A DNA stretch of 64,000 bases from Candidatus Magasanikiibacteriota bacterium (GTDB lineage: Bacteria > Patescibacteriota > Patescibacteriia > Magasanikbacterales > GWA2-37-8). Under the pieces are notes generated by a model. That model made no database searches. It saw only the letters and a program-made list of their open reading frames with translations, and had not been told where the DNA came from. The position numbers and the translations under genes are program-made. Within the stretch, counting starts at the first letter, position 1. Each line of letters opens with the position of its first letter. The DNA is taken from positions 1,164-65,163 of the forward strand of contig JAUSEN010000008.1 in assembly GCA_030650025.1 (NCBI GenBank), given 5' to 3'. Below are positions 1 through 64,000 of this stretch, one piece after another.

Positions 1-126
1 TCCACAAAGCGCACATTGACCACCCCCGCATTTAATTGCCATATCGCGAATCAGTCTTCTTCGCTTTTGGACAGCAATTTTTAAATAGGAGGCCCGATCA
101 GCGTATTTTCGCTTATCTTTGGTCAT
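1..126 (-). CDS. Partial CDS, N-terminal ~42 aa only; the gene continues beyond the window start. Cys-rich, zinc-ribbon-like N-terminus of a hypothetical protein.
   Basis: Minus-strand ATG at 126..124. Translation MTKDKRKYADRASYLKIAVQKRRRLIRDMAIKCGGGQCALCG runs off the window edge. Not in the ORF track because it is truncated. Contains a CGGGQCxLCG motif. Confidence 0.3.
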   Translation of the reverse strand, partial: MTKDKRKYADRASYLKIAVQKRRRLIRDMAIKCGGGQCALCG

Positions 127-149
127 GTGAAGGTCTTTATGTCCACAGC

Positions 150-380
150 CAACTGCGCTACCGCTGCGCTACCCGGGAATAAATACTAATTTTTTTCATC
201 TTCCTGCGCTATCGCGGAGTTTACCCGACTAAAGCCCCGCAGGGGCGAAGGCGGGCTACCCGGGAATACAAATAGTATTTTGTTTACTTGTGTTACGCTA
301 CCGCGGAGTTTACCCGCCGTAGGTCGCCTAAGGCGACCGCAGGTGGGCTACCCGGGAATAAAACTTGTGAAAATAGTATA
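150..380. repeat. About 2.5 tandem copies of a ~92-bp unit (CGCTAYCGCGGAGTTTACCCG ... inner GC hairpin ... GGGCTACCCGGGAATAMAA)
   Basis: GGGCTACCCGGGAATA at ~165, ~255 and ~347. GCGCTAYCGCGGAGTTTACCCG at 207 and 296. Inner hairpins differ between units: GCCCCGCAGGGGC versus GGTCGCCTAAGGCGACC. Confidence 0.6.
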
Positions 381-415
381 CAAAATTAGCCAACAAATGT
401 CAACTCAAAAATGCT

Positions 416-856
416 CTAATTGATCGCCAAAATTCTATAACTGGCCTCCCCGCTCGCTATTTTAAAAACCACTGTCTCGCCTGCTTTATGCCCAAATAAA
501 GCGTGCCCCAGGGGCGAAAGATAGGAAATAACGCCTATTTGTGGATTAGACTCCACCGAACCAAGTATCTGAAACGTTTTCTCTCGCCCCTTAACTTCTA
601 CACTCACCCGAGAACCGATCTGCACGGTATTTCCGCCTGATTTTAAATCTATAACTTCGGCATTATTTATTTGGCTGTCAAGTCGGAGAATGGCATTATT
701 AATACCGCGAAGCCTCCCCTTTGCCAGCTGGTACTCTGCGTTCTCCGAAAAATCCCCCAGTTCCGCCAGCCGCGCCACTTCGCTCGCCGCGGCTGGCCTT
801 TTGGATTTGAGCTTCTCCAATTCAAAATTTAATTCGTTTAACTTAGCCTTGGTCAT
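416..856 (-). CDS. greA: Transcription elongation factor GreA
   Basis: 146-aa product MTKAKLNELNFELEKLKSKRP...AEYQLAKGRL... with GreA N-terminal coiled-coil and C-terminal FKBP-like motifs. Start trimmed to the internal ATG at 856; the track ORF extends to 913. Confidence 0.85.
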   Translation of the reverse strand: MTKAKLNELNFELEKLKSKRPAAASEVARLAELGDFSENAEYQLAKGRLRGINNAILRLDSQINNAEVIDLKSGGNTVQIGSRVSVEVKGREKTFQILGSVESNPQIGVISYLSPLGHALFGHKAGETVVFKIASGEASYRILAIN

Positions 857-992
857 AATGGGGTCAGGCGCGAGCGAACTAAATTTTCCTGGTTTACGAT
901 AAGGAATTTGCACAAAAAATTATAATTACTAGGGGTGAGTCAAAAATAAGTTTACTTATTTTTGCGAAGCCCGACGTAATTTCAAGCTTCGC

Positions 993-2342
993 TTATAATA
1001 AACTATCATCCGCCGTCGGTTCTTTTACGCCACGGAAAACAACATCTATAATATTTTGGACGCCAAACTGGCGGCCATCCAAAAACCCACTCATGGCCGC
1101 TTCCGCTAGCCAGCCAGAGTTAACCCAGTCAAACAGCCACTCGGATGTATAACGAGGGTCGTTTTGGCTAATGCCCGCGCCAATGGTTTTAAGCCAAGTG
1201 CGGTTAAACACCTCCTGGCTACCAAGAGACGGCGCCATGATAATAGGAATGCCCAAGGCCGAATAAAACACCAACTCGCTCGGCTTTGTCCACAGGATGT
1301 CGGTCGAACGAAGGCTCTCGTTAAGAGCGCGGAAATAATCTTCTTTCTGAAGAGCAAAAATAATTTGTAAATTTTTCCCAAAAACTTTTTCTAAGCCATA
1401 ATTGCTAATGGCCTCGCGAAAATAACAATAAACATCATTGCGCGTGCCGGCTACTAAATTCACATTTATTTCGTTGGCTAACAATTTTTGACGCAGACTC
1501 CACAGCATCTGGCGGCCAATCTTTTTTTGCGCGCCCGCGCCGCCGACCGCGAAAGCCAAGGTCAGAGGGTGGTGGTGCCGCTCTTCTATTTTTATATTTT
1601 TCAAAAAATTCTTGATTGTCTCCGCGTACTTGTGGCGGTAACGGTGTTCCGGATCTAAATTAATCAAACGCTCGGCCAAATCACGCTGGAGCGTATCAAG
1701 ACCCGAGCCGCCGTCCAAATTTTCTTCTGGGAGAGGGAACCCGGTTAAAAATATATTATCTGGTTTAACGCCATAAAGCTTAAGGCGCTCTACCACCCGC
1801 CGGCACGGCGCCAGATACTTAATCCGGCTCTTTTTAGGGTGGAGCGGCGCCCAGGTACGGCTAATATCCGAATCGCAAATTACTAAATAAATATCGTTTT
1901 TAAAATCATGCTCCTCGGCCATAAAGGCGGCGGTAAAAAAAGTGGTAATCAGGGGAATGTTTTTAGTATTTAAAAGCTTTATTAAATCTTTGCCCGAGCC
2001 GCGTTTAATAATGTAATAATTCTGACGAATTTGCAAATTGGGGGCCGAGAGATCCCGCCGTGGATAAAACGCCGGCACTTCTTGAAATTTGTCCATTAAA
2101 CCAAACAGCCACCCGCCAATGAAGGGCACGTTGGACAGGCGAGAAAAAGTCTCATACAAGCGCTGGGTGGCTTGCCAGCCGCGGTATTCTTTTTTCGAGA
2201 TGCCTTCGTAATTATTGGCGTTAATAACCTTGCCGGTCGGCGATAAATGCCGGAGCGGGTACGCCGCCCGCTGGTGGCCATAACCCATGTCAACCACCAC
2301 CACCCAGGCTTCGTGATTAGAATTTTTCTGCTCCATATTCAT
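993..2342 (-). CDS. GT-B fold glycosyltransferase, MurG/UgtP/MGDG-synthase-like (GT28-type)
   Basis: N-terminal VVVVDMGYGHQRAA (G-x-G-H nucleotide-sugar loop). C-terminal IPIIMAPSLGSQEVFNRTWL resembles the MurG/UgtP C-domain motif. Family call is by motif only. Confidence 0.5.
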   Translation of the reverse strand: MNMEQKNSNHEAWVVVVDMGYGHQRAAYPLRHLSPTGKVINANNYEGISKKEYRGWQATQRLYETFSRLSNVPFIGGWLFGLMDKFQEVPAFYPRRDLSAPNLQIRQNYYIIKRGSGKDLIKLLNTKNIPLITTFFTAAFMAEEHDFKNDIYLVICDSDISRTWAPLHPKKSRIKYLAPCRRVVERLKLYGVKPDNIFLTGFPLPEENLDGGSGLDTLQRDLAERLINLDPEHRYRHKYAETIKNFLKNIKIEERHHHPLTLAFAVGGAGAQKKIGRQMLWSLRQKLLANEINVNLVAGTRNDVYCYFREAISNYGLEKVFGKNLQIIFALQKEDYFRALNESLRSTDILWTKPSELVFYSALGIPIIMAPSLGSQEVFNRTWLKTIGAGISQNDPRYTSEWLFDWVNSGWLAEAAMSGFLDGRQFGVQNIIDVVFRGVKEPTADDSLL

Positions 2343-2350
2343 AATCTCAG

Positions 2351-2442
2351 TGTCATCTTGAGGCGAAGCCGAAAGATCTAAGCGTTATTAATTTTCGAAC
2401 GTCGCTTAGATTCTTCTCCGCCTGCGGCGGATCAGAATGACA
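2351..2442. mobile_element. 92-bp MITE-like element with TGTCAT...ATGACA terminal inverted repeats and an internal AGATCTAAGCG/CGCTTAGATCT inverted repeat
   Basis: tgtcatcttgaggcgaagccgaaagatctaagcg...cgcttagattc...cagaatgaca. A related fragment is at 38873-38906, and the same TGTCAT termini occur at 21090-21193. Confidence 0.5.
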
Positions 2443-2449
2443 AAAAATA

Positions 2450-3154
2450 TTAAAATTTAACTCTTTTATTTACCGCCCACAAAAAACCCATGCGCTTATC
2501 AAATTTAGAGGGAAAAATTCGCACGCCAAAACCATGCTCTCGCATTTTCCGCTCTATCCACTCGTAATTATTTTGCCCATAATTATGATACTCCATGATA
2601 ATGGCCCCAATATTCCCAAAATCTTCAGGAGTCGCGCCGGCAAAAACTTCATACTCGCCGCCCTCAATATCCATTTTAATTAGCGCCAATTTTCCTGATT
2701 GCGAAAATTTAATCAAATCTGCCAAACTATAAACTTTTACCGGGATCTCGCCCTCATTTAATTTACCGCGCTTGGATAAAAGCAGTTCGTGATTATGGCT
2801 ATCCGGTGAGAGCTTTAAGACGCCCTCCCCGCTGGCGCGCGCCAGCGCGCCCGCCACTATCCTTACACCGCTAATATTATTCTCGTTCAAATGCTTTTTT
2901 AAAAAAATTAAATTATTCGCTTCCGGCTCCAGAGCCGCCACTTCAACAGCCGGATTAATTGCCTTGGCATACAACGTAAAAAAACCCGCGTGCGCGCCCA
3001 CATCCGCGATGGCAAATTTTGCCTTCTCTATCACCGCCGCGCAAATTCGGTATTCCTCTAACTTAAAAATCTCGGCTACAACGCTTTTGTCCGCTTCGTC
3101 TCTTGTGTAAATAACCAAACTTCGGCCTCTAAATTTAATCAGGCTTTTTTGCAT
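2450..3154 (-). CDS. FkbM-family SAM-dependent methyltransferase
   Basis: DVGAHAGFFT (FkbM DiGAniG motif) and MDIEGGEYEVF (KiDvEGaE motif). Start set at the internal ATG at 3154. Confidence 0.7.
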   Translation of the reverse strand: MQKSLIKFRGRSLVIYTRDEADKSVVAEIFKLEEYRICAAVIEKAKFAIADVGAHAGFFTLYAKAINPAVEVAALEPEANNLIFLKKHLNENNISGVRIVAGALARASGEGVLKLSPDSHNHELLLSKRGKLNEGEIPVKVYSLADLIKFSQSGKLALIKMDIEGGEYEVFAGATPEDFGNIGAIIMEYHNYGQNNYEWIERKMREHGFGVRIFPSKFDKRMGFLWAVNKRVKF

Positions 3155-3189
3155 ATTAGTATTATAGCAGAATAACAAAAACAAAAAAA

Positions 3190-3227
3190 GACCGCCGGTT
3201 AAGGTGGTCTTTTGTGATAATTCTAGT
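3190..3227 (-). terminator. Intrinsic terminator after rpsI
   Basis: Minus strand: AAGACCACCttaaCCGGCGGTCTT hairpin followed by TTTTTGTTTTTG. Confidence 0.6.
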
Positions 3228-3635
3228 TTAGCGTTTGCTCCACTGCGGGCCGCGGCGGGCTTTTTTGAGGCCGGGTTTCTTGCGTTCTTTAATGCGGGCG
3301 TCTCGCGTCAAAAACCTCTGCGTCTTCATGGTTTTGCGCCAGTCTTCATTCCAAATCACCAAGGCGCGCGCGATCCCAAGCTGAACCGCTTCGGCCTGGC
3401 CATGCTTGCCGCCGCCCACCACTTTAGCGGAAATATCCAAATCTTTTTCTTTCGCCACTGCTTTTAAAGGCGACATCACTAAACTTTGCAAAGTAAAATG
3501 CGGAAAATACTTGTTCAATTCTTCGCCATTGATAGTAATTTTTCCAGAACCTTTAGTGAGACGCACGCGCGCCGACGCTCGCTTCCGGCGACCGACAGTC
3601 TGCAAACGATCTTTGGATCCAATAATCTTAGTCAT
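3228..3635 (-). CDS. rpsI: 30S ribosomal protein S9
   Basis: Product ends ...LKKARRGPQWSKR; clear S9 family sequence. Confidence 0.95.
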   Translation of the reverse strand: MTKIIGSKDRLQTVGRRKRASARVRLTKGSGKITINGEELNKYFPHFTLQSLVMSPLKAVAKEKDLDISAKVVGGGKHGQAEAVQLGIARALVIWNEDWRKTMKTQRFLTRDARIKERKKPGLKKARRGPQWSKR

Positions 3636-3666
3636 ATTATTTATTCTGATTTATTCGAAATCATCA

Positions 3667-4026
3667 TTATTTAACAAATCGCAAACGCTTCAAACGCGCG
3701 GTGCGGAACTTATTGCGCGGGAGCATTTTAGAAACCGCGTGCTTAATAACAAACTCGGGCTTTTCACGAATAACCATGTTAGCCGGAATTTCCTTAAGCC
3801 CGCCCGGGTGCATGGAATGATGGCGATAAACTTTTTGCGCCGCCTTCTTGCCGGTAAACACCGCCTGGTCAGCATTGGTTACTGTAACGCGGTCACCCAT
3901 ATCCCACTGCGGAACATAGCTAACTTTATGCTTGCCAATTAAAATTTGGGCAATCTGTGTTGCTAAGCGCCCGGGAGTATTACCAGCCGCATCAAGAGCG
4001 ATTGTTTTACGAGAAACTCGAGACAT
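3667..4026 (-). CDS. rplM: 50S ribosomal protein L13
   Basis: MSRVSRKTIALDAAGNTPGRLATQIAQIL...; typical L13. Confidence 0.95.
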   Translation of the reverse strand: MSRVSRKTIALDAAGNTPGRLATQIAQILIGKHKVSYVPQWDMGDRVTVTNADQAVFTGKKAAQKVYRHHSMHPGGLKEIPANMVIREKPEFVIKHAVSKMLPRNKFRTARLKRLRFVK

Positions 4027-4032
4027 AATTAT

Positions 4033-4383
4033 TTAGATAAATTCTATCACGGCTGTCTGGCTGCCATCCCCTTTACGCGGGCCGAGCATGGTCAACCTGG
4101 TGTAGCCGCCTTTCCGATCTTTATAGCGTGGGCCCAAAACTTCCATCAGCTTCTTGACAGCTTTATCAGTATGGAGATCAGCCCGGAGCAGGCGGCGAGC
4201 CGCCAGCGTATTATTCTTGGCCGACGTTACCAGCCTTTCCACTCGGCTCTGCGCGGCTTTCGCTTTCGCCTTGGTAGTTTTAATTTTTTCGTGCAAAATC
4301 AAGCTCTCGGCCAAATTGCGAAGCAAGGCCGTGCGCGGCCCAACCTTCCGATCTAGAGTAATTTTCTTTTTTTGATGCCGCAT
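4033..4383 (-). CDS. rplQ: 50S ribosomal protein L17
   Basis: MRHQKKKITLDRKVGPRTALLRNLAESLILHEKIKTT... matches the L17 N-terminus. Start trimmed to the ATG at 4383; the track ORF extends into the shared leader repeat. Confidence 0.9.
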   Translation of the reverse strand: MRHQKKKITLDRKVGPRTALLRNLAESLILHEKIKTTKAKAKAAQSRVERLVTSAKNNTLAARRLLRADLHTDKAVKKLMEVLGPRYKDRKGGYTRLTMLGPRKGDGSQTAVIEFI

Positions 4384-4430
4384 ACGATTTGACAAAATCG
4401 TGCCGCGCAATGTCCTTTGAAGCGCGGCGC
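4384..4430 (-). promoter_or_regulatory. Conserved two-hairpin 5' leader motif directly abutting the rplQ start codon
   Basis: Minus strand reads GCGCCGCGC-TTCAAAGGACATT-GCGCGGCAC (hairpin 1), then CGATTT-TGTC-AAATCG (hairpin 2), then T-ATG. A near-identical copy is upstream of rpsM and a compensated copy upstream of mraZ. TAAATTAAATAAT lies just 5'. Confidence 0.5.
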
Positions 4431-4442
4431 AAATTATTTAAT

Positions 4443-5288
4443 TTACTTCTTGCTTGCCTTTTTAACCTTGGCTTTCGCTTTCTTTTCCTTTTTTTCTGTT
4501 TTAGCGGCCTCTTCATCCGGGCTAGCCTCTTCAGCGGTTATTTCGGGAATAGCGGCGGCCTCCACTGTTTCGCGCGTGAATACTTCCGTGGCGCTAGCTT
4601 GTTCCACTGACTCGGAAATTACCGTAAAATGATCCATCAATATTTGCGTAGCCTGACGCAAAGCTTCACGCGGGCTGATTGTACCGTTGGTTTCGATATT
4701 AATAGTCAATTTCTCGTAGTTAGTGATGTCGCCAACGCGAGTGTACTCCACGTGATAACCAACATCCTTAACCGGTGTATAGACTGAATCTACCACCATA
4801 GTGCCAAGGTCATAATTCTTGCGATCTTTTTCCTCAACCGGCCTATAACCACGGCCTTTGCCAACCACAATTTCCATTTCGAAAATTTTGTTGCTTGTTA
4901 AATTGCAAATCACTAAATTCTTGTTAGCCACTTCCACGTCCGAATTCTTTTCAATATCCGCGGCTGTCACCGGGCCTGGGCCTTTTTTTACCAAATTCAA
5001 TTTGACCGGCTCGTCCGAAAATACTTTCACTGCCAGTTGCTTTAAATTAAGCATTATTTCCACGATATCTTCCTTCACGCCTTCGGCCGTGGTAAATTCG
5101 TGCTCGACGCCTTTGATTTTAAAATATTCTACCGCCGAACCCGGGAGAGAGGACAATAAAACGCGGCGATAAGCATTGCCAAGCGTCGTGGCGTAGCCAT
5201 GATAACACGGCATCACCACCACGGAACCAAGGCTCGGTGTGTCGCCTTCAAAAAATTCGATTTTAGATGGCAAGAGAAAATTTTCCAT
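4443..5288 (-). CDS. rpoA: DNA-directed RNA polymerase subunit alpha, N-terminal (assembly) domain only; no alpha-CTD
   Basis: Alpha-NTD is conserved through ...ALRQATQILMDHF. The protein then ends in a 45-aa acidic/Lys-rich tail (EEAAKTEKKEKKAKAKVKKASKK) instead of the ~80-aa alpha-CTD. Confidence 0.9.
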   Translation of the reverse strand: MENFLLPSKIEFFEGDTPSLGSVVVMPCYHGYATTLGNAYRRVLLSSLPGSAVEYFKIKGVEHEFTTAEGVKEDIVEIMLNLKQLAVKVFSDEPVKLNLVKKGPGPVTAADIEKNSDVEVANKNLVICNLTSNKIFEMEIVVGKGRGYRPVEEKDRKNYDLGTMVVDSVYTPVKDVGYHVEYTRVGDITNYEKLTINIETNGTISPREALRQATQILMDHFTVISESVEQASATEVFTRETVEAAAIPEITAEEASPDEEAAKTEKKEKKAKAKVKKASKK

Positions 5289-5324
5289 ATGGCTTTAAAT
5301 TTACCCTCCCTAAAATTGGGAAAA

Positions 5325-5933
5325 TTAACGTGAATAAAAACCGATGATGGCGTTCGCATCAAAATTAGGCAATTCCACGGTCGGCAGATTCAAAACTTTT
5401 GCCGAGAGTTTAGTGGCGTCAACATTGACCCAAGCCGGTAAATCTTTTTTAGCGATAGTCTCGGATAAATCCGTAAATAATTTGCTCTTTTTGGCAGGCT
5501 CGGCCACGGCGACAATTTCGCCAACGCGCACTCGGTACGACGGAATATCGAGCTTTTTGCCATTAACCGTGATATGGCCGTGGGAAACGGCTTGGCGCGC
5601 CGCGGCTCGCGAAGGCGCGAACCCCGCGCGATACGCCACATTGTCCAAACGAGATTCCAAATATTGCACCAAAAATTTACTGGTATCACCGGTTTTTTTG
5701 GAAGCCTCGGCCACATAATTAGAAAACTGCTTTTCTAAAATACCGTACAACTTTTTGGCTTTTTGCTTTTCGCGCAACTGCTTGCCAAAAGAAGAGAGTT
5801 TGGCGCGCTTCCTCGCTAAGCCGTGCTGGCCAGAGGGAAAATTGCGTTTCATTACCGGGCATTTTGGGCTATCGCAAAGCTTCTCGCCCCACAGGCGGCA
5901 AAGTTTATGTTTCGGTCCAATTAATCGTGCCAT
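5325..5933 (-). CDS. rpsD: 30S ribosomal protein S4
   Basis: MARLIGPKHKLCRLWGEKL... C4 zinc-type S4 N-terminus; S4 domain ...GHITVNGKK. Confidence 0.95.
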   Translation of the reverse strand: MARLIGPKHKLCRLWGEKLCDSPKCPVMKRNFPSGQHGLARKRAKLSSFGKQLREKQKAKKLYGILEKQFSNYVAEASKKTGDTSKFLVQYLESRLDNVAYRAGFAPSRAAARQAVSHGHITVNGKKLDIPSYRVRVGEIVAVAEPAKKSKLFTDLSETIAKKDLPAWVNVDATKLSAKVLNLPTVELPNFDANAIIGFYSR

Positions 5934-5957
5934 GCAATCTATTAATTATTATTTAAA

Positions 5958-6401
5958 TTAAACGCGCCGTCTCTTCGGCGGGCGGCAACCATTGTGTGGA
6001 ATAGGAGTCACATCCGCAATTCCCAAGATATTCAAACCATTGGCATGAAGCGCGCGGATCGCGGATTCGCGGCCGCCGCCAATACCTTTAACAAATACCG
6101 ACACTTCTTTAACATTATATCCGGCAATCTTGGTGAGCAAATCTTTCACTACCATGCTGGCGGCATACGGCGTGGCTTTCTTCGGGCCTTTAAAACCAGA
6201 GACGCCCGCGCTGGACCAGCCCAAAACATTGCCATTCGGATCAGTAATTGTAATAATAGTGTTATTAAAAGTGGCTTGCACGTAAGCGTTGCCTCGCGGC
6301 ACTTGGCGCGACACTGTTTTCTTTTTCACAACCTTAACCGGAGCGCCGGCCGCGGGCGCAGCGTTATTGCTGGCGGTTGGTTTTAAATTTTGTTCAGCCA
6401 T
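5958..6401 (-). CDS. rpsK: 30S ribosomal protein S11
   Basis: ...[30 protein letters not shown]...KRRRV; typical S11. Confidence 0.95.
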
Positions 6402-6406
6402 ATTTA

Positions 6407-6793
6407 TTAAGTTTTTTGCCCGTCGGGTTTGCGGCCGCTACCCATGGTCTTGCGAACATTGCCCCTAACCGTGCGGGAGTTAGTTTTGGTGCGCTGGCCG
6501 CGAACTGGCAAATGCTTCATGTGGCGAATGCCGCGGTAGCTCTTGGTATCTTTCAAAGTTTTGATATTACTCATTATTTCGCGGCGCAAATCGCCTTCGG
6601 TCTTAAAATTCTTCTCAACATATGCCCGCAGGGTATCTTCTTGTTCATTGGTCAAATCCTTGGTGCGGATATTGCCGTCAATCTTAGTAGCCACTAAGAT
6701 TTTTTTTGCCAGCGTTGCGCCAATGCCAAAAATATAACGCAGTGAAAACTCGATCTTCTTTTCCTCTGGTATGTTAGTACTGGCAATACGCAT
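6407..6793 (-). CDS. rpsM: 30S ribosomal protein S13
   Basis: [25 protein letters not shown]... Start trimmed to the ATG at 6793; the track ORF extends into the leader repeat. Confidence 0.9.
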
Positions 6794-6840
6794 ACGATTT
6801 AACAAAATCGTGCCGCGCAATGTCCTTTGAGGCGCGGCGC
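6794..6840 (-). promoter_or_regulatory. Second copy of the two-hairpin leader motif, abutting the rpsM start
   Basis: GCGCCGCGCC-TCAAAGGACATT-GCGCGGCAC-GATTTTGTTAAATCG-T-ATG. TTAGATTAAATTAA lies immediately 5'. Confidence 0.5.
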
Positions 6841-6850
6841 TTAATTTAAT

Positions 6851-6964
6851 CTAACCTTGGCGTTGGTTATGTTTTCTAGTTTCGCAAATAACATGCACTC
6901 GGCCTTTGCGGCGCACTATCTTACACTTCATGCAAATTTTCTTAACCGAGGCTTTGACTTTCAT
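6851..6964 (-). CDS. rpmJ: 50S ribosomal protein L36
   Basis: Hand-translated 37 aa [37 protein letters not shown], with the C-x2-C...C-x-H L36 zinc ribbon. Below the ORF-track length cutoff. Confidence 0.85.
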
Positions 6965-7183
6965 GTGATTTTATAAATGATTCTTCTGCAACCAAGTTAT
7001 CCGCCTTCGGCGGATTCATAACTGACAAGAAATTTTATTCGCCCACTACGTGGTCTCTAAAATTTCTGTCGTTATGAAAAAATACCAACCACTGCCGCGA
7101 TATCGTAGCCCGCGCAGCGCTGCCACAGACCAATTATCATTGGGCAGACGTTCGCCGTGCTCCACCGCACTGGTTGATATTAT

Positions 7184-7399
7184 TTAGTAACGAAATGTAA
7201 TCCTTCCTTTGCTCAAGTCGTAGGGCGTCATCACAACTTTTACCTTATCACCTACCGCGAGCCGAATGCGATTCAAACGCATTTTACCGGCCAAGTGCGC
7301 GATAATCATTTGGCCACTTTCGAGCTGTACTCGAAATGTCCCGGCTGGCAACATTTCTTCTACCACGCCCACTAATTCTATTACGTCTTTGTTCGACAT
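7184..7399 (-). CDS. infA: Translation initiation factor IF-1
   Basis: 71 aa, S1-like OB fold: ...[36 protein letters not shown]... Confidence 0.95.
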
Positions 7400-7592
7400 T
7401 CAAGAAAATTTAACTGGACACTATTTTAAACTAAATCCTGGGTTCTGTCAAGGGCGTGCCTTTTTTTACATTGGCAGCTTTTGAGTAACCACAAAATTTC
7501 GCTTATTTTAGCCTAAATAAATAAAAAACTAACATAGCCGCTAGCGACTTTTTGATAAATACATCATACCACAAGCATGACTTATTCACAAC

Positions 7593-7629
7593 GTAGGGGC
7601 ATGGTCGCATGGGGCGACCTTGCCCCTAC
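7593..7629. repeat. Palindrome GTAGGGGCATG...CATGCCCCTAC overlapping the alaS stop; member of a recurring palindrome family
   Basis: gtaggggcatggtcgcatggggcgaccttgcccctac. The same arms flank GGGGCATGATATATCATGCCCC at 28788-28817 and 37235-37260. Confidence 0.5.
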
Positions 7630-9557
7630 TCAACAATCGCTTTAATGCGCCGGACTCCAGCCGAAACCGCTTCTTCTTTAATAATTTTAAATTTACCAAT
7701 CAAGCCAGTGTGCTCCACATGCGGACCGCCGCAGACTTCGCGGCTAAAAGTCGGGCTAGAGACATCAGCAGTAGCCACATCATTCGGGTCGCCCACAGTA
7801 TAGACTTTAATTTTTGCTTGATATTTATCTTCAAACAAGCCAATCGCCTTCTTGACCTTCGCTTCTTCAAAACTCATCTCTTGATATGAAACCGGGTAAT
7901 CGCGTTTAATAGCCGCGTTTACTAAATCCTCGGCCTGTTTAACTTGTTCTGGCGTCATTTTTTGCGGATGGCTAAAATCAAACCGCATGCGCTCTTGGGT
8001 AATGTTACTCCCCCTCTGCATCGCGTGCGGCCCCAGAATTTTTTGGAGCGCGGCGTGGAGCAAGTGCGTGGCAGTATGGTATCTTGTCGAAATGGCGCTA
8101 TGATCAGCGAGGCCACCGGCGAATTTTTGTTCCGCGCCCGCGCGCGACTTATCCTGATGCTCTTTAAAAGCCGTTTCAAAACCATTAACATCAACTGTCA
8201 AACTATTCTCGATCGCGAGTTCTTGCGTCATCTCAAGCGGGAATCCGTACGTGTCGTATAATTTAAACGCGTGCTTGCCGGAAATCTCGGTAATACGCTG
8301 ACCCGTTTTCTCAAACGCGGTTTGAAACCCGCCGAGGAGGTGGGCAAATTCTTTTAAGCCTTGTTCGATGGTATTTCTAAATTTCGATTCCTCGGCTGCC
8401 ATTTCGTTCAAAATAAATTCGCGGTTGCGAGAGAGCTCTGGGTAAACTTCGCGAAAAATCTCAATAACTTTTTCTGAAATTATAGAACTAAAATTTTTGT
8501 TTATACCGAGCATTTCGCCATGGCGCACCGCGCGGCGAATTAATCGCCTCACGATATACCCGCGTTCCACGTTACTTGGCGCGATATGCGCGTCGTCTCC
8601 CATGATCATCGTAGCAGTGCGCAGGTGGTCGGCGACGATACGCATCGAGCGAGTAGTTTGACCACCAGCGATATATTCTTTACCGGCTAAATCCTGAATG
8701 GTTTGAATCAGAGGCCAAAAAGTGTCCACTTGGAACACATCAACAAATCCATTGAGCGCTACCAGCGTGCGCTCAAGACCCATGCCCGTATCAACATTTT
8801 TTTGCTTGAGTGGCGCGAATGTTCCGTCTGTATTTTTATTATATTGCATGAAGACATCGTTCCAGATCTCGAGCCAATTGTCTTCATCGTTCGCGGGGTT
8901 ACTGCCCAAGGGCGGGAACTCGGTTTTACCGCTCCAATAAAACATTTCCGTGTCCGGGCCGCACGGACCGGTTTTGCCGGCCGGGCCCCACCAATTATTT
9001 TTCTTGGGCAAACAGCCAATCCGTTCCTCGGGCACGCCGAGAGACTTCCAAATATTAGCCGATTCCTCGTCTTTAGGCGCGTCGCTGTCACCGGCAAAAA
9101 CCGTCACCGCCAATTTTTTTGGATCCAAACCTAGCCATTTTTTGTCTGTTAAAAATTCTAAGCTCCAAGCAATGGCCTCACTCTTAAAATAACCTGATCC
9201 GACCCCATCTGGGGCGTCGGATTCGCCCAAACTCCAGTTCCCGAGCATTTCAAAAAAAGTGTCGTGACGATTATCACCAACTTCATCAATATCTTGCGTG
9301 CGCACGCATTTCTGCACATTGGCTAAGCGCGTGCCCGCCGGGTGCTTCTGACCCATTAAGTATGGAACGAGTGGATGCATACCAGCGGTAGTATACAAAA
9401 CCGTCGGGTCATTATCCGGAATCAAAGAAGCCGAAGGAATAATGGCGTGCCTCTTGGACTCAAAAAACTTCAAATATTTGCTTCGAAGTTCTTGTGAACT
9501 AATCGATATTTTTGTCTGCCCGCCTTTGGCAGGGCGCAATTCTTTAGAAGTCAACAT
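7626..9557 (-). CDS. alaS: Alanine--tRNA ligase, shortened form: catalytic, tRNA-recognition and editing domains, no C-Ala domain
   Basis: N-terminal ...ELRSKYLKFFESKRH... and ...HDTFFEMLGNWSLG.... C-terminal editing-domain motif CGGPHVEHTG. Ends ~40 aa later. Start set at the ATG at 9557, giving 643 aa. Confidence 0.9.
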   Translation of the reverse strand: MLTSKELRPAKGGQTKISISSQELRSKYLKFFESKRHAIIPSASLIPDNDPTVLYTTAGMHPLVPYLMGQKHPAGTRLANVQKCVRTQDIDEVGDNRHDTFFEMLGNWSLGESDAPDGVGSGYFKSEAIAWSLEFLTDKKWLGLDPKKLAVTVFAGDSDAPKDEESANIWKSLGVPEERIGCLPKKNNWWGPAGKTGPCGPDTEMFYWSGKTEFPPLGSNPANDEDNWLEIWNDVFMQYNKNTDGTFAPLKQKNVDTGMGLERTLVALNGFVDVFQVDTFWPLIQTIQDLAGKEYIAGGQTTRSMRIVADHLRTATMIMGDDAHIAPSNVERGYIVRRLIRRAVRHGEMLGINKNFSSIISEKVIEIFREVYPELSRNREFILNEMAAEESKFRNTIEQGLKEFAHLLGGFQTAFEKTGQRITEISGKHAFKLYDTYGFPLEMTQELAIENSLTVDVNGFETAFKEHQDKSRAGAEQKFAGGLADHSAISTRYHTATHLLHAALQKILGPHAMQRGSNITQERMRFDFSHPQKMTPEQVKQAEDLVNAAIKRDYPVSYQEMSFEEAKVKKAIGLFEDKYQAKIKVYTVGDPNDVATADVSSPTFSREVCGGPHVEHTGLIGKFKIIKEEAVSAGVRRIKAIVE

Positions 9558-9565
9558 AAATTTTA

Positions 9566-11857
9566 TTACTCGCAAGTAGCGGCTAGCATATCGTACCAAT
9601 TAGACCCGCTACTAAATACCGAGAGCGGGGTCGTACAGCGGGAATGGTCAGGCGAATACCGCGCCGCCCAAATATCAGCATTATAAGCCGTGGCATCGAG
9701 CCTCACGCAAGTAATTCTAGCGCCGCCTTGGCAACTAATTTCCACTACGTCTTGGCCTTTGGGCGCGAAAGAAATCCGCGGATCGCCATAAAGCAAATAC
9801 GGTTTTTGATTCTTTACCGCTACGCTGGGGCTAAATCGGAACACAACTTGCTCTTCGAGTGGTTTACTGCGAACGATATCAACTTTCCCGCCTTGTCCAA
9901 AAACCCAATTATACAAATATGTCTTATGCTCGGTGGCGGCGCGCAGTAAAACCGAACTGTTGCGCAAAAGCGTATAAGGATAGCTGGCTCCCGAAGCAGT
10001 ATTTGGCGAAACAATCTCCGGGAGCGTGCGCTCAAACCGCTTTACTAATTTGGGGTTTCGGCCGCCGCGCTCGTACTCCCATTGATACAAAAAAACTCTG
10101 GCCTCGTAAGAGGTTACATTTTGGCCTCTCGGCACATCATCGAGTGTGCTGGTTGGCATTATATATTCCAAAACAATCAACCGGTTATTGCCGGCCTCGG
10201 TGAAAGAACAGGCCGCGCTCCGCTCTGCTCGCGCTAGGCGCGGGGCCGTACCGCTAAAATAAGAGTTGCTAATGGCGCAATCTTGGCTCCGGAGCTCGCT
10301 GTAGCTGGCCAAATTCCTCCCCGCCTGAAAAAGACGATCCTGCCGCTCGAGCCCGGCCCAATTAAACGCCCCCTCGCTTGCGAGCGCCACGGCGGCTCCC
10401 TTATAAGCGCTTTGGTTAAACGAACGCGCTGCAGTATGATTTTTCAGATTATAAATAGCCGCGGATCGAATGCTGTTCAGCTTAAGCTTCTGATCAACGC
10501 TTAAACGTGGCAAAACATCTTTAGAAAAAAGCAAAGTGAGCGCCGGCAAACTATCAGTGGAAAGTTCGGCGATATAGTCCAAATCCAAAGGCTGATTCTC
10601 CGCCATAAATCGGCGCACATTCTCGCGCGTAATAATATAATCAACGTTTACTGACGCGACCATTGTTAAAGCGGCCACCCCGGATATTAAAACGATATAA
10701 AAAAACCGGCGAAACGCCACCCGAATCCAAAAACAAGCCGCGGTTAGACTCAAAAGCGCCAAAATAAAATAAATAAACCACTCCACATAGAGCCGCAAAA
10801 CCGTGTAGCCATATTCAAACTGATACAAATTCATGCGCCGCAAAGCCGAGGCCGCGATGGCGCCGACTTGCAATACCAAGAGGGTGGTAAAAACGCTGAC
10901 GATTTTAGACTTCTCCCGCCCCACGAACGCGCGATACACCACTACCAAGAAAAGCGCAGAGAGCCCGATTACCCAGCTCAACTCAAAAAACCCTTGCCGC
11001 GCGTAATCCGCGAACGTCAAACCATTTTTTAAAACAAACTCCGCAGAACCAAATAAATACTTAAATTGAATAAATACGAACGCGCCAAATAAAACATTAA
11101 TCAAAGCCAACACCACGGCCACGATTACCTGGTCGAGCTCCCGGGCCAAGTCGTTAACACTGGCGAGAACGCTATCATGGAGGGCGGTCGCGTAATAAAA
11201 TCCGCCGGCAAAAAGCGCGAGCGCCACGGTGCGCAGAACCCGCCAAGCAAATTCCGGTATCTTCTCAATATTAAATAAATCCGCGAGCCCCTCTGCAAAC
11301 ACCGCGTCGGCCTTGTTAAAAAGCCAGGCAAAAATAATTAAAAACGGAATCGCGATAACAAGCCCGAGCAGTATCCGACGCACTAATTGTTTGCGCGGGT
11401 CATCGTGCCACAAAAAAACATCTTTATACATGTCCGACCACTTCATAAACAAGAGGTCAATCCGGCGCACCACGGGAAACCCGCGAAAATGGAACGTATG
11501 CTTAGCGGGGTTTTGCATGGTAGCGAGTAAGGCAAAGACCGCCGACAAAACCAAAACCATGGCGCCGCCGGCTTGGCGCACAAATTCGTTATTTAACAGG
11601 ACGCGATCCAAGCTAAGGATGACGATCGGAGCCAAGAGCCACCAGGCTTGTCTTTGGCGTAGCACCACGGTCAAGTTAGCGATTATTAAAAACCCGGTCG
11701 TATAAAGTAAAACGTAAATCGCGAACCCAATTCCCGGCTCTTGCTGCCAAAAAAAGAAGTCATACAGAATACTGATAACCGCCGCGAAACCCAGCCAAAT
11801 CAAACGATTATTTCTCGACTTTGAACTCGCGTTTGCATTCACAAAATCTAAATTCAT
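9566..11857 (-). CDS. Large polytopic membrane protein (~450-aa multi-TM region plus ~300-aa C-terminal soluble domain), function unknown
   Basis: Many hydrophobic helices at the N-terminus; no recognisable catalytic motif. Confidence 0.5.
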   Translation of the reverse strand: MNLDFVNANASSKSRNNRLIWLGFAAVISILYDFFFWQQEPGIGFAIYVLLYTTGFLIIANLTVVLRQRQAWWLLAPIVILSLDRVLLNNEFVRQAGGAMVLVLSAVFALLATMQNPAKHTFHFRGFPVVRRIDLLFMKWSDMYKDVFLWHDDPRKQLVRRILLGLVIAIPFLIIFAWLFNKADAVFAEGLADLFNIEKIPEFAWRVLRTVALALFAGGFYYATALHDSVLASVNDLARELDQVIVAVVLALINVLFGAFVFIQFKYLFGSAEFVLKNGLTFADYARQGFFELSWVIGLSALFLVVVYRAFVGREKSKIVSVFTTLLVLQVGAIAASALRRMNLYQFEYGYTVLRLYVEWFIYFILALLSLTAACFWIRVAFRRFFYIVLISGVAALTMVASVNVDYIITRENVRRFMAENQPLDLDYIAELSTDSLPALTLLFSKDVLPRLSVDQKLKLNSIRSAAIYNLKNHTAARSFNQSAYKGAAVALASEGAFNWAGLERQDRLFQAGRNLASYSELRSQDCAISNSYFSGTAPRLARAERSAACSFTEAGNNRLIVLEYIMPTSTLDDVPRGQNVTSYEARVFLYQWEYERGGRNPKLVKRFERTLPEIVSPNTASGASYPYTLLRNSSVLLRAATEHKTYLYNWVFGQGGKVDIVRSKPLEEQVVFRFSPSVAVKNQKPYLLYGDPRISFAPKGQDVVEISCQGGARITCVRLDATAYNADIWAARYSPDHSRCTTPLSVFSSGSNWYDMLAATCE

Positions 11858-11878
11858 AGATCTCTAATCTCTAAAAAA

Positions 11879-13132
11879 TTATTTAATCACTCCCCCGCCT
11901 AAACACGCCCCGTTATTGTAAAACACCGCGAATTGCCCGGGCGTAACCGCGCGCTCTGGCTTTGCAAAATGAACGATAACGAGATTCCTCGTCGGCCTTC
12001 GGCCTCGCTCGGAATGACAACGAACAATGCACTCCTGCAATATCTGGCGATGGCGTAGGCGTACCTGGCATTTTAACGGAAATTGAGGTTTCTGACAAAT
12101 CCAATTAACGCCCGTAACCACAGCTTCTTTGGAAAACAAAAGCAGGTCATCTTCATAGCCAACAACCAATTCATTGGTTCTAATATTTTTAGCGACCACA
12201 TACAAAGGCCGATTCCCCTCTCCTTCGCAAAGGAGAGGGCGAGGGTGAGGACTCGCCAATCCCAAATGCCTCTGACCAATCGTATAAAACGCCAGACCAT
12301 CGTGTTTACCGACAACAATTCGCTGTAGGGGCGGGGTTACCCCGCCCTTACCGTACGACATTATAATCTTTCCCGGTTTATGTTTTATTCTTTTCTCCAA
12401 AAATTCTTTCATCGGCACTTCGCCAATAAAACAAATGCCCATGCTCTCGGCTTTATCCGCGACTGGCAAGCCAAATTTCTTAGCTAATTTCCTGACTTCT
12501 GGCTTAGTATATTCGCCCACGGGAAATAGAGTTTTAGATAACTGCTTCTGGTTTAGCTGGTGCAAAAAATATGTTTGGTCTTTATTTTTGTCTTTGGCTT
12601 CGAGAAGATGAACCAGACCTCCCCCAAACCCCTCCTTTGCGAAGGAGGGGGGTCGAGCTCCCTCTCCATCGCAATGGAGAGGGCGGGGGGTGAGGACTCG
12701 TCTCGCATAATGCCCGGTCGCCAAATAATCAAAACCCAATTCTTCTGCCTTTTTCAGCCAACTCCCAAATTTAATAAATTTATTGCACATCACATCCGGG
12801 TTCGGCGTCCGCCCCTGCCGGTATTCCGCGAACATGTAATCCAAAACATCGCGTTTATATTCTTTAACAAAATTCAGTTTCAAAATCGGAATATTTAATT
12901 GCGCGGCCACGCGCACAGCGTCGCGGTAATCCGGAACATAACAAGACTGCGTCTGTTGTAGTGGCCCGGCATGCCTGGCCACTACGTTTTCGCCGTCATC
13001 ATCGTAATTAATCATAAAAGCCGCCGTGACATTATATCCGGCTTTAACGAGGAGCGCGGCGGCTACGGCCGAGTCCACCCCACCACTAAGCGCCACTAAA
13101 ACTTTTATTTTTTTATTAAACTTTATTTTCAC
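11879..13132 (-). CDS. mnmA: tRNA 2-thiouridine(34) synthase MnmA carrying four in-frame palindromic-element insertions
   Basis: PP-loop SGGVDSAV, ...LATGHYARR..., KDQTYFL, YTIGQR, TPGQFAVFY. At 417 aa it is about 50 aa longer than canonical MnmA. The extra segments map exactly onto DNA palindromes; see findings. Confidence 0.9.
   Translation of the reverse strand: MKIKFNKKIKVLVALSGGVDSAVAAALLVKAGYNVTAAFMINYDDDGENVVARHAGPLQQTQSCYVPDYRDAVRVAAQLNIPILKLNFVKEYKRDVLDYMFAEYRQGRTPNPDVMCNKFIKFGSWLKKAEELGFDYLATGHYARRVLTPRPLHCDGEGARPPSFAKEGFGGGLVHLLEAKDKNKDQTYFLHQLNQKQLSKTLFPVGEYTKPEVRKLAKKFGLPVADKAESMGICFIGEVPMKEFLEKRIKHKPGKIIMSYGKGGVTPPLQRIVVGKHDGLAFYTIGQRHLGLASPHPRPLLCEGEGNRPLYVVAKNIRTNELVVGYEDDLLLFSKEAVVTGVNWICQKPQFPLKCQVRLRHRQILQECIVRCHSERGRRPTRNLVIVHFAKPERAVTPGQFAVFYNNGACLGGGVIK
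11981..12019. repeat. Half MITE-like element (GAGATTCCTCGTCGG-CCTTCGG-CCTCGCTCGGAATGACA) in-frame inside mnmA
   Basis: Encodes CHSERGRRPTRNL in MnmA. A reverse-complement copy is at 15666-15704, and an intergenic copy within 21090-21193. Confidence 0.6.
12215..12257. repeat. Palindrome CCCCTCTCCTTCGCAAAGGAGAGGG plus CGAGGGTGAGGACTCG tail, in-frame inside mnmA
   Basis: Encodes ...SPHPRPLLCEGEGNRPL.... A second, duplicated copy is at 12628-12704. Confidence 0.6.
12321..12344. repeat. Palindrome AGGGGCGGGGTAACCCCGCCC(C)T in-frame inside mnmA; identical in sequence to the intergenic terminator hairpin at 62143-62175
   Basis: Encodes GKGGVTPPLQ, inserted just before the conserved ...HDGLAFYTIGQR. 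Confidence 0.6.
12628..12704. repeat. Tandem palindromes CCCCTCCTTTGCGAAGGAGGGG and CCCTCTCCATCGCAATGGAGAGGG plus CGGGGGGTGAGGACTCG tail, in-frame inside mnmA
   Basis: Encodes RPLHCDGEGARPPSFAKEGFGGG, inserted between the conserved GHYARR and LLEAKDKNKDQTYFL. Confidence 0.6.
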
Positions 13133-13149
13133 AAATAATTAACAACACT

Positions 13150-13782
13150 TTACAAACTTACTGGCTTAATTTCTTTTTTTAATAACTTGACCTGATACTC
13201 ATTTATCGGGCGCATTAAATTTTGATCATTGGCCATTTGGCGGGCCTTATTTGTTATTAGCCAGTTATACATATCATACTTAAACCGAAAATCACTTCTT
13301 AAAGCCAAATAATCATTTTTAAAAAATATTTTCGCTCTTTTCACTCCAATATTTCCTAAGGCGTCTAATTTATCCGCATCACGCAATATAATCGCTTCTT
13401 GGTACTTATCCGCCGCGTTATTATAGTGGTACCGTACCGCATACAACAAAATTATTTTTTCTTCTTTGGTAAGAAGCGAAAAAATTTTATCTTTCCTAAA
13501 CCACTCTCGGCAAAGTTTATACGACAACTCGTGATGAGTATTGGTGGAATTATTTTTCGCGTGCGAGCCCTTTTTTTCTAGAGTTCTGCCCACATCGTGG
13601 AGTACTGCCGCGAGTTCACACAAAAATATATTTGCTTTCACCGCTTTAGCGATGACAATCGCATTTTTTACCACCCGCGCCACGTGGTCATAACCATGCG
13701 CTGGGACTGGAGTAACTTTAAACAAAGCTTTAACTTTAATGTTTACCTCTCTAACAATTTGTTTTTGAATTTTTGTATACAT
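13150..13782 (-). CDS. HD-domain phosphohydrolase
   Basis: HGYDHVARV ... AAVLHDVGR ... RDADKLDALG (H..HD..D motifs). Start set at the ATG at 13782. Confidence 0.7.
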   Translation of the reverse strand: MYTKIQKQIVREVNIKVKALFKVTPVPAHGYDHVARVVKNAIVIAKAVKANIFLCELAAVLHDVGRTLEKKGSHAKNNSTNTHHELSYKLCREWFRKDKIFSLLTKEEKIILLYAVRYHYNNAADKYQEAIILRDADKLDALGNIGVKRAKIFFKNDYLALRSDFRFKYDMYNWLITNKARQMANDQNLMRPINEYQVKLLKKEIKPVSL

Positions 13783-13894
13783 AATAACCAGATTATATAT
13801 GAAACAGCCAAATATTTCAAGATATCCCGCCATAGGCGGATTGTTAACTGACACAAAATTTGCCTCGCTTATGCTCGCAAATTTAGGTCGTTAA

Positions 13895-13930
13895 CAAAAA
13901 AAATCCGGCAGCCTTAGGCTACCGGATCTA
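13895..13930 (-). terminator. Intrinsic terminator after the zinc-ribbon gene
   Basis: Minus strand: ATCCGGTAGCCTAAGGCTGCCGGAT followed by TTTTTTTGTT. Confidence 0.6.
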
Positions 13931-13942
13931 AAATTTTTATTT

Positions 13943-14269
13943 TTAGCCCTGGTTGCGTCGCGCCATCATGCAAGATTTGCAGTAGACGGGGCGATCACCG
14001 GTTGGTTGGAAGGGCAATTCAGTGATTGCCATGCCGCACTGTCCGCAGGTTAAATTAACCTGGAACATTTGGCGCGGGCCGCGGCTCATGCCGCCACCCA
14101 TTCCTCCACCCATACCACCACCGCGGGTTTGGCGGAAAGCCCGATTGCAGTCGCTGCAATAAACGGGGCGGTCGCCAGACGGCTGAAACGGCAGCTGTGA
14201 AATGTGGGCCCCGCACTTAGCGCAGGTTAAATCCACATCGTACATCTGGCGGTCATTGCCATATGCCAT
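13943..14269 (-). CDS. Small protein with two tandem CxxC-x17-CxxC zinc-ribbon repeats separated by a (GGGM)3 linker
   Basis: Two copies of LTC(A/G)xCGxxIxxLPFQPxGDRPVYCxxC; linker GGGMGGGMGGGM. Confidence 0.6.
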   Translation of the reverse strand: MAYGNDRQMYDVDLTCAKCGAHISQLPFQPSGDRPVYCSDCNRAFRQTRGGGMGGGMGGGMSRGPRQMFQVNLTCGQCGMAITELPFQPTGDRPVYCKSCMMARRNQG

Positions 14270-14286
14270 ACGTGTGTGTTCTGTTT

Positions 14287-14366
14287 GGTTCCCAAAATGT
14301 TGTTTGAGATATTTTGATTATTCGACCCCCAGTTTACTTTTAGTAAACCAGGACTATTTTGGGAAC
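14287..14366. promoter_or_regulatory. Nested inverted repeats upstream of the zinc-ribbon gene: outer GGTTCCCAAAAT...ATTTTGGGAAC, inner GTTTACTTTTAGTAAAC
   Basis: 11/11 outer arms about 57 bp apart; 7-bp inner palindrome. Lies in the 158-bp gap between 14269 and 14428. Confidence 0.35.
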
Positions 14367-14427
14367 TTTGTTATTACGCTGTTGCCCAAATTTATTGAGA
14401 TTAGTATAGCATAAAAATCCGGCTTTG

Positions 14428-14880
14428 TCAAATGCCTCTGGCATTCTGAACCGCCTCGGTTACTTCTTGCAGAGCCCCCGTGCCAACACTAGCCAAAACA
14501 GCGGCCTCTTTAACTGCTTTTTTAAGATCATACTTATTAGGAAAAACAGCAAAACTACGCCTTAAAAATATAATTGTGTTCGCGCGCAATGGGTCTTTAA
14601 TTAAGTTACTCTTTAATCCAGTTACTAAATCTCTTACCTTATTAAGCTCGTCTAACAAATCCTGAATTCTCTTCGCCTCTCCGCCCTTAGTATCAGGGAG
14701 AACGTCCAAACCTTGTTGTTGTAAAATTCTTAATTTATGCTCTATCTGTTCCAAAGACGACCCCAAGAATCCCTTCTCTAAAATTTCGCGCGCCGAATGA
14801 GAAAGCATCAACTTGTCTGGAGCGGCCGCGTCTCTTTTTACGCCTGGTTCCCGACCGCCTCCTTGTGTGTGAGTCCTCAT
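14428..14880 (-). CDS. Hypothetical protein
   Basis: 150-aa ORF with no recognisable motifs. The start may be the internal ATG at ~14808. Confidence 0.35.
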   Translation of the reverse strand: MRTHTQGGGREPGVKRDAAAPDKLMLSHSAREILEKGFLGSSLEQIEHKLRILQQQGLDVLPDTKGGEAKRIQDLLDELNKVRDLVTGLKSNLIKDPLRANTIIFLRRSFAVFPNKYDLKKAVKEAAVLASVGTGALQEVTEAVQNARGI

Positions 14881-14920
14881 AGATAAGCAAAGCTTGAAAT
14901 TGCGTCGGTCTTCGCAAAAA

Positions 14921-14948
14921 GAAAACTACAGTTTTCTTTTTGACTCAT
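14921..14948. terminator. Bidirectional intrinsic terminator downstream of the PPDK_N gene
   Basis: GAAAACTACAGTTTTC hairpin flanked by A-run/T-run (caaaaaGAAAACTacaGTTTTCtttttg). Confidence 0.55.
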
Positions 14949-14964
14949 CCCTAGCAATTATAAA

Positions 14965-16032
14965 TTAATTAGTAGTTCGATTTAAAGTCGTAATCGGCCG
15001 GCTCTGGGTGATATAAAATTTACTCCCGACTTTGGCCCATTCAATATCACAGGGGAAGCCATAATGCTTCTCAATATTTATAAAAATCTTAGCCGCTTCG
15101 ATAATTTCTTTGCCCGATAATTTTTGTTTTGTCCCTTCGCTCTCGCTAATATTTCCCCACTCATTGCGCTTCCCCTCTCCGCTATCTACTAACAAATCGC
15201 TTTTGGCGGAACGCGCCAACGCGTTCCCTACAAGTTTTTTTCCTACTAATTTTCGGGTCTGCGTCGCCACATTAATATCAAGAATGCTAAGCTCTGATTT
15301 ACTAACAATATAACTATCAGGAGTAATCTGACCGCCCACAATCGCTTCACCGAGGCCAAAACCGGCTTCTATTATCATCTGATCTCTGTCTTCGGTAACC
15401 GGATGCACGGTAAAAGCAATGCCTGACACTTCAGACTGTACCATAGTTTGCACTACCACCGCAACCGAAACATAGTGGTCGATTAAGTTCTTCTCGTGGC
15501 GGTAAAAAATTGCCCGAGGTGTGAATAGCGAAGACCAGCACTCTTTAACCCGCTCTACTACCTGCTCGGCTGGCGTATTTAAATATGTTTCCAGTTCCCC
15601 GGCCCAGCTCGCGACCGCCGAATCCTCCGCCGTCGCACTGCTCCGGACCGCCACCAAAAAATCATTGTCATTCCGAGCGAGGCCGGAGGCCGACGAGGAA
15701 TCTCCCGAAAGTTTAGCATGAGCTGCCAAAATTTCTACTTCTAAATCTTTGGGCATGGCATGGTCGTGAATCGCGTCCCGAATCACCGCGCTCGCTTTAT
15801 CAATCGAATTTACATCCGCCACGTTCACCTCTTTGAGCCGCGCACTAATTTCAGCATTCAAATCAGTTTCTTCTAAAAATCTATCAAAGGCGCTTGCGAG
15901 CACCACAAACCCGGGCGGGACAGGAATCCCGGTATTCGCCATCTCACCCAAACTGGCGCCTTTGCCACCCGCCTCGGCGACATTGTTTTTAGAAATTTCA
16001 TTGAAGAATTTTAGATGGGGCATACAACTCAA
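14965..16032 (-). CDS. PEP/pyruvate-binding (PPDK_N-type ATP-grasp nucleotide-binding) domain protein with an in-frame MITE insertion
   Basis: GGKGASLGEM ... GIPVPPGFVV ... FLVAVRSSATAED ... AG. The inserted segment SGDSSSASGLARNDND is encoded by the element at 15666-15704. Confidence 0.75.
   Translation of the reverse strand: MSCMPHLKFFNEISKNNVAEAGGKGASLGEMANTGIPVPPGFVVLASAFDRFLEETDLNAEISARLKEVNVADVNSIDKASAVIRDAIHDHAMPKDLEVEILAAHAKLSGDSSSASGLARNDNDFLVAVRSSATAEDSAVASWAGELETYLNTPAEQVVERVKECWSSLFTPRAIFYRHEKNLIDHYVSVAVVVQTMVQSEVSGIAFTVHPVTEDRDQMIIEAGFGLGEAIVGGQITPDSYIVSKSELSILDINVATQTRKLVGKKLVGNALARSAKSDLLVDSGEGKRNEWGNISESEGTKQKLSGKEIIEAAKIFINIEKHYGFPCDIEWAKVGSKFYITQSRPITTLNRTTN
15666..15704. 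repeat. Half MITE-like element (TGTCATTCCGAGCGAGGCCGGAGGCCGACGAGGAATCTC) in-frame inside the PPDK_N gene
   Basis: Reverse complement of the 11981-12019 family. Encodes SGDSSSASGLARNDND immediately before the conserved FLVAVRSSATAED. Confidence 0.6.
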
Positions 16033-16043
16033 AAATTAAAACC

Positions 16044-17459
16044 CTAAACCTTTTTTGCAGTACCCTTTACTGGATCAATCTCTACCAAATCTCCATTTTT
16101 AAATACTGTGGTCACGGTTTTCGTTCCAACAATGCATGGAATGTTTAATTCTCGGCTTGTAATAGCCGCATGCGAGGTGAGCCCACCGGTATCTGTTAAA
16201 ACTGCACAGGCCTTTTTCATAGCAAAAACATATTCCGGGCTAGTCATCGGCGCCACCAACACCTCACCTTCCTTAAAACTTTCTACCTTAGTTGGATCAA
16301 ATAAAATATGCACGACCCCCTTAATCATGGCGCCACTACCTTTACTCGCCACCGCCCCCCTTACTTCCGACGCTCCAACCGCAGATTTTTCTGTGCCATA
16401 CAAATTCCAATAAAAATCTACTTCCTGTGAGGATAATTCCCGGCAATCGTGGAAAAACCAAACGCCAAAACCATTGGCTCGTTTTTTTAATTCCTCGTGC
16501 AAATCTTGACCACTTATAATTTCGGCAATTTGATTATGCCACAAATTGTGTAACTCATCAAAACTATATTTATAACGACGCGCCACTTCGCTGGTCAAAA
16601 CATCAATATAATGCAAAATAATGAATATACTTTTTTTGCGTTCATCTTGCCACTCGATACCATACGTAATCGCCTTAGCTATAGCCATAATCTCTGGCGG
16701 TAAATTATATTGTGCTTGAAAACTGGCCTTGCGTTTAGCCGTTTCTGCTAATTTTGTTTTAACGTTACTTTCAAAATCAGTCGGGATTTCTTTTTTGTGT
16801 TCAGCAAACCAGGACTCAGACAAAATTTGGGTACCAGCATAGCTATTTTTTAACCAGTAAAATTGTTCAACGTGCTTTTTAAGATCGCTCGTGTTAACTA
16901 GGGCAATTTCTTCTTCCTGATAAAAAGAAATTTGCTCTGGCGCGGTTAACACTTCAAGAGCCGAACGCAATTCATCTTGGTCCGTAATAATAGGCTTTAA
17001 TTTTTCTGTCAGATACTCGGTCGAACCGTAATTTGCTAATTCGGGAATCGACCCAGCCACCCAAAATTTAAGATATAAATCATTAAAATTATTCCACAAC
17101 TTTAACAGCTCGCTATCGCTAGCAGCTGATAGTTTAAGCGAACCAATATGCTTTTCTAAGCTAGCGATCTCCCGATCATAACCCTGCCATTCTTTATATA
17201 TGCCCTCACGAGAAATCGAGGGTAACATGTACTTAACAAAAACTCGCTGCCCGGCCGCGACTACGTCTGGTGTGTTGTTAACCCAAAACGAACGACCGTC
17301 CTTAAACATCCATAAAGTCTCCGACCAATTTTCAGCAAACTTGGCACGAAAGGCTTGGTAGTGAGTCTCCACAAACGTAGAAACATACAAAAATTTGCCT
17401 GGCACTGGCCCCCAACGAAAAATATCGCCTTTGGAATCAAACGGAGTTTTATTTTGCAT
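16044..17459 (-). CDS. Protein with an unknown ~370-aa N-terminal domain and a C-terminal PEP-utilising-enzyme mobile (phosphohistidine swivel) domain
   Basis: C-terminus ...VLVAPMTSPEYVFAMKKACAVLTDTGGLTSHAAITSRELNIPCIVG carries the PEP-utilizers catalytic His motif. Overlaps the upstream HD gene by 11 nt. Confidence 0.7.
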   Translation of the reverse strand: MQNKTPFDSKGDIFRWGPVPGKFLYVSTFVETHYQAFRAKFAENWSETLWMFKDGRSFWVNNTPDVVAAGQRVFVKYMLPSISREGIYKEWQGYDREIASLEKHIGSLKLSAASDSELLKLWNNFNDLYLKFWVAGSIPELANYGSTEYLTEKLKPIITDQDELRSALEVLTAPEQISFYQEEEIALVNTSDLKKHVEQFYWLKNSYAGTQILSESWFAEHKKEIPTDFESNVKTKLAETAKRKASFQAQYNLPPEIMAIAKAITYGIEWQDERKKSIFIILHYIDVLTSEVARRYKYSFDELHNLWHNQIAEIISGQDLHEELKKRANGFGVWFFHDCRELSSQEVDFYWNLYGTEKSAVGASEVRGAVASKGSGAMIKGVVHILFDPTKVESFKEGEVLVAPMTSPEYVFAMKKACAVLTDTGGLTSHAAITSRELNIPCIVGTKTVTTVFKNGDLVEIDPVKGTAKKV

Positions 17460-18057
17460 ATGATTTATTAATTAATTCTATACTATTCCATTGTGGGTCG
17501 TGTGGTAAACCCATTTCCTGTCTGACCGCTTGCACCCGCTCGAAATATTTTCGGCAGGCCTCTAGAGTTTTTTCGTAAGCATAAGCATCATGGGTCCCTT
17601 CGTATGTAGAACAATCAAGAACATCGGCGTCTTTTACTAATTCCGCATATGGATTAGTCGAAACCACATGCTTATCGCTATGCTCATAAATCGCCTCGAC
17701 TATAATTTTGATTTCTTCTCCACTAAACTTATTAATCGACCGCAGATACTCTTCGGCAATTACAGCGCCTTTATGCGCGTGATCTTTGGCATCTCCCGAA
17801 ACATTTACGGCAATGTCATGCATCACACACACAATTGCTCCGATTTCGGGTCTTAAACCTCGCTTTTCTGCTAGCACCCGACCAAATTGGGCAACCGACG
17901 AACTGTGTTTAAGCTCAAATACTTTCCCCCAAACACGGCTCTCATCCGGAATTTTACTACAGCTTTCGAGTATCACTTCAACAACGTGGCGCTCTACCCG
18001 CTCAGCGCGCGACACGTTCTCGCCTTGAAAATGGGTGTAGGGGTTGGTGTTAGACAT
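17449..18057 (-). CDS. HD-domain protein
   Basis: H-x(n)-HD-x(n)-D pattern: ...HSSSVAQFG...VCVMHDIAVNVSG...KDADVLD. Confidence 0.55.
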   Translation of the reverse strand: MSNTNPYTHFQGENVSRAERVERHVVEVILESCSKIPDESRVWGKVFELKHSSSVAQFGRVLAEKRGLRPEIGAIVCVMHDIAVNVSGDAKDHAHKGAVIAEEYLRSINKFSGEEIKIIVEAIYEHSDKHVVSTNPYAELVKDADVLDCSTYEGTHDAYAYEKTLEACRKYFERVQAVRQEMGLPHDPQWNSIELINKSYAK

Positions 18058-18185
18058 ATTAAAAGATAAATTATTTTACACTCTAGAATAGCATTTTTTG
18101 GGTATTTCGTAAATCATCCGGCCACTCTCCGGTTGATTATAATCAAACTATTGGCTAACGCTAAGCTAAAATTTATAAAAAAAAT

Positions 18186-18206
18186 GTTGTAAGAGTCTTA
18201 CAACAT
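18186..18206 (-). terminator. Intrinsic terminator after the TrmB-like gene
   Basis: Perfect hairpin GTTGTAAGAgtTCTTACAAC followed on the minus strand by TTTTTTTTATAAATTTT. Confidence 0.6.
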
Positions 18207-18217
18207 TACCTGAAAAG

Positions 18218-19036
18218 CTACTTTTTAAAATTTCTCTGATCAGGTGGATATGGCTTATTTTTAATCTCATCTTTGGCATGCAACCACCCAAACTCAAAAA
18301 TTCGACGTTGTGACTCGGCAATCAGTGGGTCAACTACCGTAACTGCTCTATTTTCCTCTGGCAAAGCAATGCTAAAACTATTGTCAAAAATAGCCATAAA
18401 AGCGAACGAGGAAAATTCTTTAGGATCAATAAAACGCGCCTTCATGGGCGATGCTTTAGGATTTTTAATATACTTCATTTCCACATATTTTCTGGCTTCA
18501 GAAGTATCCATGAAAATAAACCGGGTCGGAATTTGTTTAGCAAATTTTTGAGGAAAATAAAAATTTTCTAAATAATCCTCAAACGGTTTAGCAAAAGCTT
18601 CGATTTTGGTCCACTCTAAAACTTCGGTTTTAGTATCTAACACAGCCGAAGCCCAATTCCGCAGTCCTTCTACTCCTTCATAATATATAACGTTAGTTTT
18701 AACAGGCTTTGGATTTTTACTAATTTCTTTAAGCTCCGGTACCAAAAATTCCAAAGCCCGCTCTTCGCGTTTTACTTGCTCCCCATGTTTACTAACGATA
18801 TCGTAAAGTTTAAATGGCGGGAAAGCCGCAAAACATCTTTTATTTTTTACAAATTCTTCATGCAAAAAACCTTTATCAATCAAGGATTTTATTAACCCAT
18901 AAGCACTCACACGCTTCTGCTTAGCTCTGCCTGCAATTTTTTGCACCGACTCAGGCCCTAATTCTAAACAAGCGACGTATACTTTAGCTTCAGCCAAAGT
19001 CAAATTAAATTTTTCCAATTCTTTAAAAATATTCAT
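18218..19036 (-). CDS. TrmB-family transcriptional regulator (N-terminal winged HTH)
   Basis: LTLAEAKVYVACLELGPESVQKIAGRAKQKRVSAYGLIKSLIDKGFL matches the TrmB HTH pattern. Confidence 0.65.
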   Translation of the reverse strand: MNIFKELEKFNLTLAEAKVYVACLELGPESVQKIAGRAKQKRVSAYGLIKSLIDKGFLHEEFVKNKRCFAAFPPFKLYDIVSKHGEQVKREERALEFLVPELKEISKNPKPVKTNVIYYEGVEGLRNWASAVLDTKTEVLEWTKIEAFAKPFEDYLENFYFPQKFAKQIPTRFIFMDTSEARKYVEMKYIKNPKASPMKARFIDPKEFSSFAFMAIFDNSFSIALPEENRAVTVVDPLIAESQRRIFEFGWLHAKDEIKNKPYPPDQRNFKK

Positions 19037-19066
19037 GAAAATGGCCGTAATTAATTCCGAACCAAA

Positions 19067-20998
19067 TTACCCACCAACATTCGCCACTGTATTCGGAGGC
19101 AAGTTCTGCGGCGGGCGGGGCGGTTTAGACGGCTCGGGCACAAACCCCAAATCTAATGGCGCTGGCACATCGACTGGCGGGGACGGAGTTGTTGATTTTT
19201 GGGCACTGACAATATCAATTGATATTGGCTTTTGAACAAGTGGCGCGGGCGCTGTCAAAGTACGCAAAGAAACGCCGGGCGCGGCCGGGTTGCCGAGTAA
19301 TACCGGAGTCCCTCCGCCTGGCGGCATACCCCCGCCCCCTCGGTTCCTTTTACGCTTACGCTTTTTTTCTTGACCAGGCCCACCTGGTACGCTGGGAGCA
19401 GAGTTAAATTGAGGTGGGCGAGAGAAACTAGCGAGCGGCTTAGGTGTTGCAACAGGGGGCTTAGGCAGAGACGAATTCAGCGATTTTTGGGTTATTGGCA
19501 AAGGCGCCGGAGCCGATCTCACCGCCACCGGCAGACTGGCTGTTGACTTATTATTAGTAGAAGCAGAATTAGAAACAGGCAGAGAGGCAAGCGCGGCGAC
19601 TTTGGGTGGAATGTCACCAAACATCGCTTCGTCTTCATCAACTTCTAAATTACCAGCTTCGTCCCCACCCGTGACTAGCATGCCGCTCCAACGCGCGATT
19701 TTATCTTCAATCTTCTCGCGCGGCAGGGCATAGCGCTCGCGCGATACTCGAATCACCTTTTCCGTACTGTCAGTCGGGGTGCCAATTGGCGGCAGGGTCA
19801 AGGCGCTAAACGGCCGCGAAGCCACGCCATCAATCATCAGTTTTAAATAAACATGGTACTTAGGCAAATTAACTAAATCTTCTTCTATAAACGTCGGCGC
19901 GAATTCTTTGGCTAAAATTTCGGCGTCACTCGAACCCACTCTAAAAGTAATCATGGTGCCAACGTTGCCAACCACCGCGGCCAACACTTCCTCTTCCAGC
20001 TGTTCCATGTACTGGTGCGCCATGGTTAAGTCCAGCCGATACTTACGCGCTTCGGACAAAATATTCGCGAAGCTTTCGTTGGCAAAATTTTGGAACTCGT
20101 CTACATACATAAAAAAATCTTTGCGCTCGGTCTCGGGGATATCCACCCGCTCCATAGCCGCCAGCTGGATCTTGGTAATCAGCATACCGCCGAGGAGCCG
20201 AGAATTATCCTCGCCGATCCGGCCTTTAGAAAGATTCATTATAAAAATTCTTTTATTATCCATTATCTCGCGAATATCGATGCGAGATTTAACTTGCGCC
20301 ACAATGTTGCGAATAACCGATGCCGACAAAAACTGACCGATTTTATTTTGGATCGGCGCCACGGCCTCGGTCCGAAACTTCTCGGCATAATTAGCGAACT
20401 CCGTGGTCCAAAAAGCTTTCACGACCGGGTCCTTGGAATTATTAACCACGCGGCGGCGATAGTCCGCGTCCGCTAGCATTCGATTAATGCCAAGTAATGT
20501 CGTCCCCGGGAAATCTAAAAGCGCGAGTATTGTGTTATTCAAAATATATTCCATACGTGCGCTCCACACATCCGGCCAGATTTTTTTAAACACGCCCATG
20601 AGGCCACTCGCCACCAAATGCTTTTGCTCGGGCCGGACAGTTTCTAAAATATTAAACCCAATCGGAAAATCAATGTCCGCCGGATTAAAATAAACCACGT
20701 CATTAATGCGGTTCGCCGGAATGTAATTAATAATTTTTTCCGCGAAGTCCCCGTGCGGGTCTACCAAGCCCACCCCATGCCCGGCGTAAATATCGTTCAA
20801 AACCATATTTTCCAAAATCGTGGTTTTGCCCATGCCGGTTTTACCCACCACATAAACATGCCGGCGGCGATCGTCGATTTTAATGCCAAACTTCCGATTT
20901 TGATTCCGAAAATTAGTTAAACCAAAAAAATTAATCTCTGGGTTAGATTTTATAGTGCCTGCTTGCGGCTCCAAGCCACCACCTTGTTCTTCACTCAT
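19067..20998 (-). CDS. VirD4/TraG/TraD-like type IV coupling-protein ATPase with a Pro-rich low-complexity C-terminal tail
   Basis: Walker A VVGKTGMGKTT; Walker B FFMYVDEFQNF; RKYRLDLTMAHQYMEQL (TraG-D_C-like motif). C-terminal ~200 aa is P/S/A-rich with KKRKRKRNRGGGG. Confidence 0.6.
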   Translation of the reverse strand: MSEEQGGGLEPQAGTIKSNPEINFFGLTNFRNQNRKFGIKIDDRRRHVYVVGKTGMGKTTILENMVLNDIYAGHGVGLVDPHGDFAEKIINYIPANRINDVVYFNPADIDFPIGFNILETVRPEQKHLVASGLMGVFKKIWPDVWSARMEYILNNTILALLDFPGTTLLGINRMLADADYRRRVVNNSKDPVVKAFWTTEFANYAEKFRTEAVAPIQNKIGQFLSASVIRNIVAQVKSRIDIREIMDNKRIFIMNLSKGRIGEDNSRLLGGMLITKIQLAAMERVDIPETERKDFFMYVDEFQNFANESFANILSEARKYRLDLTMAHQYMEQLEEEVLAAVVGNVGTMITFRVGSSDAEILAKEFAPTFIEEDLVNLPKYHVYLKLMIDGVASRPFSALTLPPIGTPTDSTEKVIRVSRERYALPREKIEDKIARWSGMLVTGGDEAGNLEVDEDEAMFGDIPPKVAALASLPVSNSASTNNKSTASLPVAVRSAPAPLPITQKSLNSSLPKPPVATPKPLASFSRPPQFNSAPSVPGGPGQEKKRKRKRNRGGGGMPPGGGTPVLLGNPAAPGVSLRTLTAPAPLVQKPISIDIVSAQKSTTPSPPVDVPAPLDLGFVPEPSKPPRPPQNLPPNTVANVGG

Positions 20999-21089
20999 AT
21001 AAATACCTTAAAATAGCGTTAGGACTTAACACTTTTATTATACGCTAAAACTAACCCTCCGACAACAACGAACATATGTAACAATTTGC

Positions 21090-21193
21090 TGTCATTTCGA
21101 CCCCGCCTCTGGCGGGGAGAAATCTCTATCACAATTGTGAAATGGACAGAGATTCCTCGTCGGTCGCCATAGGCGACCTCGCTCGGAATGACA
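21090..21193. mobile_element. About 104-bp MITE-like element with TGTCATT...AATGACA termini and two internal GC hairpins
   Basis: tgtcatttcgaCCCCGCCtctgGCGGGGagaaatctct...gagattcctcgtcGGTCGCCataGGCGACCtcgctcggaatgaca. Intergenic, between the coupling-ATPase and AMMECR1 genes. Confidence 0.55.
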
Positions 21194-21197
21194 GCGC

Positions 21198-21773
21198 CTA
21201 ATCTTCAGAGAATACTTCTACCTGGTAAGTATAAACCGTGAGCCCTGGTTTTTTCCACTCCTCCGGTTCCAAACCTGCCTTCATACAAAGCGCCGTCAAA
21301 AAATTGCTTTTCTCGAGCATTTCATCCCAGACTTGGGGCAGAAACGTCGCGTTCTTCTCCCCTCTTTCCACCACCACGCCGTCCACCCCCACTCGGAGTT
21401 TATTAAACAAATCTTCCGGGGAATCAAACTCCAAAACTTTCGGATCGGTCAAAACCGAAATTTCAATATTGACATCTGGCAGTTCCTCTTTAGTAACCGG
21501 AAAAAATCGCGAATCCTCAAACGCCGCCGCGTAAGCATTTTCTAAAATATCCAAATACAGCGGACGCCGCGCCTCTAAACTGCCCATACACCCTCTTAAT
21601 TCCACTAAATCTTTTTTAAGCGTCACAAAACACGCCCGCTTGATTTTTACGCTCTCCCCGCTCGCCTCGATCTCGCTCTCTTTAAGTTTCAATTTTTTTC
21701 CAGTTTCTAAAAAATGCGCAATACTCTCGCGCGCTAATTTTAAAAGCCAGGTTTGTTCTTCCCGAGTAAACAT
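21198..21773 (-). CDS. AMMECR1-domain protein
   Basis: ...RACFVTLKKDLVELRGCMGS... is the AMMECR1 signature. Confidence 0.8.
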   Translation of the reverse strand: MFTREEQTWLLKLARESIAHFLETGKKLKLKESEIEASGESVKIKRACFVTLKKDLVELRGCMGSLEARRPLYLDILENAYAAAFEDSRFFPVTKEELPDVNIEISVLTDPKVLEFDSPEDLFNKLRVGVDGVVVERGEKNATFLPQVWDEMLEKSNFLTALCMKAGLEPEEWKKPGLTVYTYQVEVFSED

Positions 21774-21807
21774 TTTTCTGTAAATCTATACCAAAATAAA
21801 ACTTTTT

Positions 21808-22518
21808 TTAAATATTAAAATATTCTTTCCACCGCAAATACAACTCGCCGGTAGATTTTAAATCACCCACGTTATATTTCGCGATCTCGAGGCACTTACC
21901 GGCTTTAAATAGCCCGGCTACATCTTCGCCAGTCACGCCGCCGGCTTTGGGGCTCTCTATTCCAAGCGCGCGGCACCACAAATGCAGACTGCCCTTCTTC
22001 CTAACTGTTCCGTAAAAACTTAGCTGATCCATTAAATCATAATGCTTCGCGTCCTGGGGCATATAATTTAAATACCGATTCGAGAGCAAATTTTTTGACG
22101 GCTTTATTTTATGCACAGCCGAACGCACCATCATATAGGGAACATCGAAACCACGGCCATTATAAGTTACAAAGTCATTATATTTTTTGGCGAGTAACCA
22201 AAACTGTTCCAGCATTTCTGGTTCCGTATGCTGTTTAAATATTATTCCATCTTCCTCAAATTCCTTATTATTTTGCCCAGGAGCATTATAGTACACGGCG
22301 CCTTTTAATCTCTCTAAATCCCAAACACCGAGCGCGACAATTTCGCCGGTGAGAGGGCTAAACCCGAGTCCGGTTTTTACGTCCTCCATCGCTTTCTCAT
22401 ACTCACCCTCATCATAACTCTCGCGCTTCAGCCACTTAGTCATGAGCGTTTGCGTAGTTTCGTCCATCGCTCCCCACTCCTCCCCCACAGTCTCGACGTC
22501 AAATATTAATGTTGGCAT
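21808..22518 (-). CDS. Predicted 3'-5' exonuclease of the RNase H-like / PolB-exonuclease-like (DEDDy) family
   Basis: IFDVETVG (Exo I D,E); TYNGRGFDVPYM (Exo II D); HYDLMDQL (Exo III Y..D). Confidence 0.6.
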   Translation of the reverse strand: MPTLIFDVETVGEEWGAMDETTQTLMTKWLKRESYDEGEYEKAMEDVKTGLGFSPLTGEIVALGVWDLERLKGAVYYNAPGQNNKEFEEDGIIFKQHTEPEMLEQFWLLAKKYNDFVTYNGRGFDVPYMMVRSAVHKIKPSKNLLSNRYLNYMPQDAKHYDLMDQLSFYGTVRKKGSLHLWCRALGIESPKAGGVTGEDVAGLFKAGKCLEIAKYNVGDLKSTGELYLRWKEYFNI

Positions 22519-22581
22519 ATAAGTAAAATCTCACTAATAATATCTTAAAGGCTGCCGACTATTCGTAAAATCCTAGATGTA

Positions 22582-23004
22582 CTAAATTCCATCGGTAAAC
22601 ATCATGGCAACTTCCGGCACATCAATCGCCTCTTTAGGGGCCTTAATAATCGAATGCATACTGCCGCCGCCGTCCCCTTCCCAGCGCGGAATAATGTGCC
22701 AATGGACGTGCGGCACCGCTTGCCCGGCGGCCGCGCGCTCGTTAATGCCAGCGTTGAGGCCCTCCGGAGCCAACACCTGTTCGATCCGGTTACGGGCGGC
22801 ATTAAGCCCGCGCATAAAATCCCGCCATTCACTGTCACTCATATCTTTTAAAGATTCGTAGTGTTGTTTGGGGATCACTACCGTATGACCTTTGGCGCAG
22901 GGGTGAATATCCAGAAACGCCAATACATCGCTATCTTCATATACTTTATAAAACGAAACCTCTTTACGAAGTATTTTACAAAACAAACACGAATCTTTTA
23001 GCAT
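22582..23004 (-). CDS. HIT-family (histidine triad) hydrolase
   Basis: CLFCKI... N-terminus; HVHWHIIPR histidine triad. Confidence 0.85.
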   Translation of the reverse strand: MLKDSCLFCKILRKEVSFYKVYEDSDVLAFLDIHPCAKGHTVVIPKQHYESLKDMSDSEWRDFMRGLNAARNRIEQVLAPEGLNAGINERAAAGQAVPHVHWHIIPRWEGDGGGSMHSIIKAPKEAIDVPEVAMMFTDGI

Positions 23005-23025
23005 AGATTTTTGTTAGTTTAACAA

Positions 23026-24714
23026 TTATTTATAAAACCAGCAAATGCCCTGCGGCGTTGGTAATTGTACCGCAGTATTGTTCTTAATTACAAGTTCGCG
23101 CGAATATTTCTCAAACAACGCCACGCGCTCACTCTGGCCAAAATTAGCATCAATCGGAAAGCCTCCCCCGATAATTTCTTTTCCGGAAATTGCTTCGAGC
23201 GCGAGAAGCGGATAAGTGTCGGCGATGACACAATGTTTATCTTGATCTTTCTCTTGCGACCACACGTACTCCATAGCGCGGTATTCGTCCACGCTGACGG
23301 CGCGCGCATCCGGGCCCAAGGAATACGAGGCGGTGATGGCGATGGACGCAATGATAACGAGGGGAGTAGTAATAAGTAGTGAGTAGTGAGTAGTGAGTAG
23401 TAACGATTTTTTGGTGATATGAGAAAAAAGCTCTTGGAGAGCCAGAGCGAATAACAAAACTGAAAAAAGCGCGAGCGTAGCGTCCAACCGGCGCGACAAC
23501 ACCTGTTCGCCCGTCAAAAAATAACGGGAAATGAAGTAAGAAATAAATAGGCCCAGAGTAAAAATTGCGAGCCACAAGTTCTCTCGCTTGCGCCAGCTAA
23601 TTACCACCCCACTCGCTACCCCGCCCCAAAACACCAGCGCGAACACGGGCAACCACCAACGCCACGTTGTAAACAGATTGGAAACAAACGCGTAACTTGG
23701 CACTTGATTAAATAAAATATTACCGGTCGCGATGTCGTGCGGCCGCGGACCGGCGGCAACGTACCAGCCGAGCAGATTCCCAATAAATTGTTTAATGGCG
23801 GAGAATGCGGCCACGGGAACAAAATGACTGTATCCGGCCGCGATTTCTAGCGCCGGAATAATCAGCGCCACCGGAATAATCAGCCAGGCCAGACTTTGGA
23901 CTTTGGACTTTGGATTTTGGACTGCCAACACTCCCCACGCGAGCAGAAACAAAACTAAAAATAATAAATAATTAACGGCCAGTACCGCCGTATAGATAAA
24001 CAAAATTTTACGCGTCGCCCAGACAGCGCCGCGCGCTCGCGCCGCGAGAATGACCAGCCCGCCGAGGAAAAACAAAAATCCAAAATTTACCGGCAAGCTA
24101 AACGCGCCGGCGGCTTGCAGAGCAAACGGCAAATTGCTGAACCAAATGGTAAACAGCCGCGCCCGGGACGAAAATCCCAGATATTCCGTCAATTTCCAAA
24201 GCAAAAACGGAAACGCGATAGAAAACAAAACCGGCTGAAACCATTTGGTAACCGCGATTAAACTTATTCCGAGGAGCTTGCTAATTCCAGCGCTCACCAG
24301 CCAAAATAATCCATAAGACAAATCCCCCGCCCCAAACCCGGTTTGCGTGCCATCGGCAAGCGTCGGGTGCGTTGGCCAATGGCCTTGGAGTATTTGCGCC
24401 TCGCTCGCCATGTGCCGCCAACCATCGGCTCCGTAGATTAGTTGGTGTGACAGAGGCAGAAGACTGTGTACTACTAACGCGTATAAACATAACACAACCA
24501 ATTTTACGGGGAGCGACCAACGCGTAAATAAAACCACTAGTCCTATGACTAGAGTATAAATATAAAAAATATTGATATAATACGAGGGCACTACTTGCCA
24601 AGGGGTATTAATTGCCGCTATATTTTGGTGAGAGAACACTACCCACATTAATATGCCCGACCAAACCAAAATACCGAACAAGCCGCACCATTCTAAATAA
24701 TTTTTTTTTATCAT
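23026..24714 (-). CDS. Polytopic membrane protein of unknown function, containing two short in-frame tandem DNA repeats
   Basis: >10 predicted TM helices. Contains (AGTAGTG)x3 at 23385-23405 and (CTTTGGACT)x~4 at 23883-23916. Confidence 0.5.
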   Translation of the reverse strand: MIKKNYLEWCGLFGILVWSGILMWVVFSHQNIAAINTPWQVVPSYYINIFYIYTLVIGLVVLFTRWSLPVKLVVLCLYALVVHSLLPLSHQLIYGADGWRHMASEAQILQGHWPTHPTLADGTQTGFGAGDLSYGLFWLVSAGISKLLGISLIAVTKWFQPVLFSIAFPFLLWKLTEYLGFSSRARLFTIWFSNLPFALQAAGAFSLPVNFGFLFFLGGLVILAARARGAVWATRKILFIYTAVLAVNYLLFLVLFLLAWGVLAVQNPKSKVQSLAWLIIPVALIIPALEIAAGYSHFVPVAAFSAIKQFIGNLLGWYVAAGPRPHDIATGNILFNQVPSYAFVSNLFTTWRWWLPVFALVFWGGVASGVVISWRKRENLWLAIFTLGLFISYFISRYFLTGEQVLSRRLDATLALFSVLLFALALQELFSHITKKSLLLTTHYSLLITTPLVIIASIAITASYSLGPDARAVSVDEYRAMEYVWSQEKDQDKHCVIADTYPLLALEAISGKEIIGGGFPIDANFGQSERVALFEKYSRELVIKNNTAVQLPTPQGICWFYK

Positions 24715-24715
24715 A

Positions 24716-26893
24716 TTATTTGATTGGTTCGACAGTTGGCATGCCCCCGGCAGTATTTATTTTATAACGGATACCATTTTTAGTTCCTATAAAATAATTT
24801 AAATTATCATGGTCCGGTCTTAACTCGCTAAAACCGCCGAGCAAGACTTTATCGTTTTTATTAATTATGACCCATTCATTATCAATTTGCGCGCCAGTTA
24901 AACCATTTCTAAAATTCCAAACTTTTTCATAGCCGCGCGTTATCAAGCGTTGTTTAGCCAGGTCAAAAAAATGCCATTTATAATCGGGCGACAATACCGC
25001 GGCTAAACCGTCATGAAGTTCTGATACTACGAAAAATGGCCCGCCAATAATTCTAAAATTTTCATTTACTAAGAACCGATTGTAATGTTTATCCCGCACC
25101 AGACTAATCCCTTGTTGTAAATATTGCGGAGTTCCAATACTTTCAAATCCATCGGAACCAATTAGATCGGCTGCATTAACAATATTTGCATTAATAAAAA
25201 AATATTTATCCCCGATTTTATGCAAGGTACTCAGTATTTCATTTTCATCTAAATCAACTTTAAAACGCCGTCCATTTTTTTCTACCACAGCCGTGCCATC
25301 CGGGTAAGCCTCGGCCCAGTCATATTCACCCGCGGCCTGCCGCATAAAATTACGATACACAAAAAACCACTTTTTGCCATTGCGTACCGCCGCCCGACCG
25401 CCATTAAAATCTTTAATCTCATCAAAACCATTTCTAAAACCAAAAGTTTCAATACCTTTAAGGCGTTTATCAAAAAAATACCAACGCTTACCTATTTGCA
25501 CTTTATTCATCCCCTCAAATGAACGAGCGCCAACGGCATCAAATGAATTTTTTCCCTCATCATCACCACCAACAAAAAAAGTTTGTGAAAAATTTTCATC
25601 TAGAAAAACCCATTTACCTTTGCTCTTAATTGCCACCATTCCATCGCTAAATTCCCCTACCTTTTCAAAATTTGGGCTCACTCTCTTCCCGGCATTATCT
25701 ACAAAATAATAGCGTTCACCAATTTTTACGGATCTATATTTGCTGGATTTGCTGGTTGCAATCTCAATTTCTATAGTGTGCGCGCTGGCTCGCCTGTCTT
25801 CGGCTTGTTCATACGTCATTGTCACTGGTGGCAATTTTCCGCCCGGCGGAAGATATACATCAGAATCCTTGGGCGAACCGGCTGGCTCTACCCCATCAGG
25901 AAGCAGCGCGTCTTCAAAACCATCGGTAATGGACGGCGCCGGAGAATCAAGTGGAGTTTCATCGGCATAGCCAACGCCAGCCTTGGCCTCGCCCCTTCTG
26001 GCAATATCGAGGTGCGCCGATAAATAATTCGTGGCTGGCACAAATACCGTGCCATCGGTTTCTTTAGGGTCAAGCGGCAACAAAGTATTTTCTAGAGAAT
26101 ACCAAATGCCACCAATTTGCGCCACCACCCGCCGATGGCCAAATTTATTTTTCTTGTTACGCTTAAATACTTGCAGTTTAACCGGCAATTCCGGATACAC
26201 CGCGGTAATAAACGCCAAATGGTGCTTTTCGCGGAACCAGCAGTCGCCCTCCTTCTCCTTGCCTAATTTTTTTTCGCGGGAAGTTAAAATACCGCCGGAT
26301 AAAAACGGCTGATCGTAATGATAAGCGCCCTTGCTATTAAGAATTTCCTGAATAACACGAAATATATTTGCGTCTTTTTTGGCCAACTCTTGATAGCGAG
26401 CGGCCTCGGCTTGCAGGACATCCATTTTTTCCTCCGCCTCCTTCGGAGATAGTACGCCACGCGCTACTTCGGACTGTAAAAAAAACCTGCCCCATTCAAC
26501 TTTGGATTCTTGTCCTTCCTTAACTTCAACTCTACCATCTTTAGTTCTTACCAGCTCCAAGCCATTAATTCCCAAACCTTTATCTGTCAGAGGCTTACCC
26601 TCGCGGAGCGCTTCGGCCATTTTTTGCTGAGCCGTAGCCTTGAGTTGATCTGGTGTTTTACTTCCAAACCTATTCCAACCCCGCTCTACCATGCTCCCAA
26701 GCGATCGTAAGTGGGGAGCGCCTTGCGACGCTTCGTACGCCGCGCCGTGGAACGCGCCTGACAAACCAACTGCCCCCAGAAAAAGCTTCTGCCGACGCAA
26801 AAACCCACCTGGCCGAGGGGCTTTAGACTCGGCCGGAGCGACGGTTGGAATTTCGCCATGTGGTTGTTCTTTCATAATCGCTAATTTTGCCAA
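24716..26893 (-). CDS. Membrane-anchored protein with C-terminal WG-type (KWGFID-like) beta repeats
   Basis: N-terminal TM anchor GGFLRRQKLFLGAVGLSGAF. Repeated GKW(V/Y/F)F(L/F/V)D motifs, e.g. KGKWVFLDENF, GKRWYFFDKR, NGKKWFFVYRN. Confidence 0.5.
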   Translation of the reverse strand: MAKLAIMKEQPHGEIPTVAPAESKAPRPGGFLRRQKLFLGAVGLSGAFHGAAYEASQGAPHLRSLGSMVERGWNRFGSKTPDQLKATAQQKMAEALREGKPLTDKGLGINGLELVRTKDGRVEVKEGQESKVEWGRFFLQSEVARGVLSPKEAEEKMDVLQAEAARYQELAKKDANIFRVIQEILNSKGAYHYDQPFLSGGILTSREKKLGKEKEGDCWFREKHHLAFITAVYPELPVKLQVFKRNKKNKFGHRRVVAQIGGIWYSLENTLLPLDPKETDGTVFVPATNYLSAHLDIARRGEAKAGVGYADETPLDSPAPSITDGFEDALLPDGVEPAGSPKDSDVYLPPGGKLPPVTMTYEQAEDRRASAHTIEIEIATSKSSKYRSVKIGERYYFVDNAGKRVSPNFEKVGEFSDGMVAIKSKGKWVFLDENFSQTFFVGGDDEGKNSFDAVGARSFEGMNKVQIGKRWYFFDKRLKGIETFGFRNGFDEIKDFNGGRAAVRNGKKWFFVYRNFMRQAAGEYDWAEAYPDGTAVVEKNGRRFKVDLDENEILSTLHKIGDKYFFINANIVNAADLIGSDGFESIGTPQYLQQGISLVRDKHYNRFLVNENFRIIGGPFFVVSELHDGLAAVLSPDYKWHFFDLAKQRLITRGYEKVWNFRNGLTGAQIDNEWVIINKNDKVLLGGFSELRPDHDNLNYFIGTKNGIRYKINTAGGMPTVEPIK

Positions 26894-27041
26894 AAGCGTA
26901 TTTTACCAAAAACGTAAGTTCTAAACAAAAAAATATGCACACTCTGCCCACATTTTAGGCCATTACCTCTCTTGTTTATTTTCACTGGTTAGTTTAACAT
27001 AACCTGGCTTTTAATTCTACCTAATTTTACAACCACTGCTT

Positions 27042-28469
27042 ATGCCGCCCCTCTCCGAAATAGACAAAATCCCCCCCCAGAGCCTGGACGCGGAAATGTC
27101 CCTTCTAGGCTCAATTCTTCTTGACAAAGAAGCGATGCTTAAAGTAGCCGACATTGTTACTGCCGAAGATTTTTATAAAGACGCGCATAGTAAAATTTTT
27201 GAATCAATTTCCGAACTCTACTCCAAAAATGAGCCTTTAGACCTCTTGACGCTAAGTAACCGGCTCGAAGAAAAGAACCAGCTAGAAGCCATCGGCGGCC
27301 GCAGTTACCTAGCCAGCCTCACCAACGCCGTGCCCACCGCCTCGAACGTGGTTCATTACGCTCATATCGTGCACCGCAAAGCCACGCGCCGGCGCTTGTT
27401 AACGGCTTCCCACAATATCGCGCAACTGTCTTACGAAGAAGGAGTGGACGACATTGAACAAATTTTAGACAACGCCCAAAAACACTTATTTGGCGTCTCC
27501 AATATTTATTTCAAACAGGGTTTTACCCCTATTCGTGGCGTTTTGGCCGATGCGTTTGACCGCATTGACGAACTCCACAAAAATAAAGGGCAATTACGCG
27601 GCCTCGCGACCGGTTTTAGAGCGCTTGATAATTTATTAGCCGGTTTCCAAAAATCCGATCTTATTGTTATTGCCGCGCGCCCGTCCGTTGGTAAAACTTC
27701 GTTCGCTCTGGATATTGTCCGCCACGTGGCCACCAAAAGCCGCGTACCAGTGGGGCTCTTCTCTCTCGAAATGAGCAAAGAACAGCTGGTGGACCGCTTG
27801 CTCTGCTCCGAAGCTAATGTCGACCTCTGGCGCATGCGCACCGGCCGCCTCAATGACCGGCCCGAAGCCGACGACTTCCCCAAAATCGGCCACGCCATCG
27901 GCGTCTTATCCGAATCGCCTATTTTTATCGACGATTCTCCTAATATCAACATTATGCAAATTCGCACCAAAGCGCGCCGTTTGCAAGTGGAACATGGCTT
28001 AGGAATGATCGTGGTTGATTATTTACAACTCATGGAATCGCGCGGCAGTATTGAAAACCGCGTGCAAGAAGTGGCCGAAATTACCAGAGGTTTGAAAGGC
28101 ATTGCCCGCGAACTGAACGTGCCGGTCGTGGCTCTCTCCCAGCTATCGCGCGTCGTGGAGCAAAGCAAGCCGGCGATCCCCAAACTTTCTCACCTGCGCG
28201 AGTCTGGTTCTATCGAGCAAGACGCGGACGTGGTATTATTTATTTACCGCAAAGCCGCGGATCGCGGCTACCGCGCCGAGGACATTCCGCCCGACGAGCG
28301 TAATATTGCCGAAATCCACATTGCCAAGCACCGCAACGGCCCGACTGGCCTGGTAAAAATGATTTTCAACGAACCACTCGCTTCGTTTCGCAACCTGGAA
28401 AGTAAAATTGTGGATACAGCGGCTGGCTCCGCCCCCCTGAAACCCAAATCCGCCTTTACTAATAATTAA
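27042..28469 (+). CDS. dnaB: Replicative DNA helicase DnaB
   Basis: DnaB N-domain ...PQSLDAEMSLLGSILLD.... Walker A ARPSVGKTSFALD, Walker B MIVVDYLQLM, RecA-like ...ALSQLSR.... No intein. Confidence 0.9.
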   Translation: MPPLSEIDKIPPQSLDAEMSLLGSILLDKEAMLKVADIVTAEDFYKDAHSKIFESISELYSKNEPLDLLTLSNRLEEKNQLEAIGGRSYLASLTNAVPTASNVVHYAHIVHRKATRRRLLTASHNIAQLSYEEGVDDIEQILDNAQKHLFGVSNIYFKQGFTPIRGVLADAFDRIDELHKNKGQLRGLATGFRALDNLLAGFQKSDLIVIAARPSVGKTSFALDIVRHVATKSRVPVGLFSLEMSKEQLVDRLLCSEANVDLWRMRTGRLNDRPEADDFPKIGHAIGVLSESPIFIDDSPNINIMQIRTKARRLQVEHGLGMIVVDYLQLMESRGSIENRVQEVAEITRGLKGIARELNVPVVALSQLSRVVEQSKPAIPKLSHLRESGSIEQDADVVLFIYRKAADRGYRAEDIPPDERNIAEIHIAKHRNGPTGLVKMIFNEPLASFRNLESKIVDTAAGSAPLKPKSAFTNN

Positions 28470-28475
28470 TTTTCT

Positions 28476-28778
28476 ATGTCCATGCTCTCTAAACTCAAAC
28501 AATTCAAAGATCTGCGCAGCCAAGGCAAAAAAATGCAAGGGCTCATGAAGGATGTATCCGCGACCGGCACTGGCGCGGGCAACAAAGTGGTGCTCATCAT
28601 GGACGGGAATTTTAGTATTTCCGGACTTACCATTGACCCCGAACTTTTAAACCCGGACAACAAAAACAAACTAGAAGAAGCCATTAAATCCGCCCACAGC
28701 GACGCCATGCGCCAAATTCAGAAACAAATGATGGCTAAAATGCAAGCTTCTCCCGACATGAAACTGCCGGGGATGTAA
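28476..28778 (+). CDS. ybaB: YbaB/EbfC-family nucleoid-associated protein
   Basis: 100 aa. KKMQGLMKD...GTGAGNKVVLIMDGNFSISGLTIDPELL...EEAIKSAHSDA matches the YbaB pattern. Conserved ybaB-recR pair. Confidence 0.85.
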   Translation: MSMLSKLKQFKDLRSQGKKMQGLMKDVSATGTGAGNKVVLIMDGNFSISGLTIDPELLNPDNKNKLEEAIKSAHSDAMRQIQKQMMAKMQASPDMKLPGM

Positions 28779-28787
28779 TTAACTTGT

Positions 28788-28817
28788 AGTAGGGGCATGA
28801 TATATCATGCCCCTACT
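28788..28817. repeat. Perfect 30-nt palindrome AGTAGGGGCATGATATATCATGCCCCTACT
   Basis: Core GGGGCATGATATATCATGCCCC is identical to 37239-37260. No flanking T-run on either strand here. Confidence 0.6.
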
Positions 28818-28841
28818 CACGCCTAGTCAGCTTCTCGAAAC

Positions 28842-29444
28842 ATGTACTCCCCTGCCATAGACAAATTAATTTTAGCGTTAAAAAAGCTTCCGGGCGTGGG
28901 GCGCCAAACCGCGGAGCGTTATGTTTTTCATTTTTTAAAATCCGGCAAAAAAGAAGTGGCGGAACTGACGCTCGCCCTCAAGGACTTGATGACTACCACC
29001 CAAAGCTGCCAAATTTGCTGGAATTTTAGCGACCAAAACCCCTGCGCGCGCTGCTCTCAACCCAAACGCAATCAAGCAATCATCTGCGTGGTGGCCGAAC
29101 CGCAAGACTTGGCTGTCATTGAAGCGACGCAAGCCCATCAGGGCTCTTACCATGTGCTGCGAGGTTTAATCGACGCCTCGGACGAAGAATCAGTTTTAAA
29201 AACAAAAATCGCGGACTTGCTGGCGCGCTGTCAAATTAACACCAGAATTAAAATATCCGAGGTTATTCTCGCCTTGAATCCCAATCTCGCTGGTGAAACT
29301 ACGATGCTGTATTTAGAAAAGAAATTACGCGAACAAAACCTCACTCTCAAAATTACTCGCCTGGCGCGCGGCCTTCCGCTCGGATCCGACATCCGCTACG
29401 CCGACGAACTGACGCTTCTCTCGGCTATTAAAAACCGGACTTAA
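28842..29444 (+). CDS. recR: Recombination protein RecR
   Basis: HhH ...LPGVGRQTAERYVFH.... C4 zinc finger CQICWNFSDQNPCARC. Toprim ...IICVVAEPQDLAVIE.... Confidence 0.9.
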   Translation: MYSPAIDKLILALKKLPGVGRQTAERYVFHFLKSGKKEVAELTLALKDLMTTTQSCQICWNFSDQNPCARCSQPKRNQAIICVVAEPQDLAVIEATQAHQGSYHVLRGLIDASDEESVLKTKIADLLARCQINTRIKISEVILALNPNLAGETTMLYLEKKLREQNLTLKITRLARGLPLGSDIRYADELTLLSAIKNRT

Positions 29445-29449
29445 AAAAT

Positions 29450-29989
29450 ATGAAAGACAGAATATCATTATCAGAATGGTTTGCGCAAGGAGAAAAAATT
29501 AAACGCGGCGGCGAACCACCGGATAATTTTCGTAAAGAGGTTCAGCTGATAGTGCCGGACGACGCCGGCTGGCAACTACCAGGGGAAGTAGCGCGAAGCA
29601 CTCAAGAATACTCCGGGCCAAGTGAAAGTTTAAGCGTCTCCGATGCTCTAAGACGGCTAGCTGCCGAGATTGAATTGATACGGGAAGATAAAATAACTTT
29701 ACAGTCCGGAGAAACTTTCCCCGGCCATAACGCCCGCTTGCTGTTGGAGAGGATCGGAAATGTGGTCTTCCATAAAACTCGCCGATCTTCAGAATCTCTA
29801 AATGAAGATCTGCAAATACCGCAAGAGATTTGGAACAAACAGGCAACTCTGGCGGAACGACTGGCATATGTTAAGGATATAAAAAAACGACTCAGCAGAC
29901 TACTCGGAGAAATTTCCGCGGAAATTGCCAGGCAGGCGGAATCAAAAGAATCGACGCACAAACCATTCCCCGATATTCTGCCTGATTAA
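29450..29989 (+). CDS. Hypothetical protein
   Basis: 179-aa ORF downstream of recR with a 5-nt gap. No recognisable motif. Confidence 0.4.
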   Translation: MKDRISLSEWFAQGEKIKRGGEPPDNFRKEVQLIVPDDAGWQLPGEVARSTQEYSGPSESLSVSDALRRLAAEIELIREDKITLQSGETFPGHNARLLLERIGNVVFHKTRRSSESLNEDLQIPQEIWNKQATLAERLAYVKDIKKRLSRLLGEISAEIARQAESKESTHKPFPDILPD

Positions 29990-29997
29990 AAATAAAA

Positions 29998-30030
29998 CCC
30001 GCCTCCAGTCTTAACCGAGAGGCGGATTTT
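29998..30030. terminator. Bidirectional intrinsic terminator between the hypothetical gene (+) and rplU (-)
   Basis: aaaataaaaCCCGCCTCcagtcttaaccgaGAGGCGGatttttttat: a GC stem with an A-run 5' and a T-run 3'. Confidence 0.65.
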
Positions 30031-30042
30031 TTTATATTCGCG

Positions 30043-30348
30043 TTATCCTATCTTCACTTCCGTAAAACGTTGGCGCTGGCCGTGGGTTTTGTGATAGCGC
30101 ACTTTGCGTTTATATTTTTCTACTAAGAGCGTTCGTTCTTTACCTTGCTTCATGACAGTGGCTTGCACACTCGCGCCCGCGACTGTCGGCATACCAACTT
30201 TTACGTTAGAACCATCGTCATCAGCCGTTAATAACACCTTATCAAATACAAAACTTCCTTTTTCCTCGGCTAACAACTTCTCGATTTTCAGAGTCTCACC
30301 GGTTTTTACTAAATATTGTTTACCGCCTGTGGCAATAACTGCGAGCAT
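30043..30348 (-). CDS. rplU: 50S ribosomal protein L21
   Basis: MLAVIATGGKQYLVKTGETLKIEKL...; typical L21. No rpmA (L27) follows. Confidence 0.9.
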   Translation of the reverse strand: MLAVIATGGKQYLVKTGETLKIEKLLAEEKGSFVFDKVLLTADDDGSNVKVGMPTVAGASVQATVMKQGKERTLLVEKYKRKVRYHKTHGQRQRFTEVKIG

Positions 30349-30489
30349 ATTAATATGATTTTTTATTTTTTAACAATCAATTCTGCTCCCCTCTCAGCTG
30401 GGTCAGAATCTAAACTAGGGACTAGTATAATAAAATTAGCCAAAAAAGTCAAGGGCATATTATCAACCCACGCCAAACCGTCTGTTCCA

Positions 30490-30984
30490 TTATTTTACAC
30501 TCTTTACAATCTCCCAAGAATCACCAACTTTTAAACTGTTTTTCTTCGCGAAACCAGCTGATAGTTCCAAGACGGCAGTAGAGGGCGCGCGGCCAAAATA
30601 CGGGGTCAGTTCGGCCTCGCTCTTGCTGGCTTCTGGCTCTACACCCGGAGCAATGTCCACCACTGCTTTGCCATTAAGCCAAACAATATCCAGTGGAAAC
30701 TGCATCGCGCGCATTACCATGGCGTGCTGGCCAACCTCGCTAAAAATAAAAAGCATACCGTCTGCCTTCCCCATATTCTTGTAATCACTCCAACCCTGAT
30801 AGCGCAACGCGGGCGTATCCGCCACTAAAACTTTTAGTTCTGTTCCCGCCAGATTAATTGTAACCAAACGCGGACCGGAAAAAAATATTTTAAAAATAAC
30901 CGCCGACCCCACAATAATCAGCAGTAACACAACCTGCCATTTCTTAAATTCCGATTGCTTTTTAGAGCGAAAAATAAAGCTCAT
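30490..30984 (-). CDS. DUF192-domain protein (COG1430-like)
   Basis: N-terminal TM anchor. ...ADTPALRYQGWSDYKNMGKADGMLFIF...MRAMQFPLDIVWLNGKAVV...VLELSAGF... matches the DUF192 pattern. Confidence 0.65.
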   Translation of the reverse strand: MSFIFRSKKQSEFKKWQVVLLLIIVGSAVIFKIFFSGPRLVTINLAGTELKVLVADTPALRYQGWSDYKNMGKADGMLFIFSEVGQHAMVMRAMQFPLDIVWLNGKAVVDIAPGVEPEASKSEAELTPYFGRAPSTAVLELSAGFAKKNSLKVGDSWEIVKSVK

Positions 30985-32000
30985 AACTTGGACTGCGTGC
31001 TTTTAAAACTAAGAGCAACCGCGAATAACAGAAAACCGACCCCCACGAGTAGCAAAGCTACTAATTTTTGATAGCTCTGGAGCCAGAGACCTAACCACCC
31101 AAATAACACCGCTAGGCCAACGAGGAAAGCTAACACCTGCCACTCGCGCCAACCGCGATCAATCAGGACAAAGTGCAGATGGCTCCGATCACCGCCAAAA
31201 ATTGGCTGGTGAGCGCGCCAACGCACGAACATTACCCGGAGCAAATCCAAAACCGGCACCGCCATCACCAAAAGACCGGTCGCTATTTTACTGCCGGCCA
31301 TAATACTTAAGCCCCCGAGCATTAGCCCCACGAACAGGCTTCCCGCTTCTCCCAAAAAAATCCTGGCTGGCGGTAAATTGAATACCAAAAATCCGGCCAA
31401 GGCCGCCGCCAAGCTTAAAGCCACGTACGCCACGTTCGGTTGATAAAATTTAGTTGTTAAAGTAAGCGCCGCGATGCTCAAAGCTCCGACCAAACCAATG
31501 CTCGTGGCCAGCCCGTCAACGCCGTCCAATATTTTTACGCTAATCGTTGTTAGCATTAACCAAAAGAATACCAGCCCGATGCCAAGGAGCGGATCCACCA
31601 AAAAATAACCGCCCGCGGGGTTAGTAATTTTTTCCACGGGGGCAAAAATTGCCACGAGGAGTGTGGCTACTACCAAAAACGGCAGCCGAATGCCAAACGA
31701 TAAAGTCCAAAAATCATCGGCTAGGCCTAGTAATAAATATATTAAACTGGCGATAAAAAGCGCGTACAAAACCGGCCAAAGCAAAAACATGTCCGCGCGC
31801 GGCTCTATAAAATAAACATAAGCTAATGCTCCCCAAAAAGCTAACCAAATCGGCAGGCCTCCCCACAGCGCCACCGGTCGCTGATGGCGCTTGCGGCCTT
31901 GGTCCGGGGTATCCACAATTTTTAAATATAGCGCTAAGCGCCTGACGCCAAAAGTCAAAATCACTGTTAAAATAAATACCGCTACAGAAACTTCATTCAT
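30981..32000 (-). CDS. Polyprenyl-phosphate N-acetylhexosamine-1-phosphate transferase, MraY/WecA family
   Basis: IVDTPDQGRKRHQRPVALWGG; ADDFWTL; VKILDGVDGLATS; FLGEAGSLFVG. These are the characteristic family motifs. Overlaps the DUF192 gene by 4 nt. Confidence 0.75.
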   Translation of the reverse strand: MNEVSVAVFILTVILTFGVRRLALYLKIVDTPDQGRKRHQRPVALWGGLPIWLAFWGALAYVYFIEPRADMFLLWPVLYALFIASLIYLLLGLADDFWTLSFGIRLPFLVVATLLVAIFAPVEKITNPAGGYFLVDPLLGIGLVFFWLMLTTISVKILDGVDGLATSIGLVGALSIAALTLTTKFYQPNVAYVALSLAAALAGFLVFNLPPARIFLGEAGSLFVGLMLGGLSIMAGSKIATGLLVMAVPVLDLLRVMFVRWRAHQPIFGGDRSHLHFVLIDRGWREWQVLAFLVGLAVLFGWLGLWLQSYQKLVALLLVGVGFLLFAVALSFKSTQSKL

Positions 32001-32002
32001 AA

Positions 32003-34792
32003 TTAAGGCTGTTGAATTAAATTACCCTGGCCATCTAAAATCACGGTATCGCGGCGCTTAAGTTGGCCCTTGAGAATTAGCTCGGCCAGCTTATTTTCTA
32101 CTTTGTCCTCTAACGCCCGCCGCATCGGCCGGGCGCCAAACTCGCTGTCAAACCCAATACTAGCTAAAAAATCCAGGGCGCCCGCGCCAATCTCGAGCTT
32201 GATACCCTTGGCGTCTAAGTCATTAATAATACGCTTGAGCATAAAACCCGCCACCTGCTTAATATCCGCCTCGCTAAGCGGTTTAAATAAAACAATGCCG
32301 TCAAAACGGTTGAGAAATTCCGGTTTAAAATAGTCCCGAAGCTGCCCGTGCAGTAATTTGTTTTTAATCTCTTCGCTCGCAACGCCCATACGCATTTGGT
32401 CGCTCACAAAGCTGGTGCCGGCATTAGAGGTCGCGATTAAAATAATGTTGGTTAAATCCACCACTCGCCCCGTGGAATCTGTTAACCGGCCATCGTCCAT
32501 TACCTGCAAGAATAAATTTAAAATGTCTTTATCGGCTTTTTCAATTTCATCAAGCAAGAGGAGCGTAAACGGATTTTGGCGGATCGCTTCGGTTAAAGCG
32601 CCGCTACCGGGTTGGTTCGGAGCGCCAATCAGGCGGTAAATACTGCTCGCGTCTTGATACTCACTCATGTCTAAGCGCGCCATTTTATTCTCGCCGCCAA
32701 AATAAACTTCGGCAATGGTTTTGGCGAGTTCAGTTTTGCCGACACCGGTTGGCCCTAAAAATAAAAAGTTAGCAATCGGCCGGGTGGCGGCTCTAATTTC
32801 CGCTCGCGCCCGGCGCAGAGCATTAGCGACCAAAGCCACGGCTTCGTCTTGCCCCACTACCCGCTCGTGCATTGTTTTTTCTAAATTCAAAAGCTTAGTC
32901 GATTCATTGGCCGTGAGCGCCGCGAGCGGAATATGAGTCTTCTCGGCTACCACGGCGGCTACTTCTTCGCCTAACACCAGAGCGTGCGCGCCTTTATGAT
33001 TACGCGCGTAAGCCGCTGACTCTGTTAAAATTTCTAACGCCGCACCCGGCAAAGTAACATCGTGCAAATAGCGCTTCGCGTACTGAACCGCCTTTTCAAT
33101 GGCTCCGTAAGAAAAAAATACCTGATTCTTATATTCCAAATAACCAACTTTAGATTCTAAAACTTGAATGGCCTGATTTTCATCCATTTCTCGCACCTCT
33201 ACCTTGGTAAAGGCATTGCTCAAGGCCGAACTGCGAATGGTATGCGTAAAAGCTTCGGTCGTGGTGGTGGCTAGTGTCAAAAATCTCCCGCCGCTGATAA
33301 ATTGGCTAAGGCTCGAGGCCACGTCTAAACTCTGCCCCGCGGCGCCGCCGAGAGACACGCCAATTAATTCGTGAATATTATGCACAAACAAAATAATATT
33401 ACGCGCCCGCGCTATTTCATTCATGATAATCATCAAGCGTTCCAGGGCTTCTTCCGGGCGCGCGCCCGAGAGCAAGGCCGAGGTAGAGAGCCTGATGAGC
33501 CTCTTATCGAAAAGGCGGTTCGGCACATCATTCACTATCATGCGCTTGGCGATGCCATCCACAATACTCTTTTTGCCAACACCATAGTCTCCCACTAATA
33601 AAACGCTTTCTACGCCCCCTTCTACCACCCTAAAAATCTCTTCAATCTCCGGCTCTCGCGCCATGCACTCTTCGGTATAGCCTCGTTGCGCCAAAAGTGT
33701 CAGGTCCTCGCTGAAACGGTCTAAATAAGGGGTGGCGAGAGCCGTCATGGCGCGATCCATGCCGTGCTTGCTACGATGGCGCGCGGCCGAGCGGAATTGC
33801 ACGGCTTCGCGGTGGAGCCGCTCCCGAACCCGGGCCCAAACAATGACATTAATTAATTTTTGCCGGTCAATCCCTAAATCAAACAAAATTTCTTGTAGCG
33901 TTTGCGACCAGGCAATGGCCGCTTCTAAAAGTTCTGTCACGCTCACATACTTCTGATGCTCCTCATAAGCGCGGTTATAAGCCAAAAACAGCACCTGCCA
34001 GGTTTCGGCCAAAATGCTCGGGGCGAGCGCCCGGCTTTGGGTGCTATGATTTTTAAATAAAGATTCTAAAGCTTTCTCCAAAGAGGTTGGCGATACTCCG
34101 AGGCGCACAAAAATATTCCCAATCCGCCCCAAAGACAGCAAGCTATAAAACAAATGCAACGGAGAAACTGCTTGGTGGCCGGATTTCTGTGCCAACCGAA
34201 AAGCTAACCCGATGGCTTGCCTGGCTTCGCCGGTAAAGGTATCGGCAATATTGCGTTTTAATTTATGCGGCAACTTAATGGCATCCGCAAAAGTTTGCGC
34301 CAATGCCTCCTCCGGGGCTCCGGGCAGAGTTTGATCCGGCAAATTATTATAATCGAAGCGCTCTACCTCGGCCGCGATCGCTCGCTCGCGCACGCTGCGG
34401 TACCAAGCATAAGTGAAAAAGAGAAGTCCCAGCCAAAACAAGCCCATTACTTGCTTCGGCAAATTAGTAATAAACCAGAGCGGTCCCAAAGCACTCGCCC
34501 CAATATTTTTTAATAACCCGAGCCTCACGATAATAACGCCCGCCCAAACCCAAAAATTTAAACCAATGGCCAAAACTGTAAAAAACCGCAGACGGTTAAA
34601 TATCCGCCGCGCCCTCTCCAGGGCAAAATTATAAGGCGTCAAGGGGTAGCCCCAATATAAAAAATTGCGGCGTTTAAAAAAACCCACGGTCAAGCCATGG
34701 CAGGACCGGCAAAGTTTGCTTCGGATGCGTCCGCGCCCGGCGCAAACCGCGCAGTAAATCAGCGGCAAGTTAATTTGCTTGGCTAGTTCCAT
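32003..34792 (-). CDS. Clp-family double-AAA+ ATPase (ClpC/ClpB-like) fused to an N-terminal zinc-ribbon plus transmembrane segment
   Basis: N-terminus CAVCAGRGRIRSKLCRSCHG followed by ~3 TM helices. Clp_N repeat ...ARQAIGLAFRLAQKSGHQAVSPLHL.... D1 Walker A LLVGDYGVGKKSIV. D2 VVGQDEAVALVANALRRARAEI..., FLFLGPTGVGKTELAKT, and sensor ...GARPMRRALE. Confidence 0.8.
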   Translation of the reverse strand: MELAKQINLPLIYCAVCAGRGRIRSKLCRSCHGLTVGFFKRRNFLYWGYPLTPYNFALERARRIFNRLRFFTVLAIGLNFWVWAGVIIVRLGLLKNIGASALGPLWFITNLPKQVMGLFWLGLLFFTYAWYRSVRERAIAAEVERFDYNNLPDQTLPGAPEEALAQTFADAIKLPHKLKRNIADTFTGEARQAIGLAFRLAQKSGHQAVSPLHLFYSLLSLGRIGNIFVRLGVSPTSLEKALESLFKNHSTQSRALAPSILAETWQVLFLAYNRAYEEHQKYVSVTELLEAAIAWSQTLQEILFDLGIDRQKLINVIVWARVRERLHREAVQFRSAARHRSKHGMDRAMTALATPYLDRFSEDLTLLAQRGYTEECMAREPEIEEIFRVVEGGVESVLLVGDYGVGKKSIVDGIAKRMIVNDVPNRLFDKRLIRLSTSALLSGARPEEALERLMIIMNEIARARNIILFVHNIHELIGVSLGGAAGQSLDVASSLSQFISGGRFLTLATTTTEAFTHTIRSSALSNAFTKVEVREMDENQAIQVLESKVGYLEYKNQVFFSYGAIEKAVQYAKRYLHDVTLPGAALEILTESAAYARNHKGAHALVLGEEVAAVVAEKTHIPLAALTANESTKLLNLEKTMHERVVGQDEAVALVANALRRARAEIRAATRPIANFLFLGPTGVGKTELAKTIAEVYFGGENKMARLDMSEYQDASSIYRLIGAPNQPGSGALTEAIRQNPFTLLLLDEIEKADKDILNLFLQVMDDGRLTDSTGRVVDLTNIILIATSNAGTSFVSDQMRMGVASEEIKNKLLHGQLRDYFKPEFLNRFDGIVLFKPLSEADIKQVAGFMLKRIINDLDAKGIKLEIGAGALDFLASIGFDSEFGARPMRRALEDKVENKLAELILKGQLKRRDTVILDGQGNLIQQP

Positions 34793-34794
34793 GT

Positions 34795-35157
34795 TTAACG
34801 AGCTTTAATAAACAGCTGTACTATTCCCGAGAGAATTAAAAGCGGGAATCCGATCCAAAACAACAGCAAAACCACGCAAAATATCAACCAGACCAGCAAA
34901 GCCAGGCTGCGCATAATAACTTGGAAGAACCGCATCACAAAACTGATGATTCTCCCCTCCCAATCGTATTGCCCAAACATGGGCACAAAAATATTTTTAA
35001 GCCACAAGCCCGGCGCCAAACGCGCGTTCCCCTGCAAAAACCAAACCCAGCAATTTTTGGCCGCGTGCCCAAAACCAAACGAATACCACCACACGGGAAA
35101 ATAAACCAAATCCAAAATAGCTTCTCCTAAAATCTGTTGGAATACCAAAAAATACAT
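34795..35157 (-). CDS. Small hydrophobic membrane protein, hypothetical
   Basis: 120 aa, mostly TM helices. Gap of 3 nt to the Clp gene. Confidence 0.4.
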   Translation of the reverse strand: MYFLVFQQILGEAILDLVYFPVWWYSFGFGHAAKNCWVWFLQGNARLAPGLWLKNIFVPMFGQYDWEGRIISFVMRFFQVIMRSLALLVWLIFCVVLLLFWIGFPLLILSGIVQLFIKAR

Positions 35158-35226
35158 ACTAAATATAGTATATCATAAAATCAACCAGGCGTCTTGAGAC
35201 GCCTGCCTAAATAACATAACTGAATA

Positions 35227-35589
35227 CTAACGTTGCGCCACTAAACTGGGCGCCGCGGCCTTCAGGCGCGTTACCTTGCCTGCCGACACCATATTAACCG
35301 CGCTAAGCCTAACAGAAATCGCCGTGAGTGACTCGGCCGCGGCCAATTCTGTCTCGATCTTTTTATTGCTAGAATTAAGTTCCGCGATTTTTAACTCTAA
35401 TTTTTGCACTTCGTACCCGGCCGTAGAAACATTACTGACCCCGACTATATACAAAACCGCCATCGCGCCAACGCTCGCTAAAATCGCTACTCGCGCCGGG
35501 AGTAAGCCAAGCCAGCGGGGCACGCGCCACAGCGACCAGTATGCTCGCCAGCTTCTGAATTGATACTTTAAGCGTAGTTTAATAGACAT
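35227..35589 (-). CDS. FtsL-like small bitopic cell-division protein. Assigned by position (mraZ-rsmH-ftsL) and architecture only.
   Basis: Single TM helix (LLPARVAILASVGAMAVLYIVGV) followed by a coiled coil (EVQKLELKIAELNSSNKKIETELAAAESL). Lies directly downstream of rsmH. Confidence 0.45.
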   Translation of the reverse strand: MSIKLRLKYQFRSWRAYWSLWRVPRWLGLLPARVAILASVGAMAVLYIVGVSNVSTAGYEVQKLELKIAELNSSNKKIETELAAAESLTAISVRLSAVNMVSAGKVTRLKAAAPSLVAQR

Positions 35590-35602
35590 ACATTTTTATT
35601 AT

Positions 35603-36514
35603 TTATATTTTTTCTACCACCCGAAGTTTAGCGCTTTTGGCGCGCGCGTTCTCCGCGACTTCCTCCGCGCTCGCCACGATTGGTTTATTATTTACTAATT
35701 TAATAATCTTATTATTAATCGACTTAAAATATTGTTTGACTATTCTGTCTTCTAAAGAATGAAACGCGATCACGGCCAGCCGCCCGCCTTGCGCGAGTAA
35801 AGCCACGGCTTGAGGTAACGCTTGTCGTAATACCTCAAGCTCGTGGTTTACTTCAATCCGGAGGGCTTGAAAAACTTTAGTGGCGGGGTGTAATCCGCCG
35901 ATCCAAGGCACGGGTGCGTCTGTGCGAAGTTTCGCGCGATAGCTTTGTAAAATAATGTCCGAAAGCTCACCGCTTCTCTCGATAGGGTGGCGCTCTCGAG
36001 CCGCCACAATTGCCCGCGCGATTTCGTTGTAGAGATTTTCTTCTCCATAGGTACGAAATAATTTCGCCAAGGCTTCTTCCGAATAACTATTGACTACGTC
36101 AGCCGCGGTGGATGAATTCTTGTCTTGCTGGCCGCCAAAACGCATGTCAAGCGGCTCGTCTGCTAAAAAACTAAAGCCTCTCCCCCGCTCCCTGAACTGC
36201 GGACTGCTCCAGCCCAAATCCATTAAAATCGCGTCGACCGGACCAAAATGATTTTCAACGACAATTTTTTTTAAATTTATAAAATTGTCCCTCACGCCGA
36301 TTACTTGTTCTTGCCATTTATACAAATATTGTTTAGAGCGCAGGAGCGATTCCGGATCCGCGTCAATCCCAAGCAACTTCCCCTTCGGCCCGATCTTTTC
36401 TAAAATTTTGGCTGCGTGGCCGCCGTCTCCGAGCGTGCAATCAACTACCTGCATTCCGCTTTTAAGCTGTAAATTGTCAACAACCTCGTTTAATAATGCC
36501 GGTACATGGCGCAT
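35603..36514 (-). CDS. rsmH: 16S rRNA (cytosine1402-N4)-methyltransferase RsmH (MraW)
   Basis: ...HVPALLNEVVDNLQLKSGMQVVDCTLGDGGHAAKIL... SAM-binding region; ...DLGWSSPQ...; canonical dcw position. Confidence 0.9.
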   Translation of the reverse strand: MRHVPALLNEVVDNLQLKSGMQVVDCTLGDGGHAAKILEKIGPKGKLLGIDADPESLLRSKQYLYKWQEQVIGVRDNFINLKKIVVENHFGPVDAILMDLGWSSPQFRERGRGFSFLADEPLDMRFGGQQDKNSSTAADVVNSYSEEALAKLFRTYGEENLYNEIARAIVAARERHPIERSGELSDIILQSYRAKLRTDAPVPWIGGLHPATKVFQALRIEVNHELEVLRQALPQAVALLAQGGRLAVIAFHSLEDRIVKQYFKSINNKIIKLVNNKPIVASAEEVAENARAKSAKLRVVEKI

Positions 36515-36515
36515 A

Positions 36516-36965
36516 CTAAACTCCTAGTTCCGCCATTTTTTCCGCGATCGCGTTGCTTTCAGCCTCGGTACGGCTCTTATAATGTTCCCACTCGGGTTTA
36601 GCCCAAATTTCTAAGCGGCTGTACAGCCCGGCAATAACTACTTCTTTTTTTAAACCGGCAAAAACTCGCAAATATTCCGGGAGCATGGCGCGACCCTGCT
36701 TATCAATCGGGATATCCATGGCGCCCGCTAGCATTAAACGCGCAAACGCGCGGCTATTAGCTTGAGCCATAGGGAGTGCGGCCAATTTCTCGGCGAGCTT
36801 ACCCCACTCGGCCTTGGTGAAAACAAACAAGCAATTATCAAGACCGCGGGTCACCACTGCCCCTTTTTTTAAGTCATTCCGGAATTTGGCGGGCAGGGCC
36901 ACACGCCCTTTATCGTCTAGCGTGTGCGAAAATTCTCCTATGAACATATGAATTGACGAATTCAT
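36516..36965 (-). CDS. mraZ: Transcriptional regulator MraZ
   Basis: Two MraZ repeats: ...MFIGEFSHTLDDKGRVALPAKFR... and ...DKQGRAMLPEYLR.... Start at the first ATG after the leader hairpin (36965). An alternative ATG at 36947 gives the canonical MFIGEF N-terminus. Confidence 0.85.
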   Translation of the reverse strand: MNSSIHMFIGEFSHTLDDKGRVALPAKFRNDLKKGAVVTRGLDNCLFVFTKAEWGKLAEKLAALPMAQANSRAFARLMLAGAMDIPIDKQGRAMLPEYLRVFAGLKKEVVIAGLYSRLEIWAKPEWEHYKSRTEAESNAIAEKMAELGV

Positions 36966-37036
36966 GCCCGATTCAACAGAATCGTGCCGAGCAGTGTCCT
37001 TTGAAGCTCGGCTCGCATTCCTTTGAAGCGCGGCGC
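36966..37036 (-). promoter_or_regulatory. Third, compensated copy of the two-hairpin leader motif (plus a partial tandem extra copy) abutting the mraZ start
   Basis: Minus strand: GCGCCGCGC-TTCAAAGGAATGCGA-GCCGAGC-TTCAAAGGACACT-GCTCGGC-AC-GATTCTGTTGAATCG-GGC-ATG. Stem 1 is GCCGAGC/GCTCGGC here versus GCGCCGCGC/GCGCGGCAC at rplQ and rpsM. The loop is conserved. Confidence 0.5.
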
Positions 37037-37234
37037 TAGTGAGTAAAGTAGTAAGACAAGCATTTTCACCACTCTTCCCCACTTATAACCATTTTACACC
37101 ACTTAAAAACACTAGTCAACACTTAAAACCAGAGTTATCCACAGTCCTTCGGTCGCCTAAGGCGACCTTCGGACTGCAAGCGCTTTTTTGCGTGTCTAAG
37201 ACGAATAATATGCGCAGACGATAAAATAAAAAAA

Positions 37235-37260
37235 CAGGGGCATGATATATCATGCCCCTG
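37235..37260. terminator. Bidirectional intrinsic terminator (CAGGGGCATGATATATCATGCCCCTG) downstream of the MBL-fold gene
   Basis: Perfect palindrome flanked by AAAAAAA 5' and TGAATTTTTTTATT 3'. The minus strand reads hairpin plus TGTTTTTTTATTTT. Confidence 0.7.
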
Positions 37261-37296
37261 TGAATTTTTTTATTCTCTAAAACAAGTTAATAATTT

Positions 37297-38715
37297 TTAG
37301 ACCCTAACCTCTAAGCCCACGTTTACCACTGTGGCTTTCACCCCCAAATCCTCGGTTATTCTTTTGGCGAGAGCTTCCGAAGCCACCGGGTCGCCGTGGT
37401 TTAAATAAACCTTTTTTGGAGTCGTAGCGCCTCCGCCAATCCAATCAAGGAGTTTATCCTGATCGCCGTGCGCGGACAGCGCTCCCACCATTTTTACTTT
37501 GCATCTTACCTCGACTCTCTCGCCAAGTATGTCTACAAAACGCTGGCCGTCCACAATTTTCCGCCCCAGCGTCCCTGCGGACTGGTAGCCAATGATGAGC
37601 AAAGTATTTTTGGGGTCTGACAAATAGCGCAGAGCGTGGAACACAATGCGCCCGCCGTTCATCATACCCGCGCCCGCGATAATAATTTTACAACCCGGCG
37701 TGTGGTTAATCTTCATGGATTCTTCGCGCAAATGAGTGAGCGTGAGGCCGGGAAAATTAAATAAATCATCGCCCGCTTTAAAATATTTAGCGGCTTCAGC
37801 GTCGTAATACTCGGGATATTTTTCGTAAACTTTAATAGCATCAATTGCCAAAGGCGAATCTAAAAAAATCGGAACCCGAGGCAGTTTCTTCTTACGGTCA
37901 ATCAAATCATTTAATTCATATAATAACTCTTGAGTGCGCTCGAGCGAAAAAGACGGAATCATAACCACGCCACCCCGCTCTATCCCCTCGCGAATCATAT
38001 TTTCGATTACTTCTTGCCGCTCGTGCACACTCTCGTGCAAGCGATTGCCATATGTCGATTCGCAAATCAGGGCGTCTAGCCCCCCGGGCAATTTTTCGGT
38101 ATCACGGAGTATCGGCACCTCAACGTTGCCGACGTCCCCACTAAACACAATTCGCTTCCCCTCACCGGCAATTTCAATAAACGCCGAACCAAAAATATGC
38201 CCCGCGTCGTGAAACTTAACGACAACCTCACCACTAGTGTCATTCCCGCGTAAGCGGGAATCTAACTCTCTTGACTTCAAGATCCCCGCTTTCGCGGGGA
38301 TGACAATCTCCTCTCCATATTCCACTCCCACAAACATGCTCATCACGCTAGCGATGTCGCTCTCTGCATACAAAATTGGCGTCTTTAATTTGCGATTGTT
38401 ATAAGTCATGACGTTGAGCGCGTCGTCCAAAATTAGCTGCGCCAGCTCCACGGTTGGTTTGGTCGCGTAAATCTTGCCCGCAAAACCATTTTTCGTTAAG
38501 AGCGGCAAACGCCCCACGTGGTCCAAATGCGCGTGGGTCACAAACACGGCCGCGATGGCTTTGTGATCATACCCGAGCGGTTCTGAATTTCTCTTCTCAA
38601 TTTCCGGACTGCCCTGATGCAGGCCACAATCAACCAAAAACTTCTGGCCGCCAACCTCAATCATACTATTAGAACCCGTCACTTCCCGCGCCGCCCCAAA
38701 AAACGTAATTTTCAT
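37297..38715 (-). CDS. MBL-fold metallo-hydrolase (beta-CASP / RNA-metabolising type) with an in-frame MITE insertion
   Basis: HxHxDH motif VFVTHAHLDHVGRLP; ...FHDAGHIFGSAFIEI.... The inserted segment IPAKAGILKSRELDSRLRGNDTSGE is encoded by the element at 38239-38305. Confidence 0.75.
   Translation of the reverse strand: MKITFFGAAREVTGSNSMIEVGGQKFLVDCGLHQGSPEIEKRNSEPLGYDHKAIAAVFVTHAHLDHVGRLPLLTKNGFAGKIYATKPTVELAQLILDDALNVMTYNNRKLKTPILYAESDIASVMSMFVGVEYGEEIVIPAKAGILKSRELDSRLRGNDTSGEVVVKFHDAGHIFGSAFIEIAGEGKRIVFSGDVGNVEVPILRDTEKLPGGLDALICESTYGNRLHESVHERQEVIENMIREGIERGGVVMIPSFSLERTQELLYELNDLIDRKKKLPRVPIFLDSPLAIDAIKVYEKYPEYYDAEAAKYFKAGDDLFNFPGLTLTHLREESMKINHTPGCKIIIAGAGMMNGGRIVFHALRYLSDPKNTLLIIGYQSAGTLGRKIVDGQRFVDILGERVEVRCKVKMVGALSAHGDQDKLLDWIGGGATTPKKVYLNHGDPVASEALAKRITEDLGVKATVVNVGLEVRV
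38239..38305. repeat. Complete ~67-bp MITE-like element (TGTCATTCCCGCGTAAGCGGGAATC...GATCCCCGCTTTCGCGGGGATGACA) inserted inside the MBL-fold CDS
   Basis: TGTCAT/ATGACA termini. Two internal hairpins: ATTCCCGCgtaaGCGGGAAT and ATCCCCGCtttcGCGGGGAT. The host ORF remains open. Confidence 0.6.
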
Positions 38716-38976
38716 GTAAATCTTCGTTATTTAATCTAAAAAATAAACTTAACTCTATATATTAGAGCTCTTTGAATATTATACCAACCGCCATCTCAAA
38801 ACACAATTCGAAACACCTCCTCAAGCCGCCCAGTGTGCATAACTTCACACGTATGTACTTTACGCATAATCCTGTCATCTTGAGCGTAGCGAAAGATCTA
38901 AGCGTTTTATATTTTGGCGAATTGACTTAGATAAACTTAAATCAAGTGATAATTCTGCTATGAGAAATCCATACCG

Positions 38977-39005
38977 GATTCCGGAGCTCCCTTTAGGGGG
39001 AGCTT
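38977..39005 (+). terminator. Orphan intrinsic-terminator-like hairpin in a 415-bp intergenic region
   Basis: GGAGCTCCCtttaGGGGGAGCT followed by TTTTTTCTTATTTTT. No annotated plus-strand gene lies upstream. A MITE fragment sits at 38873-38906. Confidence 0.4.
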
Positions 39006-39132
39006 TTTTCTTATTTTTCTCCTCTATTCAAAACCTAAAAAATCTGGTAAGCTATTCTTTGTAATAAACCACTCTCCCGTGGAAATTTTTGGTTACATTT
39101 AACCACGTTTAGACTTTCTTAACCATCGCGAC

Positions 39133-39831
39133 ATGACGCTTCCTAACTTAGATAAAATTGAAATTGTCGAACCCCCGATTCAAGAACTGACAACCAAGCC
39201 CTCGGTCTGGAAGCGCGCGGCCCTGCTCGGTTGTGGCGGGCTCCTCTTGGTTTTAATTATATTATTCGTGAGCATAAAAATTGCCCTCGGGCCGGGTCCA
39301 GAAACTTTGCGCGCCGTGCCCGCGAGCTTCCCGAGTAACATCCCCATTTACGACAAAGAAAATATTGAAACCATTACCTATATTCCCGGGCGCTATAAAA
39401 ATCGAGCGGTAGAAATCGCCGCCTTATTCCCAAAAATAATTTTAGCGCCGCTTTTTATTAGTTTAGATGATAACGCGGTTGTAAATACCACAACAGTAAA
39501 AACAAACTCCGGATTTTCAGCTAAAAAACTTTGGCGGGTGATAGCCACGCCTGTCAGTAACGCCCATGATACTGTACAAATCGAGTGGCACCGCTCCAGC
39601 GCTGGCCCCAAATTTGTCTACTCTTATTACCAAAGCGAACTAAAAAAGAAAAAATTTACCATTGAATCCGAGACCCACAGCCCAGGCTTTAGGCAATTTT
39701 CTTTTAAAAACGCCACTGTCAGCGGCTTCTTCGCGGTACGCGGAGAGAGCGAAGAAACCGGCGCTGATTACATGGTGTTAACTGTCAACATCGCGCCGAG
39801 CGCTAATTTAAGTTCTCCCGCGCTCAAATAA
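39133..39831 (+). CDS. Hypothetical membrane-anchored protein
   Basis: Single N-terminal TM helix (AALLGCGGLLLVLIILFVSIKIAL) and a ~190-aa extracytoplasmic domain. No recognisable motif. Confidence 0.4.
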   Translation: MTLPNLDKIEIVEPPIQELTTKPSVWKRAALLGCGGLLLVLIILFVSIKIALGPGPETLRAVPASFPSNIPIYDKENIETITYIPGRYKNRAVEIAALFPKIILAPLFISLDDNAVVNTTTVKTNSGFSAKKLWRVIATPVSNAHDTVQIEWHRSSAGPKFVYSYYQSELKKKKFTIESETHSPGFRQFSFKNATVSGFFAVRGESEETGADYMVLTVNIAPSANLSSPALK

Positions 39832-39835
39832 AACT

Positions 39836-41452
39836 GTGATTAAAATTCTCAATTCCATTTCTAAATCAGTCACCGGGGCCGCCTTAATGATATCGGCCGC
39901 TACTTTAGTTAGCCGCCTGATCGGGCTTCTGCGTGATCGCGCCTTTATGCACTATTTTGGCGCCGGGCCCGTCATGGACGCTTATTACGCGGCCTTTAAA
40001 ATTCCGGACTTAATTTATAATCTTTTAATCGTTGGCGCCTTAACTGCTGGTTTTATTCCGGTTTTTACCAAACTATTTTACGAAGCGAGCGACCCCTCTC
40101 CGGCCTGGCGGCTCGCTAGTAACATCGTCAATCTGGCGGCTGTCATTTTACTAATCGTCTGCGTCGCTGGAGTGGTATTCATGCCCGCTTTGGCCAAAAT
40201 CATTGCCCCGGGATTTTCTTTAGCCAACCAAAAAATCATGATAACTTTTAGCCGCATCATGTTCTTTTCGCCATTTTTACTCGGCATTTCCATGGTCATG
40301 GGTGGCATTCTGCAATCCCTGCGGCAATTTGTTTTATATGCCATCGCCCCGATATTTTACAATTTAGGCATAATCTTCGGCACAATTTTTTTAGTCCCGA
40401 CCCGCCTCGGCTTAAACGGCTTGGCGTGGGGTGTGGTTTTAGGCGCCGCCCTGCACGCGGGCATTCAAATTTATGGCGCTCATAAAAATGGCTGGCGCTG
40501 GCAACCCCTCCTTAATTTTAGAGATAAAAACGCCAAATTGATTGGCCGCCTCATGCTCCCCCGCACTTTAGGCTTGGCCATGACTCAAATCAACCTGGTA
40601 GTTATAACCATTCTGGCTTCGCTGTTACCAGCCGGCAGCGTTACTGTATTTAATTTAGCCAACAACTTGCAGGCCGTGCCAAGCGGCCTCATTGGGATTC
40701 CTTTTGCTTTGGCTGTCTTCCCCATTCTTGCTTCGGCCGCTGGCAAAAATCCCGAAGAGTTCCGCCGTTATTTTTCGGCCACCCTCCGCCAAATTATTTT
40801 TTTAATCGCTCCCTGCGCGATCGCTCTTTTAATATTGCGCGCCCAATTCGTGCGCATTTTGTGGGGCACCGGCGAATTTAACTGGGCCGCCACAATCGCG
40901 ACCGCTAACACCGTGGCGTTTTTTGCTCTCGGGTTAGTTAGCCAAGCGGTCATTCCGCTTTTCGCGCGCGGTTTTTACGCTTTTCATAATACCAAAACCC
41001 CATTTGTGATTAGCCTGATTTCCGAATTAATCAGCATTATCGCCGCTCTCGTCTTGATGCGCCCACTCGGAGTCGCGGGGCTGGCTCTCGCGGCAACGCT
41101 CGGCGCCACACTCAATGCTGTCCTGCTCTATTGGCATCTGCGCCCCTTAACCGGCCCCTTAGAAGGAGATAGGCTGTGGCAAACCACGCTCAAAGTTTCG
41201 CTCGCCGCGCTTATTATGGCGATTATTACCCAAACTCTTAAATACCCGCTCGCGCTAATTTTTGATTTAGATAGATTTTGGGGAATATTCTTGCAAGGCC
41301 TAACCACCGGCCTAATTGGCCTAGCCGCTTATTTCTTAATTTGTTACTTATTAAAGCTGGAGGAGATGGTCCACCTCCAAGCCAGCCTGCGGCGCAAATG
41401 GCTACGCCTCTGGAGCATCCCCGCTGGCATTGATGAAGCCGAAAGTTTATAA
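39836..41452 (+). CDS. murJ: Lipid II flippase MurJ (MOP/MVF family)
   Basis: ...TLVSRLIGLLRDRAFMHYFGAGPVMDAYYAAFKIPDLIYNL... canonical MurJ N-terminus; ~14 TM helices. Confidence 0.85.
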   Translation: MIKILNSISKSVTGAALMISAATLVSRLIGLLRDRAFMHYFGAGPVMDAYYAAFKIPDLIYNLLIVGALTAGFIPVFTKLFYEASDPSPAWRLASNIVNLAAVILLIVCVAGVVFMPALAKIIAPGFSLANQKIMITFSRIMFFSPFLLGISMVMGGILQSLRQFVLYAIAPIFYNLGIIFGTIFLVPTRLGLNGLAWGVVLGAALHAGIQIYGAHKNGWRWQPLLNFRDKNAKLIGRLMLPRTLGLAMTQINLVVITILASLLPAGSVTVFNLANNLQAVPSGLIGIPFALAVFPILASAAGKNPEEFRRYFSATLRQIIFLIAPCAIALLILRAQFVRILWGTGEFNWAATIATANTVAFFALGLVSQAVIPLFARGFYAFHNTKTPFVISLISELISIIAALVLMRPLGVAGLALAATLGATLNAVLLYWHLRPLTGPLEGDRLWQTTLKVSLAALIMAIITQTLKYPLALIFDLDRFWGIFLQGLTTGLIGLAAYFLICYLLKLEEMVHLQASLRRKWLRLWSIPAGIDEAESL

Positions 41453-41460
41453 TTTTTCTT

Positions 41461-43275
41461 GTGAATAGCCACATCCGTAACTTCTGTATTATAGCCCACA
41501 TTGATCACGGCAAATCCACCTTGGCGGATCGATTCTTGGAATTCACCAAAACCGTGGCCGCCCGCGACATGAAATCACAACTCCTCGACAGCATGGATCT
41601 GGAGCGCGAACGCGGCATTACTATTAAACTCGCCCCGGTGCGTATGCATTATACCAATTCCGGAACCGAATACATTTTAAATCTCATCGACACTCCCGGA
41701 CACGTGGATTTCAATTACGAAGTTTCACGATCGCTCGCGGCGGTGGAAGGCGCCATACTCCTCGTGGACGCGACCCAAGGCGTGCAAGCCCAGACCATTG
41801 GCAATTTATATTTAGCCTTAGAGCAAAACTTAAGCATTATTCCGGTTATTAATAAAATCGACATGGCTATCGCCAATGTCGAAAAGACCCGGGCCGAAAT
41901 CAAAAGCTTGACCGGGTGCAAAGACCAAGACATTATTCTCGCCTCTGGCAAAACCGGGCAAGGGGTCCCCGAAATTCTGGAAGCTATTATTAAACGCGTT
42001 CCGCCGCCTGCGAACAATATTCAAACTACCCCCCGCGCCCTTATTTTTGATTCCTTGTTCAACGAATATAAAGGTGTCGTGGCCTCGGTGCGCGTAGTGG
42101 ACGGCGTCTTAAAAAAAGGCGATAAAATTATTCTGATGTCTACCCGCGCTCCCGCCGAAATTTTAGAACTGGGCTATTATGTGCCTAAATTCCACCCCGC
42201 GCCCGAACTAAAAAATGGGGAAATTGGTTATATTGTCACTGGCCTTAAAGAAGTACGCGATTGCCGTGTCGGCGACACTATCACTCTCTACGATAAAGCC
42301 CGTGGCGCTTTAAGCCAATCGCCCCTCCCTGGGTATAAAGAAGTCAAACCCATGGTCTTTGCCGGCATCTTCCCCAAAGACGGTTCCGCCTACGAAGAAC
42401 TGCGCGACGCTATTGAGAAGCTTAAACTAAGCGACTCGGCCTTAATTTTTGAACCCGAGCACTCCTCGGCCCTTGGCTTTGGGTTTCGCTGTGGCTTTTT
42501 AGGAATGTTGCATCTAGATATTTTTCAAGAACGCTTAAAACGTGAACACGATCTCGAAGTCGTCATTACCGCGCCGAGCGTAGCCTATCAGGTAACCAAA
42601 ACTAATGGCGCCGTAGTCGTCATCAAAAGCCCCACTGAAATGCCCGAGCAGAATTATGTGGTAGAAGTAGAAGAACCGTGGATGAAGCTTGATATTATCA
42701 CCCCCAAAGATTATGTCGGCGCTGTGATGGGCTTAGTCCAAGAGCGCCAAGGACGTTACCTCACTACCGAATATCTCTCGTCCGGGGCGGACCAAAGAGC
42801 CTTATTACACTACGAAATTCCGCTGGCTTCTCTGATTACTGATTTTTATGATAAACTAAAAACTGTCACCTCTGGCTATGCCTCCATGAACTACGAACTC
42901 AAAGGCTACCACAAAACCGAAGTAGTGCGCCTCGATATTTTAGTGGCCGATGATTTAGTGGAGTCTTTAGCCACTCTGGTTTGGAAGTCAGACGCCCACG
43001 CCGTGGGCAAAAAAATTTGCGCCGCGCTCAAGGACAGTTTGCCGCGCCAGCAATTTGAATTAAAAATCCAGGCCGCGATTGGTGGCAAAATTATTGCCGC
43101 CGAGAGGCTGTCGGCCCTGCGTAAAGATGTTTTGGCCAAGATGAGCGGCGGCGACGTTACCCGCAAAATGAAACTGCTCAAAAAACAAAAACAGGGCAAA
43201 GCCAAAATGAAAGCCGCGGGCTTGAGCAAAGTTAATATCCCGACTGAAGCGTATCTGGCCGTGCTGAAGCGTTAA
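41461..43275 (+). CDS. lepA: Elongation factor 4 (LepA)
   Basis: IRNFCIIAHIDHGKSTLADR (G1); DTPGHVDF (G3); NKID (G4); conserved LepA C-terminal domain. Confidence 0.95.
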   Translation: MNSHIRNFCIIAHIDHGKSTLADRFLEFTKTVAARDMKSQLLDSMDLERERGITIKLAPVRMHYTNSGTEYILNLIDTPGHVDFNYEVSRSLAAVEGAILLVDATQGVQAQTIGNLYLALEQNLSIIPVINKIDMAIANVEKTRAEIKSLTGCKDQDIILASGKTGQGVPEILEAIIKRVPPPANNIQTTPRALIFDSLFNEYKGVVASVRVVDGVLKKGDKIILMSTRAPAEILELGYYVPKFHPAPELKNGEIGYIVTGLKEVRDCRVGDTITLYDKARGALSQSPLPGYKEVKPMVFAGIFPKDGSAYEELRDAIEKLKLSDSALIFEPEHSSALGFGFRCGFLGMLHLDIFQERLKREHDLEVVITAPSVAYQVTKTNGAVVVIKSPTEMPEQNYVVEVEEPWMKLDIITPKDYVGAVMGLVQERQGRYLTTEYLSSGADQRALLHYEIPLASLITDFYDKLKTVTSGYASMNYELKGYHKTEVVRLDILVADDLVESLATLVWKSDAHAVGKKICAALKDSLPRQQFELKIQAAIGGKIIAAERLSALRKDVLAKMSGGDVTRKMKLLKKQKQGKAKMKAAGLSKVNIPTEAYLAVLKR

Positions 43276-43291
43276 AATACCCCGTCATTGC

Positions 43292-43320
43292 GAGCCCCCG
43301 ACGCAGTCGGGGCAAAGCAA
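43292..43320 (+). terminator. Possible intrinsic terminator after lepA
   Basis: CCCCGACgcaGTCGGGG hairpin followed by CAAAGCAATTTTT. Weak T-run spacing. Preceded by a GTCATTGCGAGC MITE-like end. Confidence 0.35.
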
Positions 43321-43356
43321 TTTTTAAAAATTATAATTAATTTCTCAAATTTACTT

Positions 43357-43452
43357 ATGAAGAGAAAAACTATCAAATCACTCTGGACCCTGGTTGCCGT
43401 GATTGGCATTATCGCCATGCTGATGTTTACAGCTTTGCCGGCTTTCCAATAA
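43357..43452 (+). CDS. Possible 31-aa small hydrophobic peptide (MKRKTIKSLWTLVAVIGIIAMLMFTALPAFQ)
   Basis: Hand-translated ORF in the lepA-recJ gap. KRK followed by one TM helix. No SD-like sequence was checked. Confidence 0.25.
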   Translation: MKRKTIKSLWTLVAVIGIIAMLMFTALPAFQ

Positions 43453-43461
43453 AATAAATTT

Positions 43462-45246
43462 GTGACTAAAAATTGGATTTTTTCCGATCCGCCCCCGCCC
43501 GAATTTATTCAGGAATCGGCGGCCGAAAGCGTGCCCGCAATCGCGGCGCGCCTCTTGTGGACCCGTGGCTTAAAAACCAAGCCGGCGATTGACGCTTTTT
43601 TAAACCCTAATTATGAACAAGGCGTTCCAGACCCGTTTTTGTTTAAAGACATGCCCCAAGCCGTAGATTTAATTTTAACTTGCCTAAAAAATAACGCCAA
43701 AATTGTGGTCCATGGCGACTACGACGCCGATGGCGTGGATGCGGCCGCGATCCTGGTGTTAACTCTCCGAAAATTAGGCGGGCAAAATATCGAGGTTTTT
43801 ATTCCCCACCGCGAAACTGATGGTTACGGCCTCAACGAAAAAACTATAAAATATTTGCATGAGCGCGGCGCCAAATTAATCATCACCTGCGACTGTGGCA
43901 TTAGTAATACCAAAGAAATAGCGCTTGCTAGAAAACTGGGCATCAAAACAATTGTCACCGACCACCATGCCATGCCGCCGAAGCTACCGGAGGCCGACGC
44001 CATACTCCATCCGCTTATCCCGGGCGAAACTTACCCCGACAAAACTCTTTCCGGCGGTGGCGTGGCTTTTAAATTGGCACAGGCGCTCTTAAAAAATAAT
44101 GCTTTGACTAACCAGACTCTGCCCGATGGCGCCGCTCATGAAGCTTTTGCCAAATGGCTCTTGGATTTGGTGGCCATTTCGAGCGTCGCTGATATGGTCC
44201 CTCTGCTTGGCGAAACCAGAGTACTGGTAAAATATGGCCTCATGGTTTTAAATAAAACCAGAAATTTAGGCCTGCGCGCGCTCATTGATATTTCTCGTCT
44301 CAACGGCGAAGATGGCAAGCTGAAAAAAAACATTACTACCGAGACCATCAGCTTTCAACTTGCTCCTCGCATCAACGCGGCCGGCCGCATGGATCATGCC
44401 AACGTCGCCTTTGCTTTACTGATTGCCGAAACCGAGGCCGAGGCAAAGGAGCTGGCCGCGCAGCTGCAACAAAATAATCTTGACCGGCAAAAATTAACCG
44501 AAAAATTAACACTCGCCGCGCGCTATCAAGTAGTAGCCACCCAGCAAGAAAATAATCCTCTAATCTTTGTTTTGGGAGAGGGGTGGCCAACCGGAATTTT
44601 GGGTTTGATCGCGGGGCGCGTGCGTGAAGAATTCGGTCGACCGGCTATTGTCATGGGTCAAAATGCCGCCGGCGAAATTACTGGCTCGGGGCGCTCCCAT
44701 CCCGCCTTTAACATGATTGAAGCGATCAAAACCATTCCTGAATGTTTTAATAAATTTGGCGGCCACCCCCAAGCGTGCGGGTTTTCTTTAAAAAACGGAG
44801 AGACTCTTGAAGATTTTAAATCTAAACTGTTGCCCCTCGCCGCCGCCGCTCTTAAAAATACGGATCTCGAACCGGAAGTTAAAGTTGACGCTGTCATTGA
44901 CCTCGATGATATCACCTGGCCGCTTTACGAAACCCTGCAAAAATTCGCGCCTTTTGGCGTCTCAAACCCCGAACCTATTTACGCCGCCCAAAATTTAACT
45001 TTAGTCGCCATGAATCCGGTCGGTAACGATGGCAAACATTTGCGCCTGTTAGTTAAACACAACTCTCACTTGATTAAAAAAACCATTGCCTTTGGTTTTG
45101 GCAATGCCGAACGCCATCCGGCCGACTGGAAACAAAATTTAAAGCCGGGCGACAAAATCGACTTGGCTTTTACCATTGATGTTAACGAATGGAACGGCCG
45201 GCGCGAGCTCCAGCTGGCAGTAAAAGATATCCGGCGCTCTCTTTAA
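43462..45246 (+). CDS. recJ: Single-stranded-DNA-specific exonuclease RecJ
   Basis: DHH motifs: VVHGDYDADGVDAAAIL, ...IITCDCGISN..., TDHHAMP. DHHA1 ...GGHPQACGFSL.... C-terminal OB-like domain. Confidence 0.9.
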   Translation: MTKNWIFSDPPPPEFIQESAAESVPAIAARLLWTRGLKTKPAIDAFLNPNYEQGVPDPFLFKDMPQAVDLILTCLKNNAKIVVHGDYDADGVDAAAILVLTLRKLGGQNIEVFIPHRETDGYGLNEKTIKYLHERGAKLIITCDCGISNTKEIALARKLGIKTIVTDHHAMPPKLPEADAILHPLIPGETYPDKTLSGGGVAFKLAQALLKNNALTNQTLPDGAAHEAFAKWLLDLVAISSVADMVPLLGETRVLVKYGLMVLNKTRNLGLRALIDISRLNGEDGKLKKNITTETISFQLAPRINAAGRMDHANVAFALLIAETEAEAKELAAQLQQNNLDRQKLTEKLTLAARYQVVATQQENNPLIFVLGEGWPTGILGLIAGRVREEFGRPAIVMGQNAAGEITGSGRSHPAFNMIEAIKTIPECFNKFGGHPQACGFSLKNGETLEDFKSKLLPLAAAALKNTDLEPEVKVDAVIDLDDITWPLYETLQKFAPFGVSNPEPIYAAQNLTLVAMNPVGNDGKHLRLLVKHNSHLIKKTIAFGFGNAERHPADWKQNLKPGDKIDLAFTIDVNEWNGRRELQLAVKDIRRSL

Positions 45247-45256
45247 AATTAAAAAA

Positions 45257-45568
45257 TTATTTTTTCTCTAAATCTTTTTTAATCTCGTGCCACTTCTTTT
45301 TAAGTTGGCGCGTCAGTTGCACTTTCATCTCTTCGGCCATTTGGCGCTTCAACGCGTATTCCTCTACCGCCCGCTCGACCAAGGCTTCGTACATTTCGCG
45401 GGTCGGCCCCTCGAGCTGTTTTAAGCTGGCCTTGAGCTCCTCAAACAGCGGATTTAAATGCTCCGCGAGTTTAGCGCGGAATTCTTTACCCCTAGGAGTC
45501 GCGTTCAGCCACGTCAATGCCGCCCCCATTAATCCTCCTAAAATTAGCCCCTTACGAAATCTACCCAT
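45257..45568 (-). CDS. YtxH-like (DUF948) small membrane-associated protein
   Basis: GLILGGLMGAALTWLNATPRGKEFR matches the YtxH GxxxGxxxG...AP.sG.E.R pattern. Confidence 0.6.
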   Translation of the reverse strand: MGRFRKGLILGGLMGAALTWLNATPRGKEFRAKLAEHLNPLFEELKASLKQLEGPTREMYEALVERAVEEYALKRQMAEEMKVQLTRQLKKKWHEIKKDLEKK

Positions 45569-45574
45569 ATAATT

Positions 45575-46213
45575 TTATGTTTTTTTATTAGTTAACTCGT
45601 CAAAAATTTCTTGATAAATCAGCATCAGTTTTACCCCTAAGCGCTCTTCGGGTTTCAGCCGGTAGCCGTTAACCTCCGAGAAATCCCCACCCGCAAATTC
45701 CGGGCCATAATCCATGGGTATATACAACTTAGCCATTCTTTTCAGGCTTTTAGGGACTTCTTCCGGAGAAATTGTGGTTACCAAATCAGCCACTCTAAAC
45801 AATTTTGGCAATACTAAACTATTATACCACCGAACCAAGTAACTGAACAGGTCGGTGACTGGTATTAAATGATAAAAACTCACCACCAAAACAATGTTCG
45901 GATTATTAGCCTTCCACTTTAAAATTTTCTGAATACCGCCAAAAAAGGGGCAGTGCACATGCACTACCTGAAAACCACTAAGCCCAAAGAGGACATCGCT
46001 AAAGCTCATTTTGCCGCTGAATTTACGACTAATAAAGCGCTGTGTACCCTCCCCGGCGCCGTCTAAAGCCGCCACCGACACCCGGCCAAACTGCAACGTA
46101 AAAGCTTCCACCTCCATACCCAAATTACTTTGCGCCTCCACTAACGCGAACGCTTCGCCTTTAATGTCTTCAAAATATTCAAACGAGGCCGGGATTAGGT
46201 GCGCGATTTTCAT
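45575..46213 (-). CDS. Stand-alone GT-B N-terminal-domain-like protein (glycosyltransferase half)
   Basis: MKIAHLIPASFEYF... resembles a GT4 N-terminus. Only 212 aa with no C-terminal nucleotide-sugar domain. Confidence 0.35.
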   Translation of the reverse strand: MKIAHLIPASFEYFEDIKGEAFALVEAQSNLGMEVEAFTLQFGRVSVAALDGAGEGTQRFISRKFSGKMSFSDVLFGLSGFQVVHVHCPFFGGIQKILKWKANNPNIVLVVSFYHLIPVTDLFSYLVRWYNSLVLPKLFRVADLVTTISPEEVPKSLKRMAKLYIPMDYGPEFAGGDFSEVNGYRLKPEERLGVKLMLIYQEIFDELTNKKT

Positions 46214-46216
46214 AAA

Positions 46217-47029
46217 TTATTTTTTAGCAAAAACGTGAACATTGGGTGACGCCACCCGCGTCAGTAAAACCGATTCGCTGTAAACCAAGCTGTTAACAAA
46301 ATCTTTAAACAGCCGCGCCAGGCCGCTAGTATTCTGGCGGGCAAAATATTGTTCGTTATTAATCTGCGATCCGTTCGTTTGGCTTTTAGCTTGCCGCGCC
46401 ATTAAATAAAAAGCCACTACCCCTAATATTTGCCCCAAAATATGCTCGCTGTAACGGCAATTAATATTTTTAAAACCGGCTTTAATCAATAAATTTTGGA
46501 GCGCGCCCCGCGAAAAATACTGAATATGCCCGGCGAACCGCTTGGTCAAATCTTTTTTTAAACCCACCCTATCGAGAATATGCCAGAGCGACAGCCCATC
46601 TCCTTCGCACGGCACAAAACCGTAAAACCTTCCGCCCGGCTTTAATACCCGGTTCGCTCTTAACAAAAAATCCGCGGGGTCAGGCACATGCTCCAACACA
46701 TCAAATATTACCACGGCCTCAAAATAATTATCGCTAAATCCTAAGTCCGTGGCCGTTGAGACCGCGTAAGTAACACCATCAGCAAATTTTGTAGCTTCCC
46801 GAATCGCCTCTTGGCTGATATCAATGCCAAAACAAAGTAAATCCGGGCGCGCTTTTTTAAGGCCACGAATAAACTGGCCCGCCCCGCTCCCAACTTCTAA
46901 AACTTTAGCCCCCGCGGGCAGATTTTTAAGAGCGTGAAGCGCTTGGCGCAACCGGAAGGCCGCCGGGTCCGAGAGTTTTAAGGTCGCGGTCCGCGCCCCC
47001 CAAATGGATTGTTCGTAGTCAAATGACAT
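46217..47029 (-). CDS. Class I SAM-dependent methyltransferase
   Basis: Motif I VLEVGSGAGQF; ...GIDISQEAI...; Methyltransf_11-like ...VIFDVLEHVPDP...LKPGG.... Start set at the ATG at 47029. Confidence 0.7.
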   Translation of the reverse strand: MSFDYEQSIWGARTATLKLSDPAAFRLRQALHALKNLPAGAKVLEVGSGAGQFIRGLKKARPDLLCFGIDISQEAIREATKFADGVTYAVSTATDLGFSDNYFEAVVIFDVLEHVPDPADFLLRANRVLKPGGRFYGFVPCEGDGLSLWHILDRVGLKKDLTKRFAGHIQYFSRGALQNLLIKAGFKNINCRYSEHILGQILGVVAFYLMARQAKSQTNGSQINNEQYFARQNTSGLARLFKDFVNSLVYSESVLLTRVASPNVHVFAKK

Positions 47030-48134
47030 GTTGGCTGAAATAAGCGTTTTCCAATAAATCAACGTGCGCCGCGAGCGAAAATTTGTTTTGAACCGCTGGG
47101 CTAACTTTACTGCCCAGGTTTTTCCGCTCCTCCTCGCTCATGCTAAAAATCAGGCATAATTTTGCAATTAAATCCGTGGCACTACCGGCTAAAAACTTAA
47201 ATATGCCATCGTCTTCACTGGCCTGATTGCCTTCAGAATGGCTTTTAATTACCAATGTTCCGGACGCCATCGCCTCGGCCGCCACCAAAGAAAAAGATTC
47301 ACTGTCGCTTGGCACCACCACGCAGTCCGCCGCCCGATAAAATCGCGACAACTCCGCTCTCGCCATACTGCCAAAAAAATTAATTTTATCACCTATCTTC
47401 AAATCTTCCGCCATTTTTCTAAATTTTTTTTCGCTATAACCACCACCCACTACCGCTAAACGCCAATCGCTATCGCCCTCGGCAAGAGCTCGAAGTAATA
47501 AATCCAGCCTTTTTACCGGCATCAAATTCCCTACAAATAAAATAACCTTCCCTTCTCCGAGCGCTAAATTACCTAAAATTGCTCGGTCTCTTGTTCCCAA
47601 TGTAAATATATTGCTATCGACCGGGTTCGGCAACTCGCTAATTTTATCAGCTCGTAAATTTTTTAAATATGCGCTACGCGCAAAATAAGTTTTGCTGACT
47701 AAAAATACTTGATTGGCATTTCTTAAAATTGTTCCTAAAAAAAATTCGTCACTGATTTTTTTATAAATTTGCCGCATTCCCGTCATCTGGCCTTCCATGT
47801 GCAAAGTTACCACCAAGGGCACTCTGGCTTGGCGTGCCGCCCGCGCCGCTAACCAAGCCGAACCATACCACGGCAAATGCAGATGAACGATATCAAAATC
47901 CTTAAAGCGATCGCCAAACCTGACCACGCCCCCGTCGCCACGGCGCAAGATTGGCTTTAAGCGCTCTACCATAAAACCATCTACCGCCTCGCTCCCCGTT
48001 TCACTGCCATAGCGCATGGTAAAAACACTAACACTGTGGCCGCGTAAAACGAGCGCCTTAGACTCGTCATAAACCACCACTCCCATACCGCCTAGCCGGG
48101 GATAAAAAGTGCTAACCACGTGAGCAATACGCAT
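47019..48134 (-). CDS. Glycosyltransferase family 4
   Basis: MRIAHVVSTFYPRLGGMG... N-terminus. C-terminal EX7E-type region ...VVPSDSESFSLVAAEAMASGTLVI.... Confidence 0.8.
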   Translation of the reverse strand: MRIAHVVSTFYPRLGGMGVVVYDESKALVLRGHSVSVFTMRYGSETGSEAVDGFMVERLKPILRRGDGGVVRFGDRFKDFDIVHLHLPWYGSAWLAARAARQARVPLVVTLHMEGQMTGMRQIYKKISDEFFLGTILRNANQVFLVSKTYFARSAYLKNLRADKISELPNPVDSNIFTLGTRDRAILGNLALGEGKVILFVGNLMPVKRLDLLLRALAEGDSDWRLAVVGGGYSEKKFRKMAEDLKIGDKINFFGSMARAELSRFYRAADCVVVPSDSESFSLVAAEAMASGTLVIKSHSEGNQASEDDGIFKFLAGSATDLIAKLCLIFSMSEEERKNLGSKVSPAVQNKFSLAAHVDLLENAYFSQHVI

Positions 48135-48136
48135 AC

Positions 48137-48469
48137 CTATTTTTTTTCCGCGTTCTTTAAGGCTAATTCTCGAGTCAATTCGGTAACTTCTTTCTTTAAA
48201 CGCTCGACCGCCACGAGCAATCGGAAAACCATAAAAAATAATACGGCCAGCGCCAAATACATTACCGCGTCCGCCCCGCGCGCTACTCCCAAAATTCTAG
48301 CCAAATAAAACGTGCCATTAGGGTTTACCACCACCCACGCCCCCGCGGCCCAAAAAATCAGCCAAAGCGCCACCATGCCAAAAGTAATATCGCGGCTTTG
48401 GTAGCGTTGCCAGGCTTTAAAGGCCGCCCCAGCGAAAAAAATCATTAAAATAATCTGGATAGTGTTCAT
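48137..48469 (-). CDS. DUF2304-family small membrane protein
   Basis: Two TM helices plus a C-terminal coiled coil (RLKKEVTELTRELALKNAEKK). Typical partner of a GT2 Dpm-like gene and overlaps it by 4 nt. Confidence 0.55.
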   Translation of the reverse strand: MNTIQIILMIFFAGAAFKAWQRYQSRDITFGMVALWLIFWAAGAWVVVNPNGTFYLARILGVARGADAVMYLALAVLFFMVFRLLVAVERLKKEVTELTRELALKNAEKK

Positions 48470-49122
48470 ACAAACAAAGATTTAACTAAATCAACCACGA
48501 CTCTAAACCCGCTAATCATTCCTTGGCCATATTCGTGATAATAAACCGTTACCGGCACTTCGGCGAATTTTAAATTGTTCCGCTTTAAACTCCCCACAAT
48601 CTCACTGTTATGCGCCATGCGCGGCTGTTCAATTCTAATTTTTTGTAAAGCCGCGGCTCCAAAAATTCTAAAACCATTTTGCCCGTCTGTCAACTTAACT
48701 CCTGCGAATAAAAAATTAATTAGCCTAGCTAACGGCAAAATTAATAAACGTTTAGAAACTGGCAGGCGATTAGCGCGCATAAAACGCGATCCTAAAACCG
48801 CGTCTAAATTCCCGACTTTTAAAAACTCTAGAGCCGGAGCAATATCCCCTGCGTCGTGCTGGTTGTCCGCGTCAAAATGAACTACCGTGTCAAATCCTTG
48901 GCGGCGCGCGTACTCATTGCCAGTTTCTAAGGCCGCTCCTTGGCCGCGGTTAAGCGCGTGGCGCAAAACCACCGCCCCCTCGCTGGCCGCAATTTCCCCG
49001 GTTACGTCCCCTGACCCATCGTCTACCACTACCACGTCTTTAAATCCGTGTTCAAAAAGGTCGCGGAGCACGCGACCAATCTTCTTGGCTTCATTATAAG
49101 CCGGAATTATAATCAGCGCCAT
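48466..49122 (-). CDS. Glycosyltransferase family 2 (dolichol/polyprenol-phosphate hexosyltransferase-like)
   Basis: ...ALIIIPAYNEAKKIGRVL...VVVVDDGSGD...HFDADNQHD... carries the DxD and GT2 motifs. Start set at the ATG at ~49122. Confidence 0.8.
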   Translation of the reverse strand: MALIIIPAYNEAKKIGRVLRDLFEHGFKDVVVVDDGSGDVTGEIAASEGAVVLRHALNRGQGAALETGNEYARRQGFDTVVHFDADNQHDAGDIAPALEFLKVGNLDAVLGSRFMRANRLPVSKRLLILPLARLINFLFAGVKLTDGQNGFRIFGAAALQKIRIEQPRMAHNSEIVGSLKRNNLKFAEVPVTVYYHEYGQGMISGFRVVVDLVKSLFV

Positions 49123-49141
49123 ACACATCGCGATAGGCCAT

Positions 49142-50173
49142 TTACACTCTCTGTCCTTCGTCGCTAAACAAAAAAGCTTCTTTGTTGGCAATTACAAAAT
49201 CTACAGTTTTGCGGAGGCCATCTTCGAGCCGGACCAACGGGAACCACCCCAAGGTTTCTTTGGCATAATGCACGTTCGGCGTGCCTTTGCTGGTTAAAAA
49301 CAACAGTGGTTTATCTAACACCACTCGCGAAGTGGAATTAGTCAAATTAATAATCATGGCGGCAACATCAGTGTATTTGATCGCTTCTTCGCCGCCTAAA
49401 TTCACAACTTTAACGCTCTCTTCCGCGTCCATGAGGCGCACTAAGCCGTCTACCATGTCTGACACAAAGCAAAGCGAAGTGGAAAAATTCTTATCGCCGT
49501 GAATAACTAAATCTTTATTCTCTAAAGCGTTGATAATAAAATCCGGTATGAGCTGATTTTCAAACAAACGCAAACGCGGCCCATACGTGGTAAACACCCG
49601 GGCAATTTTGGCGTCGAACCCATTTTTCTCCGCGTAAGTGGAAACGCAGGTTTCCGCGAACCGCTTGCCTTCGTCATAGCAAGCCCTCGGCGAGAGCTGG
49701 TTAACTGTGCCCTGCGAATCTTCGGACAAAGCCGACCGCTTCTGAATATCATCGCCATAAACCACCGCGCTCGAGGTAAAGAGATATTTGGCGCGGTGCT
49801 TAGCCGCGAGCTCCAAAGTATTGATCACGCCCAAAGAATTCGCCTTGAGAGTGTCTATTTTAATGGCTTCAAAATTTTTGGGGCTGGTTGGGCACGCCAA
49901 ATGATAAATTTCTTGGATACCCTGAAATTTAATTTTAAACTTGTCGAGGCCTTCGTGTTCTTCCAAATTAAGCGGTTTGGTAATGTCGTAATTAATAAAT
50001 TCGAAATCCGGATACTGCAATAAATGGTTAATATTTTGGGTGTTGGAATTGGAAAAATTGTCAACGCAAATCACCTTGGCTTCGCGCAAGAGCCGTTCGC
50101 ATAAATGCGAGCCAATAAAGCCGGCTCCGCCCGTTACTAAAACATTTTTTTTCTCAAATATGGGGGTATCCAT
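49142..50173 (-). CDS. NAD-dependent sugar-nucleotide epimerase/dehydratase, UDP-glucuronate decarboxylase-like (SDR)
   Basis: VLVTGGAGFIGSHLCERLL; ...YHLACPTSP...; YDEGKR (catalytic YxxxK). Confidence 0.8.
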   Translation of the reverse strand: MDTPIFEKKNVLVTGGAGFIGSHLCERLLREAKVICVDNFSNSNTQNINHLLQYPDFEFINYDITKPLNLEEHEGLDKFKIKFQGIQEIYHLACPTSPKNFEAIKIDTLKANSLGVINTLELAAKHRAKYLFTSSAVVYGDDIQKRSALSEDSQGTVNQLSPRACYDEGKRFAETCVSTYAEKNGFDAKIARVFTTYGPRLRLFENQLIPDFIINALENKDLVIHGDKNFSTSLCFVSDMVDGLVRLMDAEESVKVVNLGGEEAIKYTDVAAMIINLTNSTSRVVLDKPLLFLTSKGTPNVHYAKETLGWFPLVRLEDGLRKTVDFVIANKEAFLFSDEGQRV

Positions 50174-50226
50174 AGGTAATATTAGCGTTTAAATTATATC
50201 ATGCCAGCTAAAAAAACGCAAAAAAA

Positions 50227-52161
50227 CTATTTAACCGCTAAATTCGCTAGATTTAGGGTTGTAACAAAACTGCCATCGGGCTTGACCACGCCAAATTTCC
50301 CGCCACCCGGATGCCAACGCAGTAAGAGAGGCCGCCCGCTGTCCTGGTCGCTACCAAGCAAAATTTTCCAAGCCGGTAGCTTGGCCGCGCCTTTAACAGT
50401 AGCCACAACTTCTTGCCGGTAACTTTGTGAAGGCAAATCTAGAATAAATTGCTTCAGTATTTTACCGCTTAAAACCAGAGCCGCGGCCTGGTCGCTCCCG
50501 CCGCCAAACAAATTCCCCGCTGTAAAATCTACAATTTTATCCACACTCGGGAAGCTCATGGCGCTTAGCTGTTTGCCGCTAATATCAAATTCACGAACAT
50601 TTAAAACCTTTTTGGTCAGCGTAGCCATTGCCAACGATTTGCCATTATTTAATAGCGCCCAGTCAGCCACCGAACCGGCTATCAGCATCTCTCCCTGGCG
50701 TTCGCCCGTTGCCGAAATCGTCACGAATTTAGTTTGCTTAAACCGCGGCGAATAAAACTCCACCATAAATTTTCTCTCCAAATAATCGCTCTGCCAAGCG
50801 ACTCGTCTAGGCTTAAAATCCCCTTCTTTTTCTAAATCCACCGACAATTCTTTAAGCGCGCGGCCATTGCCCCAAAATAAATTTAAATAGTAATAAGAAC
50901 CGCGCCGGAGGAGAGCCACCCCTTCCTCCTGGCGCTTCACCGCCGCTGATTTCACGGCCCAATCTACCAGCGTCGCGCCCGCGAAACTTTTTACCAAAAA
51001 TTTTTCCTCGCTCAAAATGTCGTAACGCCACAGTTGATTTTTACCCGCGTAAAATATGGAACTAAAAGGCAGGATCTCGCCGCCGCTATTTTTGGCCTGC
51101 TTCACAGCCGCTCCCATGTTAAGGCGGCCCGCTAGTTCCGCCTCCCCCTTAGGCGCCAAGAACACTGTCTTTTCCGCCGTATTGACCAAAACATCCGCGA
51201 TTTGCTCTGGTGTCCACGCCGGGCGCAGGGATTTAACCAGCGCGGCCGCTCCCGCCACAATCGGCGTCGCGAACGAAGTCCCATTCCAGGGTCCGCCAAA
51301 TTCTTCGGAAAAACCCTTGGCTAAGTCATACCATTCGGTGCTGTAAATATTCTCGCCCGGCGCGTAAATATCAACACACGATCCAAAATTACTAAAAACG
51401 CTAACGTTATTTTTTTGATCCACCGAACCCACTCCTAAAACTAAATTCTTAATCGTCGGCGTTTTAAAACAAGCCGGGTATAATGGCTTGGCATCAAGGT
51501 TCCCCTCGCTCCTGGGGTCATGATTGCCCGCGGCCGCCACAATTAATACTCCGGCTTGATTAGCGCGAATTAAGGCGCTATATAACTCGGTGCTAAAATT
51601 CTCGCCCACAAAACTCATGCTGATAATATCCGCGCCATTTTGAACGGCGTAATCAACCGCTTGCGCCACCTTGAAAGACGAACCATACCCATAACTATCA
51701 ATAGTGCGCAGGAGCATCATCTTGACTCGCCAGGCCGCCCCTACCCCGTCTCTATTATTATCACCAACTGCCCCGGCGAGGCCGGCTCCGATGGCCGCGT
51801 GGCGAACCGCGTCCGGATCCAGGTCACCATTTCCTAGTTCCCGGGGGTTATTATTATTCTCCACGAAATTCCATCCATGCACATCATCTACATAGCCATT
51901 ATTATCATCATCAATCTCATTAAACGGAGTTTCATAAGGATTCACCCAAATATTAGTGGCTAAATCCGGATGCAAATAATCGCTCCCGGTGTCAATAATC
52001 GCGAGCACCACGGCTCCATTGCCAATCGTTTCGTCCCAAGCGGCCGGCGCCTGTACTTGCTCCCAAAAAGCGGCCTGGCGAGCATATTCCGGATCATTCG
52101 GCAAACGCGCGCTTACCGCTAATGGACTCAAAAATAAAATCACGGTCGTGAGAGCGACCAT
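50227..52161 (-). CDS. Secreted subtilisin-like S8 serine peptidase with a C-terminal extension domain
   Basis: Signal peptide MVALTTVILFLSPLAVSA. Asp motif LAIIDTGSD; His region RHAAIGAGLAG; Ser motif GTSFATPIVAGAAALV. Start set at the ATG at 52161. Confidence 0.8.
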   Translation of the reverse strand: MVALTTVILFLSPLAVSARLPNDPEYARQAAFWEQVQAPAAWDETIGNGAVVLAIIDTGSDYLHPDLATNIWVNPYETPFNEIDDDNNGYVDDVHGWNFVENNNNPRELGNGDLDPDAVRHAAIGAGLAGAVGDNNRDGVGAAWRVKMMLLRTIDSYGYGSSFKVAQAVDYAVQNGADIISMSFVGENFSTELYSALIRANQAGVLIVAAAGNHDPRSEGNLDAKPLYPACFKTPTIKNLVLGVGSVDQKNNVSVFSNFGSCVDIYAPGENIYSTEWYDLAKGFSEEFGGPWNGTSFATPIVAGAAALVKSLRPAWTPEQIADVLVNTAEKTVFLAPKGEAELAGRLNMGAAVKQAKNSGGEILPFSSIFYAGKNQLWRYDILSEEKFLVKSFAGATLVDWAVKSAAVKRQEEGVALLRRGSYYYLNLFWGNGRALKELSVDLEKEGDFKPRRVAWQSDYLERKFMVEFYSPRFKQTKFVTISATGERQGEMLIAGSVADWALLNNGKSLAMATLTKKVLNVREFDISGKQLSAMSFPSVDKIVDFTAGNLFGGGSDQAAALVLSGKILKQFILDLPSQSYRQEVVATVKGAAKLPAWKILLGSDQDSGRPLLLRWHPGGGKFGVVKPDGSFVTTLNLANLAVK

Positions 52162-52250
52162 TGATTTTTTTAAGAATTTAGCGTATAGTAAAAACATAAG
52201 CTACTTAAACTCGTAAGTAGTATATCTTATTTTATAATTTTTTACTACGC

Positions 52251-53639
52251 ATGATGATGCGTTTTAAACAACTCACGCTTCTGTGCGGTGACTTCTTGGC
52301 GCTTTGGGCCGGCCTGTACCTAGCCGCCGCCACCCGGGAGTTCAACCTCACGCCGAATAACTGGCTCGCCTTGAGCGAGTCATTTTTGCCTTTATTCGGA
52401 TTGGCGGTGGTAATTCTGTTTATTATCGGCCTCTACGACGTGGGGCGCGCCAAAAATAGCTGGGGTTTTTTTGAGAGCATATCCCTCACCGCCGCAATCT
52501 GGCTATTGCTCGGCGTTATCTTTTTTTACATAAACCCCAACGCCACCCTCGCCCCCAAAACTATTCTGGCGCTCGGTACAATATTTTGTTTTGGCCTCAT
52601 CGCGCTCTGGCGCTATATTTACAATCGTTTTTTATCGGCTTCTATCTTACGCACTCGGGTTTTATTCATCGGACTGACTCCCGAAGTCAGCGAGCTGGTT
52701 GCTCTCTTTCAAAGAGAACCGGCCCGCGGCTTTGTAGTCTTGGGCTGTATCGCCGCCAACCTGCAAACTACCGGCTTGCCGGGCGCCGCTAATCTTAATG
52801 TCGCTACCGCCGCCACCTTAGAAGAAATTCTCAAGCTCTCTCCTCGCGTCTTTCCCGATATTATTGTCATCGCTCCAGGCGAGGACAGCGCCCTGTTGCG
52901 CCAAGAGCTTTACGCTCTCTTATTCAACCAAATCAGCGTGTTAGACTTAGCGGAATTTTACGAACGGATTTTCCGCCGCGTTCCGCCCTTTACGTTTTCC
53001 GAAAGCTGGTTTTTAACGCATCTCAACGAGCAGGCCAACAAAATATACGACCGCGCGCGCCTGCTGTTTGATTATTTAGTAGCGGCGCTCATGGCCATAA
53101 TTTTTTTAGCTACCTGGCCGCTCTTAGCTCTCTTAATAAAAATTACTTCCTCCGGGACGATTCTTTTTAAACAAATTCGCGTGGGGCGCGGCCAAACCAA
53201 TTTTACCATGTACAAATACCGCACCATGCGTTCTTTAGCGGCGGATGGCAGCGCCGAGGTTTCGGGCCCAGAATTTGCCAAAAACAATGACACCCGGGTC
53301 ACTAAATTCGGGAAATTTTTGCGCCAAACTAGGCTGGACGAACTGCCCCAATGTTTAAATATTCTGCGGGGCGAAATGGGCCTGATTGGCCCCAGGCCAG
53401 AGCGGCCGGAATTTGTCGAGGCTCTCAAGCGCGAGATGCCCTTTTATTCCCTCCGGCACTTAATTAAACCCGGTCTCACCGGCTGGGCGCAATTGCAACA
53501 ATCTTATTATGGGAACATTTCGGAAAATTTAAAAAAATTGGAATACGATTTATATTATATAAAAAATCGCGGGCCCTGGTTAGACCTCGCGATTATATTG
53601 CGGACGTTTAATATCTTATTTCGGATGATTGGACGCTAA
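52251..53639 (+). CDS. Polyprenyl-phosphate hexose-1-phosphate sugar transferase (WbaP/EpsL-like bacterial sugar transferase)
   Basis: C-terminal ...TILFKQIRVGRGQTNFTMYKYRTM...RLDELPQCLNILRGEMGLIGPRP...KPGLTGWAQ matches the Bac_transf domain. N-terminal TM helices. Confidence 0.85.
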   Translation: MMMRFKQLTLLCGDFLALWAGLYLAAATREFNLTPNNWLALSESFLPLFGLAVVILFIIGLYDVGRAKNSWGFFESISLTAAIWLLLGVIFFYINPNATLAPKTILALGTIFCFGLIALWRYIYNRFLSASILRTRVLFIGLTPEVSELVALFQREPARGFVVLGCIAANLQTTGLPGAANLNVATAATLEEILKLSPRVFPDIIVIAPGEDSALLRQELYALLFNQISVLDLAEFYERIFRRVPPFTFSESWFLTHLNEQANKIYDRARLLFDYLVAALMAIIFLATWPLLALLIKITSSGTILFKQIRVGRGQTNFTMYKYRTMRSLAADGSAEVSGPEFAKNNDTRVTKFGKFLRQTRLDELPQCLNILRGEMGLIGPRPERPEFVEALKREMPFYSLRHLIKPGLTGWAQLQQSYYGNISENLKKLEYDLYYIKNRGPWLDLAIILRTFNILFRMIGR

Positions 53640-53641
53640 AA

Positions 53642-55273
53642 TTATTTTTCGGCCAACGCCGCTTTAATTAGCCCCATAAAAAGCGGATGCGGATTCAATG
53701 GCCGGGACTTAAACTCCGGATGGAACTGCGTCCCCACAAAATAAGGATGGTCCTTAAGCTCAATTATTTCCACTAAATCCGACTCGGGGTTAACGCCCGC
53801 GACCTCAAGACCCGCGGCCTCCATTTGCACCCTGAATTCGTTATTAAATTCATAACGGTGGCGATGCCGCTCGCTAATTTCATCCGCCTTATAAAGCTTG
53901 TGGGCGCGGCTACTCTTTTTTAAAACACAGCGGTAAGCGCCGAGGCGCATCGTGCCTCCGTATCTGTCTTCGCGGATATTTTTGGCTTGTGTCGGGTTGG
54001 CGCTGATAATTAAATACGGACTGTCCGGATTGCATTCCACCGTATGCGCGCCCGTAAAATGCAAAACATGGCGCGCGAATTCGATTGCCGCGAGTTGCAT
54101 GCCATAGCAAAGGCCCAGATACGGAATTTTATTTTCTCGAACGTAGCGAATGGCCGCGATTATCCCTTCTATCCCGCGGGTGCCAAACCCGCCCGGAACA
54201 ATCACCGCGTCAAAACTGTTCAGCTCTTTTAATTTGGCCGGGTTAGCCTCGTACTCTTCCGAATCCACCCACGTCAATTCCGGTTTAACGTTATGCGCGA
54301 AGCTGGCGTGTTTGATAGCTTCAATGACGGATATATAAGAATCCGACAACGTATAATTGCCGGTGCCAAAATATTTCCCCACGACCGCGATTTTTACCGG
54401 CTGCTCCGAGGTTTTTACTTTTTGCACAAAATGATTCCAGCGCAAATTCTTTTTATTGCGTAATTTCAATTTTAATTGCTTGGCCAAAAGTTCGCTAAAA
54501 TTTTGCCGCTCCAGCAAAGCCGGAATTTCATAGATACTTTTTACATCCGGAGCCGAAATAACATGATTTTCCGAGCGCATGCCGCAATTAGCTACCAGCG
54601 TTTCTTTGCGCGGCTTATCGAGCTCGTCCGGCCCCCGCGCCACGATAAAATCCGGTTGGAGGCCGCTGTTGTTCATGGTGCGAACGGCATGCTGGGTCGG
54701 CTTGGTTTTCATTTCGCCCAAATGCGATGGCACCGGCAAATAACTCACCAAAACCAAAGCCACATCGTCCGGTTCTTTTAATTTCATCATGCGCGCCGTT
54801 TCCAAAAATAAAATGTTTTGATACTCACCGACGGTGCCGCCGACTTCAATAATCATGACCTTGGCTGCCGAGGCCGCGGCCGCGGCATTAATGCGTTCCA
54901 TTACCTCAAGCGGAATATGTGGCACTACCTCCACGCATTTGCCTTTATATTTCATGGCCCTCTCCTTTTGAATTACATTCAGGTAAATCCGCCCGGTGGT
55001 CATGTAATTGGGCGAGTTAATATCGCAATCCAAAAAACGCTCGTAGTTGCCAATGTCTTGATCAGTCTCGTCGCCATCGTCAGTCACAAAAACCTCGCCG
55101 TGCACAGTGGGGTTCATGGTGCCGGCGTCAACATTAATATAAGGGTCAATTTTAATCGCGGACACTTTAAGCCCGCGATTGATCAAAATGCGCCCGATGG
55201 ACGCGGCGGTAATGCCTTTGCCCACTCCGGACAAAACCCCGCCCACCACAAAAATATATTTTGTTTTCTGCAT
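53642..55273 (-). CDS. pyrG: CTP synthase
   Basis: KYIFVVGGVLSGVGKGITAAS. GATase ...GLCYGMQ... with H/E at ...QFHPEF.... Confidence 0.95.
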   Translation of the reverse strand: MQKTKYIFVVGGVLSGVGKGITAASIGRILINRGLKVSAIKIDPYINVDAGTMNPTVHGEVFVTDDGDETDQDIGNYERFLDCDINSPNYMTTGRIYLNVIQKERAMKYKGKCVEVVPHIPLEVMERINAAAAASAAKVMIIEVGGTVGEYQNILFLETARMMKLKEPDDVALVLVSYLPVPSHLGEMKTKPTQHAVRTMNNSGLQPDFIVARGPDELDKPRKETLVANCGMRSENHVISAPDVKSIYEIPALLERQNFSELLAKQLKLKLRNKKNLRWNHFVQKVKTSEQPVKIAVVGKYFGTGNYTLSDSYISVIEAIKHASFAHNVKPELTWVDSEEYEANPAKLKELNSFDAVIVPGGFGTRGIEGIIAAIRYVRENKIPYLGLCYGMQLAAIEFARHVLHFTGAHTVECNPDSPYLIISANPTQAKNIREDRYGGTMRLGAYRCVLKKSSRAHKLYKADEISERHRHRYEFNNEFRVQMEAAGLEVAGVNPESDLVEIIELKDHPYFVGTQFHPEFKSRPLNPHPLFMGLIKAALAEK

Positions 55274-55289
55274 AACACGAAAGTCTAGC

Positions 55290-55733
55290 TCATTTACTAG
55301 ATTCGATATTTACTGCCACTTCCGCCTCGAGGCCATGGCGCAATTTGATTAAAATCGTGTGGCTCCCAATTTCTTTAATCGGTCTAGTTTTTATTTGACC
55401 TGGTTCTATCACCAACCCTTTAGCGCTAAGCGCCAGAGCGATTTTAACATCTCCCACGGCGGCATATAATTGGCCTTTCTCACTGGCTTTTTCTTTTAAA
55501 TCTAATTCATAGCCGTCGAGTCGGCTCGCCAGCGCCTGCTGCGCCTGAAGATCTTTTTCCGCGTCGCGGCCCGCTTTGGTATGACGCGCTTCAATCGCAT
55601 TCACATTATGCTGATTAGCTTGCACTGCTAAATTTCGCGGAAACAAAAAATTGCGGGCATAGCCATCGGCCACGTCTTTGACATCATCGGGATTGCCTAA
55701 ACCAGTTACCTTTTTTAAGAGTATTACCTTCAT
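55290..55733 (-). CDS. rplI: 50S ribosomal protein L9
   Basis: MKVILLKKVTGLGNPDDVKDVADGYARNFLFP... matches the L9 N-domain. Confidence 0.9.
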   Translation of the reverse strand: MKVILLKKVTGLGNPDDVKDVADGYARNFLFPRNLAVQANQHNVNAIEARHTKAGRDAEKDLQAQQALASRLDGYELDLKEKASEKGQLYAAVGDVKIALALSAKGLVIEPGQIKTRPIKEIGSHTILIKLRHGLEAEVAVNIESSK

Positions 55734-55768
55734 AACACTTGATTTTTACTGATATTTAGTATATCATA

Positions 55769-56686
55769 GTGATTCTAAATAAACAAATTATGAATTCCCC
55801 AGAAAATCAACTTAAAAAAAGCGGGTTAGTAACATTGGTTGGGCGCTCGAACGTCGGCAAATCCACCCTCTTAAATACCATCATTGGCACCAAAATTGCG
55901 GCCGTTACCGACAAACCTCAAACTACCAGAAACGCTATCCATGGCGTTTTAAACCGGCCTGCCTCGCCGGCAGGCGGGCCAGAAGGCCAGGCAGTTTTTA
56001 TTGACACCCCCGGTGTTTTTAAAAACCACTCTTCTCCGCTTTCTGGCGCTCTCCTCGAGCATGTGCAAGAATCTATTAAACACATTGATTTAATTGTTTA
56101 CGTGGTCGACCCTACTAAACCAATTGGCAGTGAAGAGCGTTATATCATGTCTTTAATACGCAACATCGAAGTTCCCAAAATTTTAGTCATCAACAAAAGC
56201 GATATTCATGAAAAGGAAAAAGAATTTCTAGAAGATTACAAAAGCCTTGGCGATGATTTTGCCGCCGTATTTGAATTGTCGGCTTTGCGCGCCCGCCACA
56301 TTGAACCCTTGATTCAAAAAGTTTTAGAATTACTACCAGTAGGCGAACCACTCTACCCGCCGGATCAACTCACTAATATCGACAAGAACTTCTGGGTGGC
56401 CGAACTAATCCGCGAAAAAATATTTCTAGCCTTGCGCAAAGAAGTGCCATATTCTACGCACGTCGAAGTGGAGAACATTGAAGATAAAACTGATATTTTT
56501 GTCGTCAAAGCGCGCGTTTTAACCTATAACAAAAAATATAAAGAAATGATTATTGGTAAAGGCGGCCGCGCCATTAAAGAAATTGGCATCGCCGCGCGCA
56601 AAGAACTGGAACAAGCTTTAGGTAAAAAAGTATATTTAGAGCTCGAAGTGGAGTATGACCGCCACTGGATCGATCGCGTCGCTTAA
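55769..56686 (+). CDS. era: GTPase Era, with a small in-frame GC-palindrome insertion in the G-domain
   Basis: G1 LVGRSNVGKST; G3 DTPG; G4 NKSD; C-terminal KH domain. The extra segment NRPASPAGGPEGQ before DTPG is encoded by the palindrome CCGGCCTGCCtcgccGGCAGGCGGGCC at 55961-55987. Confidence 0.9.
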   Translation: MILNKQIMNSPENQLKKSGLVTLVGRSNVGKSTLLNTIIGTKIAAVTDKPQTTRNAIHGVLNRPASPAGGPEGQAVFIDTPGVFKNHSSPLSGALLEHVQESIKHIDLIVYVVDPTKPIGSEERYIMSLIRNIEVPKILVINKSDIHEKEKEFLEDYKSLGDDFAAVFELSALRARHIEPLIQKVLELLPVGEPLYPPDQLTNIDKNFWVAELIREKIFLALRKEVPYSTHVEVENIEDKTDIFVVKARVLTYNKKYKEMIIGKGGRAIKEIGIAARKELEQALGKKVYLELEVEYDRHWIDRVA

Positions 56687-56728
56687 AAATTATTAAAAAC
56701 AGCTAAAATTAGCCAAAATATAGCAAAT

Positions 56729-56752
56729 AGGCCTTGACAAAAGGCCTTTTTT
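56729..56752 (+). terminator. Intrinsic terminator of era
   Basis: AGGCCTTgacaAAGGCCT followed by TTTTTT. Confidence 0.7.
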
Positions 56753-56762
56753 GTGCTATACT
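56735..56762 (+). promoter_or_regulatory. Near-consensus sigma70-type promoter (TTGACA-16 nt-TATACT) overlapping the era terminator and driving the M23 peptidase gene
   Basis: TTGACA at 56735-56740 sits in the terminator loop; TATACT at 56757-56762. A GGAGG SD lies 7 nt before ATG 56884. Confidence 0.55.
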
Positions 56763-56883
56763 GTTTAGTTAATTAAGATCAAAAATCGTGCCTAAAAATA
56801 CTTGGCGCGCCTAATGGGTAAGGGGAATTCTCCTCGAACCCTGGGGCGCGTCACGCCTCGTCAACCTGCCATGGAGGTGGCCA

Positions 56884-57615
56884 ATGTACGGAGAACACAG
56901 AAAGGCCGTGAGGCAGTTCTACGTGCTTTGCGCCATCCTCCCGGTGGGAGTGTTGGCCAAGGCAATGTGGGACGCCTACCACGAAGCCCCGGAGCGTGTG
57001 TTTACGTACCATGCTCCGCTCGCGCCCGCGGTCGACCTGCGCGATAAGCAGGCCTGGCCGTGGGCGCCCTTCACGGGCGGCCGGGACTCGGTCCCGGTAG
57101 AGCCGAGGCAGGGAGATCAGGACACCGGCCACGCGCTAGCGCTCCCGGCAGCTGCCCTCGCGGCCCTTCATGCCTGCCCCCTCACTGGGGCGGCCTGCCA
57201 GGTCTCGACCAGGCCAAACCTGCTCGTCGGCGCGGATCGCCCCGGGCGACGCCTTCCAAACGGGGACTGGCTCGCGGGGCACGAGCACAAGGGCATCGAC
57301 CTGCCCGGTGCCGGGAACGACGTCCAGGCCACCTGGCCCGGTGTCGTGGACAGCGTCGTAGAGGACCGGGACGGGTCCTCGGGTCTGATGGTCGTAGTCA
57401 GATCCAACCTTGGAGGCCTGGTGCTGTATCACAAGTACATGCACCTCGCCTCTGTCGCTTCCGGCCTTCGGCCGGGAGTGTCCGTCCGGGTCAGAGAAAA
57501 GCTCGGAGTGTCCGGTGCGAGCGGCGTGAAACAAAGCGCCGCGCACCTGCACTACGAGGTTCGGAGTCAGGCCGAGGGTGGGTCGTTCTACGACCCCACT
57601 CCCCTGATCCACTGA
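56884..57615 (+). CDS. Secreted M23-family (LytM/lysostaphin-like) zinc metallopeptidase, encoded in a GC-rich island
   Basis: Signal-peptide-like FYVLCAILPVGVLAKA. HxxxD HKGIDL; ...MVVVRSNLGGLVLYHKYMHLASV...; HxH SAAHLHYEV. Strong SD ccatGGAGGtggccaATG. GC content is far above the flanking DNA. Confidence 0.8.
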   Translation: MYGEHRKAVRQFYVLCAILPVGVLAKAMWDAYHEAPERVFTYHAPLAPAVDLRDKQAWPWAPFTGGRDSVPVEPRQGDQDTGHALALPAAALAALHACPLTGAACQVSTRPNLLVGADRPGRRLPNGDWLAGHEHKGIDLPGAGNDVQATWPGVVDSVVEDRDGSSGLMVVVRSNLGGLVLYHKYMHLASVASGLRPGVSVRVREKLGVSGASGVKQSAAHLHYEVRSQAEGGSFYDPTPLIH

Positions 57616-57621
57616 CCGAGG

Positions 57622-57716
57622 TGGGCAGAGCGGTCGCCTCAAGCGATCGCTCTGCCCCACCTGTAGTATCATCAAAAACAAAATCCCCTGAGCCTAGTCG
57701 AAGGGGAATTTTTTTA
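57622..57716. terminator. Two consecutive hairpins ending the M23 island. The distal one (ATCCCCTGAgcctagtcgAAGGGGAAT plus T-run) is a bidirectional terminator shared with ctpA.
   Basis: GGTGGGCAGAGCGgtcgcctcaagcgatCGCTCTGCCCCACC, then CCCCTgagcctagtcgaAGGGG plus AATTTTTTTATTTT. The minus strand has the same hairpin plus ATTTTGTTTTT. Confidence 0.6.
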
Positions 57717-58979
57717 TTTTAATAATTCTAAAGCTTTTTTGAGAGCCGCGTCTTCCCCGGCCGGCTCGGCATCCAATTTTTCTGTTATCTCAAAATCAGG
57801 CGTAATGCCTTTTTCGTTTATATTATTCCCCGCTGGAGTAAACCACTCGGCCACGGTAATTTTTAAAGCCGAACCATCCGAAAAAGTTTCAAAATCCTGC
57901 ACCGAGCCTTTACCAAAAGTCTTGGCACCCACCACAATCGCGACTTTATTGTCTTGAAGCGCCCCGGCCACGATTTCCGAAGCCGAAGCCGAGCCGCCAT
58001 TGACCAAAACCACGGTTTTAACACCCAGCAAACGATGCTCGCCGCGCGAGATATGCTTGTTCTCCCGGCCAGTGCTGAATTTTTCCGCCACGATTACGTC
58101 GCCTTCAGAAATCCATTCGCCAGCCAAACTCACGGCCGAATCCAGATATCCGCCCGGGTTGCCGCGCAAATCTAAAATGATTTTCTGGCCCTGTTTCTTT
58201 TTAAACTCTTGAATCGCTTTACCAAATTCCGGAACAGTCCGGTCGTTAAACTGCATCACGCGTAGGCGGAGCGCGCCTGGCGCTTCCCACACCATCATCG
58301 TCGCCGGAACATTAATCTTGGCTCTGGTTATTACGTAATCTTGCGCTTTTCCCAAACCATTTCGGCTAATGGTTAGGGTGGTCGTACTGCCCGCCGGACC
58401 CCGGATTAATTGCACCGCCGAAATCACATCCATCCCAAGCGTGATGGTTTTATCAATCGCCAAAATTTTGTCTCCGGGCCGCAAACCCGACCGCTCAGCC
58501 GGTGAACCAGGGAGCGGCGCCACCACGGTTAACTGGTCGTTCTTAAAGCCGATTTCCGCGCCAATGCCTTCAAACTCTCCCGCGAAACTTTTCTGAAATT
58601 CGTCCGCCGCTTTAGGCGGAAAAAATAATGAATACGGGTCGCCGAGAGACCCTACCAATCCCTGAATCGCTCCATAAAACATGTCCACATCTTTTACTTT
58701 GTCTTTTTTAACGTAAGAATCCTTAATTTTGTCCCAAATATCCCAAAATTGGTTAAAATCAGCGGTCTTCGAATTATTTTTAGTCCGGTCAATGTTGACT
58801 AGCGCGGCCATGTCCGTGGTGCTAGAAGCTCCCACTTCTTTTTTTAATTCCGATGTTTTCCCAATTAAAAGGCCAAGCGCAAAAGCGCCGACTACCGCGA
58901 TCAGTGTTAAATAAACTGTGATATAACGCGTGGCTTTAAATTTTGTTGGAGAAATTGGCGCCATAACTGGTTTAATCAT
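57714..58979 (-). CDS. ctpA: Carboxyl-terminal processing protease (S41, CtpA/Prc-like) with a PDZ domain
   Basis: N-terminal TM anchor; PDZ ...GLRPGDKILAIDKTI...; S41 ...VLVNGGSASASEIVAGAL...KTFGKGSVQ.... Confidence 0.85.
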   Translation of the reverse strand: MIKPVMAPISPTKFKATRYITVYLTLIAVVGAFALGLLIGKTSELKKEVGASSTTDMAALVNIDRTKNNSKTADFNQFWDIWDKIKDSYVKKDKVKDVDMFYGAIQGLVGSLGDPYSLFFPPKAADEFQKSFAGEFEGIGAEIGFKNDQLTVVAPLPGSPAERSGLRPGDKILAIDKTITLGMDVISAVQLIRGPAGSTTTLTISRNGLGKAQDYVITRAKINVPATMMVWEAPGALRLRVMQFNDRTVPEFGKAIQEFKKKQGQKIILDLRGNPGGYLDSAVSLAGEWISEGDVIVAEKFSTGRENKHISRGEHRLLGVKTVVLVNGGSASASEIVAGALQDNKVAIVVGAKTFGKGSVQDFETFSDGSALKITVAEWFTPAGNNINEKGITPDFEITEKLDAEPAGEDAALKKALELLK

Positions 58980-60276
58980 TTTTAATTTTTAGGCGCGCGC
59001 CCGCGCTATTCAAGAGAGCGTACAAATTTTCGTATCCGCGGTCAATCTCATAAGGATTGCGCAAAATTGACCGGCCTTTGGCCGCCAGCATGCATAAGAG
59101 CACGTTCACCGCGGGGCGCAGCGCCGGCGGGCAGATCACTTCGTTGGCGACAAACTCCGCCGGCCCTTCCACCCACAAGCGATGCGGGTCGAGTAATGTA
59201 ATTTTAGCTCCCAGTTTCTGAAGCTCAAGCGCGTAAACCGCGCGATTGTCATAGGCCCAATCGTGCACCAGTGTCCGACCGCTGGCGCGCGCCAAGATAG
59301 GAATAAATAAAGGCAAATTATCAATATTTAAACCCGGGAAGGGCCGCCCGTATATTTTATCGGGCAAAGCTTTAAGCGCGCTCGGAATAATTTCGATATC
59401 CACAACTTCAAACCAACCATTCTTGGACAAACGCTTATTTTTTAACTTAAATTTTTGCCCCATGACCGTTAATTTTTCTAATTCCAACTCCAAAAATTCT
59501 AACGGGCAATTAGTAATAGTGAGCCGGGAATTAGTCACAATCGCGGCGGCGAGCAAAGTCATGGACACAATCGGGTCGGGCATGATCGGATAACCACTAA
59601 CGCTTTTTAATTTCGAAACACCTTCGATTATCAGAGTGGCGGTGCCGATTCCAGAAATTTTCGCTCCCGCCGCTACCAAAAAATGGCACAAATCCTGCAC
59701 CATGTAATTGGCCGAAACCATTTTAAGAGTGGTGACTCCCTGGGCCAGAGCCGCCGCCATAATCACGTTTTCCGTGGTGGTATCTCCGGACTCATACATC
59801 ACAATTTTCGCGCCGCGCAACTTGTTGTTCACTGCTTCGTAAAATGTTTCCGTGGAAGTTATATTAACGCCCAATTTTTTAAGAGCGTAAATATGCGGGC
59901 GCACCGTGCGCGTGCCAAGCCTACAGCCGCCCGATTTATAAAGACGAAATTTTTTAACCCGGCCAGCGAGCGCCCCCCAGAGTAGCAGAGACGCCCTGGT
60001 ATTAATCGAAGCGTGCTTATCCAGCTTAGCAGGATTAATTTTTTTAGAAGCATTAACCAGAAGACGGCCTTGGCCTTGCCATTTCACTTCTACTCCCAAA
60101 CTTTTAATAAGATCAATAATTCGTTTAACTTCCTCAATATTCGGCACGTTTTTTAGGGTTGTGACGCCCTGAATGGCCGTGGCCGCGCACAAAATAGCCA
60201 GCGCCGAATTTTTAGTGGGCTGGGTCGCGATTTGGCCATGGAGCTTCCGGCCGCCCTGAATTTCTAAATAGGCCAT
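58972..60276 (-). CDS. murA: UDP-N-acetylglucosamine 1-carboxyvinyltransferase
   Basis: EPSP-synthase fold. MAYLEIQGGRKLHGQI...; active-site Cys region KSGGCRLGTRTVRPH. Confidence 0.9.
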   Translation of the reverse strand: MAYLEIQGGRKLHGQIATQPTKNSALAILCAATAIQGVTTLKNVPNIEEVKRIIDLIKSLGVEVKWQGQGRLLVNASKKINPAKLDKHASINTRASLLLWGALAGRVKKFRLYKSGGCRLGTRTVRPHIYALKKLGVNITSTETFYEAVNNKLRGAKIVMYESGDTTTENVIMAAALAQGVTTLKMVSANYMVQDLCHFLVAAGAKISGIGTATLIIEGVSKLKSVSGYPIMPDPIVSMTLLAAAIVTNSRLTITNCPLEFLELELEKLTVMGQKFKLKNKRLSKNGWFEVVDIEIIPSALKALPDKIYGRPFPGLNIDNLPLFIPILARASGRTLVHDWAYDNRAVYALELQKLGAKITLLDPHRLWVEGPAEFVANEVICPPALRPAVNVLLCMLAAKGRSILRNPYEIDRGYENLYALLNSAGARLKIKND

Positions 60277-60354
60277 AATTTTGACTTTACGATTTTTAGA
60301 GTGTAGTATTAATTATACTGTTTTCACGCCCTCCTGACAAGCCTGCCTGCTATT

Positions 60355-61722
60355 ATGGAATACCCTGGATCTCATTTTAGAAGAGGCTACCGCCTCGCCC
60401 TCTTAGCGGTGGCTATTTTGATTTTTTTTGGACTTTTGCCATTCGTTATTCTTTACAGCGCCGGCTATCGCTTGAATCTAAAGAGCGGTTGGCTGCGCGC
60501 CGCCGGGGGCCTAAGCTTTGACGCCATCAAACCAAATAATACCGAGGTTTTTTTAAACGAGATTAAAATTCAGGACACGTTCCCCATCCGCTTAAAAAAC
60601 ATTACGCCGCGCGCTTATTCCTTGCGCCTTTTTGCTCCCGGCTACCATAGTTTTGAAAAACTAATTGCGGTGCGCGACCAAACCACTGTTTATATTAAAG
60701 AAATCAACTTAATAAAACAAGCTGAACCAAAACTAATCTTCAGTGGCGACTTGGCTTATTTGACTGGCTCGGCCGATGGTAAGTGGCTAGCTTACGTGGA
60801 CAATTCCTCTCGGACTAGCTCCAAACTAATGCTCGCTAATGCCGCTGACCGAACCGCGCGGCTACTTTATAAACTGCCTAAAAAAATTGAAATCAAACTT
60901 AGCTGGTCTAAAGCCCACTCCGCTCTCGCCCTGGCGACCGGCACTCTCCCTTACAAAAACTTAACAATCGTGAGCGCCGCTCCGAGCGGCTCGCCCTTTA
61001 ATCTGGGTGCGTTAGTAGGGGCGCCCGTTGAAAAATTTGCCTGGAACGACGAGCTAAATCCGGCGTTGTATATCGCCACTGCCAAAAATTTATTCTTTTT
61101 TTCTCTCTCCACCAAACAACTTATCAAAATCGGCCCGAAAAATTTTGGCGACTGGTACGTGGCCGAAACAAAACTTTGGACTGTCAACGAAATTTTTACT
61201 ACCAGCACCGGAAAAAAAATCATCCTCACCAAAGATGCTCTAGGGTTTAGTTCTCAAATTGCGCTACCCGAGAACGACCCGAGCAGTGGCCTTAAGTCTT
61301 GGCGGTTTTTAGACGCGAATGGCGATACCGCCTTGGTGCGAGCTACCTCCAGCAACTTCGCCTGGATAGTAAACCACCGTGGCGCGAGCCGGCTCGATGC
61401 ATTGTTCGCCACCCGCTCTCGGTTTAATAATCATTCTATCCTCTGGAGCCCTTCTGAAGCTTGGCTTTACGCGCCTGGCACCCCACCCATGCTTTTAAGC
61501 CGCACCGGCGACAGACTCCTAGATCTTTATTTTTTAGATAAATTTGATACTCTCGCTCTAATGTGGGATAATAAGATTTCTATTTTTTTCCCGAGCTACC
61601 TAGTAGCCACCGACATCGCGATTGGCCAATTTACCGGCCTCACGCCCGACTTAAATAATAAAATTTTATACTTCACCGGCACCATCAATAATCAAACCGG
61701 ACTCTGGTCGCTAGCTTATTAA
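60355..61722 (+). CDS. Membrane-anchored PEGA-domain protein with a C-terminal beta-rich (propeller-like) region
   Basis: TM anchor LALLAVAILIFFGLLPFVIL. The PEGA-like segment EVFLNEIKIQDTFPIRLKNITPRAYSLRLFAPGYHSFEKLIAV. Confidence 0.5.
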   Translation: MEYPGSHFRRGYRLALLAVAILIFFGLLPFVILYSAGYRLNLKSGWLRAAGGLSFDAIKPNNTEVFLNEIKIQDTFPIRLKNITPRAYSLRLFAPGYHSFEKLIAVRDQTTVYIKEINLIKQAEPKLIFSGDLAYLTGSADGKWLAYVDNSSRTSSKLMLANAADRTARLLYKLPKKIEIKLSWSKAHSALALATGTLPYKNLTIVSAAPSGSPFNLGALVGAPVEKFAWNDELNPALYIATAKNLFFFSLSTKQLIKIGPKNFGDWYVAETKLWTVNEIFTTSTGKKIILTKDALGFSSQIALPENDPSSGLKSWRFLDANGDTALVRATSSNFAWIVNHRGASRLDALFATRSRFNNHSILWSPSEAWLYAPGTPPMLLSRTGDRLLDLYFLDKFDTLALMWDNKISIFFPSYLVATDIAIGQFTGLTPDLNNKILYFTGTINNQTGLWSLAY

Positions 61723-61728
61723 TTATTT

Positions 61729-62133
61729 ATGAAGTTGACAACTTTCACGGACGGCGGCGCCCGCGGCAACCCCGGGCCAGCCGCTCTCGGCGTCGTTATT
61801 AAAAATGAATCTGGCGTCATTCTCTCCGCCTATGGCGAATATTTGGGCTCCCAAACTAATAACTTTGCCGAATATAGCGCTCTGCTCTCGGCCTTAAACC
61901 GGGCGCACCAGCTGGGCGCTACCGAGGTGGCTTGCGTATTGGACAGCGAACTCATCGTCAAGCAAATGAACAGAATATACAAAGTAAAAGAACCCACGCT
62001 CCAAAAATTATTTATTCAGGTTTATAACGCCGCCGCCAAATTTAAACGCGTCTCTTATCGCCATATATTGCGCGCCGGTAATTACGAAGCCGACGCTGAA
62101 GTCAACAAAGCTATCGATAATCATGTAAAATAA
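61729..62133 (+). CDS. RNase H-like (ribonuclease HI family, short type)
   Basis: TDGGARGNPGPAALGVV (D); NNFAEYSALLSAL (E); ...VLDSELIVKQ (D); ...NYEADAEVNKAID (D). Confidence 0.75.
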   Translation: MKLTTFTDGGARGNPGPAALGVVIKNESGVILSAYGEYLGSQTNNFAEYSALLSALNRAHQLGATEVACVLDSELIVKQMNRIYKVKEPTLQKLFIQVYNAAAKFKRVSYRHILRAGNYEADAEVNKAIDNHVK

Positions 62134-62142
62134 ATATAGGGG

Positions 62143-62175
62143 CGGGGTTACCCCGCCCCTATATTTATTTTAAAA
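62143..62175. terminator. Bidirectional intrinsic terminator between rnh-like (+) and metK (-)
   Basis: TAGGGGCGGGGTTACCCCGCCCCTA followed by TATTTATTTT. The same palindrome occurs inside mnmA at 12321-12344. Confidence 0.7.
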
Positions 62176-62176
62176 A

Positions 62177-63325
62177 TTATTTTATAGCCTCTTTCAGGGC
62201 GTCCACTTTATCTACCCGCTCCCACGGGAATTCGATCCTGCCAAAATGCCCATAAGCCGCCGCGGCGCGGTAAATGGGGCGAAGCAAATCAAGATACTCT
62301 ATAATTTTACCAGGCCGAAAATCAAATGTCTTTTTAATGACTTCAATTAATTTTTCGTCGCTGACCTTTCCAGTTCCATAGGTATTGACATTAATACTGG
62401 TCGGTTCCGCGCGGCCGATCACATAGGCAACTTGCAGTTCACAGCGCTCCGCGAGGCCCGCCGCCACAATATTTTTGGCAACATAACGGGCCATATAAGC
62501 GCCCGAACGATCTACTTTGGAAGGGTCCTTGCCCGAGAAGCACCCGCCGCCATGCCGCCCCATGCCGCCATAAGTATCCACGATTATTTTACGGCCGGTT
62601 AAACCCGTGTCCCCTTGCGGCCCTCCTACCACAAATTTGCCGGTCATATTAACGAAAAATTGCGTGTCTTTATCAATATATTTCGCGCAAATTGGTTCAA
62701 TAACTTGCGAAATTATATCTTGGCGGAGTGTTTCCAATTCAACGTTATCGTCATGTTGAGCCGCTACTACCACGTTTTGGAGTCGCGTGGGTTTGCCATT
62801 CACATATTCGACAGCGACTTGGGTTTTACCGTCCGGGCGTAAATACGCTAATTGATCGGTTTTACGCACCACTGCCAAGCGCTCGGCCAGATGATGCGCG
62901 AGCATTATCGGAAGCGGCATCAATTCCGGTGTTTCCGTGCAAGCATAACCAAACATCAGGCCCTGGTCTCCCGCGCCCTGTGTTTCGAGGCCGGCGCGAT
63001 TAACGCCTTGAGCAATATCCGGCGATTGTTCGTGAATAGAAACTAAAATCCCCGCGTGATCAGCGTCTATGCCATACGCTGGGTCAGTATAACCAATATC
63101 TTGTAAGACGCCGCGCGAAATTTTCTGCACATCAACATAGCCTTTAGTTGTGACTTCTCCGCCCACAATCAGAAGGCCCGTAGTAGTAAAGCATTCCACC
63201 GCGACATGCGAATTAGGGTCCTGCTCGAGCAACGCGTCCAAAACCGCGTCCGAAATTTGATCGCAAATTTTATCCGGGTGCCCCTCGGTTACCGACTCTG
63301 AAGTAAATACAAAGTTCTCTGCCAT
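62177..63325 (-). CDS. metK: S-adenosylmethionine synthetase
   Basis: [31 protein letters not shown]...; GAGDQG; GGGAFSGKD-like ...[16 protein letters not shown].... Start trimmed to the ATG at 63325. Confidence 0.95.
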
Positions 63326-63472
63326 ATGATATAAATACTTTAATTGATTTATACAGAAGATAGACTTGTCCGCCGACGAGGCGGAAGAAAGTTGTTGATT
63401 AGTAATCATTCTATCGACCAAGAACGATAAACCAGCCAACAACCAGCACCATCTTCGCTTAATTAAATTTAT

Positions 63473-63958
63473 TTAATAAAACAATTTAACGCCAATATCA
63501 TACAGGCTTACGCCTAAAACCGCAAGATATGTTATTAACACCACTCCGGTAAAAAATATGGCGTGCGGCAGGCGAAAATACTTAGGCTTGATATCGCCTT
63601 GTAATCTGGCCTTATAAAAAACCAAGGCCATAATAATATTTTCGGTCGCTATAAAAATGCCGCCCACTACTTCTAAAATAAGAATAAACGAGCGCAACCC
63701 CAAAACAAACAGTCCAATTGGCACCACTGCCACCAAAAATGCCGCCGTTAATTTTTTTATTTTATAATCCCAAATAAACGTTTCCTTAAGAGCGGTGCCG
63801 ACGCCCATATAGGCTGTGCTCATGGCCAAAATCGCAAAAATATTAGCAAAGAGTAGCATGCCAGCGCCAAATTTATTGCCTAGAGCCACCGTGGCCACTT
63901 CAGTAACAGTATCGCCGAGCACCCCGACTACCGCTACCGCGAATAAAATATAAACCAA
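63473..63958 (-). CDS. Hydrophobic membrane protein, hypothetical (possibly the C-terminal part of a longer transporter-like gene near the window edge)
   Basis: 161-aa ORF with ~5 TM helices and no motif. The in-frame region continues toward the window end. Confidence 0.35.
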   Translation of the reverse strand: MVYILFAVAVVGVLGDTVTEVATVALGNKFGAGMLLFANIFAILAMSTAYMGVGTALKETFIWDYKIKKLTAAFLVAVVPIGLFVLGLRSFILILEVVGGIFIATENIIMALVFYKARLQGDIKPKYFRLPHAIFFTGVVLITYLAVLGVSLYDIGVKLFY

Positions 63959-64000
63959 AGTAGAGAGTAATGTCCCGATAATCAGAGCGCGCCGAAAACG

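Follow-up and report, generated by a model that had tools for sequence, protein, structure and literature searches.

The short palindromic repeats dispersed in the window, that is, the whole 64-kb stretch of DNA that was analysed, are best explained as members of the CGTC/TGTC-tagged REP superfamily (dRS3/NTS, RPE-4/6, SRM), and their hairpin modules are predicted to be substrates of the GIY-YIG nuclease Ssn. A probability of about 0.78 was assigned to this reading, which is based on sequence comparison. When the copies were read side by side, the repeat unit turned out to be an oriented hairpin module of 25-42 nt and not an element of 65-105 bp. Each unit has an unpaired (T/C)GTC at its 5' end, a stem whose first two pairs are A-T and T-A, an inner stem-loop that is GC-rich and varies, and a C on the 3' side; the "full copies" of 65-105 bp are read as HH dimers (two inverted units with their tags outside) and the "half copies" as singletons or decayed dimers.

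Modules were scored by folding at every GTCAT in the window, and ten oriented hairpin modules of the form (T/C)GTC–AT…stem-loop…AT–C were recognized. Their positions by fold score are:

2352-2377, + strand, module
2410-2441, - strand, module
11984-12018, - strand, module
15667-15701, + strand, module
21091-21123, + strand, module
21152-21192, - strand, module
38239-38261, + strand, module
38282-38304, - strand, module
38874-38897, + strand, module with a weak stem
43284-43321, + strand, module with a T-run instead of C

The tag is unpaired and reads TGTC in nine modules and CGTC in one, and all ten stems start and end with AT, the first pairs being A-T and T-A, two features by which the CGTC-tagged REPs are recognized. 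A C follows the stem directly on its 3' side in 9/10 modules. The outer stem is usually ATTCC…GGAAT or ATCCC…GGGAT and encloses a GC-rich inner stem-loop that varies by copy; eight of the modules are two-tier, in that an internal loop separates the outer stem of 5 bp from an inner stem that varies, while the remaining two form the dimer at 38238-38305. The outer sequence GTCATTCCGAGCGAGG...CGACGAGGAATC is common to three modules. Under a strict definition (GTCAT, a single hairpin with dG <= -7 right after GTC, and C after the stem) the window gave nine matches, comprising eight of the ten modules and a chance-like one (44650-44700), compared with a mean of 0.36 and a maximum of 3 in 100 dinucleotide-preserving shuffles. 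This definition narrowly excludes the module at 43284, whose stem is followed by T and not C, and that at 38874, whose stem is weak, and a looser scan of the window for all GTC + hairpin sites yielded no further convincing members. Scans of the window with Rfam (at gathering thresholds) and for tRNAs returned nothing, with no rRNA or tRNA genes; its G+C content is 47%. Identical copies of its proteins were met solely on a 5.9-kb Logan contig from SRR13727527.

The published SRM pattern, HGTCWYN(0-2)YYVSBRHN(0-5)WNVSBRGN(0-2)RNCYNB (Chenal et al., 2025; Nat Commun 16:2388; PMC11893778), has one exact match in the window, 38278-38305(-), against 0.14 in shuffles. The partner module 38238-38265(+) misses this pattern at the last position alone and differs at 3/28 positions from the Neisseria NTS consensus CGTCATTCCCGCGMAVGCGGGAATCYRG, which contains the dRS3 repeat (PMC11893778). 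These two modules are also the only ones with the 8-9-bp stem and 4-5-nt loop of the four described CGTC families (CGTC-1 to -4), in which the loops of some species differ in length (Di Nocera et al., 2013; BMC Genomics 14:522; PMC3733652). The other eight modules are too long for the SRM pattern and do not have the stem and loop format of the four families, which is a point against the main reading.

At the level of whole copies, the modules are arranged in the window as follows:

2351..2442, HH dimer A, 92 bp, left module 2351-2378 (+), right module 2409-2442 (-)
11981..12019, - strand, single module TGTC-ATTCCGAGCGAGGCCGAAGGCCGACGAGGAAT-CTC, in frame in mnmA (11879..13132 -), encodes CHSERGRRPTRNL
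15666..15704, + strand, single module of the mnmA type whose loop is GGA, not GAA, inside the PEP-synthase-like gene 14965..16032(-)
21090..21193, HH heterodimer B, 104 bp, left module 21090-21124 (+), right module 21151-21193 (-), intergenic
38238..38305, HH dimer C, in frame in the MBL/beta-CASP gene 37297..38715(-), encodes VIPAKAGILKSRELDSRLRGND
38873..38930, + strand, truncated dimer A, intergenic between divergent genes (38715 to 39133)
43283..43322, + strand, single CGTC-tagged module CGTC-ATTGCGAGCCCCCGACGCAGTCGGGGCAAAGCAAT, 8 nt past the stop of 41461..43275(+)

An earlier note on this DNA had described a multi-copy family of small non-autonomous palindromic elements with full and half copies, and this description holds: the TGTCAT...ATGACA pairs were found at 2351-2442, 21090-21193 and 38238/9-38305, and the single ends at 11981-12019 (-), 15666-15704 (+), 38873-~38930 (+) and 43284-43321 (+). 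Each of the three full copies consists of two inverted modules with the TGTC tags outside, 20-32 nt apart (3/3 window dimers are HH), and the other copies are solitary modules or, in one case, a truncated pair. Folding, which the note had proposed to examine, showed that each strand of a whole dimer forms a long hairpin (z-scores between -3 and -8.9). The interiors were said to differ between copies, which is true of the inner stems but not of the three modules that share GTCATTCCGAGCGAGG...CGACGAGGAATC, nor of the copies at 2351-2442 and 38873, which have the left module and spacer in common.

The label "MITE-like" was retained only in the sense of a non-autonomous repeat family. Classical MITEs are deletion derivatives of insertion sequences whose terminal inverted repeats (TIRs) are moved in trans, by cut-and-paste, by a DDE-type transposase encoded elsewhere, and the inverted TGTCAT...ATGACA termini, the size of 65-105 bp, the presence of several copies and the absence of a transposase from the window would all be compatible with such an origin. 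Reading of the flanks by eye, however, revealed no target-site duplications (TSDs) at the window copies or at the ssn units of two related loci, L121 and L124 (see below); no direct repeat beyond 2 nt flanks 2351-2442, 21090-21193, 38238-38305 or either unit. Nor was a target motif seen by eye. Moreover, what had been taken for TIRs are the unpaired TGTC tags plus the basal stems of two independent hairpin modules with their tags outside, each hairpin being self-contained and also found alone, and the interiors vary between copies while tags and basal stems are kept. As the only gene recurrently bracketed by such ends, among the matches listed, encodes a GIY-YIG nuclease of ~100 aa, a MITE origin is considered very improbable.

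Dimer A occupies a 107-nt gap between the (-) genes 2450..3184 and 993..2342, 7 nt past the stop of the former and 8 nt ahead of the start of the latter. Its left module is TGTC-ATCTTGAGGCGAAGCCGAAAGAT-C and its right module TGTC-ATTCTGATCCGCCGCAGGCGGAGAAGAAT-C, the spacer ends are complementary (CTAAGCG...CGCTTAG) and the DNA folds at -18.4 kcal/mol (z -3.5). In the truncated copy at 38873..38930 a weak-stem left module is followed by the spacer up to CTTAGAT and the right module is missing; alignment with 2340-2450 showed that left module, spacer and 7 nt of left flank are common to both copies. The shared left module and spacer indicate that the dimer, and not the hairpin alone, was copied at least once. 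A scan of a collection of metagenome contigs for the A-type left half gave no match, not even the window copy, so that the source species is absent from that collection. The 7 nt in question, CATAATC, lie to the left of the TGTCAT tag and are identical at both A-type copies (2340-2350, 38865-38872), the CAT at 2340-2342 being the start codon of the gene 993..2342(-); this identity could be due to chance, to a co-duplicated flank or to a target preference. Dimer B starts 4 nt past the stop of 21198..21773(-) and combines a left module with the inner stem CCCCGCC-TCT-GGCGGGG and a right module of the GTCATTCCGAGCGAGG...CGACGAGGAATC type with the inner stem GGTCGCC-TAT-GGCGACC, both followed by CTCT(A/G)TC (z -5.3 / -6.8).

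The inner stem-loop GGTCGCC-NNN-GGCGACC of dimer B recurs in the window, at four sites against 0.03 expected. The recurrence of this GGTCGCCTAAGGCGACC hairpin had been pointed out before, and its positions are now corrected (322-338 instead of 329-345; 37151-37167 instead of 37149-37165). The four sites are:

322-338, untagged hairpin
7603-7619, untagged hairpin, one mismatch
21162-21178, inside the TGTC module of dimer B
37151-37167, untagged hairpin

The three untagged sites are the inner stems of two-tier hairpins, each with a different outer stem, located just 3' of (-)-strand genes; as they carry no tag they were not counted as family members. The same inner stem occurs within tagged modules of one patescibacterial locus (L003) and of a gammaproteobacterial MAG (L074). 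Another intergenic motif, TAGGG(G/A)TGAGTCAAAAA-[A/T-rich hairpin]-TTTTTGCGAAG(C/A)CCGACG, is present at 933-975 and 14904-14950 between (-)-strand genes and is terminator-like, beside a promoter-like TTGACT box.

The location of the intergenic copies raises the possibility that a role at the RNA level is primary, the hairpins being 3'-UTR stabilizers, terminators or processing sites under selection and the link with Ssn incidental. The copies at 2351, 21090 and 43284 begin 4-8 nt past stop codons, a location reported for REPs generally (PMC3733652), the folds are strong, and the module at 43283..43322 is followed by TTTTT instead of C, so that it may double as a terminator. On the other hand, four of the ten modules (five with 38874), at 3-4 of the seven sites, cannot be 3'-end signals, as they are inside coding sequences (two of them in antisense orientation) or in the promoter region of divergent genes, and the dimers fold equally on both strands. 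No module other than 43284 has a T-run after its stem, and a terminator scan called no module, 43284 included. By comparison, the genuine terminators of the window are a stem plus a T-run: the hairpin at 37234-37261, shortly past the end of the MBL gene, has a perfect stem of 12 bp with T-runs on both strands and resembles a bidirectional terminator, which indicates that canonical intrinsic terminators are in use in the source organism. An RNA role would also leave unexplained the unpaired tag, the 3' C and the identity of the outer 28 nt across phyla. For these reasons it is judged unlikely as the primary explanation, even if it is compatible with the assignment to the tagged REPs and does not exclude it.

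Three in-frame insertions are present in the 64 kb, in the MBL/β-CASP gene, in mnmA and in the PEP-synthase-like gene; the earlier note had recognized the one at 38239-38305 and missed the other two. Dimer C is made of two short 8-bp-stem modules, ATTCCCGC-GTAA-GCGGGAAT and ATCCCCGC-GAAA-GCGGGGAT (z -7.4 / -8.9), and adds 22 aa to the MBL/β-CASP protein that are lacking in its closest homologs (69-73% identity). In an AlphaFold model of this protein (pLDDT 86) the insert is placed between two strands and is the sole segment below pLDDT 50. The best named homologs of the protein are from Patescibacteria, mostly Candidatus Magasanikbacteria (60-65% identity). At precisely this codon a more distant homolog (L126; JGI 3300014208, 1259-1345) also has an HH dimer, whose stems are those of the window dimer (left ATCCCCGC, right ATTCCCGC) and whose spacer differs; this points to an ancient insertion common to both or to an insertional hot spot. 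In the left loop of the L126 dimer there is an additional inner hairpin, CCTGCCTGCC-GG-CAGGCAGG, which suggests that module loops may diversify by gaining new small palindromes.

The peptide encoded by the mnmA module falls opposite gaps in the alignment with the solved MnmA 2hma. The module at 15666..15704 is antisense and in frame, encoding GDSSSASGLARNDN just ahead of the VAVRSSATAED motif, and this insert likewise corresponds to gaps in the alignment with solved homologs. When, as a crude criterion, every module enclosed by a frame of >=150 aa without stops was counted as intragenic, the share in CPR loci came to ~40%. It can be proposed that copies are retained, as inserts of 13-22 aa, where they entered a surface loop of a protein in frame. 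CPR genomes comprise about 1 Mb and are almost all coding, which would explain why the repeats are often found in frame inside essential genes. A second, unrelated palindrome family is also present in frame in mnmA, at 12200-12256 and 12611-12697 (- strand), with the stems CCTCTCC-TTCGCAAA-GGAGAGG, CCTCTCC-ATCGCAAT-GGAGAGG and CCCTCC-TTTGCGAA-GGAGGG; it encodes PHPRPLLCEGEGN and VLTPRPLHCDGEGARPPSFAKEGFGGGLV, its 87-nt stretch folds at -52.6 kcal/mol, and it brings the palindromic inserts of this gene to four. Pro/Gly-rich inserts resembling this second family fill the MBL loop of three CPR homologs (P0010, P0032, L121).

A search of GTDB species genomes with the pattern GTCATTCCGAGCGAGGN{6,16}CGACGAGGAATC, derived from three window modules and with 28 specified bases, matched more than 118 stretches in many phyla. 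Among the matches listed, the hosts include Patescibacteria/Magasanikbacteria, Acidobacteriota, Hydrogenedentota, Bacteroidota, Lachnospiraceae, Oscillospiraceae, Planctomycetes, Zixibacteria and Alpha- and Gammaproteobacteria. The family is thus not reduced to a few instances with unrelated interiors, the outcome that the earlier note had named as contrary to its proposal, since this is the yield of one subfamily pattern. The paired arrangement was examined in the window together with the matched loci (921 kb, 282 modules): of the module pairs <=150 bp apart, 47 have the tags outside, versus 12, 10 and 9 in the other orientations, and the gaps of the tags-outside pairs cluster at 18-40 bp.

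Evidence on a partner enzyme comes from the genes adjacent to these modules. Ssn-like GIY-YIG genes were identified by motif, tblastn and HMM queries in 8 of the 118 8-kb stretches among the matches listed, and in seven of these eight the distance from gene to module is ~150 bp or less; L049 has as its nearest candidate, 86 bp off, a weak hairpin headed by GTCTC that would fail the strict definition. The association was found in Patescibacteria or unassigned relatives (L007, L121/L122, L123, L124/L125) as well as in L041, L042, L030, L086 and L020, and in L007, L041, L042, L121/L122, L123 and L124/L125 the gene is flanked by modules with their tags outside. In L007 (Magasanikbacteria MAG MFQZ01) a 98-aa GIY-YIG gene lies between modules 3045-3078(+) and 3419-3450(-), while in L124/L125 two glycosyltransferase genes enclose the unit TGTCATTCCGAGCGAGGCCAAAGGCCGACGAGGAATC–ssn–GATTCCTCGCTACGCTCGGAATGACA, and the left module of L124 differs from the window modules at 11981/15666 solely in the 3-nt loop. 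The Ssn-like proteins were assigned to PF01541 (Pfam), and a comparison of the CPR Ssn with NCBIfam and PDB sequences gave zero matches. At least 6,664 homologs were counted, which makes this a large family, and it is common in Patescibacteria. Within the 64-kb window no GIY-YIG/ssn gene was detected by motif scan, tblastn or a profile HMM of 120 Ssn homologs, and the elements are thus non-autonomous, as the earlier note had concluded from the lack of a transposase there.

The reading frames of several ssn genes run into the flanking modules (L121 8508-8892, L124 896-1266, L123 314-781). The ssn of L121 stops at the TGA within the terminal ATGACA, and its final 8 residues come from the module; the ORF called in L123 is longer by 36 aa at the N-terminus, a stretch that two modules encode.

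Mobilization as REP/REPIN elements by a RAYT, a tyrosine transposase of the IS200/IS605 type, would account for much of the same architecture, as these elements are also tagged oriented hairpins that form inverted doublets without TSDs, and RAYTs act on ssDNA hairpins (PMC11893778, PMC3733652). The tag here, however, is (T/C)GTC and not GTAG, and CGTC REPs were reported to "lack a dedicated transposase", with no RAYT or IS200 gene flanked by CGTC units (PMC3733652). When 609 module-adjacent ORFs were clustered all-against-all, GIY-YIG was the only family that recurred across unrelated loci (118 loci, among the matches listed). A GIY-YIG gene as sole recurring neighbour speaks against a RAYT or any other transposase, and a RAYT-driven family is accordingly regarded as hardly credible.

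Comparative evidence for mobility was obtained from L121 (GCA_035290705.1, Patescibacteria), which is syntenic with positions 30981-38715 of the window, the common order being MBL, mraZ, rsmH, a clpB-like gene (63% identity) and a glycosyltransferase-4 gene (48% identity). In L121 a ~380-bp unit, TGTCAT-module / ssn (GIY-YIG) / module-ATGACA, is located between the clpB-like and glycosyltransferase-4 orthologs. The corresponding position in the window is:

31995..32010, - strand, "empty site", clpB-like stop and glycosyltransferase-4 start 2 nt apart

Presence at one syntenic site and absence from the other suggests that the hairpin–ssn–hairpin unit behaves like an insertion sequence, although the difference could represent loss rather than gain.

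Based on the available evidence, the interpretation of the window modules as tagged REPs served by Ssn can be extended to a possible mechanism. The modules would be substrates of a CPR Ssn encoded elsewhere in the source genome; given that no ssn lies within the 64 kb, this cognate enzyme is deduced from relatives (60-65% protein identity). The autonomous form would be the ~370-410-bp [module(+)]-ssn-[module(-)] unit of related Patescibacteria, and the window dimers its gene-less counterparts. The HH geometry would provide one cleavable module per strand, with the cut just outside the element. The window shows neither a strand-transferase partner nor a TSD; it can only be guessed that nicking of ssDNA is followed by copying coupled to replication or recombination, or that the copies are spread through transformation and recombination. 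The Neisseria Ssn system trims incoming transforming ssDNA. A more tentative extension, which is rather doubtful at present, is that the ssn unit of Patescibacteria may be an active TSD-less mobile element, with dimers and hairpins still colonizing these genomes (including in-frame insertions in housekeeping genes). As part of the same proposal, two-tier GTCATTCCGAGCGAGG-[variable hairpin]-CGACGAGGAATC might constitute a CGTC family that is new to the literature and spreads horizontally, with outer 28 nt identical in >10 phyla and an inner stem diversifying by loop insertion as in L126.

With this assignment a puzzling "MITE" finds its place in a class of repeats for which the partner enzyme became known only in 2025, and the CGTC-tagged REP/SRM class is extended to bacteria of the candidate phyla radiation. 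The novelty is modest and concerns the CPR host phylum, the two-tier module, in which the inner stem varies and the outer parts are identical across phyla, the density of in-frame insertions (three in 64 kb) and the comparative evidence for the ssn unit as an insertion. Rickettsia-like "protein-coding palindromes" are recognized in mnmA, in a β-CASP RNase-like protein and in a PEP-synthase-like protein, and for genome annotation the family accounts for recurring peptides (VIPAKAGI, LDSRLRGND, CHSERG…) and for odd length variation of CPR proteins.

Of the known systems, the CGTC-tagged REPs are the closest in anatomy. They carry the tag CGTC, or the variants TGTC/CCTC, have stems starting with AT and a short 3' tail, and occur mostly as HH dimers, with frequent heterodimers and 20-100-bp spacers with complementary ends; they are found right after stop codons or in frame in genes, where dimers encode 20-30 aa (PMC3733652). 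The window copies resemble them in the unpaired CGTC/TGTC tag, the A-T/T-A first pairs, the short 3' tail starting with C, the HH (hetero)dimers with complementary spacer ends, the singletons that resemble dimer remnants, and the post-stop and in-frame locations. They differ in host, since the five phyla listed for these REPs exclude Patescibacteria/CPR, and in structure, as the window modules are mostly two-tier with the tail CTC/CTA whereas the described CGTC REPs have an 8-9-bp stem with a 4-5-nt loop and the tail CCA. These REPs were equated with dRS3 in Neisseria and with RPE-4 and RPE-6 in Rickettsia conorii, the latter two corresponding to CGTC-4 and CGTC-1, respectively (PMC3733652). 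Like the window copies, the Rickettsia palindromes lie in frame in housekeeping genes and add short peptide loops; host and stems are different, and the likeness is by published description (PMC3733652).

REPINs/BIMEs share with the window family the inverted doublets of tagged hairpins, the absence of TSDs and a gene for an ssDNA-acting enzyme flanked by the repeats, but their tag is GTAG and their enzyme an HUH/Y1 transposase, in contrast with TGTC and a GIY-YIG nuclease without known strand-transfer activity. The elements QMITE1 and QMITE2 of Coxiella burnetii are also small palindromic non-autonomous repeats that overlap ORFs (PMC5896051); they were considered and rejected, as QMITE2 is a GTAG REP with 7-11-nt direct repeats, QMITE1 measures 300-400 bp (PMC5896051) and the host here is a Patescibacterium.

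As regards the partner enzyme, the counterpart is the NTS/SRM system, in which the repeat is bound as ssDNA, in one orientation, by Ssn. Described from four bacteria, the Ssn enzymes are ~94-aa single-domain GIY-YIG nucleases (cd10448) that cut a few nt upstream of the tag; the 3 nt before the palindrome are critical for cleavage and the C after it for binding, and ssn genes are often bracketed by the motif (PMC11893778). That such a unit behaves as an insertion sequence was only hypothesized in that study, and CPR hosts are unmentioned in it (PMC11893778). The window differs from this system in having no ssn, in its long two-tier variants, which escape the published SRM pattern, and in the location of the modules, about half of which are intragenic compared with 2% of the NTS in N. 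meningitidis (PMC11893778). Both have in common the GTCAT head and the C past the palindrome, and the NTS-ssnA-NTS architecture is matched in the relatives of the window by modules that bracket single-domain GIY-YIG genes of ~100 aa.

Follow-up and report, generated by a model that had tools for sequence, protein, structure and literature searches.

Short palindromic repeats of the REP/BIME, ERIC, pneumococcal BOX and Neisseria Correia families are multi-copy, hairpin-forming, transcribed intergenic sequences with modular subfamilies; their distribution among relatives is patchy, and they can affect the stability or processing of mRNA. The element described here, which occurs in Magasanikbacteria-type genomes, resembles them in being short, multi-copy, hairpin-forming, transcribed, modular and patchy. 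However, the known repeats are found in both orientations, at variable distances from genes and often at 3' ends, whereas 13 of 13 copies of the present element are sense to a gene and end at its position -1. In addition, Correia elements and MITEs have terminal inverted repeats and target duplications, and REPs have GTAG/RAYT; the element has neither. Fixed orientation and strict abutment at -1 are the main departure from dispersed intergenic repeats; together with the covarying two-module fold they set the element apart as a new version within the transcribed palindromic-repeat kind.

Start-proximal repeats have also been described in marine Beggiatoaceae, where TAACTGA repeats mostly stand within a few nucleotides 5' of start codons, those of ribosomal-protein operons among them, in genomes with few canonical ribosome-binding sites; their distribution is patchy and possibly horizontal, and they were proposed as the site of a post-transcriptional regulator (PMC4679880). 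Our element is alike in its start-codon-proximal position; however, TAACTGA repeats are unstructured tandem heptamers (PMC4679880), whereas the element is a fold of 47-90 nt with covarying helices and a conserved loop. Strong hairpins 5' of a cistron are found in the ompA 5' UTR, the Bacillus subtilis aprE leader, the cryIIIA STAB-SD and the T7 R sites. The long form of the element resembles such stabilisers and RNase III sites in its imperfect duplex of ~22 bp, as does the intercistronic location of several copies; in contrast, the known cases are single-locus, without a conserved apical loop or a required abutment on the ATG. Genes 38 and 25 of phage T4 are precedents for hairpin-bridged Shine-Dalgarno (SD) sequences, in which a hairpin lies between a purine-rich motif and the ATG, as it does here. 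In T4, however, the SD precedes the hairpin, in a host that relies on SD pairing, whereas here the motif is in the loop and unconserved, and the genome is SD-less.

Two further kinds of RNA element invite comparison. The GGA sites of CsrA/RsmE and, as a design analogue, the eukaryotic iron-responsive elements share with our element a conserved loop on a covarying stem in several unrelated mRNA leaders; however, CsrA/RsmE targets carry a second GGA at the start site, which is absent here, and the loop of the element has 13 nt. The alpha-operon S4 pseudoknot and the L10_leader (RF00557) are alike in their position in ribosomal-protein operon leaders, yet each is conserved at one operon across phyla, and the element is neither conserved nor operon-specific.

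Small palindromic repeats abound, yet a covarying element that always stands at -1, in the sense orientation and within essential ribosomal-protein operons of a reduced CPR genome, is unusual and may reflect a new way of starting translation. It provides a testable handle on translation start and on the stabilisation and processing of polycistronic mRNA in SD-less Patescibacteria, and it bears on the movement of cis-acting leader modules between genes and genomes. We found no description of the element in the literature. Rfam 15 gave no match at the gathering score and nothing relevant at E<=10, the stem-free pattern TCAAAGGACAYTN7CACGATT had only two chance matches (in Smithella and Phocaeicola) among the GTDB representative genomes, and neither an IMG/VR scan nor a phage BLAST returned a match.

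Two short copies and a long copy in the window

The three copies that the initial annotation had reported in the window (the whole 64-kb stretch of DNA that was analysed) are indeed in place on the minus, or mRNA, strand (Table 1), and its statements on their sequence hold at these places. The short form (47 nt) found before rplQ and rpsM consists of a GC hairpin with a 13-nt loop (HP1) followed by an AU hairpin (HP2). Copy 1 reads, from 4430 to 4384, GCGCCGCGC-TTCAAAGGACATT-GCGCGGC-ACGATTTTGTCAAATCGT and runs into the rplQ ATG at 4383; copy 2 is identical to it at 45 of 47 positions (96% over 52 nt). RNA folding gives HP1 a 7-bp GC stem with a 13-nt loop and HP2 a 7-bp AU-rich stem with a tetraloop, that is, a 7-4-7 palindrome, whose last paired base is gene position -1. 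The predicted MFE structure of copy 1 consists of two adjacent hairpins (-19.8 kcal/mol, z -2.8), and copy 2 folds likewise. The AU hairpins (HP2 or HP2b, see below) have stabilities of -2.4 to -3.9 kcal/mol at 37 C. The S13 protein encoded in the window is 100% identical to an NCBI protein from a Candidatus Magasanikbacteria MAG.

A covariance model scanned over the 64 kb with filters off scored about 75 bits for each window copy (E ~2e-19): 75.3 bits for copy 1 (E 2.1e-19), 75.3 bits for copy 2 and 75.4 bits for the core of the mraZ copy at 37014..36968. The same scan revealed no credible fourth copy. A 19-nt junction pattern had three matches against 0.09 expected by chance. AU palindromes resembling HP2 also occur at 3648-3662 (before rpsI) and at 48479-48492; these are too common to be counted as copies.

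The initial annotation had described stem 1 as fully compensated around an identical loop. Across the window copies, one pair of stem 1 is compensated (C-G to A-U) and nothing more in that stem, and the loop is not identical, since two of its positions vary (Y). One further compensated pair, which had not been spelled out before, is present in hairpin 2 (U-A to C-G).

Table 1. Positions of the element copies, their parts and the neighbouring features in the window
Feature	Position	Strand	Remarks
rplQ (ribosomal protein L17)	4033..4383	(-)	Pfam Ribosomal_L17, E 2.3e-33
Short-form copy 1	4384..4430	(-)	47 nt; adjoins rplQ ATG 4383..4381
Copy 1 HP1	5' arm 4428..4422, 13-nt loop 4421..4409, 3' arm 4408..4402	(-)
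Copy 1 HP2 (ACGATTT-TGTC-AAATCGT)	4401..4384	(-)
A/T-rich spacer ATTAAATAATTT	4431..4442	(-)	Separates rpoA stop codon (4445..4443) from copy 1
rpsM (ribosomal protein S13)	6407..6793	(-)	Pfam Ribosomal_S13
Short-form copy 2	6794..6840	(-)	HP1 6838..6812, HP2 6811..6794; adjoins rpsM ATG 6793..6791
A/T-rich spacer ATTAAATTAA	6841..6850	(-)	Separates rpmJ stop codon from copy 2
Strong promoter of infA-rpmJ-rpsM...rplQ operon	7451..7423	(-)	Predicted; before infA, far upstream of copy 2
rsmH, next after mraZ	35603-36514		MraW methylase family
mraZ	36516..36947	(-)	Pfam MraZ, E 5.6e-40
True mraZ start codon	36945..36947	(-)	Directly adjoined by HP2b
Long-form copy, mraZ 5' UTR	36948..37036	(-)	~90 nt
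Long-form AU hairpin HP2b (ATGAATT-CGTC-AATTCAT)	36965..36948	(-)
Long-form HP1	37012..36986, loop 37005..36993	(-)
Long-form outer helix	5' strand (HP0) 37034..37014; 3' strand (HP2a) 36984..36966	(-)
mraZ promoter TTGACT-17-TAAAAT	37091..37119	(-)	10/12 matches

The copy before mraZ is a long form. A partial 5' repeat, GCGCCGCGCTTCAAAGGA at 37036..37019, precedes its core, and in the MFE structure (-35.5 kcal/mol, z -3.84), a nested long hairpin plus HP2b, this repeat pairs with the first HP2-like segment, so that HP1 is extended into an imperfect hairpin with 15 outer pairs and 7 HP1 pairs (22 in total). HP2b arose as a duplicate of HP2 and has diverged from it, two of the pairs being compensated. 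A simple nested insertion was ruled out as the origin of the long form, because the outer strands are complementary and covary, which makes them an extended hairpin. The mraZ copy has 92% identity over 92 nt to the copy at locus L013.

The core of this copy had been thought to abut the mraZ start at ATG 36965; this ATG, however, is not the real start. Position 1 of the Pfam MraZ profile aligns to residue 7 of the open reading frame that begins at 36965, hence the true ATG is the one at 36947, and it is HP2b that adjoins it. The in-frame ATG at 36965..36963 sits within the 5' arm of HP2b and would add MNSSIH to MraZ. Position -1 is T at the true ATG and C at the upstream one.

Copies in other genomes

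In total we found 13 copies in five genomes, ten of them beyond the window, in four other Magasanikbacteria-type assemblies (loci L013-L016 and L020 belong to ERZ27248448, and L017 to GCA_964439885.1). The sequence covered comprises the 64 kb of the source genome (~7%) and ~150 kb of related loci. A metagenome scan with a pattern of 3' arm plus HP2 yielded five loci, all of the long form and all ending in AAATCAT directly before the ATG. The covariance model, which the initial annotation had suggested building, recovers the window copies and a copy in L015, the sixth outside the window. Short-form copies before rplJ (P0228, locus L017) and rpsM (P0012, locus L019) were traced from N-terminal extensions of database proteins, and another lies before xseB (L020) in a larger stretch of the L015 genome. 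The genes downstream of the copies outside the window, with identities assigned by Pfam, are rplJ (two genomes), rplL, rpsM, xseB, nifU, an SPFH/Band-7 gene, a type IV pilin-like gene and a methyltransferase-like gene. This gene list is biased, because two of the 13 copies came via ribosomal-protein look-ups; ribosomal-protein genes stand downstream in 4 of the 10 copies found without such bait, namely the three in the window, the five from the metagenome pattern scan and two bystander copies (rplL and xseB).

Every one of the 13 copies is in the sense orientation relative to the adjoining gene, and in each of them the sequence of the weak AU-rich hairpin extends to -1 of the true ATG. The association with start codons thus extends beyond the three copies for which it had been claimed. 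The L014 copy has an 11-nt internal deletion, and of its AU hairpin only the 3' arm survives.

Copies at unrelated loci, within as well as between genomes, are 84-96% identical, and the genome GC of the carriers ranges from 32 to 47%. Between the window and loci L012-L016 the element is the sole shared DNA (84-93% identity). Different forms may stand at one gene in different genomes, as at rplJ (long in L015, short in L017), and both forms coexist in one genome (L020). Such a pattern is the mark of a repeat family, copied from site to site within genomes and probably also between them.

Covariation of the helices and conservation of the loop

HP1, represented by eight distinct sequences, is paired in 98% of cells, and three of its seven pairs changed on both sides (G-C/A-U, C-G/A-U and C-G/U-A), giving a covariation score that was matched by 1 of 500 shuffles. 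Among 13 distinct HP2-type hairpins, 94.5% of cells are paired and three of the seven pairs changed on both sides, with a score matched in 0 of 500 shuffles. The outer helix of the long form shows two further two-sided compensations, one in L016 (C-G to U-A) and one in the rplL copy (A-U to G-C). By pair counts and folds, a model with this outer helix beats one with local hairpins: it explains the L016 and rplL variants better, and the outer helix accommodates a change by which the alternative local hairpin is disrupted. Moreover, the outer helix contains 13 G.U cells versus 2 A.C cells; it would therefore be the sense strand that folds, which points to RNA. Judging from the aligned copies, compensatory substitutions keep all helices. 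The preference of the initial annotation for an RNA structure over plain duplication is borne out, given that both hairpins are compensated across the 13 copies and that the G.U excess lies on the sense strand.

The 13-nt loop of HP1 has the consensus YUYAAWSGAYRYU and is more conserved than the stems.

Transcription context

As far as gene order and predicted signals indicate, the element is evidently co-transcribed with the gene that follows, some copies being internal to operons and others part of a 5' UTR. Six copies lie between cistrons, and there the preceding stop codon is 1-12 nt away. From the position of the mraZ promoter it follows that the element would be transcribed there as the 3' two-thirds of the 5' UTR; GTGG(T/G) repeats surround this promoter. 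The copy before the pilin-like gene in L016 lies ~20 nt downstream of an extended -10, in a promoter and terminator context. It is sense to its gene, though on the presumed lagging strand, and argues against an orientation set by replication.

Sequences resembling a -10 box had been reported just 5' of two copies. AT-rich TAAATTAA stretches do exist there, but they lack a -35 partner and are alike the ordinary A/T-rich context before an ATG. No promoter was predicted inside or just 5' of the element, including the spacer 4431..4442, nor was any minus-strand intrinsic terminator predicted at the window copies. An intrinsic terminator was ruled out as the identity of the element by the 13-nt loop and the lack of a U-run after the stem.

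Distribution among close relatives

The element is absent at rpsM and rplQ in six relatives whose S13 is 78-93% identical (L001, L003, L005, L007, L011 and L022), and at rplJ and rplL in L018, L021 and P0123, whose L10 is 83-86% identical. The rpmJ-rpsM spacer of the relatives is short and A/T-rich, usually 4-37 nt, and reaches 82 nt in L005, where it holds an unrelated insert; their rpoA-rplQ spacer is A/T-rich as well and measures 2-28 nt. The description of the element as a conserved leader therefore had to be abandoned, since the same spacers of every close relative examined are without it. Of the conservation and covariation that the initial annotation expected in related genomes, covariation is present and conservation at orthologous sites is lacking.

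A genuine Rfam L10_leader (RF00557) was detected at rplJ in L015, L017 and L018. The first two of these loci have the element squeezed in between the terminator of this leader and the ATG; in L018 the leader stands without the element. To judge by this distribution, the element has been gained recently and patchily and is not an ancient ribosomal-protein control site.

Proposed role as a portable leader

The reading that we favour, with a probability of about 0.45, is that of a lineage-restricted dispersed repeat that serves as a portable, self-folding mRNA leader with an insulating, stabilising or processing role, the GGA loop binding a putative factor. The entry and exit points of the fold would coincide, making the element a compact side-branch at one junction that keeps the upstream stop codon or A/U-rich context beside the ATG. 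Since this upstream context would stay next to the ATG, downstream translation would survive the insertion. A native-like context at -7..-1 (AAAUCRU, with U at -1) would also come from the 3' arm of the AU hairpin. Upstream of its start codons this genome is A/T-rich; T occupies -1 in 33 of 45 genes, and one native start, belonging to the gene at 17459, shows the context that this arm provides (AAATCAT followed by ATG).

A stable hairpin may insulate the start region and may protect or punctuate the downstream mRNA, for instance by blocking 5'-3' decay by RNase J; CPR bacteria keep RNase J, RNase III and PNPase (PMC12641178). The conserved loop would act as the recognition site of a trans-acting factor and not as an SD, a CsrA-like protein being one candidate binder. 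Alternatively, the long form might be an RNase III-type site. A classical RNase III site requires about two turns (~20 bp) of duplex, possibly imperfect. With 7-9 plus 7 pairs, spread over two stacked hairpins, the short form would probably fall short of such a site. Taken alone, a hairpin over positions -18..-1 should impede initiation rather than help it, and the conservation of the loop could also be explained by the youth of the copies or by recognition by a transposition enzyme. Within the ~7% of the source genome covered, we identified neither a mobilising enzyme nor a binding protein.

Alternative explanations

The main rival to a portable leader, which we consider possible if somewhat unlikely, is an entirely selfish small mobile element, either of the REP or MITE type or descended from a single-strand-DNA transposon. 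It would insert beside ATG/CAT and survive only where no gene is disrupted, hence right before start codons, its hairpins either serving transposition or persisting merely to limit the harm to downstream translation. Such an element would explain the patchiness equally well: it fits the presence or absence between close relatives at rpsM, rplQ, rplJ and rplL, the near-identical copies at unrelated genes in genomes of differing GC, and the short and long subfamilies in one genome. Other MITE-like inserts do occur in ribosomal-protein operon spacers of these genomes, and the constant 3' junction at the ATG, with an unchanged protein N-terminus, would fit targeted insertion. However, we saw no terminal inverted repeats and no target-site duplication, and the 5' flanks of the copies share neither a common motif nor a conserved tetranucleotide or GTAG head. 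The ends of the element are a GC hairpin and an AU hairpin that are unlike each other, whereas IS200/IS605 ends resemble one another. No transposase or RAYT was found among the ~55 window proteins. The sense-strand G.U excess and the sense orientation on the presumed lagging strand favour a constraint at the RNA level, as opposed to a purely selfish element; further points against the latter are the conservation of the loop beyond the stems and the ribosomal-protein genes after 4 of the 10 copies found without bait.

A translational operator regulon, in which a global RNA-binding regulator (CsrA/Rsm-like or other) would act on the GGA loop and control initiation at the neighbouring AU hairpin and ATG in a set of highly expressed genes, appears unlikely. 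What speaks for it is the loop itself, conserved while the stems covary: GGA, in the form ANGGA, is present in 12 of the 13 HP1 loops, and the L012 copy, in which the HP1 GGA is lost, keeps AUGGA in its outer segment. The downstream genes, among them those for ribosomal proteins, pilin and NifU, are typical high-expression genes, and csrA has been reported among the highly expressed genes of ultra-small groundwater prokaryotes (PMC9938205). On the other hand, no GGA lies within 20 nt of the ATG, whereas classical CsrA repression needs a second site that overlaps the ribosome-binding site, and a 13-nt loop exceeds the typical loops of CsrA hairpins. Moreover, the window and the related loci, a small part of each genome, yielded no csrA-like ORF, and the patchy phylogeny would be odd for an entrenched regulon.

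We also regard as improbable a horizontally spreading "start cassette" for SD-less bacteria, in which the conserved GGA loop would recruit a factor and a nuclease would cut at the base of the AUG-adjoining hairpin, so that the downstream cistrons would be freed from polycistronic transcripts in a leaderless or hairpin-capped state. If it existed, such a cassette would be a bacterial counterpart of mitochondrial tRNA punctuation and would raise or reset the expression of whichever gene follows.

The initial annotation proposed that the AAAGGA in the loop is an SD sequence brought near the ATG by hairpin 2, in the manner of the split-SD enhancers for which the T4 genes are precedents; we find this very improbable. 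AAAGGA is indeed present in 10 of the 13 HP1 loops, and HP1 and HP2 are adjacent, so that the base of HP1 adjoins the ATG. However, the genome shows no sign of using SD sequences: the cores GGAG, GAGG, AGGA or AAGG occur at -18..-4 of only 3 of 45 ATG genes, against a background of 9.7%. The motif degenerates in some copies, with the variants AACGGA (L020 xseB), AATCGA (L012) and AAAGGAT (L016). Its reported distance of ~29 nt from the ATG is right for copies 1 and 2, but in the long form it is ~50 nt, and folding of HP2 still leaves the 3' arm of HP1 in between. The second AAAGGA of the mraZ copy takes part in base pairing in the outer helix. The element is not a Shine-Dalgarno site, and the SD-like character ascribed to its loop does not stand. 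No rRNA gene is present in the window or in the related loci examined.

Hardly credible, finally, is a site of autoregulation by a ribosomal protein such as S4, which the initial annotation had brought up, or a DNA-level site (a promoter -10 or the operator of a dimeric transcription factor): two window copies do belong to the region of the alpha operon, the site of S4 action in E. coli, and HP2 is palindromic, yet the element also precedes mraZ, pilin, nifU, xseB, SPFH and methyltransferase-like genes, the alpha operons of relatives are without it, no Rfam leader matches it and the genuine L10 leader is detected separately beside it, with the element on its 3' side at rplJ, no -35/-10 pair was found, and the palindrome half-sites differ in one genome (ACGATTC vs ATGATTT), which fits the maintenance of a hairpin and not recognition by one protein. 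Two other RNA identities were rejected: a hammerhead-like or other self-cleaving ribozyme, as CUGUUGA is without the essential A and Rfam gives no match, and a T-loop or tRNA-like mimic, as the first loop U varies to C.

Effect on protein annotation

A coding role was rejected for the element, since several copies contain stop codons or differ in frame when translated, and a protein search with the in-frame translation for mis-annotated N-terminal extensions gave no match. The element nevertheless causes wrong N-terminal extensions in public annotations: MISSNH is added to S13 (P0012), FQRTLRGTISSNR to L10 (P0228) and MNSSIH to the MraZ of the window.

Translation starts and mis-called N-termini

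Shine-Dalgarno usage is absent from the upstream regions of genes across the window (3/45 ATG-start ORFs); the leaders of these genes are A/T-rich, and at position -1, 33 of the 45 have T and none has G. In several window genes an extended -10 sequence (TGATATACT / TGATATAAT) lies just 9-30 nt 5' of the ATG, and their 5' UTRs are therefore very short. Both in the window and in two loci of related genomes, L019 and L017, the hairpin leader element itself carries either an ATG in frame with the gene or an open frame, and because of this gene callers add false N-terminal extensions to MraZ, S13 and L10 (see table).

Region upstream of mraZ

The mraZ promoter (TTGACT-17-TAAAAT) is set among GTGG(T/G)/GTGTT repeats with a spacing of ~10 nt, the pattern expected for MraZ autoregulatory boxes. 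Directly upstream of this promoter lies a gene for a ribonuclease with beta-CASP, metallo-beta-lactamase and RMMBL domains (RNase J/CPSF-like). T-runs on both strands border a perfect 12-bp palindrome (ACAGGGGCATGA/TCATGCCCCTGT), which resembles a bidirectional terminator following the ribonuclease gene. Also located between this gene and the promoter is one of three copies of the GGTCGCC-TAA-GGCGACC hairpin, a second small repeat of the window.

Other repeats and leaders

Three direct repeats of ~89 nt each, with the core GCTACCCGGGAATAAA plus GCGCTA(T/C)CGCGGAGTTTACCCG, separate the first ORF from greA; they vaguely resemble tRNA fragments, and ARAGORN detected no tRNA in them. The rplM-rpsI spacer carries, 12 nt 5' of the rpsI ATG, an AU hairpin (GATTT-CGAAT-AAATC) similar to HP2, the AU-rich hairpin of the element; it may be a relic or a chance occurrence, since comparable palindromes were found elsewhere.

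In related genomes, MITE-like inserts unrelated to the element occur in the spacers of ribosomal-protein and other operons, for instance the GTCATTCTGAG...CAGGATGAC family and a separate element bounded by perfect terminal inverted repeats of 23 bp. The spacers of these small genomes are colonised repeatedly. In three Magasanikbacteria loci, rplJ-rplL is separate from rplK-rplA, and a terminator-type attenuator forms part of the Rfam L10_leader (RF00557) that precedes rplJ. Two further genes in the window may be remnants of mobile DNA, with no linkage to the element: one is TrwB/T4SS coupling-protein-like, the other a small RNase H / RVT_3 gene.

Features in the window and in loci of related genomes
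Feature	Sequence	Position
~89-nt direct repeats	window	150-365
greA	window	416-913
GGTCGCC-TAA-GGCGACC hairpin	window	317-338, 21157-21178, 37146-37167
HP2-like hairpin	window	3648-3662
TrwB/T4SS-like gene	window	19067-20998
False extension MNSSIH, MraZ	window	36945-36965
GTGG(T/G)/GTGTT repeats with mraZ promoter	window	37045-37120
12-bp palindrome	window	37234-37261
RNase J/CPSF-like gene	window	37297-38715
RNase H / RVT_3 gene	window	61729-62133
False extension MISSNH, S13 (P0012)	L019	
False extension FQRTLRGTISSNR, L10 (P0228)	L017	
MITE-like insert	L017	8199-8310
MITE-like insert	L019	about 530-650
MITE-like insert	L020	18410-18530
MITE-like insert	L005	3900-4000
L10_leader	L015	7633-7797
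L10_leader	L017	7469-7621
L10_leader	L018	1150-1311

Follow-up and report, generated by a model that had tools for sequence, protein, structure and literature searches.

In-frame selfish palindromes in essential genes have been a textbook curiosity associated with Rickettsia, apart from a handful of REP examples. Rickettsia palindromic elements (RPEs; Ogata et al. 2000, summarised in PMC10969869) are about 100-150 bp long, have family-specific conserved peptides and are confined to Rickettsia. REPs are GC-rich imperfect palindromes of 20-40 bp which lie mostly downstream of genes (PMC3733652). Intragenic REPs of the GTAG/CGTC type are often inverted dimers encoding 20-30 aa, and different REPs have been reported at roughly equivalent positions in orthologues, as in Xanthomonas recB (Di Nocera et al. 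2013, PMC3733652). MITEs known to create in-frame fusions include ERIC/RU elements, QMITE1 and Anabaena MITEs (PMC10969869, PMC2759123). GC-rich hairpin elements and coding palindromes are described in mitochondrial genes of Nematomorpha (PMC6649704) and placozoans (PMC7813641). Keyword, sequence and peptide searches found no literature linking Patescibacteria to REPs and no CPR-specific reports.

The window (the whole stretch of DNA analysed, 64 kb) comes from a genome of Candidatus Magasanikbacteria. The mnmA gene in this window contains five inserts totalling 219 nt, with a GC content of 65% against 44% elsewhere in the gene. All five are multiples of three in length and stop-free in the frame of the gene, adding 10-26 residues each. 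The insert units range in size from 28 to 78 bp and come from at least three families. A listing of GC islands was uninformative as the genome itself has 47% GC. The gene and its inserts are given below, with the numbers i to iv that four of them received in a first-pass annotation.

11879..13132, minus strand: mnmA (tRNA 2-thiouridine(34) synthase), an intact 417-codon ORF with five in-frame inserts
12953..12985, minus strand: insert at site S0, residues 50-60 (VVARHAGPLQQ), an 11-aa gap against S. pneumoniae MnmA
12620..12697, minus strand: insert at site S1 (element i), residues 146-171, 78 bp or 26 codons, a 26-aa gap against PDB MnmA
12320..12349, minus strand: insert at site S2 (element iii), residues 262-271 (KGGVTPPLQR), a 10-aa gap against PDB MnmA
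12215..12257, minus strand: insert at site S3 (element ii), residues about 293-305 (ASPHPRPLLCEGE), a single family-A unit
11981..12019, minus strand: insert at site S5 (element iv), residues 372-384 (CHSERGRRPTRNL), a 39-bp family-C element

The ORF matched all three MnmA domains in Pfam (PF03054, E=1e-70; PF20259; PF20258) and the solved MnmA structures 2hma, 9hlv and 2der (E about 1e-81 to 1e-72). A Candidatus Magasanikbacteria MAG encodes the same protein, P0001 (100% identity). The length of 417 aa compares with 342-356 aa in relatives without inserts. An AlphaFold (AF2) model had a pLDDT of 87 overall and of at least 90 at 303 core residues, and its core superposed on 2hma and 2det with a TM of 0.89. 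The inserts had pLDDT values of 47-74 and every one of them sits in coil between strands. The PP-loop SGGVDS and both catalytic Cys were invariant among 120 orthologues. Given the invariance of its catalytic motifs and the confident prediction of its core fold, MnmA is taken to be functional, and it is proposed that the inserts are translated as disordered loop extensions.

The first-pass annotation had reported four in-frame palindromic inserts in an intact mnmA. The gene is intact and the frame is preserved throughout, but the number of inserts is five, that at 12958-12985 having been missed. The extra segments were named at the right places, as they appear as gaps when the protein is aligned with S. 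pneumoniae MnmA. The expectation that they fall in loops and the CPR-like background deduced for the genome both held.

The S0 palindrome GTAGTGGCCAGGCATGCCGGGCCACTAC (GTAGTGGCC...GGCCACTAC) occupies 12958-12985 and encodes VVARHAGPLQ. It has a stem of 9, a loop of 10 and a GC content of 64% (RNA fold MFE -19.7, z -4.2). A relative, GTAGGGGCAAGGCATGCCTTGCCCCAAC, is in frame in an AMMECR1 gene of another Magasanikbacteria MAG (L124 6851-6878). S1 is an inverted doublet of two family-A units, laid out as head CCTCACCCCCC and hairpin 12660-12683, then hairpin 12629-12650 and tail GGGGGAGG; element i comprises these two hairpins plus the tail GGGTGAGGACTCG. The doublet has imperfect terminal inverted repeats (GTCCTCACCCC...GGGGGAGGTCT), and the whole of it forms a single long hairpin on folding (MFE -51.5, z -3.9). 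In the model it has a pLDDT of about 47 and is flanked by strands E143-148 and E173-178. The S2 palindrome GTAGGGGCGGGGTTACCCCGCCCTTAC at 12325-12351 (plus-strand reading) has 11 pairs with 1 mismatch (RNA fold MFE -20.6, z -3.3), and the terminator scan found no T-run after it and made no call. The S3 unit consists of head GAGTCCTCACCCTCG and hairpin CCCTCTCCTTTGCGAAGGAGAGGG (12216-12239, stem of 10). It carries the same GGGTGAGGACTCG tail as element i and, over 39 positions, agrees with the first S1 unit at 36, so that it is indeed the second copy it had been called. The hairpins of S0, S2 and S3 have 9-11 pairs and an MFE of about -20 to -21 kcal/mol. The S5 element has the layout TGTCATTCCGAGCGA-GGCCGAAGGCC-GACGAGGAATCTC, spans 13 codons and is stop-free in five of the six frames. 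Its coordinates had been given exactly, but as a palindrome it is weak (RNA fold z = -0.5, not significant). Peptides spanning the inserts include VLTPRPLHCDGEGAR and GGVTPPLQR.

Strong GC-rich hairpins, defined as having at least 9 pairs and at most 1 mismatch, numbered 10 in the 64-kb window. Five of the 10 lie inside mnmA, which makes up 2% of the window (binomial P = 7e-7). Over eight CPR loci the hairpin density was 0.80 per kb in mnmA and 0.084 per kb elsewhere. No matches to the element patterns were expected in shuffled sequence. Terminator-like matches in and around mnmA were as frequent as in shuffled sequence (2 found, 2.2 expected). The insert palindromes in mnmA were not scored as terminators, the sole match within the inserts being a weak 6-pair stem at the head of the S3 unit. 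The insert hairpins lack a following T-tract and hence do not qualify as terminators in the scan. No Rfam family reached the gathering threshold in the whole window, and no tRNA or tmRNA was found in a scan of it.

Relatives of the inserts were found elsewhere. Family A, 'CCTCACCCC + CCCTCTCC-loop-GGAGAGGG', is represented in mnmA by one inverted doublet and one single unit. It is abundant in metagenomes (at least 120 stretches), where among the matches listed 81 of 126 copies have the head motif and share the head-and-hairpin architecture of S1. ORF-spanning tests on the metagenome matches were uninformative at 60-74% GC, as long spurious ORFs abound. Hairpins of the family-A type occur in mnmA alone within the window, and the same holds for the 10-kb surroundings at five of seven orthologue loci. 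The genome encoding the orthologue P0002 has a second, slightly divergent copy of this type in its PPDK_N gene.

Family G, 'GTAG(G/T)GGC...GCC(C/A)CTAC', counts two members in mnmA as described here. Its terminator-like S2 type has five copies in the window, of which four are intergenic and S2 is the sole intragenic one. The intergenic copies are:

62136..62162, no strand assigned: terminator-like palindrome ATAGGGGCGGGGTTACCCCGCCCCTAT between convergent genes, the nearest relative of S2
7593-7629, 28789-28816 and 37234-37261: sister copies of this palindrome

S2 had been described as identical to the intergenic terminator. It belongs to the same family, but its placement was about 5 nt off and the match to 62138-62159 is 21 of 22 positions. 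The intergenic relative (62126-62172) has AT-rich flanks. Both S0 and S2 begin with GTAG, as do two of the four family-G copies between genes; the motif is mirrored as CTAC at the opposite end and may, in all of these, be no more than part of the stem. It is missing from families A and C.

Family C is 'TGTCATTCCGAGCGA-hairpin-GACGAGGAATC', and one of its three window copies is intergenic. The copies outside mnmA, a family-C relative and a further pair of intragenic hairpins are:

15666..15704, plus strand: second 39-bp family-C copy, 38/39 identical, in frame in a PPDK_N / PEP-synthase-like gene (14965..16032, minus strand)
21151..21193, minus strand: third family-C copy, intergenic, with the same arms and a different central hairpin, GGTCGCCTATGGCGACC
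43284..43321, plus strand: intergenic family-C relative, GTCATTGCGAGC-CCCCGACGCAGTCGGGG-CAAAGCAAT
38242..38301, minus strand: two hairpins, ATTCCCGCGTAAGCGGGAAT and ATCCCCGCTTTCGCGGGGAT, in frame in a beta-CASP RNase gene (37297..38715, minus strand)

The copy at 15666..15704 runs opposite to the PPDK_N gene, encodes GDSSSASGLARND and is an insertion relative to PEP synthase 8a8e. The central hairpin of the third copy matches a family at 317-338 and 37146-37167. The beta-CASP RNase insert encodes VIPAKAGILKSRELDSRLRGNDT and amounts to about 30 extra residues relative to RNase TTHA0252. A scan of the genome contig collection for the 39-mer gave two further copies, in TsaE-like and UvrD-like genes of other MAGs. 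The 39-mer is thereby placed at four sites in three genomes (mnmA, PPDK_N, TsaE-like and UvrD-like genes), in frame at all four and with unrelated flanks. Family-C copies were present in 34 stretches of viral contigs, and BLAST with the family-A and family-C units gave no match to PLSDB plasmids. That the palindromes are repeats, as first claimed, was borne out for each family by copies in the window, other CPR genomes, metagenomes and viral contigs.

With a probability of about 75%, we consider at least three families of short interspersed repeats (28-78 bp, GC-rich and able to form hairpins) to have colonised mnmA, with selection filtering the copies. The elements are REP/MITE-like mini-palindromes, RPE-like in behaviour and outside the RPE families. 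The same families are present at intergenic sites of this genome, mostly as terminator-like hairpins, and in other genes. Copies would be made by a REP/MITE-like process, the enzyme presumably acting in trans and encoded outside the window. Those landing in an essential gene would survive if their length is a multiple of three, their frame is stop-free and their residues come to lie at a solvent-exposed turn. This filter is regarded as shown because all five inserts have these three properties and the seven loops are reused across the phylum. Random insertion followed by selection does not obviously predict the confinement of family-A-type hairpins to mnmA. No transposase or Y1/RAYT-like gene was present among the 57 ORFs of the 64-kb window, nor any IS. 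No target-site duplications were recognised, and the four 39-mer copies share no flanking duplication.

Among 120 Patescibacteria MnmA orthologues 107 were expanded at one or more of seven recurrent loop sites and 13 had no insert. The insert-free orthologues are scattered among insert-bearing ones in the tree, and other orthologues bear different elements at the same loops. A compound element of roughly 90 bp is found at loop S1 in the mnmA of P0002 and at loop S3 in that of P0004 (80/88 nt identical), and it is also in frame in the PPDK_N gene of the P0002-encoding genome. It has clear terminal inverted repeats, AGACCTCTCC...GGAGAGGTCT. Its occurrence in different loops of two orthologues points to mobility. 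P0004 has the same hairpin family as the mnmA of the window at loop S3, in another reading frame (ALSFAKERV), which implies that the S3 hairpins of these two genes were inserted independently. As the closest orthologue is 63% identical and the comparison includes no near-isogenic empty site, mobility is inferred from distribution.

The S5 element ('CHSER...RNP') has an unchanged codon position, orientation and frame in P0002-P0005, P0009 and several other clades as well as in the window. Its arms show 95-96% nucleotide identity among seven orthologues, where the flanks show 41-50%. The element is probably not a recent jump but an old, clade-wide insertion whose sequence has been retained or homogenised as DNA. 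The uniformity of the arms would most likely come from gene conversion involving other copies, or from renewed insertion at this site. The identical placement fits inheritance better than repeated jumping and leaves the nucleotide conservation unexplained. The first-pass annotation had set insertions against ancestral linkers; the differing presence among orthologues speaks for insertions, but S5 keeps its position, orientation and frame throughout the sister clade. The mini-palindromes may not be inert remnants: a process that recognises their sequence may be active in Patescibacteria, for instance homing-like re-insertion, gene conversion or uptake- or binding-sequence drive. This is a tentative and on balance doubtful extension. 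It is raised because of the 95% arm identity amid saturated synonymous sites, the shared 39-mers and the roughly ten-fold hairpin density. If true, this process would keep widely distributed elements of 26-80 nt uniform, would make them a main source of loop-length variation in CPR proteins and would have preferred target genes such as mnmA.

Several other explanations were weighed against colonisation by repeats. The hairpins could be functional nucleic-acid signals (binding sites for a conserved protein, motifs like DNA uptake sequences in naturally competent CPR cells, or mRNA-stabilising or pausing hairpins) kept by selection or molecular drive, and this role would maintain them in mnmA. 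In keeping with this, the nucleotides of the family-C arms are conserved at an orthologous site among genomes that diverged deeply, identical 39-mers occur in different MAGs, and families G and C also have intergenic copies, those of family G at gene ends. The roughly ten-fold enrichment of hairpins in mnmA over eight CPR loci points the same way. However, the same loops are filled by several unrelated families, frame and orientation differ between sites, and the 13 insert-free orthologues dispense with them. The hairpins have no T-tract, terminator call or Rfam match. Retention as signals is judged unlikely.

Somewhat less probable are lineage-specific loop extensions which were inherited vertically under protein-level selection and did not arise from repeat DNA. 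The constant placement of S5 would suit such an origin, as would the resemblance of the second half of S1 to P0006 at the same site. Against it, the DNA of the segments recurs in unrelated genes and in intergenic DNA with unrelated flanks, and S5 has a copy (38/39 identical) in another gene of the same genome. The codons of the S5 arms are near-invariant while synonymous sites in the conserved codons beside them are scrambled (95% vs 41-50% identity), a pattern beyond the reach of protein-level selection. One element family is also read in different frames at one loop, and insert-free orthologues are interspersed in the tree.

Formation of the palindromes in place by replication template switching (quasi-palindrome correction or hairpin-primed synthesis) is very improbable. 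Such switching classically yields perfect stems of 9-10 bp and short loops, and hairpins of such origin are known in other systems (10.1101/2023.04.19.537475). Distant loci and genomes nevertheless share even the non-palindromic heads and tails, e.g. CCTCACCCC and TGTCATTCC. Template switching is rejected for families A and C on account of these shared flanks and is possible for the variable central hairpins alone.

Still less credence is given to inserts that are untranslated, being removed from the mRNA as mini-introns or skipped by programmed bypassing. Some yeast mitochondria bypass GC-rich hairpin inserts in coding sequences of AT-rich genomes, and insertions are known in CPR rRNA genes. 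All five inserts in mnmA are nevertheless stop-free multiples of three (by chance about (1/3)^5 for the lengths alone), and those lying in the genes for PPDK_N, the beta-CASP RNase and the TsaE-like and UvrD-like proteins are so too. Translation is the only expected cause of such a constraint, and an intein, intron or bypass is rejected on this ground. An assembly or binning artefact is scarcely conceivable: short repeats do break assemblies and a same-strain Logan contig ends exactly at repeats, but the frame is preserved across all five inserts, independent MAGs from other studies have the same phenomenon at the same loops, and the adjacent 5.9 kb (window 947-6820) is 100% identical in an independent assembly. 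A strain with 100% identity is present in SRR13727527.

Colonisation by repeats brings to the Candidate Phyla Radiation the outcome familiar from Rickettsia, with much shorter elements and several families stacked in one gene. If the pattern is general, the seven recurrent loop hot spots across 120 orthologues form a natural map of insertion-tolerant sites in MnmA. The pattern would also explain part of the odd length variation and of the 'low-complexity' loops of CPR proteins, and would be a caution for annotation and structure prediction, since these loops derive from repeats. The nucleotide conservation of element arms at orthologous sites raises the question of how repeats are maintained in tiny genomes with no obvious transposase.

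The locus was compared with the systems outlined above. Like RPEs as summarised in PMC10969869, the inserts are repeated palindromic DNA lying in frame in unrelated, still functional housekeeping genes and encoding fold-compatible peptide. The setting, a reduced genome of a host-dependent bacterium, is also alike. The RPE reading of the first-pass annotation stands insofar as in-frame repeated palindromes occupy a functional gene; membership of an RPE family does not, the units being of 28-78 bp. The families are widespread in metagenomes and are read in several frames and orientations, with peptides that vary accordingly. Five inserts of at least three families in one 1.25-kb gene also set the locus apart from RPEs as described, and its source is Candidatus Magasanikbacteria and not Rickettsia or the Rickettsiales. 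The inserts resemble MITEs in being small non-autonomous repeats between and within genes. Terminal inverted repeats are clear in the compound element of P0002 and P0004 and imperfect in the S1 doublet. The inserts differ in that neither target-site duplications nor a related autonomous IS came to light and most units are shorter than typical MITEs. As in the mitochondrial cases, a small genome has hairpin repeats embedded within the frame of conserved protein genes. The mitochondrial repeats are organellar and unrelated in sequence, and in Nematomorpha both arms encode conserved protein segments and not loop insertions (PMC6649704). Intrinsic terminators have a T/U run, which the mnmA palindromes do not. 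REPs have a single-ended GTAG tag; family G and S0 also begin with GTAG, but here it is mirrored at the other end (GTAG...CTAC) and may belong to the stem. The heads of families A and C are different (CCTCACCCC, TGTCATTCC), and the RAYT or Y1 transposase of REP/REPIN systems is absent from the window. S0, S2 and S3 are nonetheless REP-like in being short GC-rich imperfect palindromes, and S1 resembles a REPIN as an inverted doublet forming one long hairpin and encoding 26 aa.

The mnmA ORF at 11879..13132 on the minus strand has 417 open codons and matches all three MnmA Pfam domains, PF03054 (E = 1e-70), PF20259 and PF20258. The solved MnmA structures 2hma, 9hlv and 2der also match it (E = 1e-81 to 1e-72). 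P0001, annotated as MnmA on a 101-kb contig of a Candidatus Magasanikbacteria MAG, is 100% identical to the encoded protein, so the CPR-like background guessed in the first-pass annotation was right. Pfam annotation of all 57 ORFs in the window showed the gene content of an ordinary CPR core region. This comprised rpsI, rplQ, rpoA, rpsD, rpsK, rpsM, alaS, DUF4153, mnmA, HD, a zinc-finger protein, PPDK_N, PEP-utilizers, dnaB, recR, clpB, mraW, mraZ, murJ, lepA, recJ, pyrG, era, metK and others. No transposase domain was found among these 57 ORFs of the 64-kb window. The PEP-synthase/PPDK-like function at 14965-17459 was divided between separate PPDK_N and PEP-utilizers ORFs. The same layout occurred beside mnmA in several orthologous loci (L123, L127, L128), indicating that the neighbourhood is syntenic across these MAGs.

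When the query was aligned with S. pneumoniae MnmA by HMMER, no match was obtained for aa 50-60, 146-171 and 263-272, for part of 291-305, or for 373-380. Every one of these segments corresponds to a palindrome or repeat unit in the DNA.

Inserts in the minus-strand mnmA ORF, named by loop site
12958-12985: S0 insert, GTAGTGGCCAGGCATGCCGGGCCACTAC
12660-12683 and 12629-12650: S1 insert, two hairpins
12325-12351: S2 insert, GTAGGGGCGGGGTTACCCCGCCCTTAC
12216-12239: S3 insert, hairpin and head
11981-12019: S5 insert, 39-bp element

Four inserts had been described in the first-pass annotation. All four are present at nearly the positions reported, and the fifth, at S0, had been missed. The S2 palindrome had been called identical to the one at 62138; 21 of 22 positions match, and the coordinates were about 5 nt off. 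The five segments total 219 nt with a GC content of 65%, compared to 44% in the remainder of mnmA. Ten strong GC-rich hairpins were present in the window and five of these lay inside mnmA, a gene that takes up 2% of the sequence (P = 7e-7). Predicted RNA folding was far better than that of shuffled controls for S0 (z = -4.2), S1 (z = -3.9) and S2 (z = -3.3). A perfect stem of 9-10 bp is present in the S3 unit, yet its 53-nt context was unexceptional (z = -1.1), and the S5 element was not significant against shuffled controls (z = -0.5). No insert palindrome scanned as a terminator inside mnmA because no T-run follows the hairpins.

The AlphaFold2 model, for which 120 orthologues were used, had a mean pLDDT of 87 and a pTM of 0.87, with 303 residues at a pLDDT of at least 90. 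Superposition on 2hma and 2det gave a target-normalised TM of 0.89. The low-confidence stretches of the model are exactly the inserts. The segments fall in loops as had been supposed, being low-confidence coil between strands (E143-148/E173-178, E254-258/E273-277, 288-310, E366-372/E385-394). Across the 120 aligned sequences neither the PP-loop SGGVDS nor the two catalytic cysteines (C116, C234) vary. Insert lengths are divisible by three throughout, a pattern that speaks against RNA excision and ribosomal bypass.

The inserts belong to several short repeat families. The S1 insert is an inverted doublet of two family-A units, 78 bp or 26 codons long. The family-A hairpin core matched more than 120 metagenome stretches, and among the matches listed 81 of 126 copies carried the head CTCA[CT]CC a few bases upstream of the core, as in mnmA. 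Most listed copies were on contigs of 60-74% GC, so metagenomic copies of family A sit in very different genomic backgrounds. Family G has the pattern GTAGGGGC...GCCCCTAC and five copies in the window, four intergenic and terminator-like (7593, 28789, 37234, 62136) and the fifth being insert S2. The S0 palindrome is related to this family; its closest match, GTAGGGGCAAGGCATGCCTTGCCCCAAC, is in frame in an AMMECR1 gene of the genome encoding orthologue P0005.

The S5 insert belongs to family C, an exact 39-bp block, TGTCATTCCGAGCGAGGCCG[A/G]AGGCCGACGAGGAATCTC, of 13 codons with five of six frames free of stops. A second copy (38/39 identical) is located 3.7 kb away inside the PPDK_N/PEP-synthase-like gene, in frame and in the orientation opposite to the gene, and encodes GDSSSASGLARND. 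Among 185,579 species genomes scanned there were two further exact copies and no others. Each keeps the frame of the gene it lies in, one being in a TsaE-like ORF of Magasanikbacteria RIFOXYC2_FULL_42_28 and the other in a UvrD/PcrA-like helicase of a Gammaproteobacteria-binned MAG. The four copies have mutually unrelated flanks. The third copy in the window (21151-21193) lies between genes; its arms are the same and its central hairpin is different. In IMG/VR contigs, shorter relatives of 26-27 bp were found in 34 stretches. One contig (IMGVR_UViG_3300011270_000240, 4.9 kb) has four copies of the 27-bp family-C unit, each followed by AACGCG; it is classified as viral and represents either a phage rich in repeats or a fragment placed in the wrong class. 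The TsaE-like protein of 196 aa (1747-2337 of its stretch, L001) has approximately 50 extra residues, VIPNERGDISHSTVIPSEPRGDEGSPSGDNWDRDSSSAFGLARND, which look like several family-C-type units stacked in a single loop. A small hairpin family, GGTCGCCT(A/T)(A/T)GGCGACC, occurs at 317-338, 37146-37167 and 21157-21178. Two of its copies are intergenic and the third is nested within the intergenic family-C element as its central hairpin, which suggests hairpin-in-hairpin nesting.

In-frame elements are not confined to mnmA, as two hairpins in the beta-CASP RNase gene of the window encode VIPAKAGI...SRLRGND. The families are repeated in the window, in other genes and in intergenic DNA, and are also widespread in metagenomes. 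In era (55769-56686) the GC-rich hairpin CCGGCCTGCCTCGCCGGCAGGCGGG at 55954-55978 encodes NRPASPAGGPEG in the GTPase domain. This domain exceeds the Pfam profile by about 10 aa, and the hairpin is a candidate further in-frame insert.

The 120 best homologues of the protein were 342-464 aa long and approximately 53-69% identical; those with a named source were Patescibacteria. The differences in length cluster at seven sites (S0 to S6), and these loop hot spots are common to the sampled Patescibacteria orthologues. At least one expansion was present in 107 of 120 and none in the remaining 13. With five sites occupied, the window mnmA is among the five most loaded genes. The insert peptides are typical repeat translations in various frames and orientations (CHSERS.., SFRAERS.., VIPAKAGIQ, DSRLHGND, PLPALSFAKER, SPLLRRGGG, LPLVRGEG), and hairpins were confirmed at the DNA level for seven further orthologues. 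In P0005 the S1 insert (L124 10473-10508) is a 36-nt AT-rich perfect palindrome, AACAATTAACAAATCGATTGCTCGTTGTTAATTGTT, with a stem of 12; the palindromes colonising CPR mnmA loops are thus not solely GC-rich. In P0004 the family-A hairpin at S3 is translated as ALSFAKERV, in a different frame from the RPLLCEGEG read here. A compound element, which has the terminal inverted repeats AGACCTCTCC...GGAGAGGTCT, occupies S1 in the mnmA gene for P0002 and S3 in that for P0004 (80/88 nt identical); the PPDK_N gene of the P0002 genome also has it in frame. The frame difference at S3 and the different loops of the compound element argue for repeated, independent insertion.

Two features do not fit simple jumping, namely the uniformity of S5 and the enrichment of hairpins in mnmA. 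The S5 element has one codon position, one orientation and one frame in every carrier. Besides the window, the carriers are P0002-P0005 and P0009 together with scattered lineages such as P0065, P0102, P0052 and P0019. All members of the window's clade have it, and the distribution looks like inheritance. Pairwise identity is 95-96% for the arms TGTCATTCCGAGCG and GAGGAATC compared to 41-50% for the 30-nt coding flanks, and the centre is variable (GGCCGAAGGCC here, GTCCCGCAAAGCGGGAC in P0004, (GAGCG)n-like in others). An invariant choice of codons is not accounted for by protein-level selection; gene conversion among copies, same-site re-insertion or nucleic-acid selection must be involved. Across eight CPR loci mnmA had approximately ten times the hairpin density of the 155 kb around it. 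Family-A-type hairpins were in mnmA only in five of seven orthologue neighbourhoods examined.

Other repeats were observed in the window. A 52-nt repeat is located at 4379-4430, 6789-6840 and 36963-37014, where the rplQ, rpsM and mraZ ORFs have their 5' ends; the later copies share 96% and 77% identity with the first. The repeat includes the palindrome CGATTTGACAAAATCG with a TTGACA motif, and the ORFs may share it as a promoter or operator. The 6820 copy is exactly where an independent Logan contig from this strain stops. Beside greA, intergenic positions 140-370 contain three tandem units of about 90 bp, each with GCTACCCGGGAATA(A/C)A at the end and the last carrying the hairpin GGTCGCCTAAGGCGACC; no tRNA or Rfam match was found for them. 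Within the Peptidase_M23 ORF (56884-57615), positions 57005-57390 are of very high GC (windows of at least 75%) amid a 47% GC region, with long overlapping ORFs on both strands. This block is possibly recently acquired DNA. It is followed by the palindrome GGGCAGAGCGGTCGC...GCGATCGCTCTGCCC at 57623-57657.

Repeat DNA of several families lies in frame and stop-free at exposed turns of a conserved enzyme, its presence differs between orthologues, and other genes and intergenic DNA hold identical copies. The original reading of in-frame palindromic inserts with RPE-like behaviour in an intact mnmA was real and essentially correct. Copies would arise through a REP/MITE-like copying process acting in trans. 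Insertions that shift the frame, add a stop or strike a structured region of this essential gene would be purged by selection, and those surviving would be loop decorations translated as disordered peptides.

REP/REPIN membership of family G and the S1 doublet is plausible but unproven. The GTAG of family G is mirrored at both ends and the S1 doublet folds as one long hairpin, like a REPIN; no RAYT was seen in the 64-kb window. Neither a TSD nor, within the window, an autonomous partner was seen to support MITE membership, and size, host and family-specific peptide rule out membership of the RPEs themselves. No literature report of such inserts in CPR/Patescibacteria was found, though one may have been published. 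The inserts work like RPEs (PMC10969869) but more closely resemble intragenic REPs and REP dimers, which Di Nocera et al. (2013, PMC3733652) described in Opitutus, Rickettsia, Xanthomonas and Thioalkalivibrio. In that study REP dimers encode 20-30 aa and orthologous recB genes carry different REPs at one site. The outcome resembles that of RPEs and intragenic REPs; here the host is a CPR bacterium, and its essential gene is colonised by much shorter elements.
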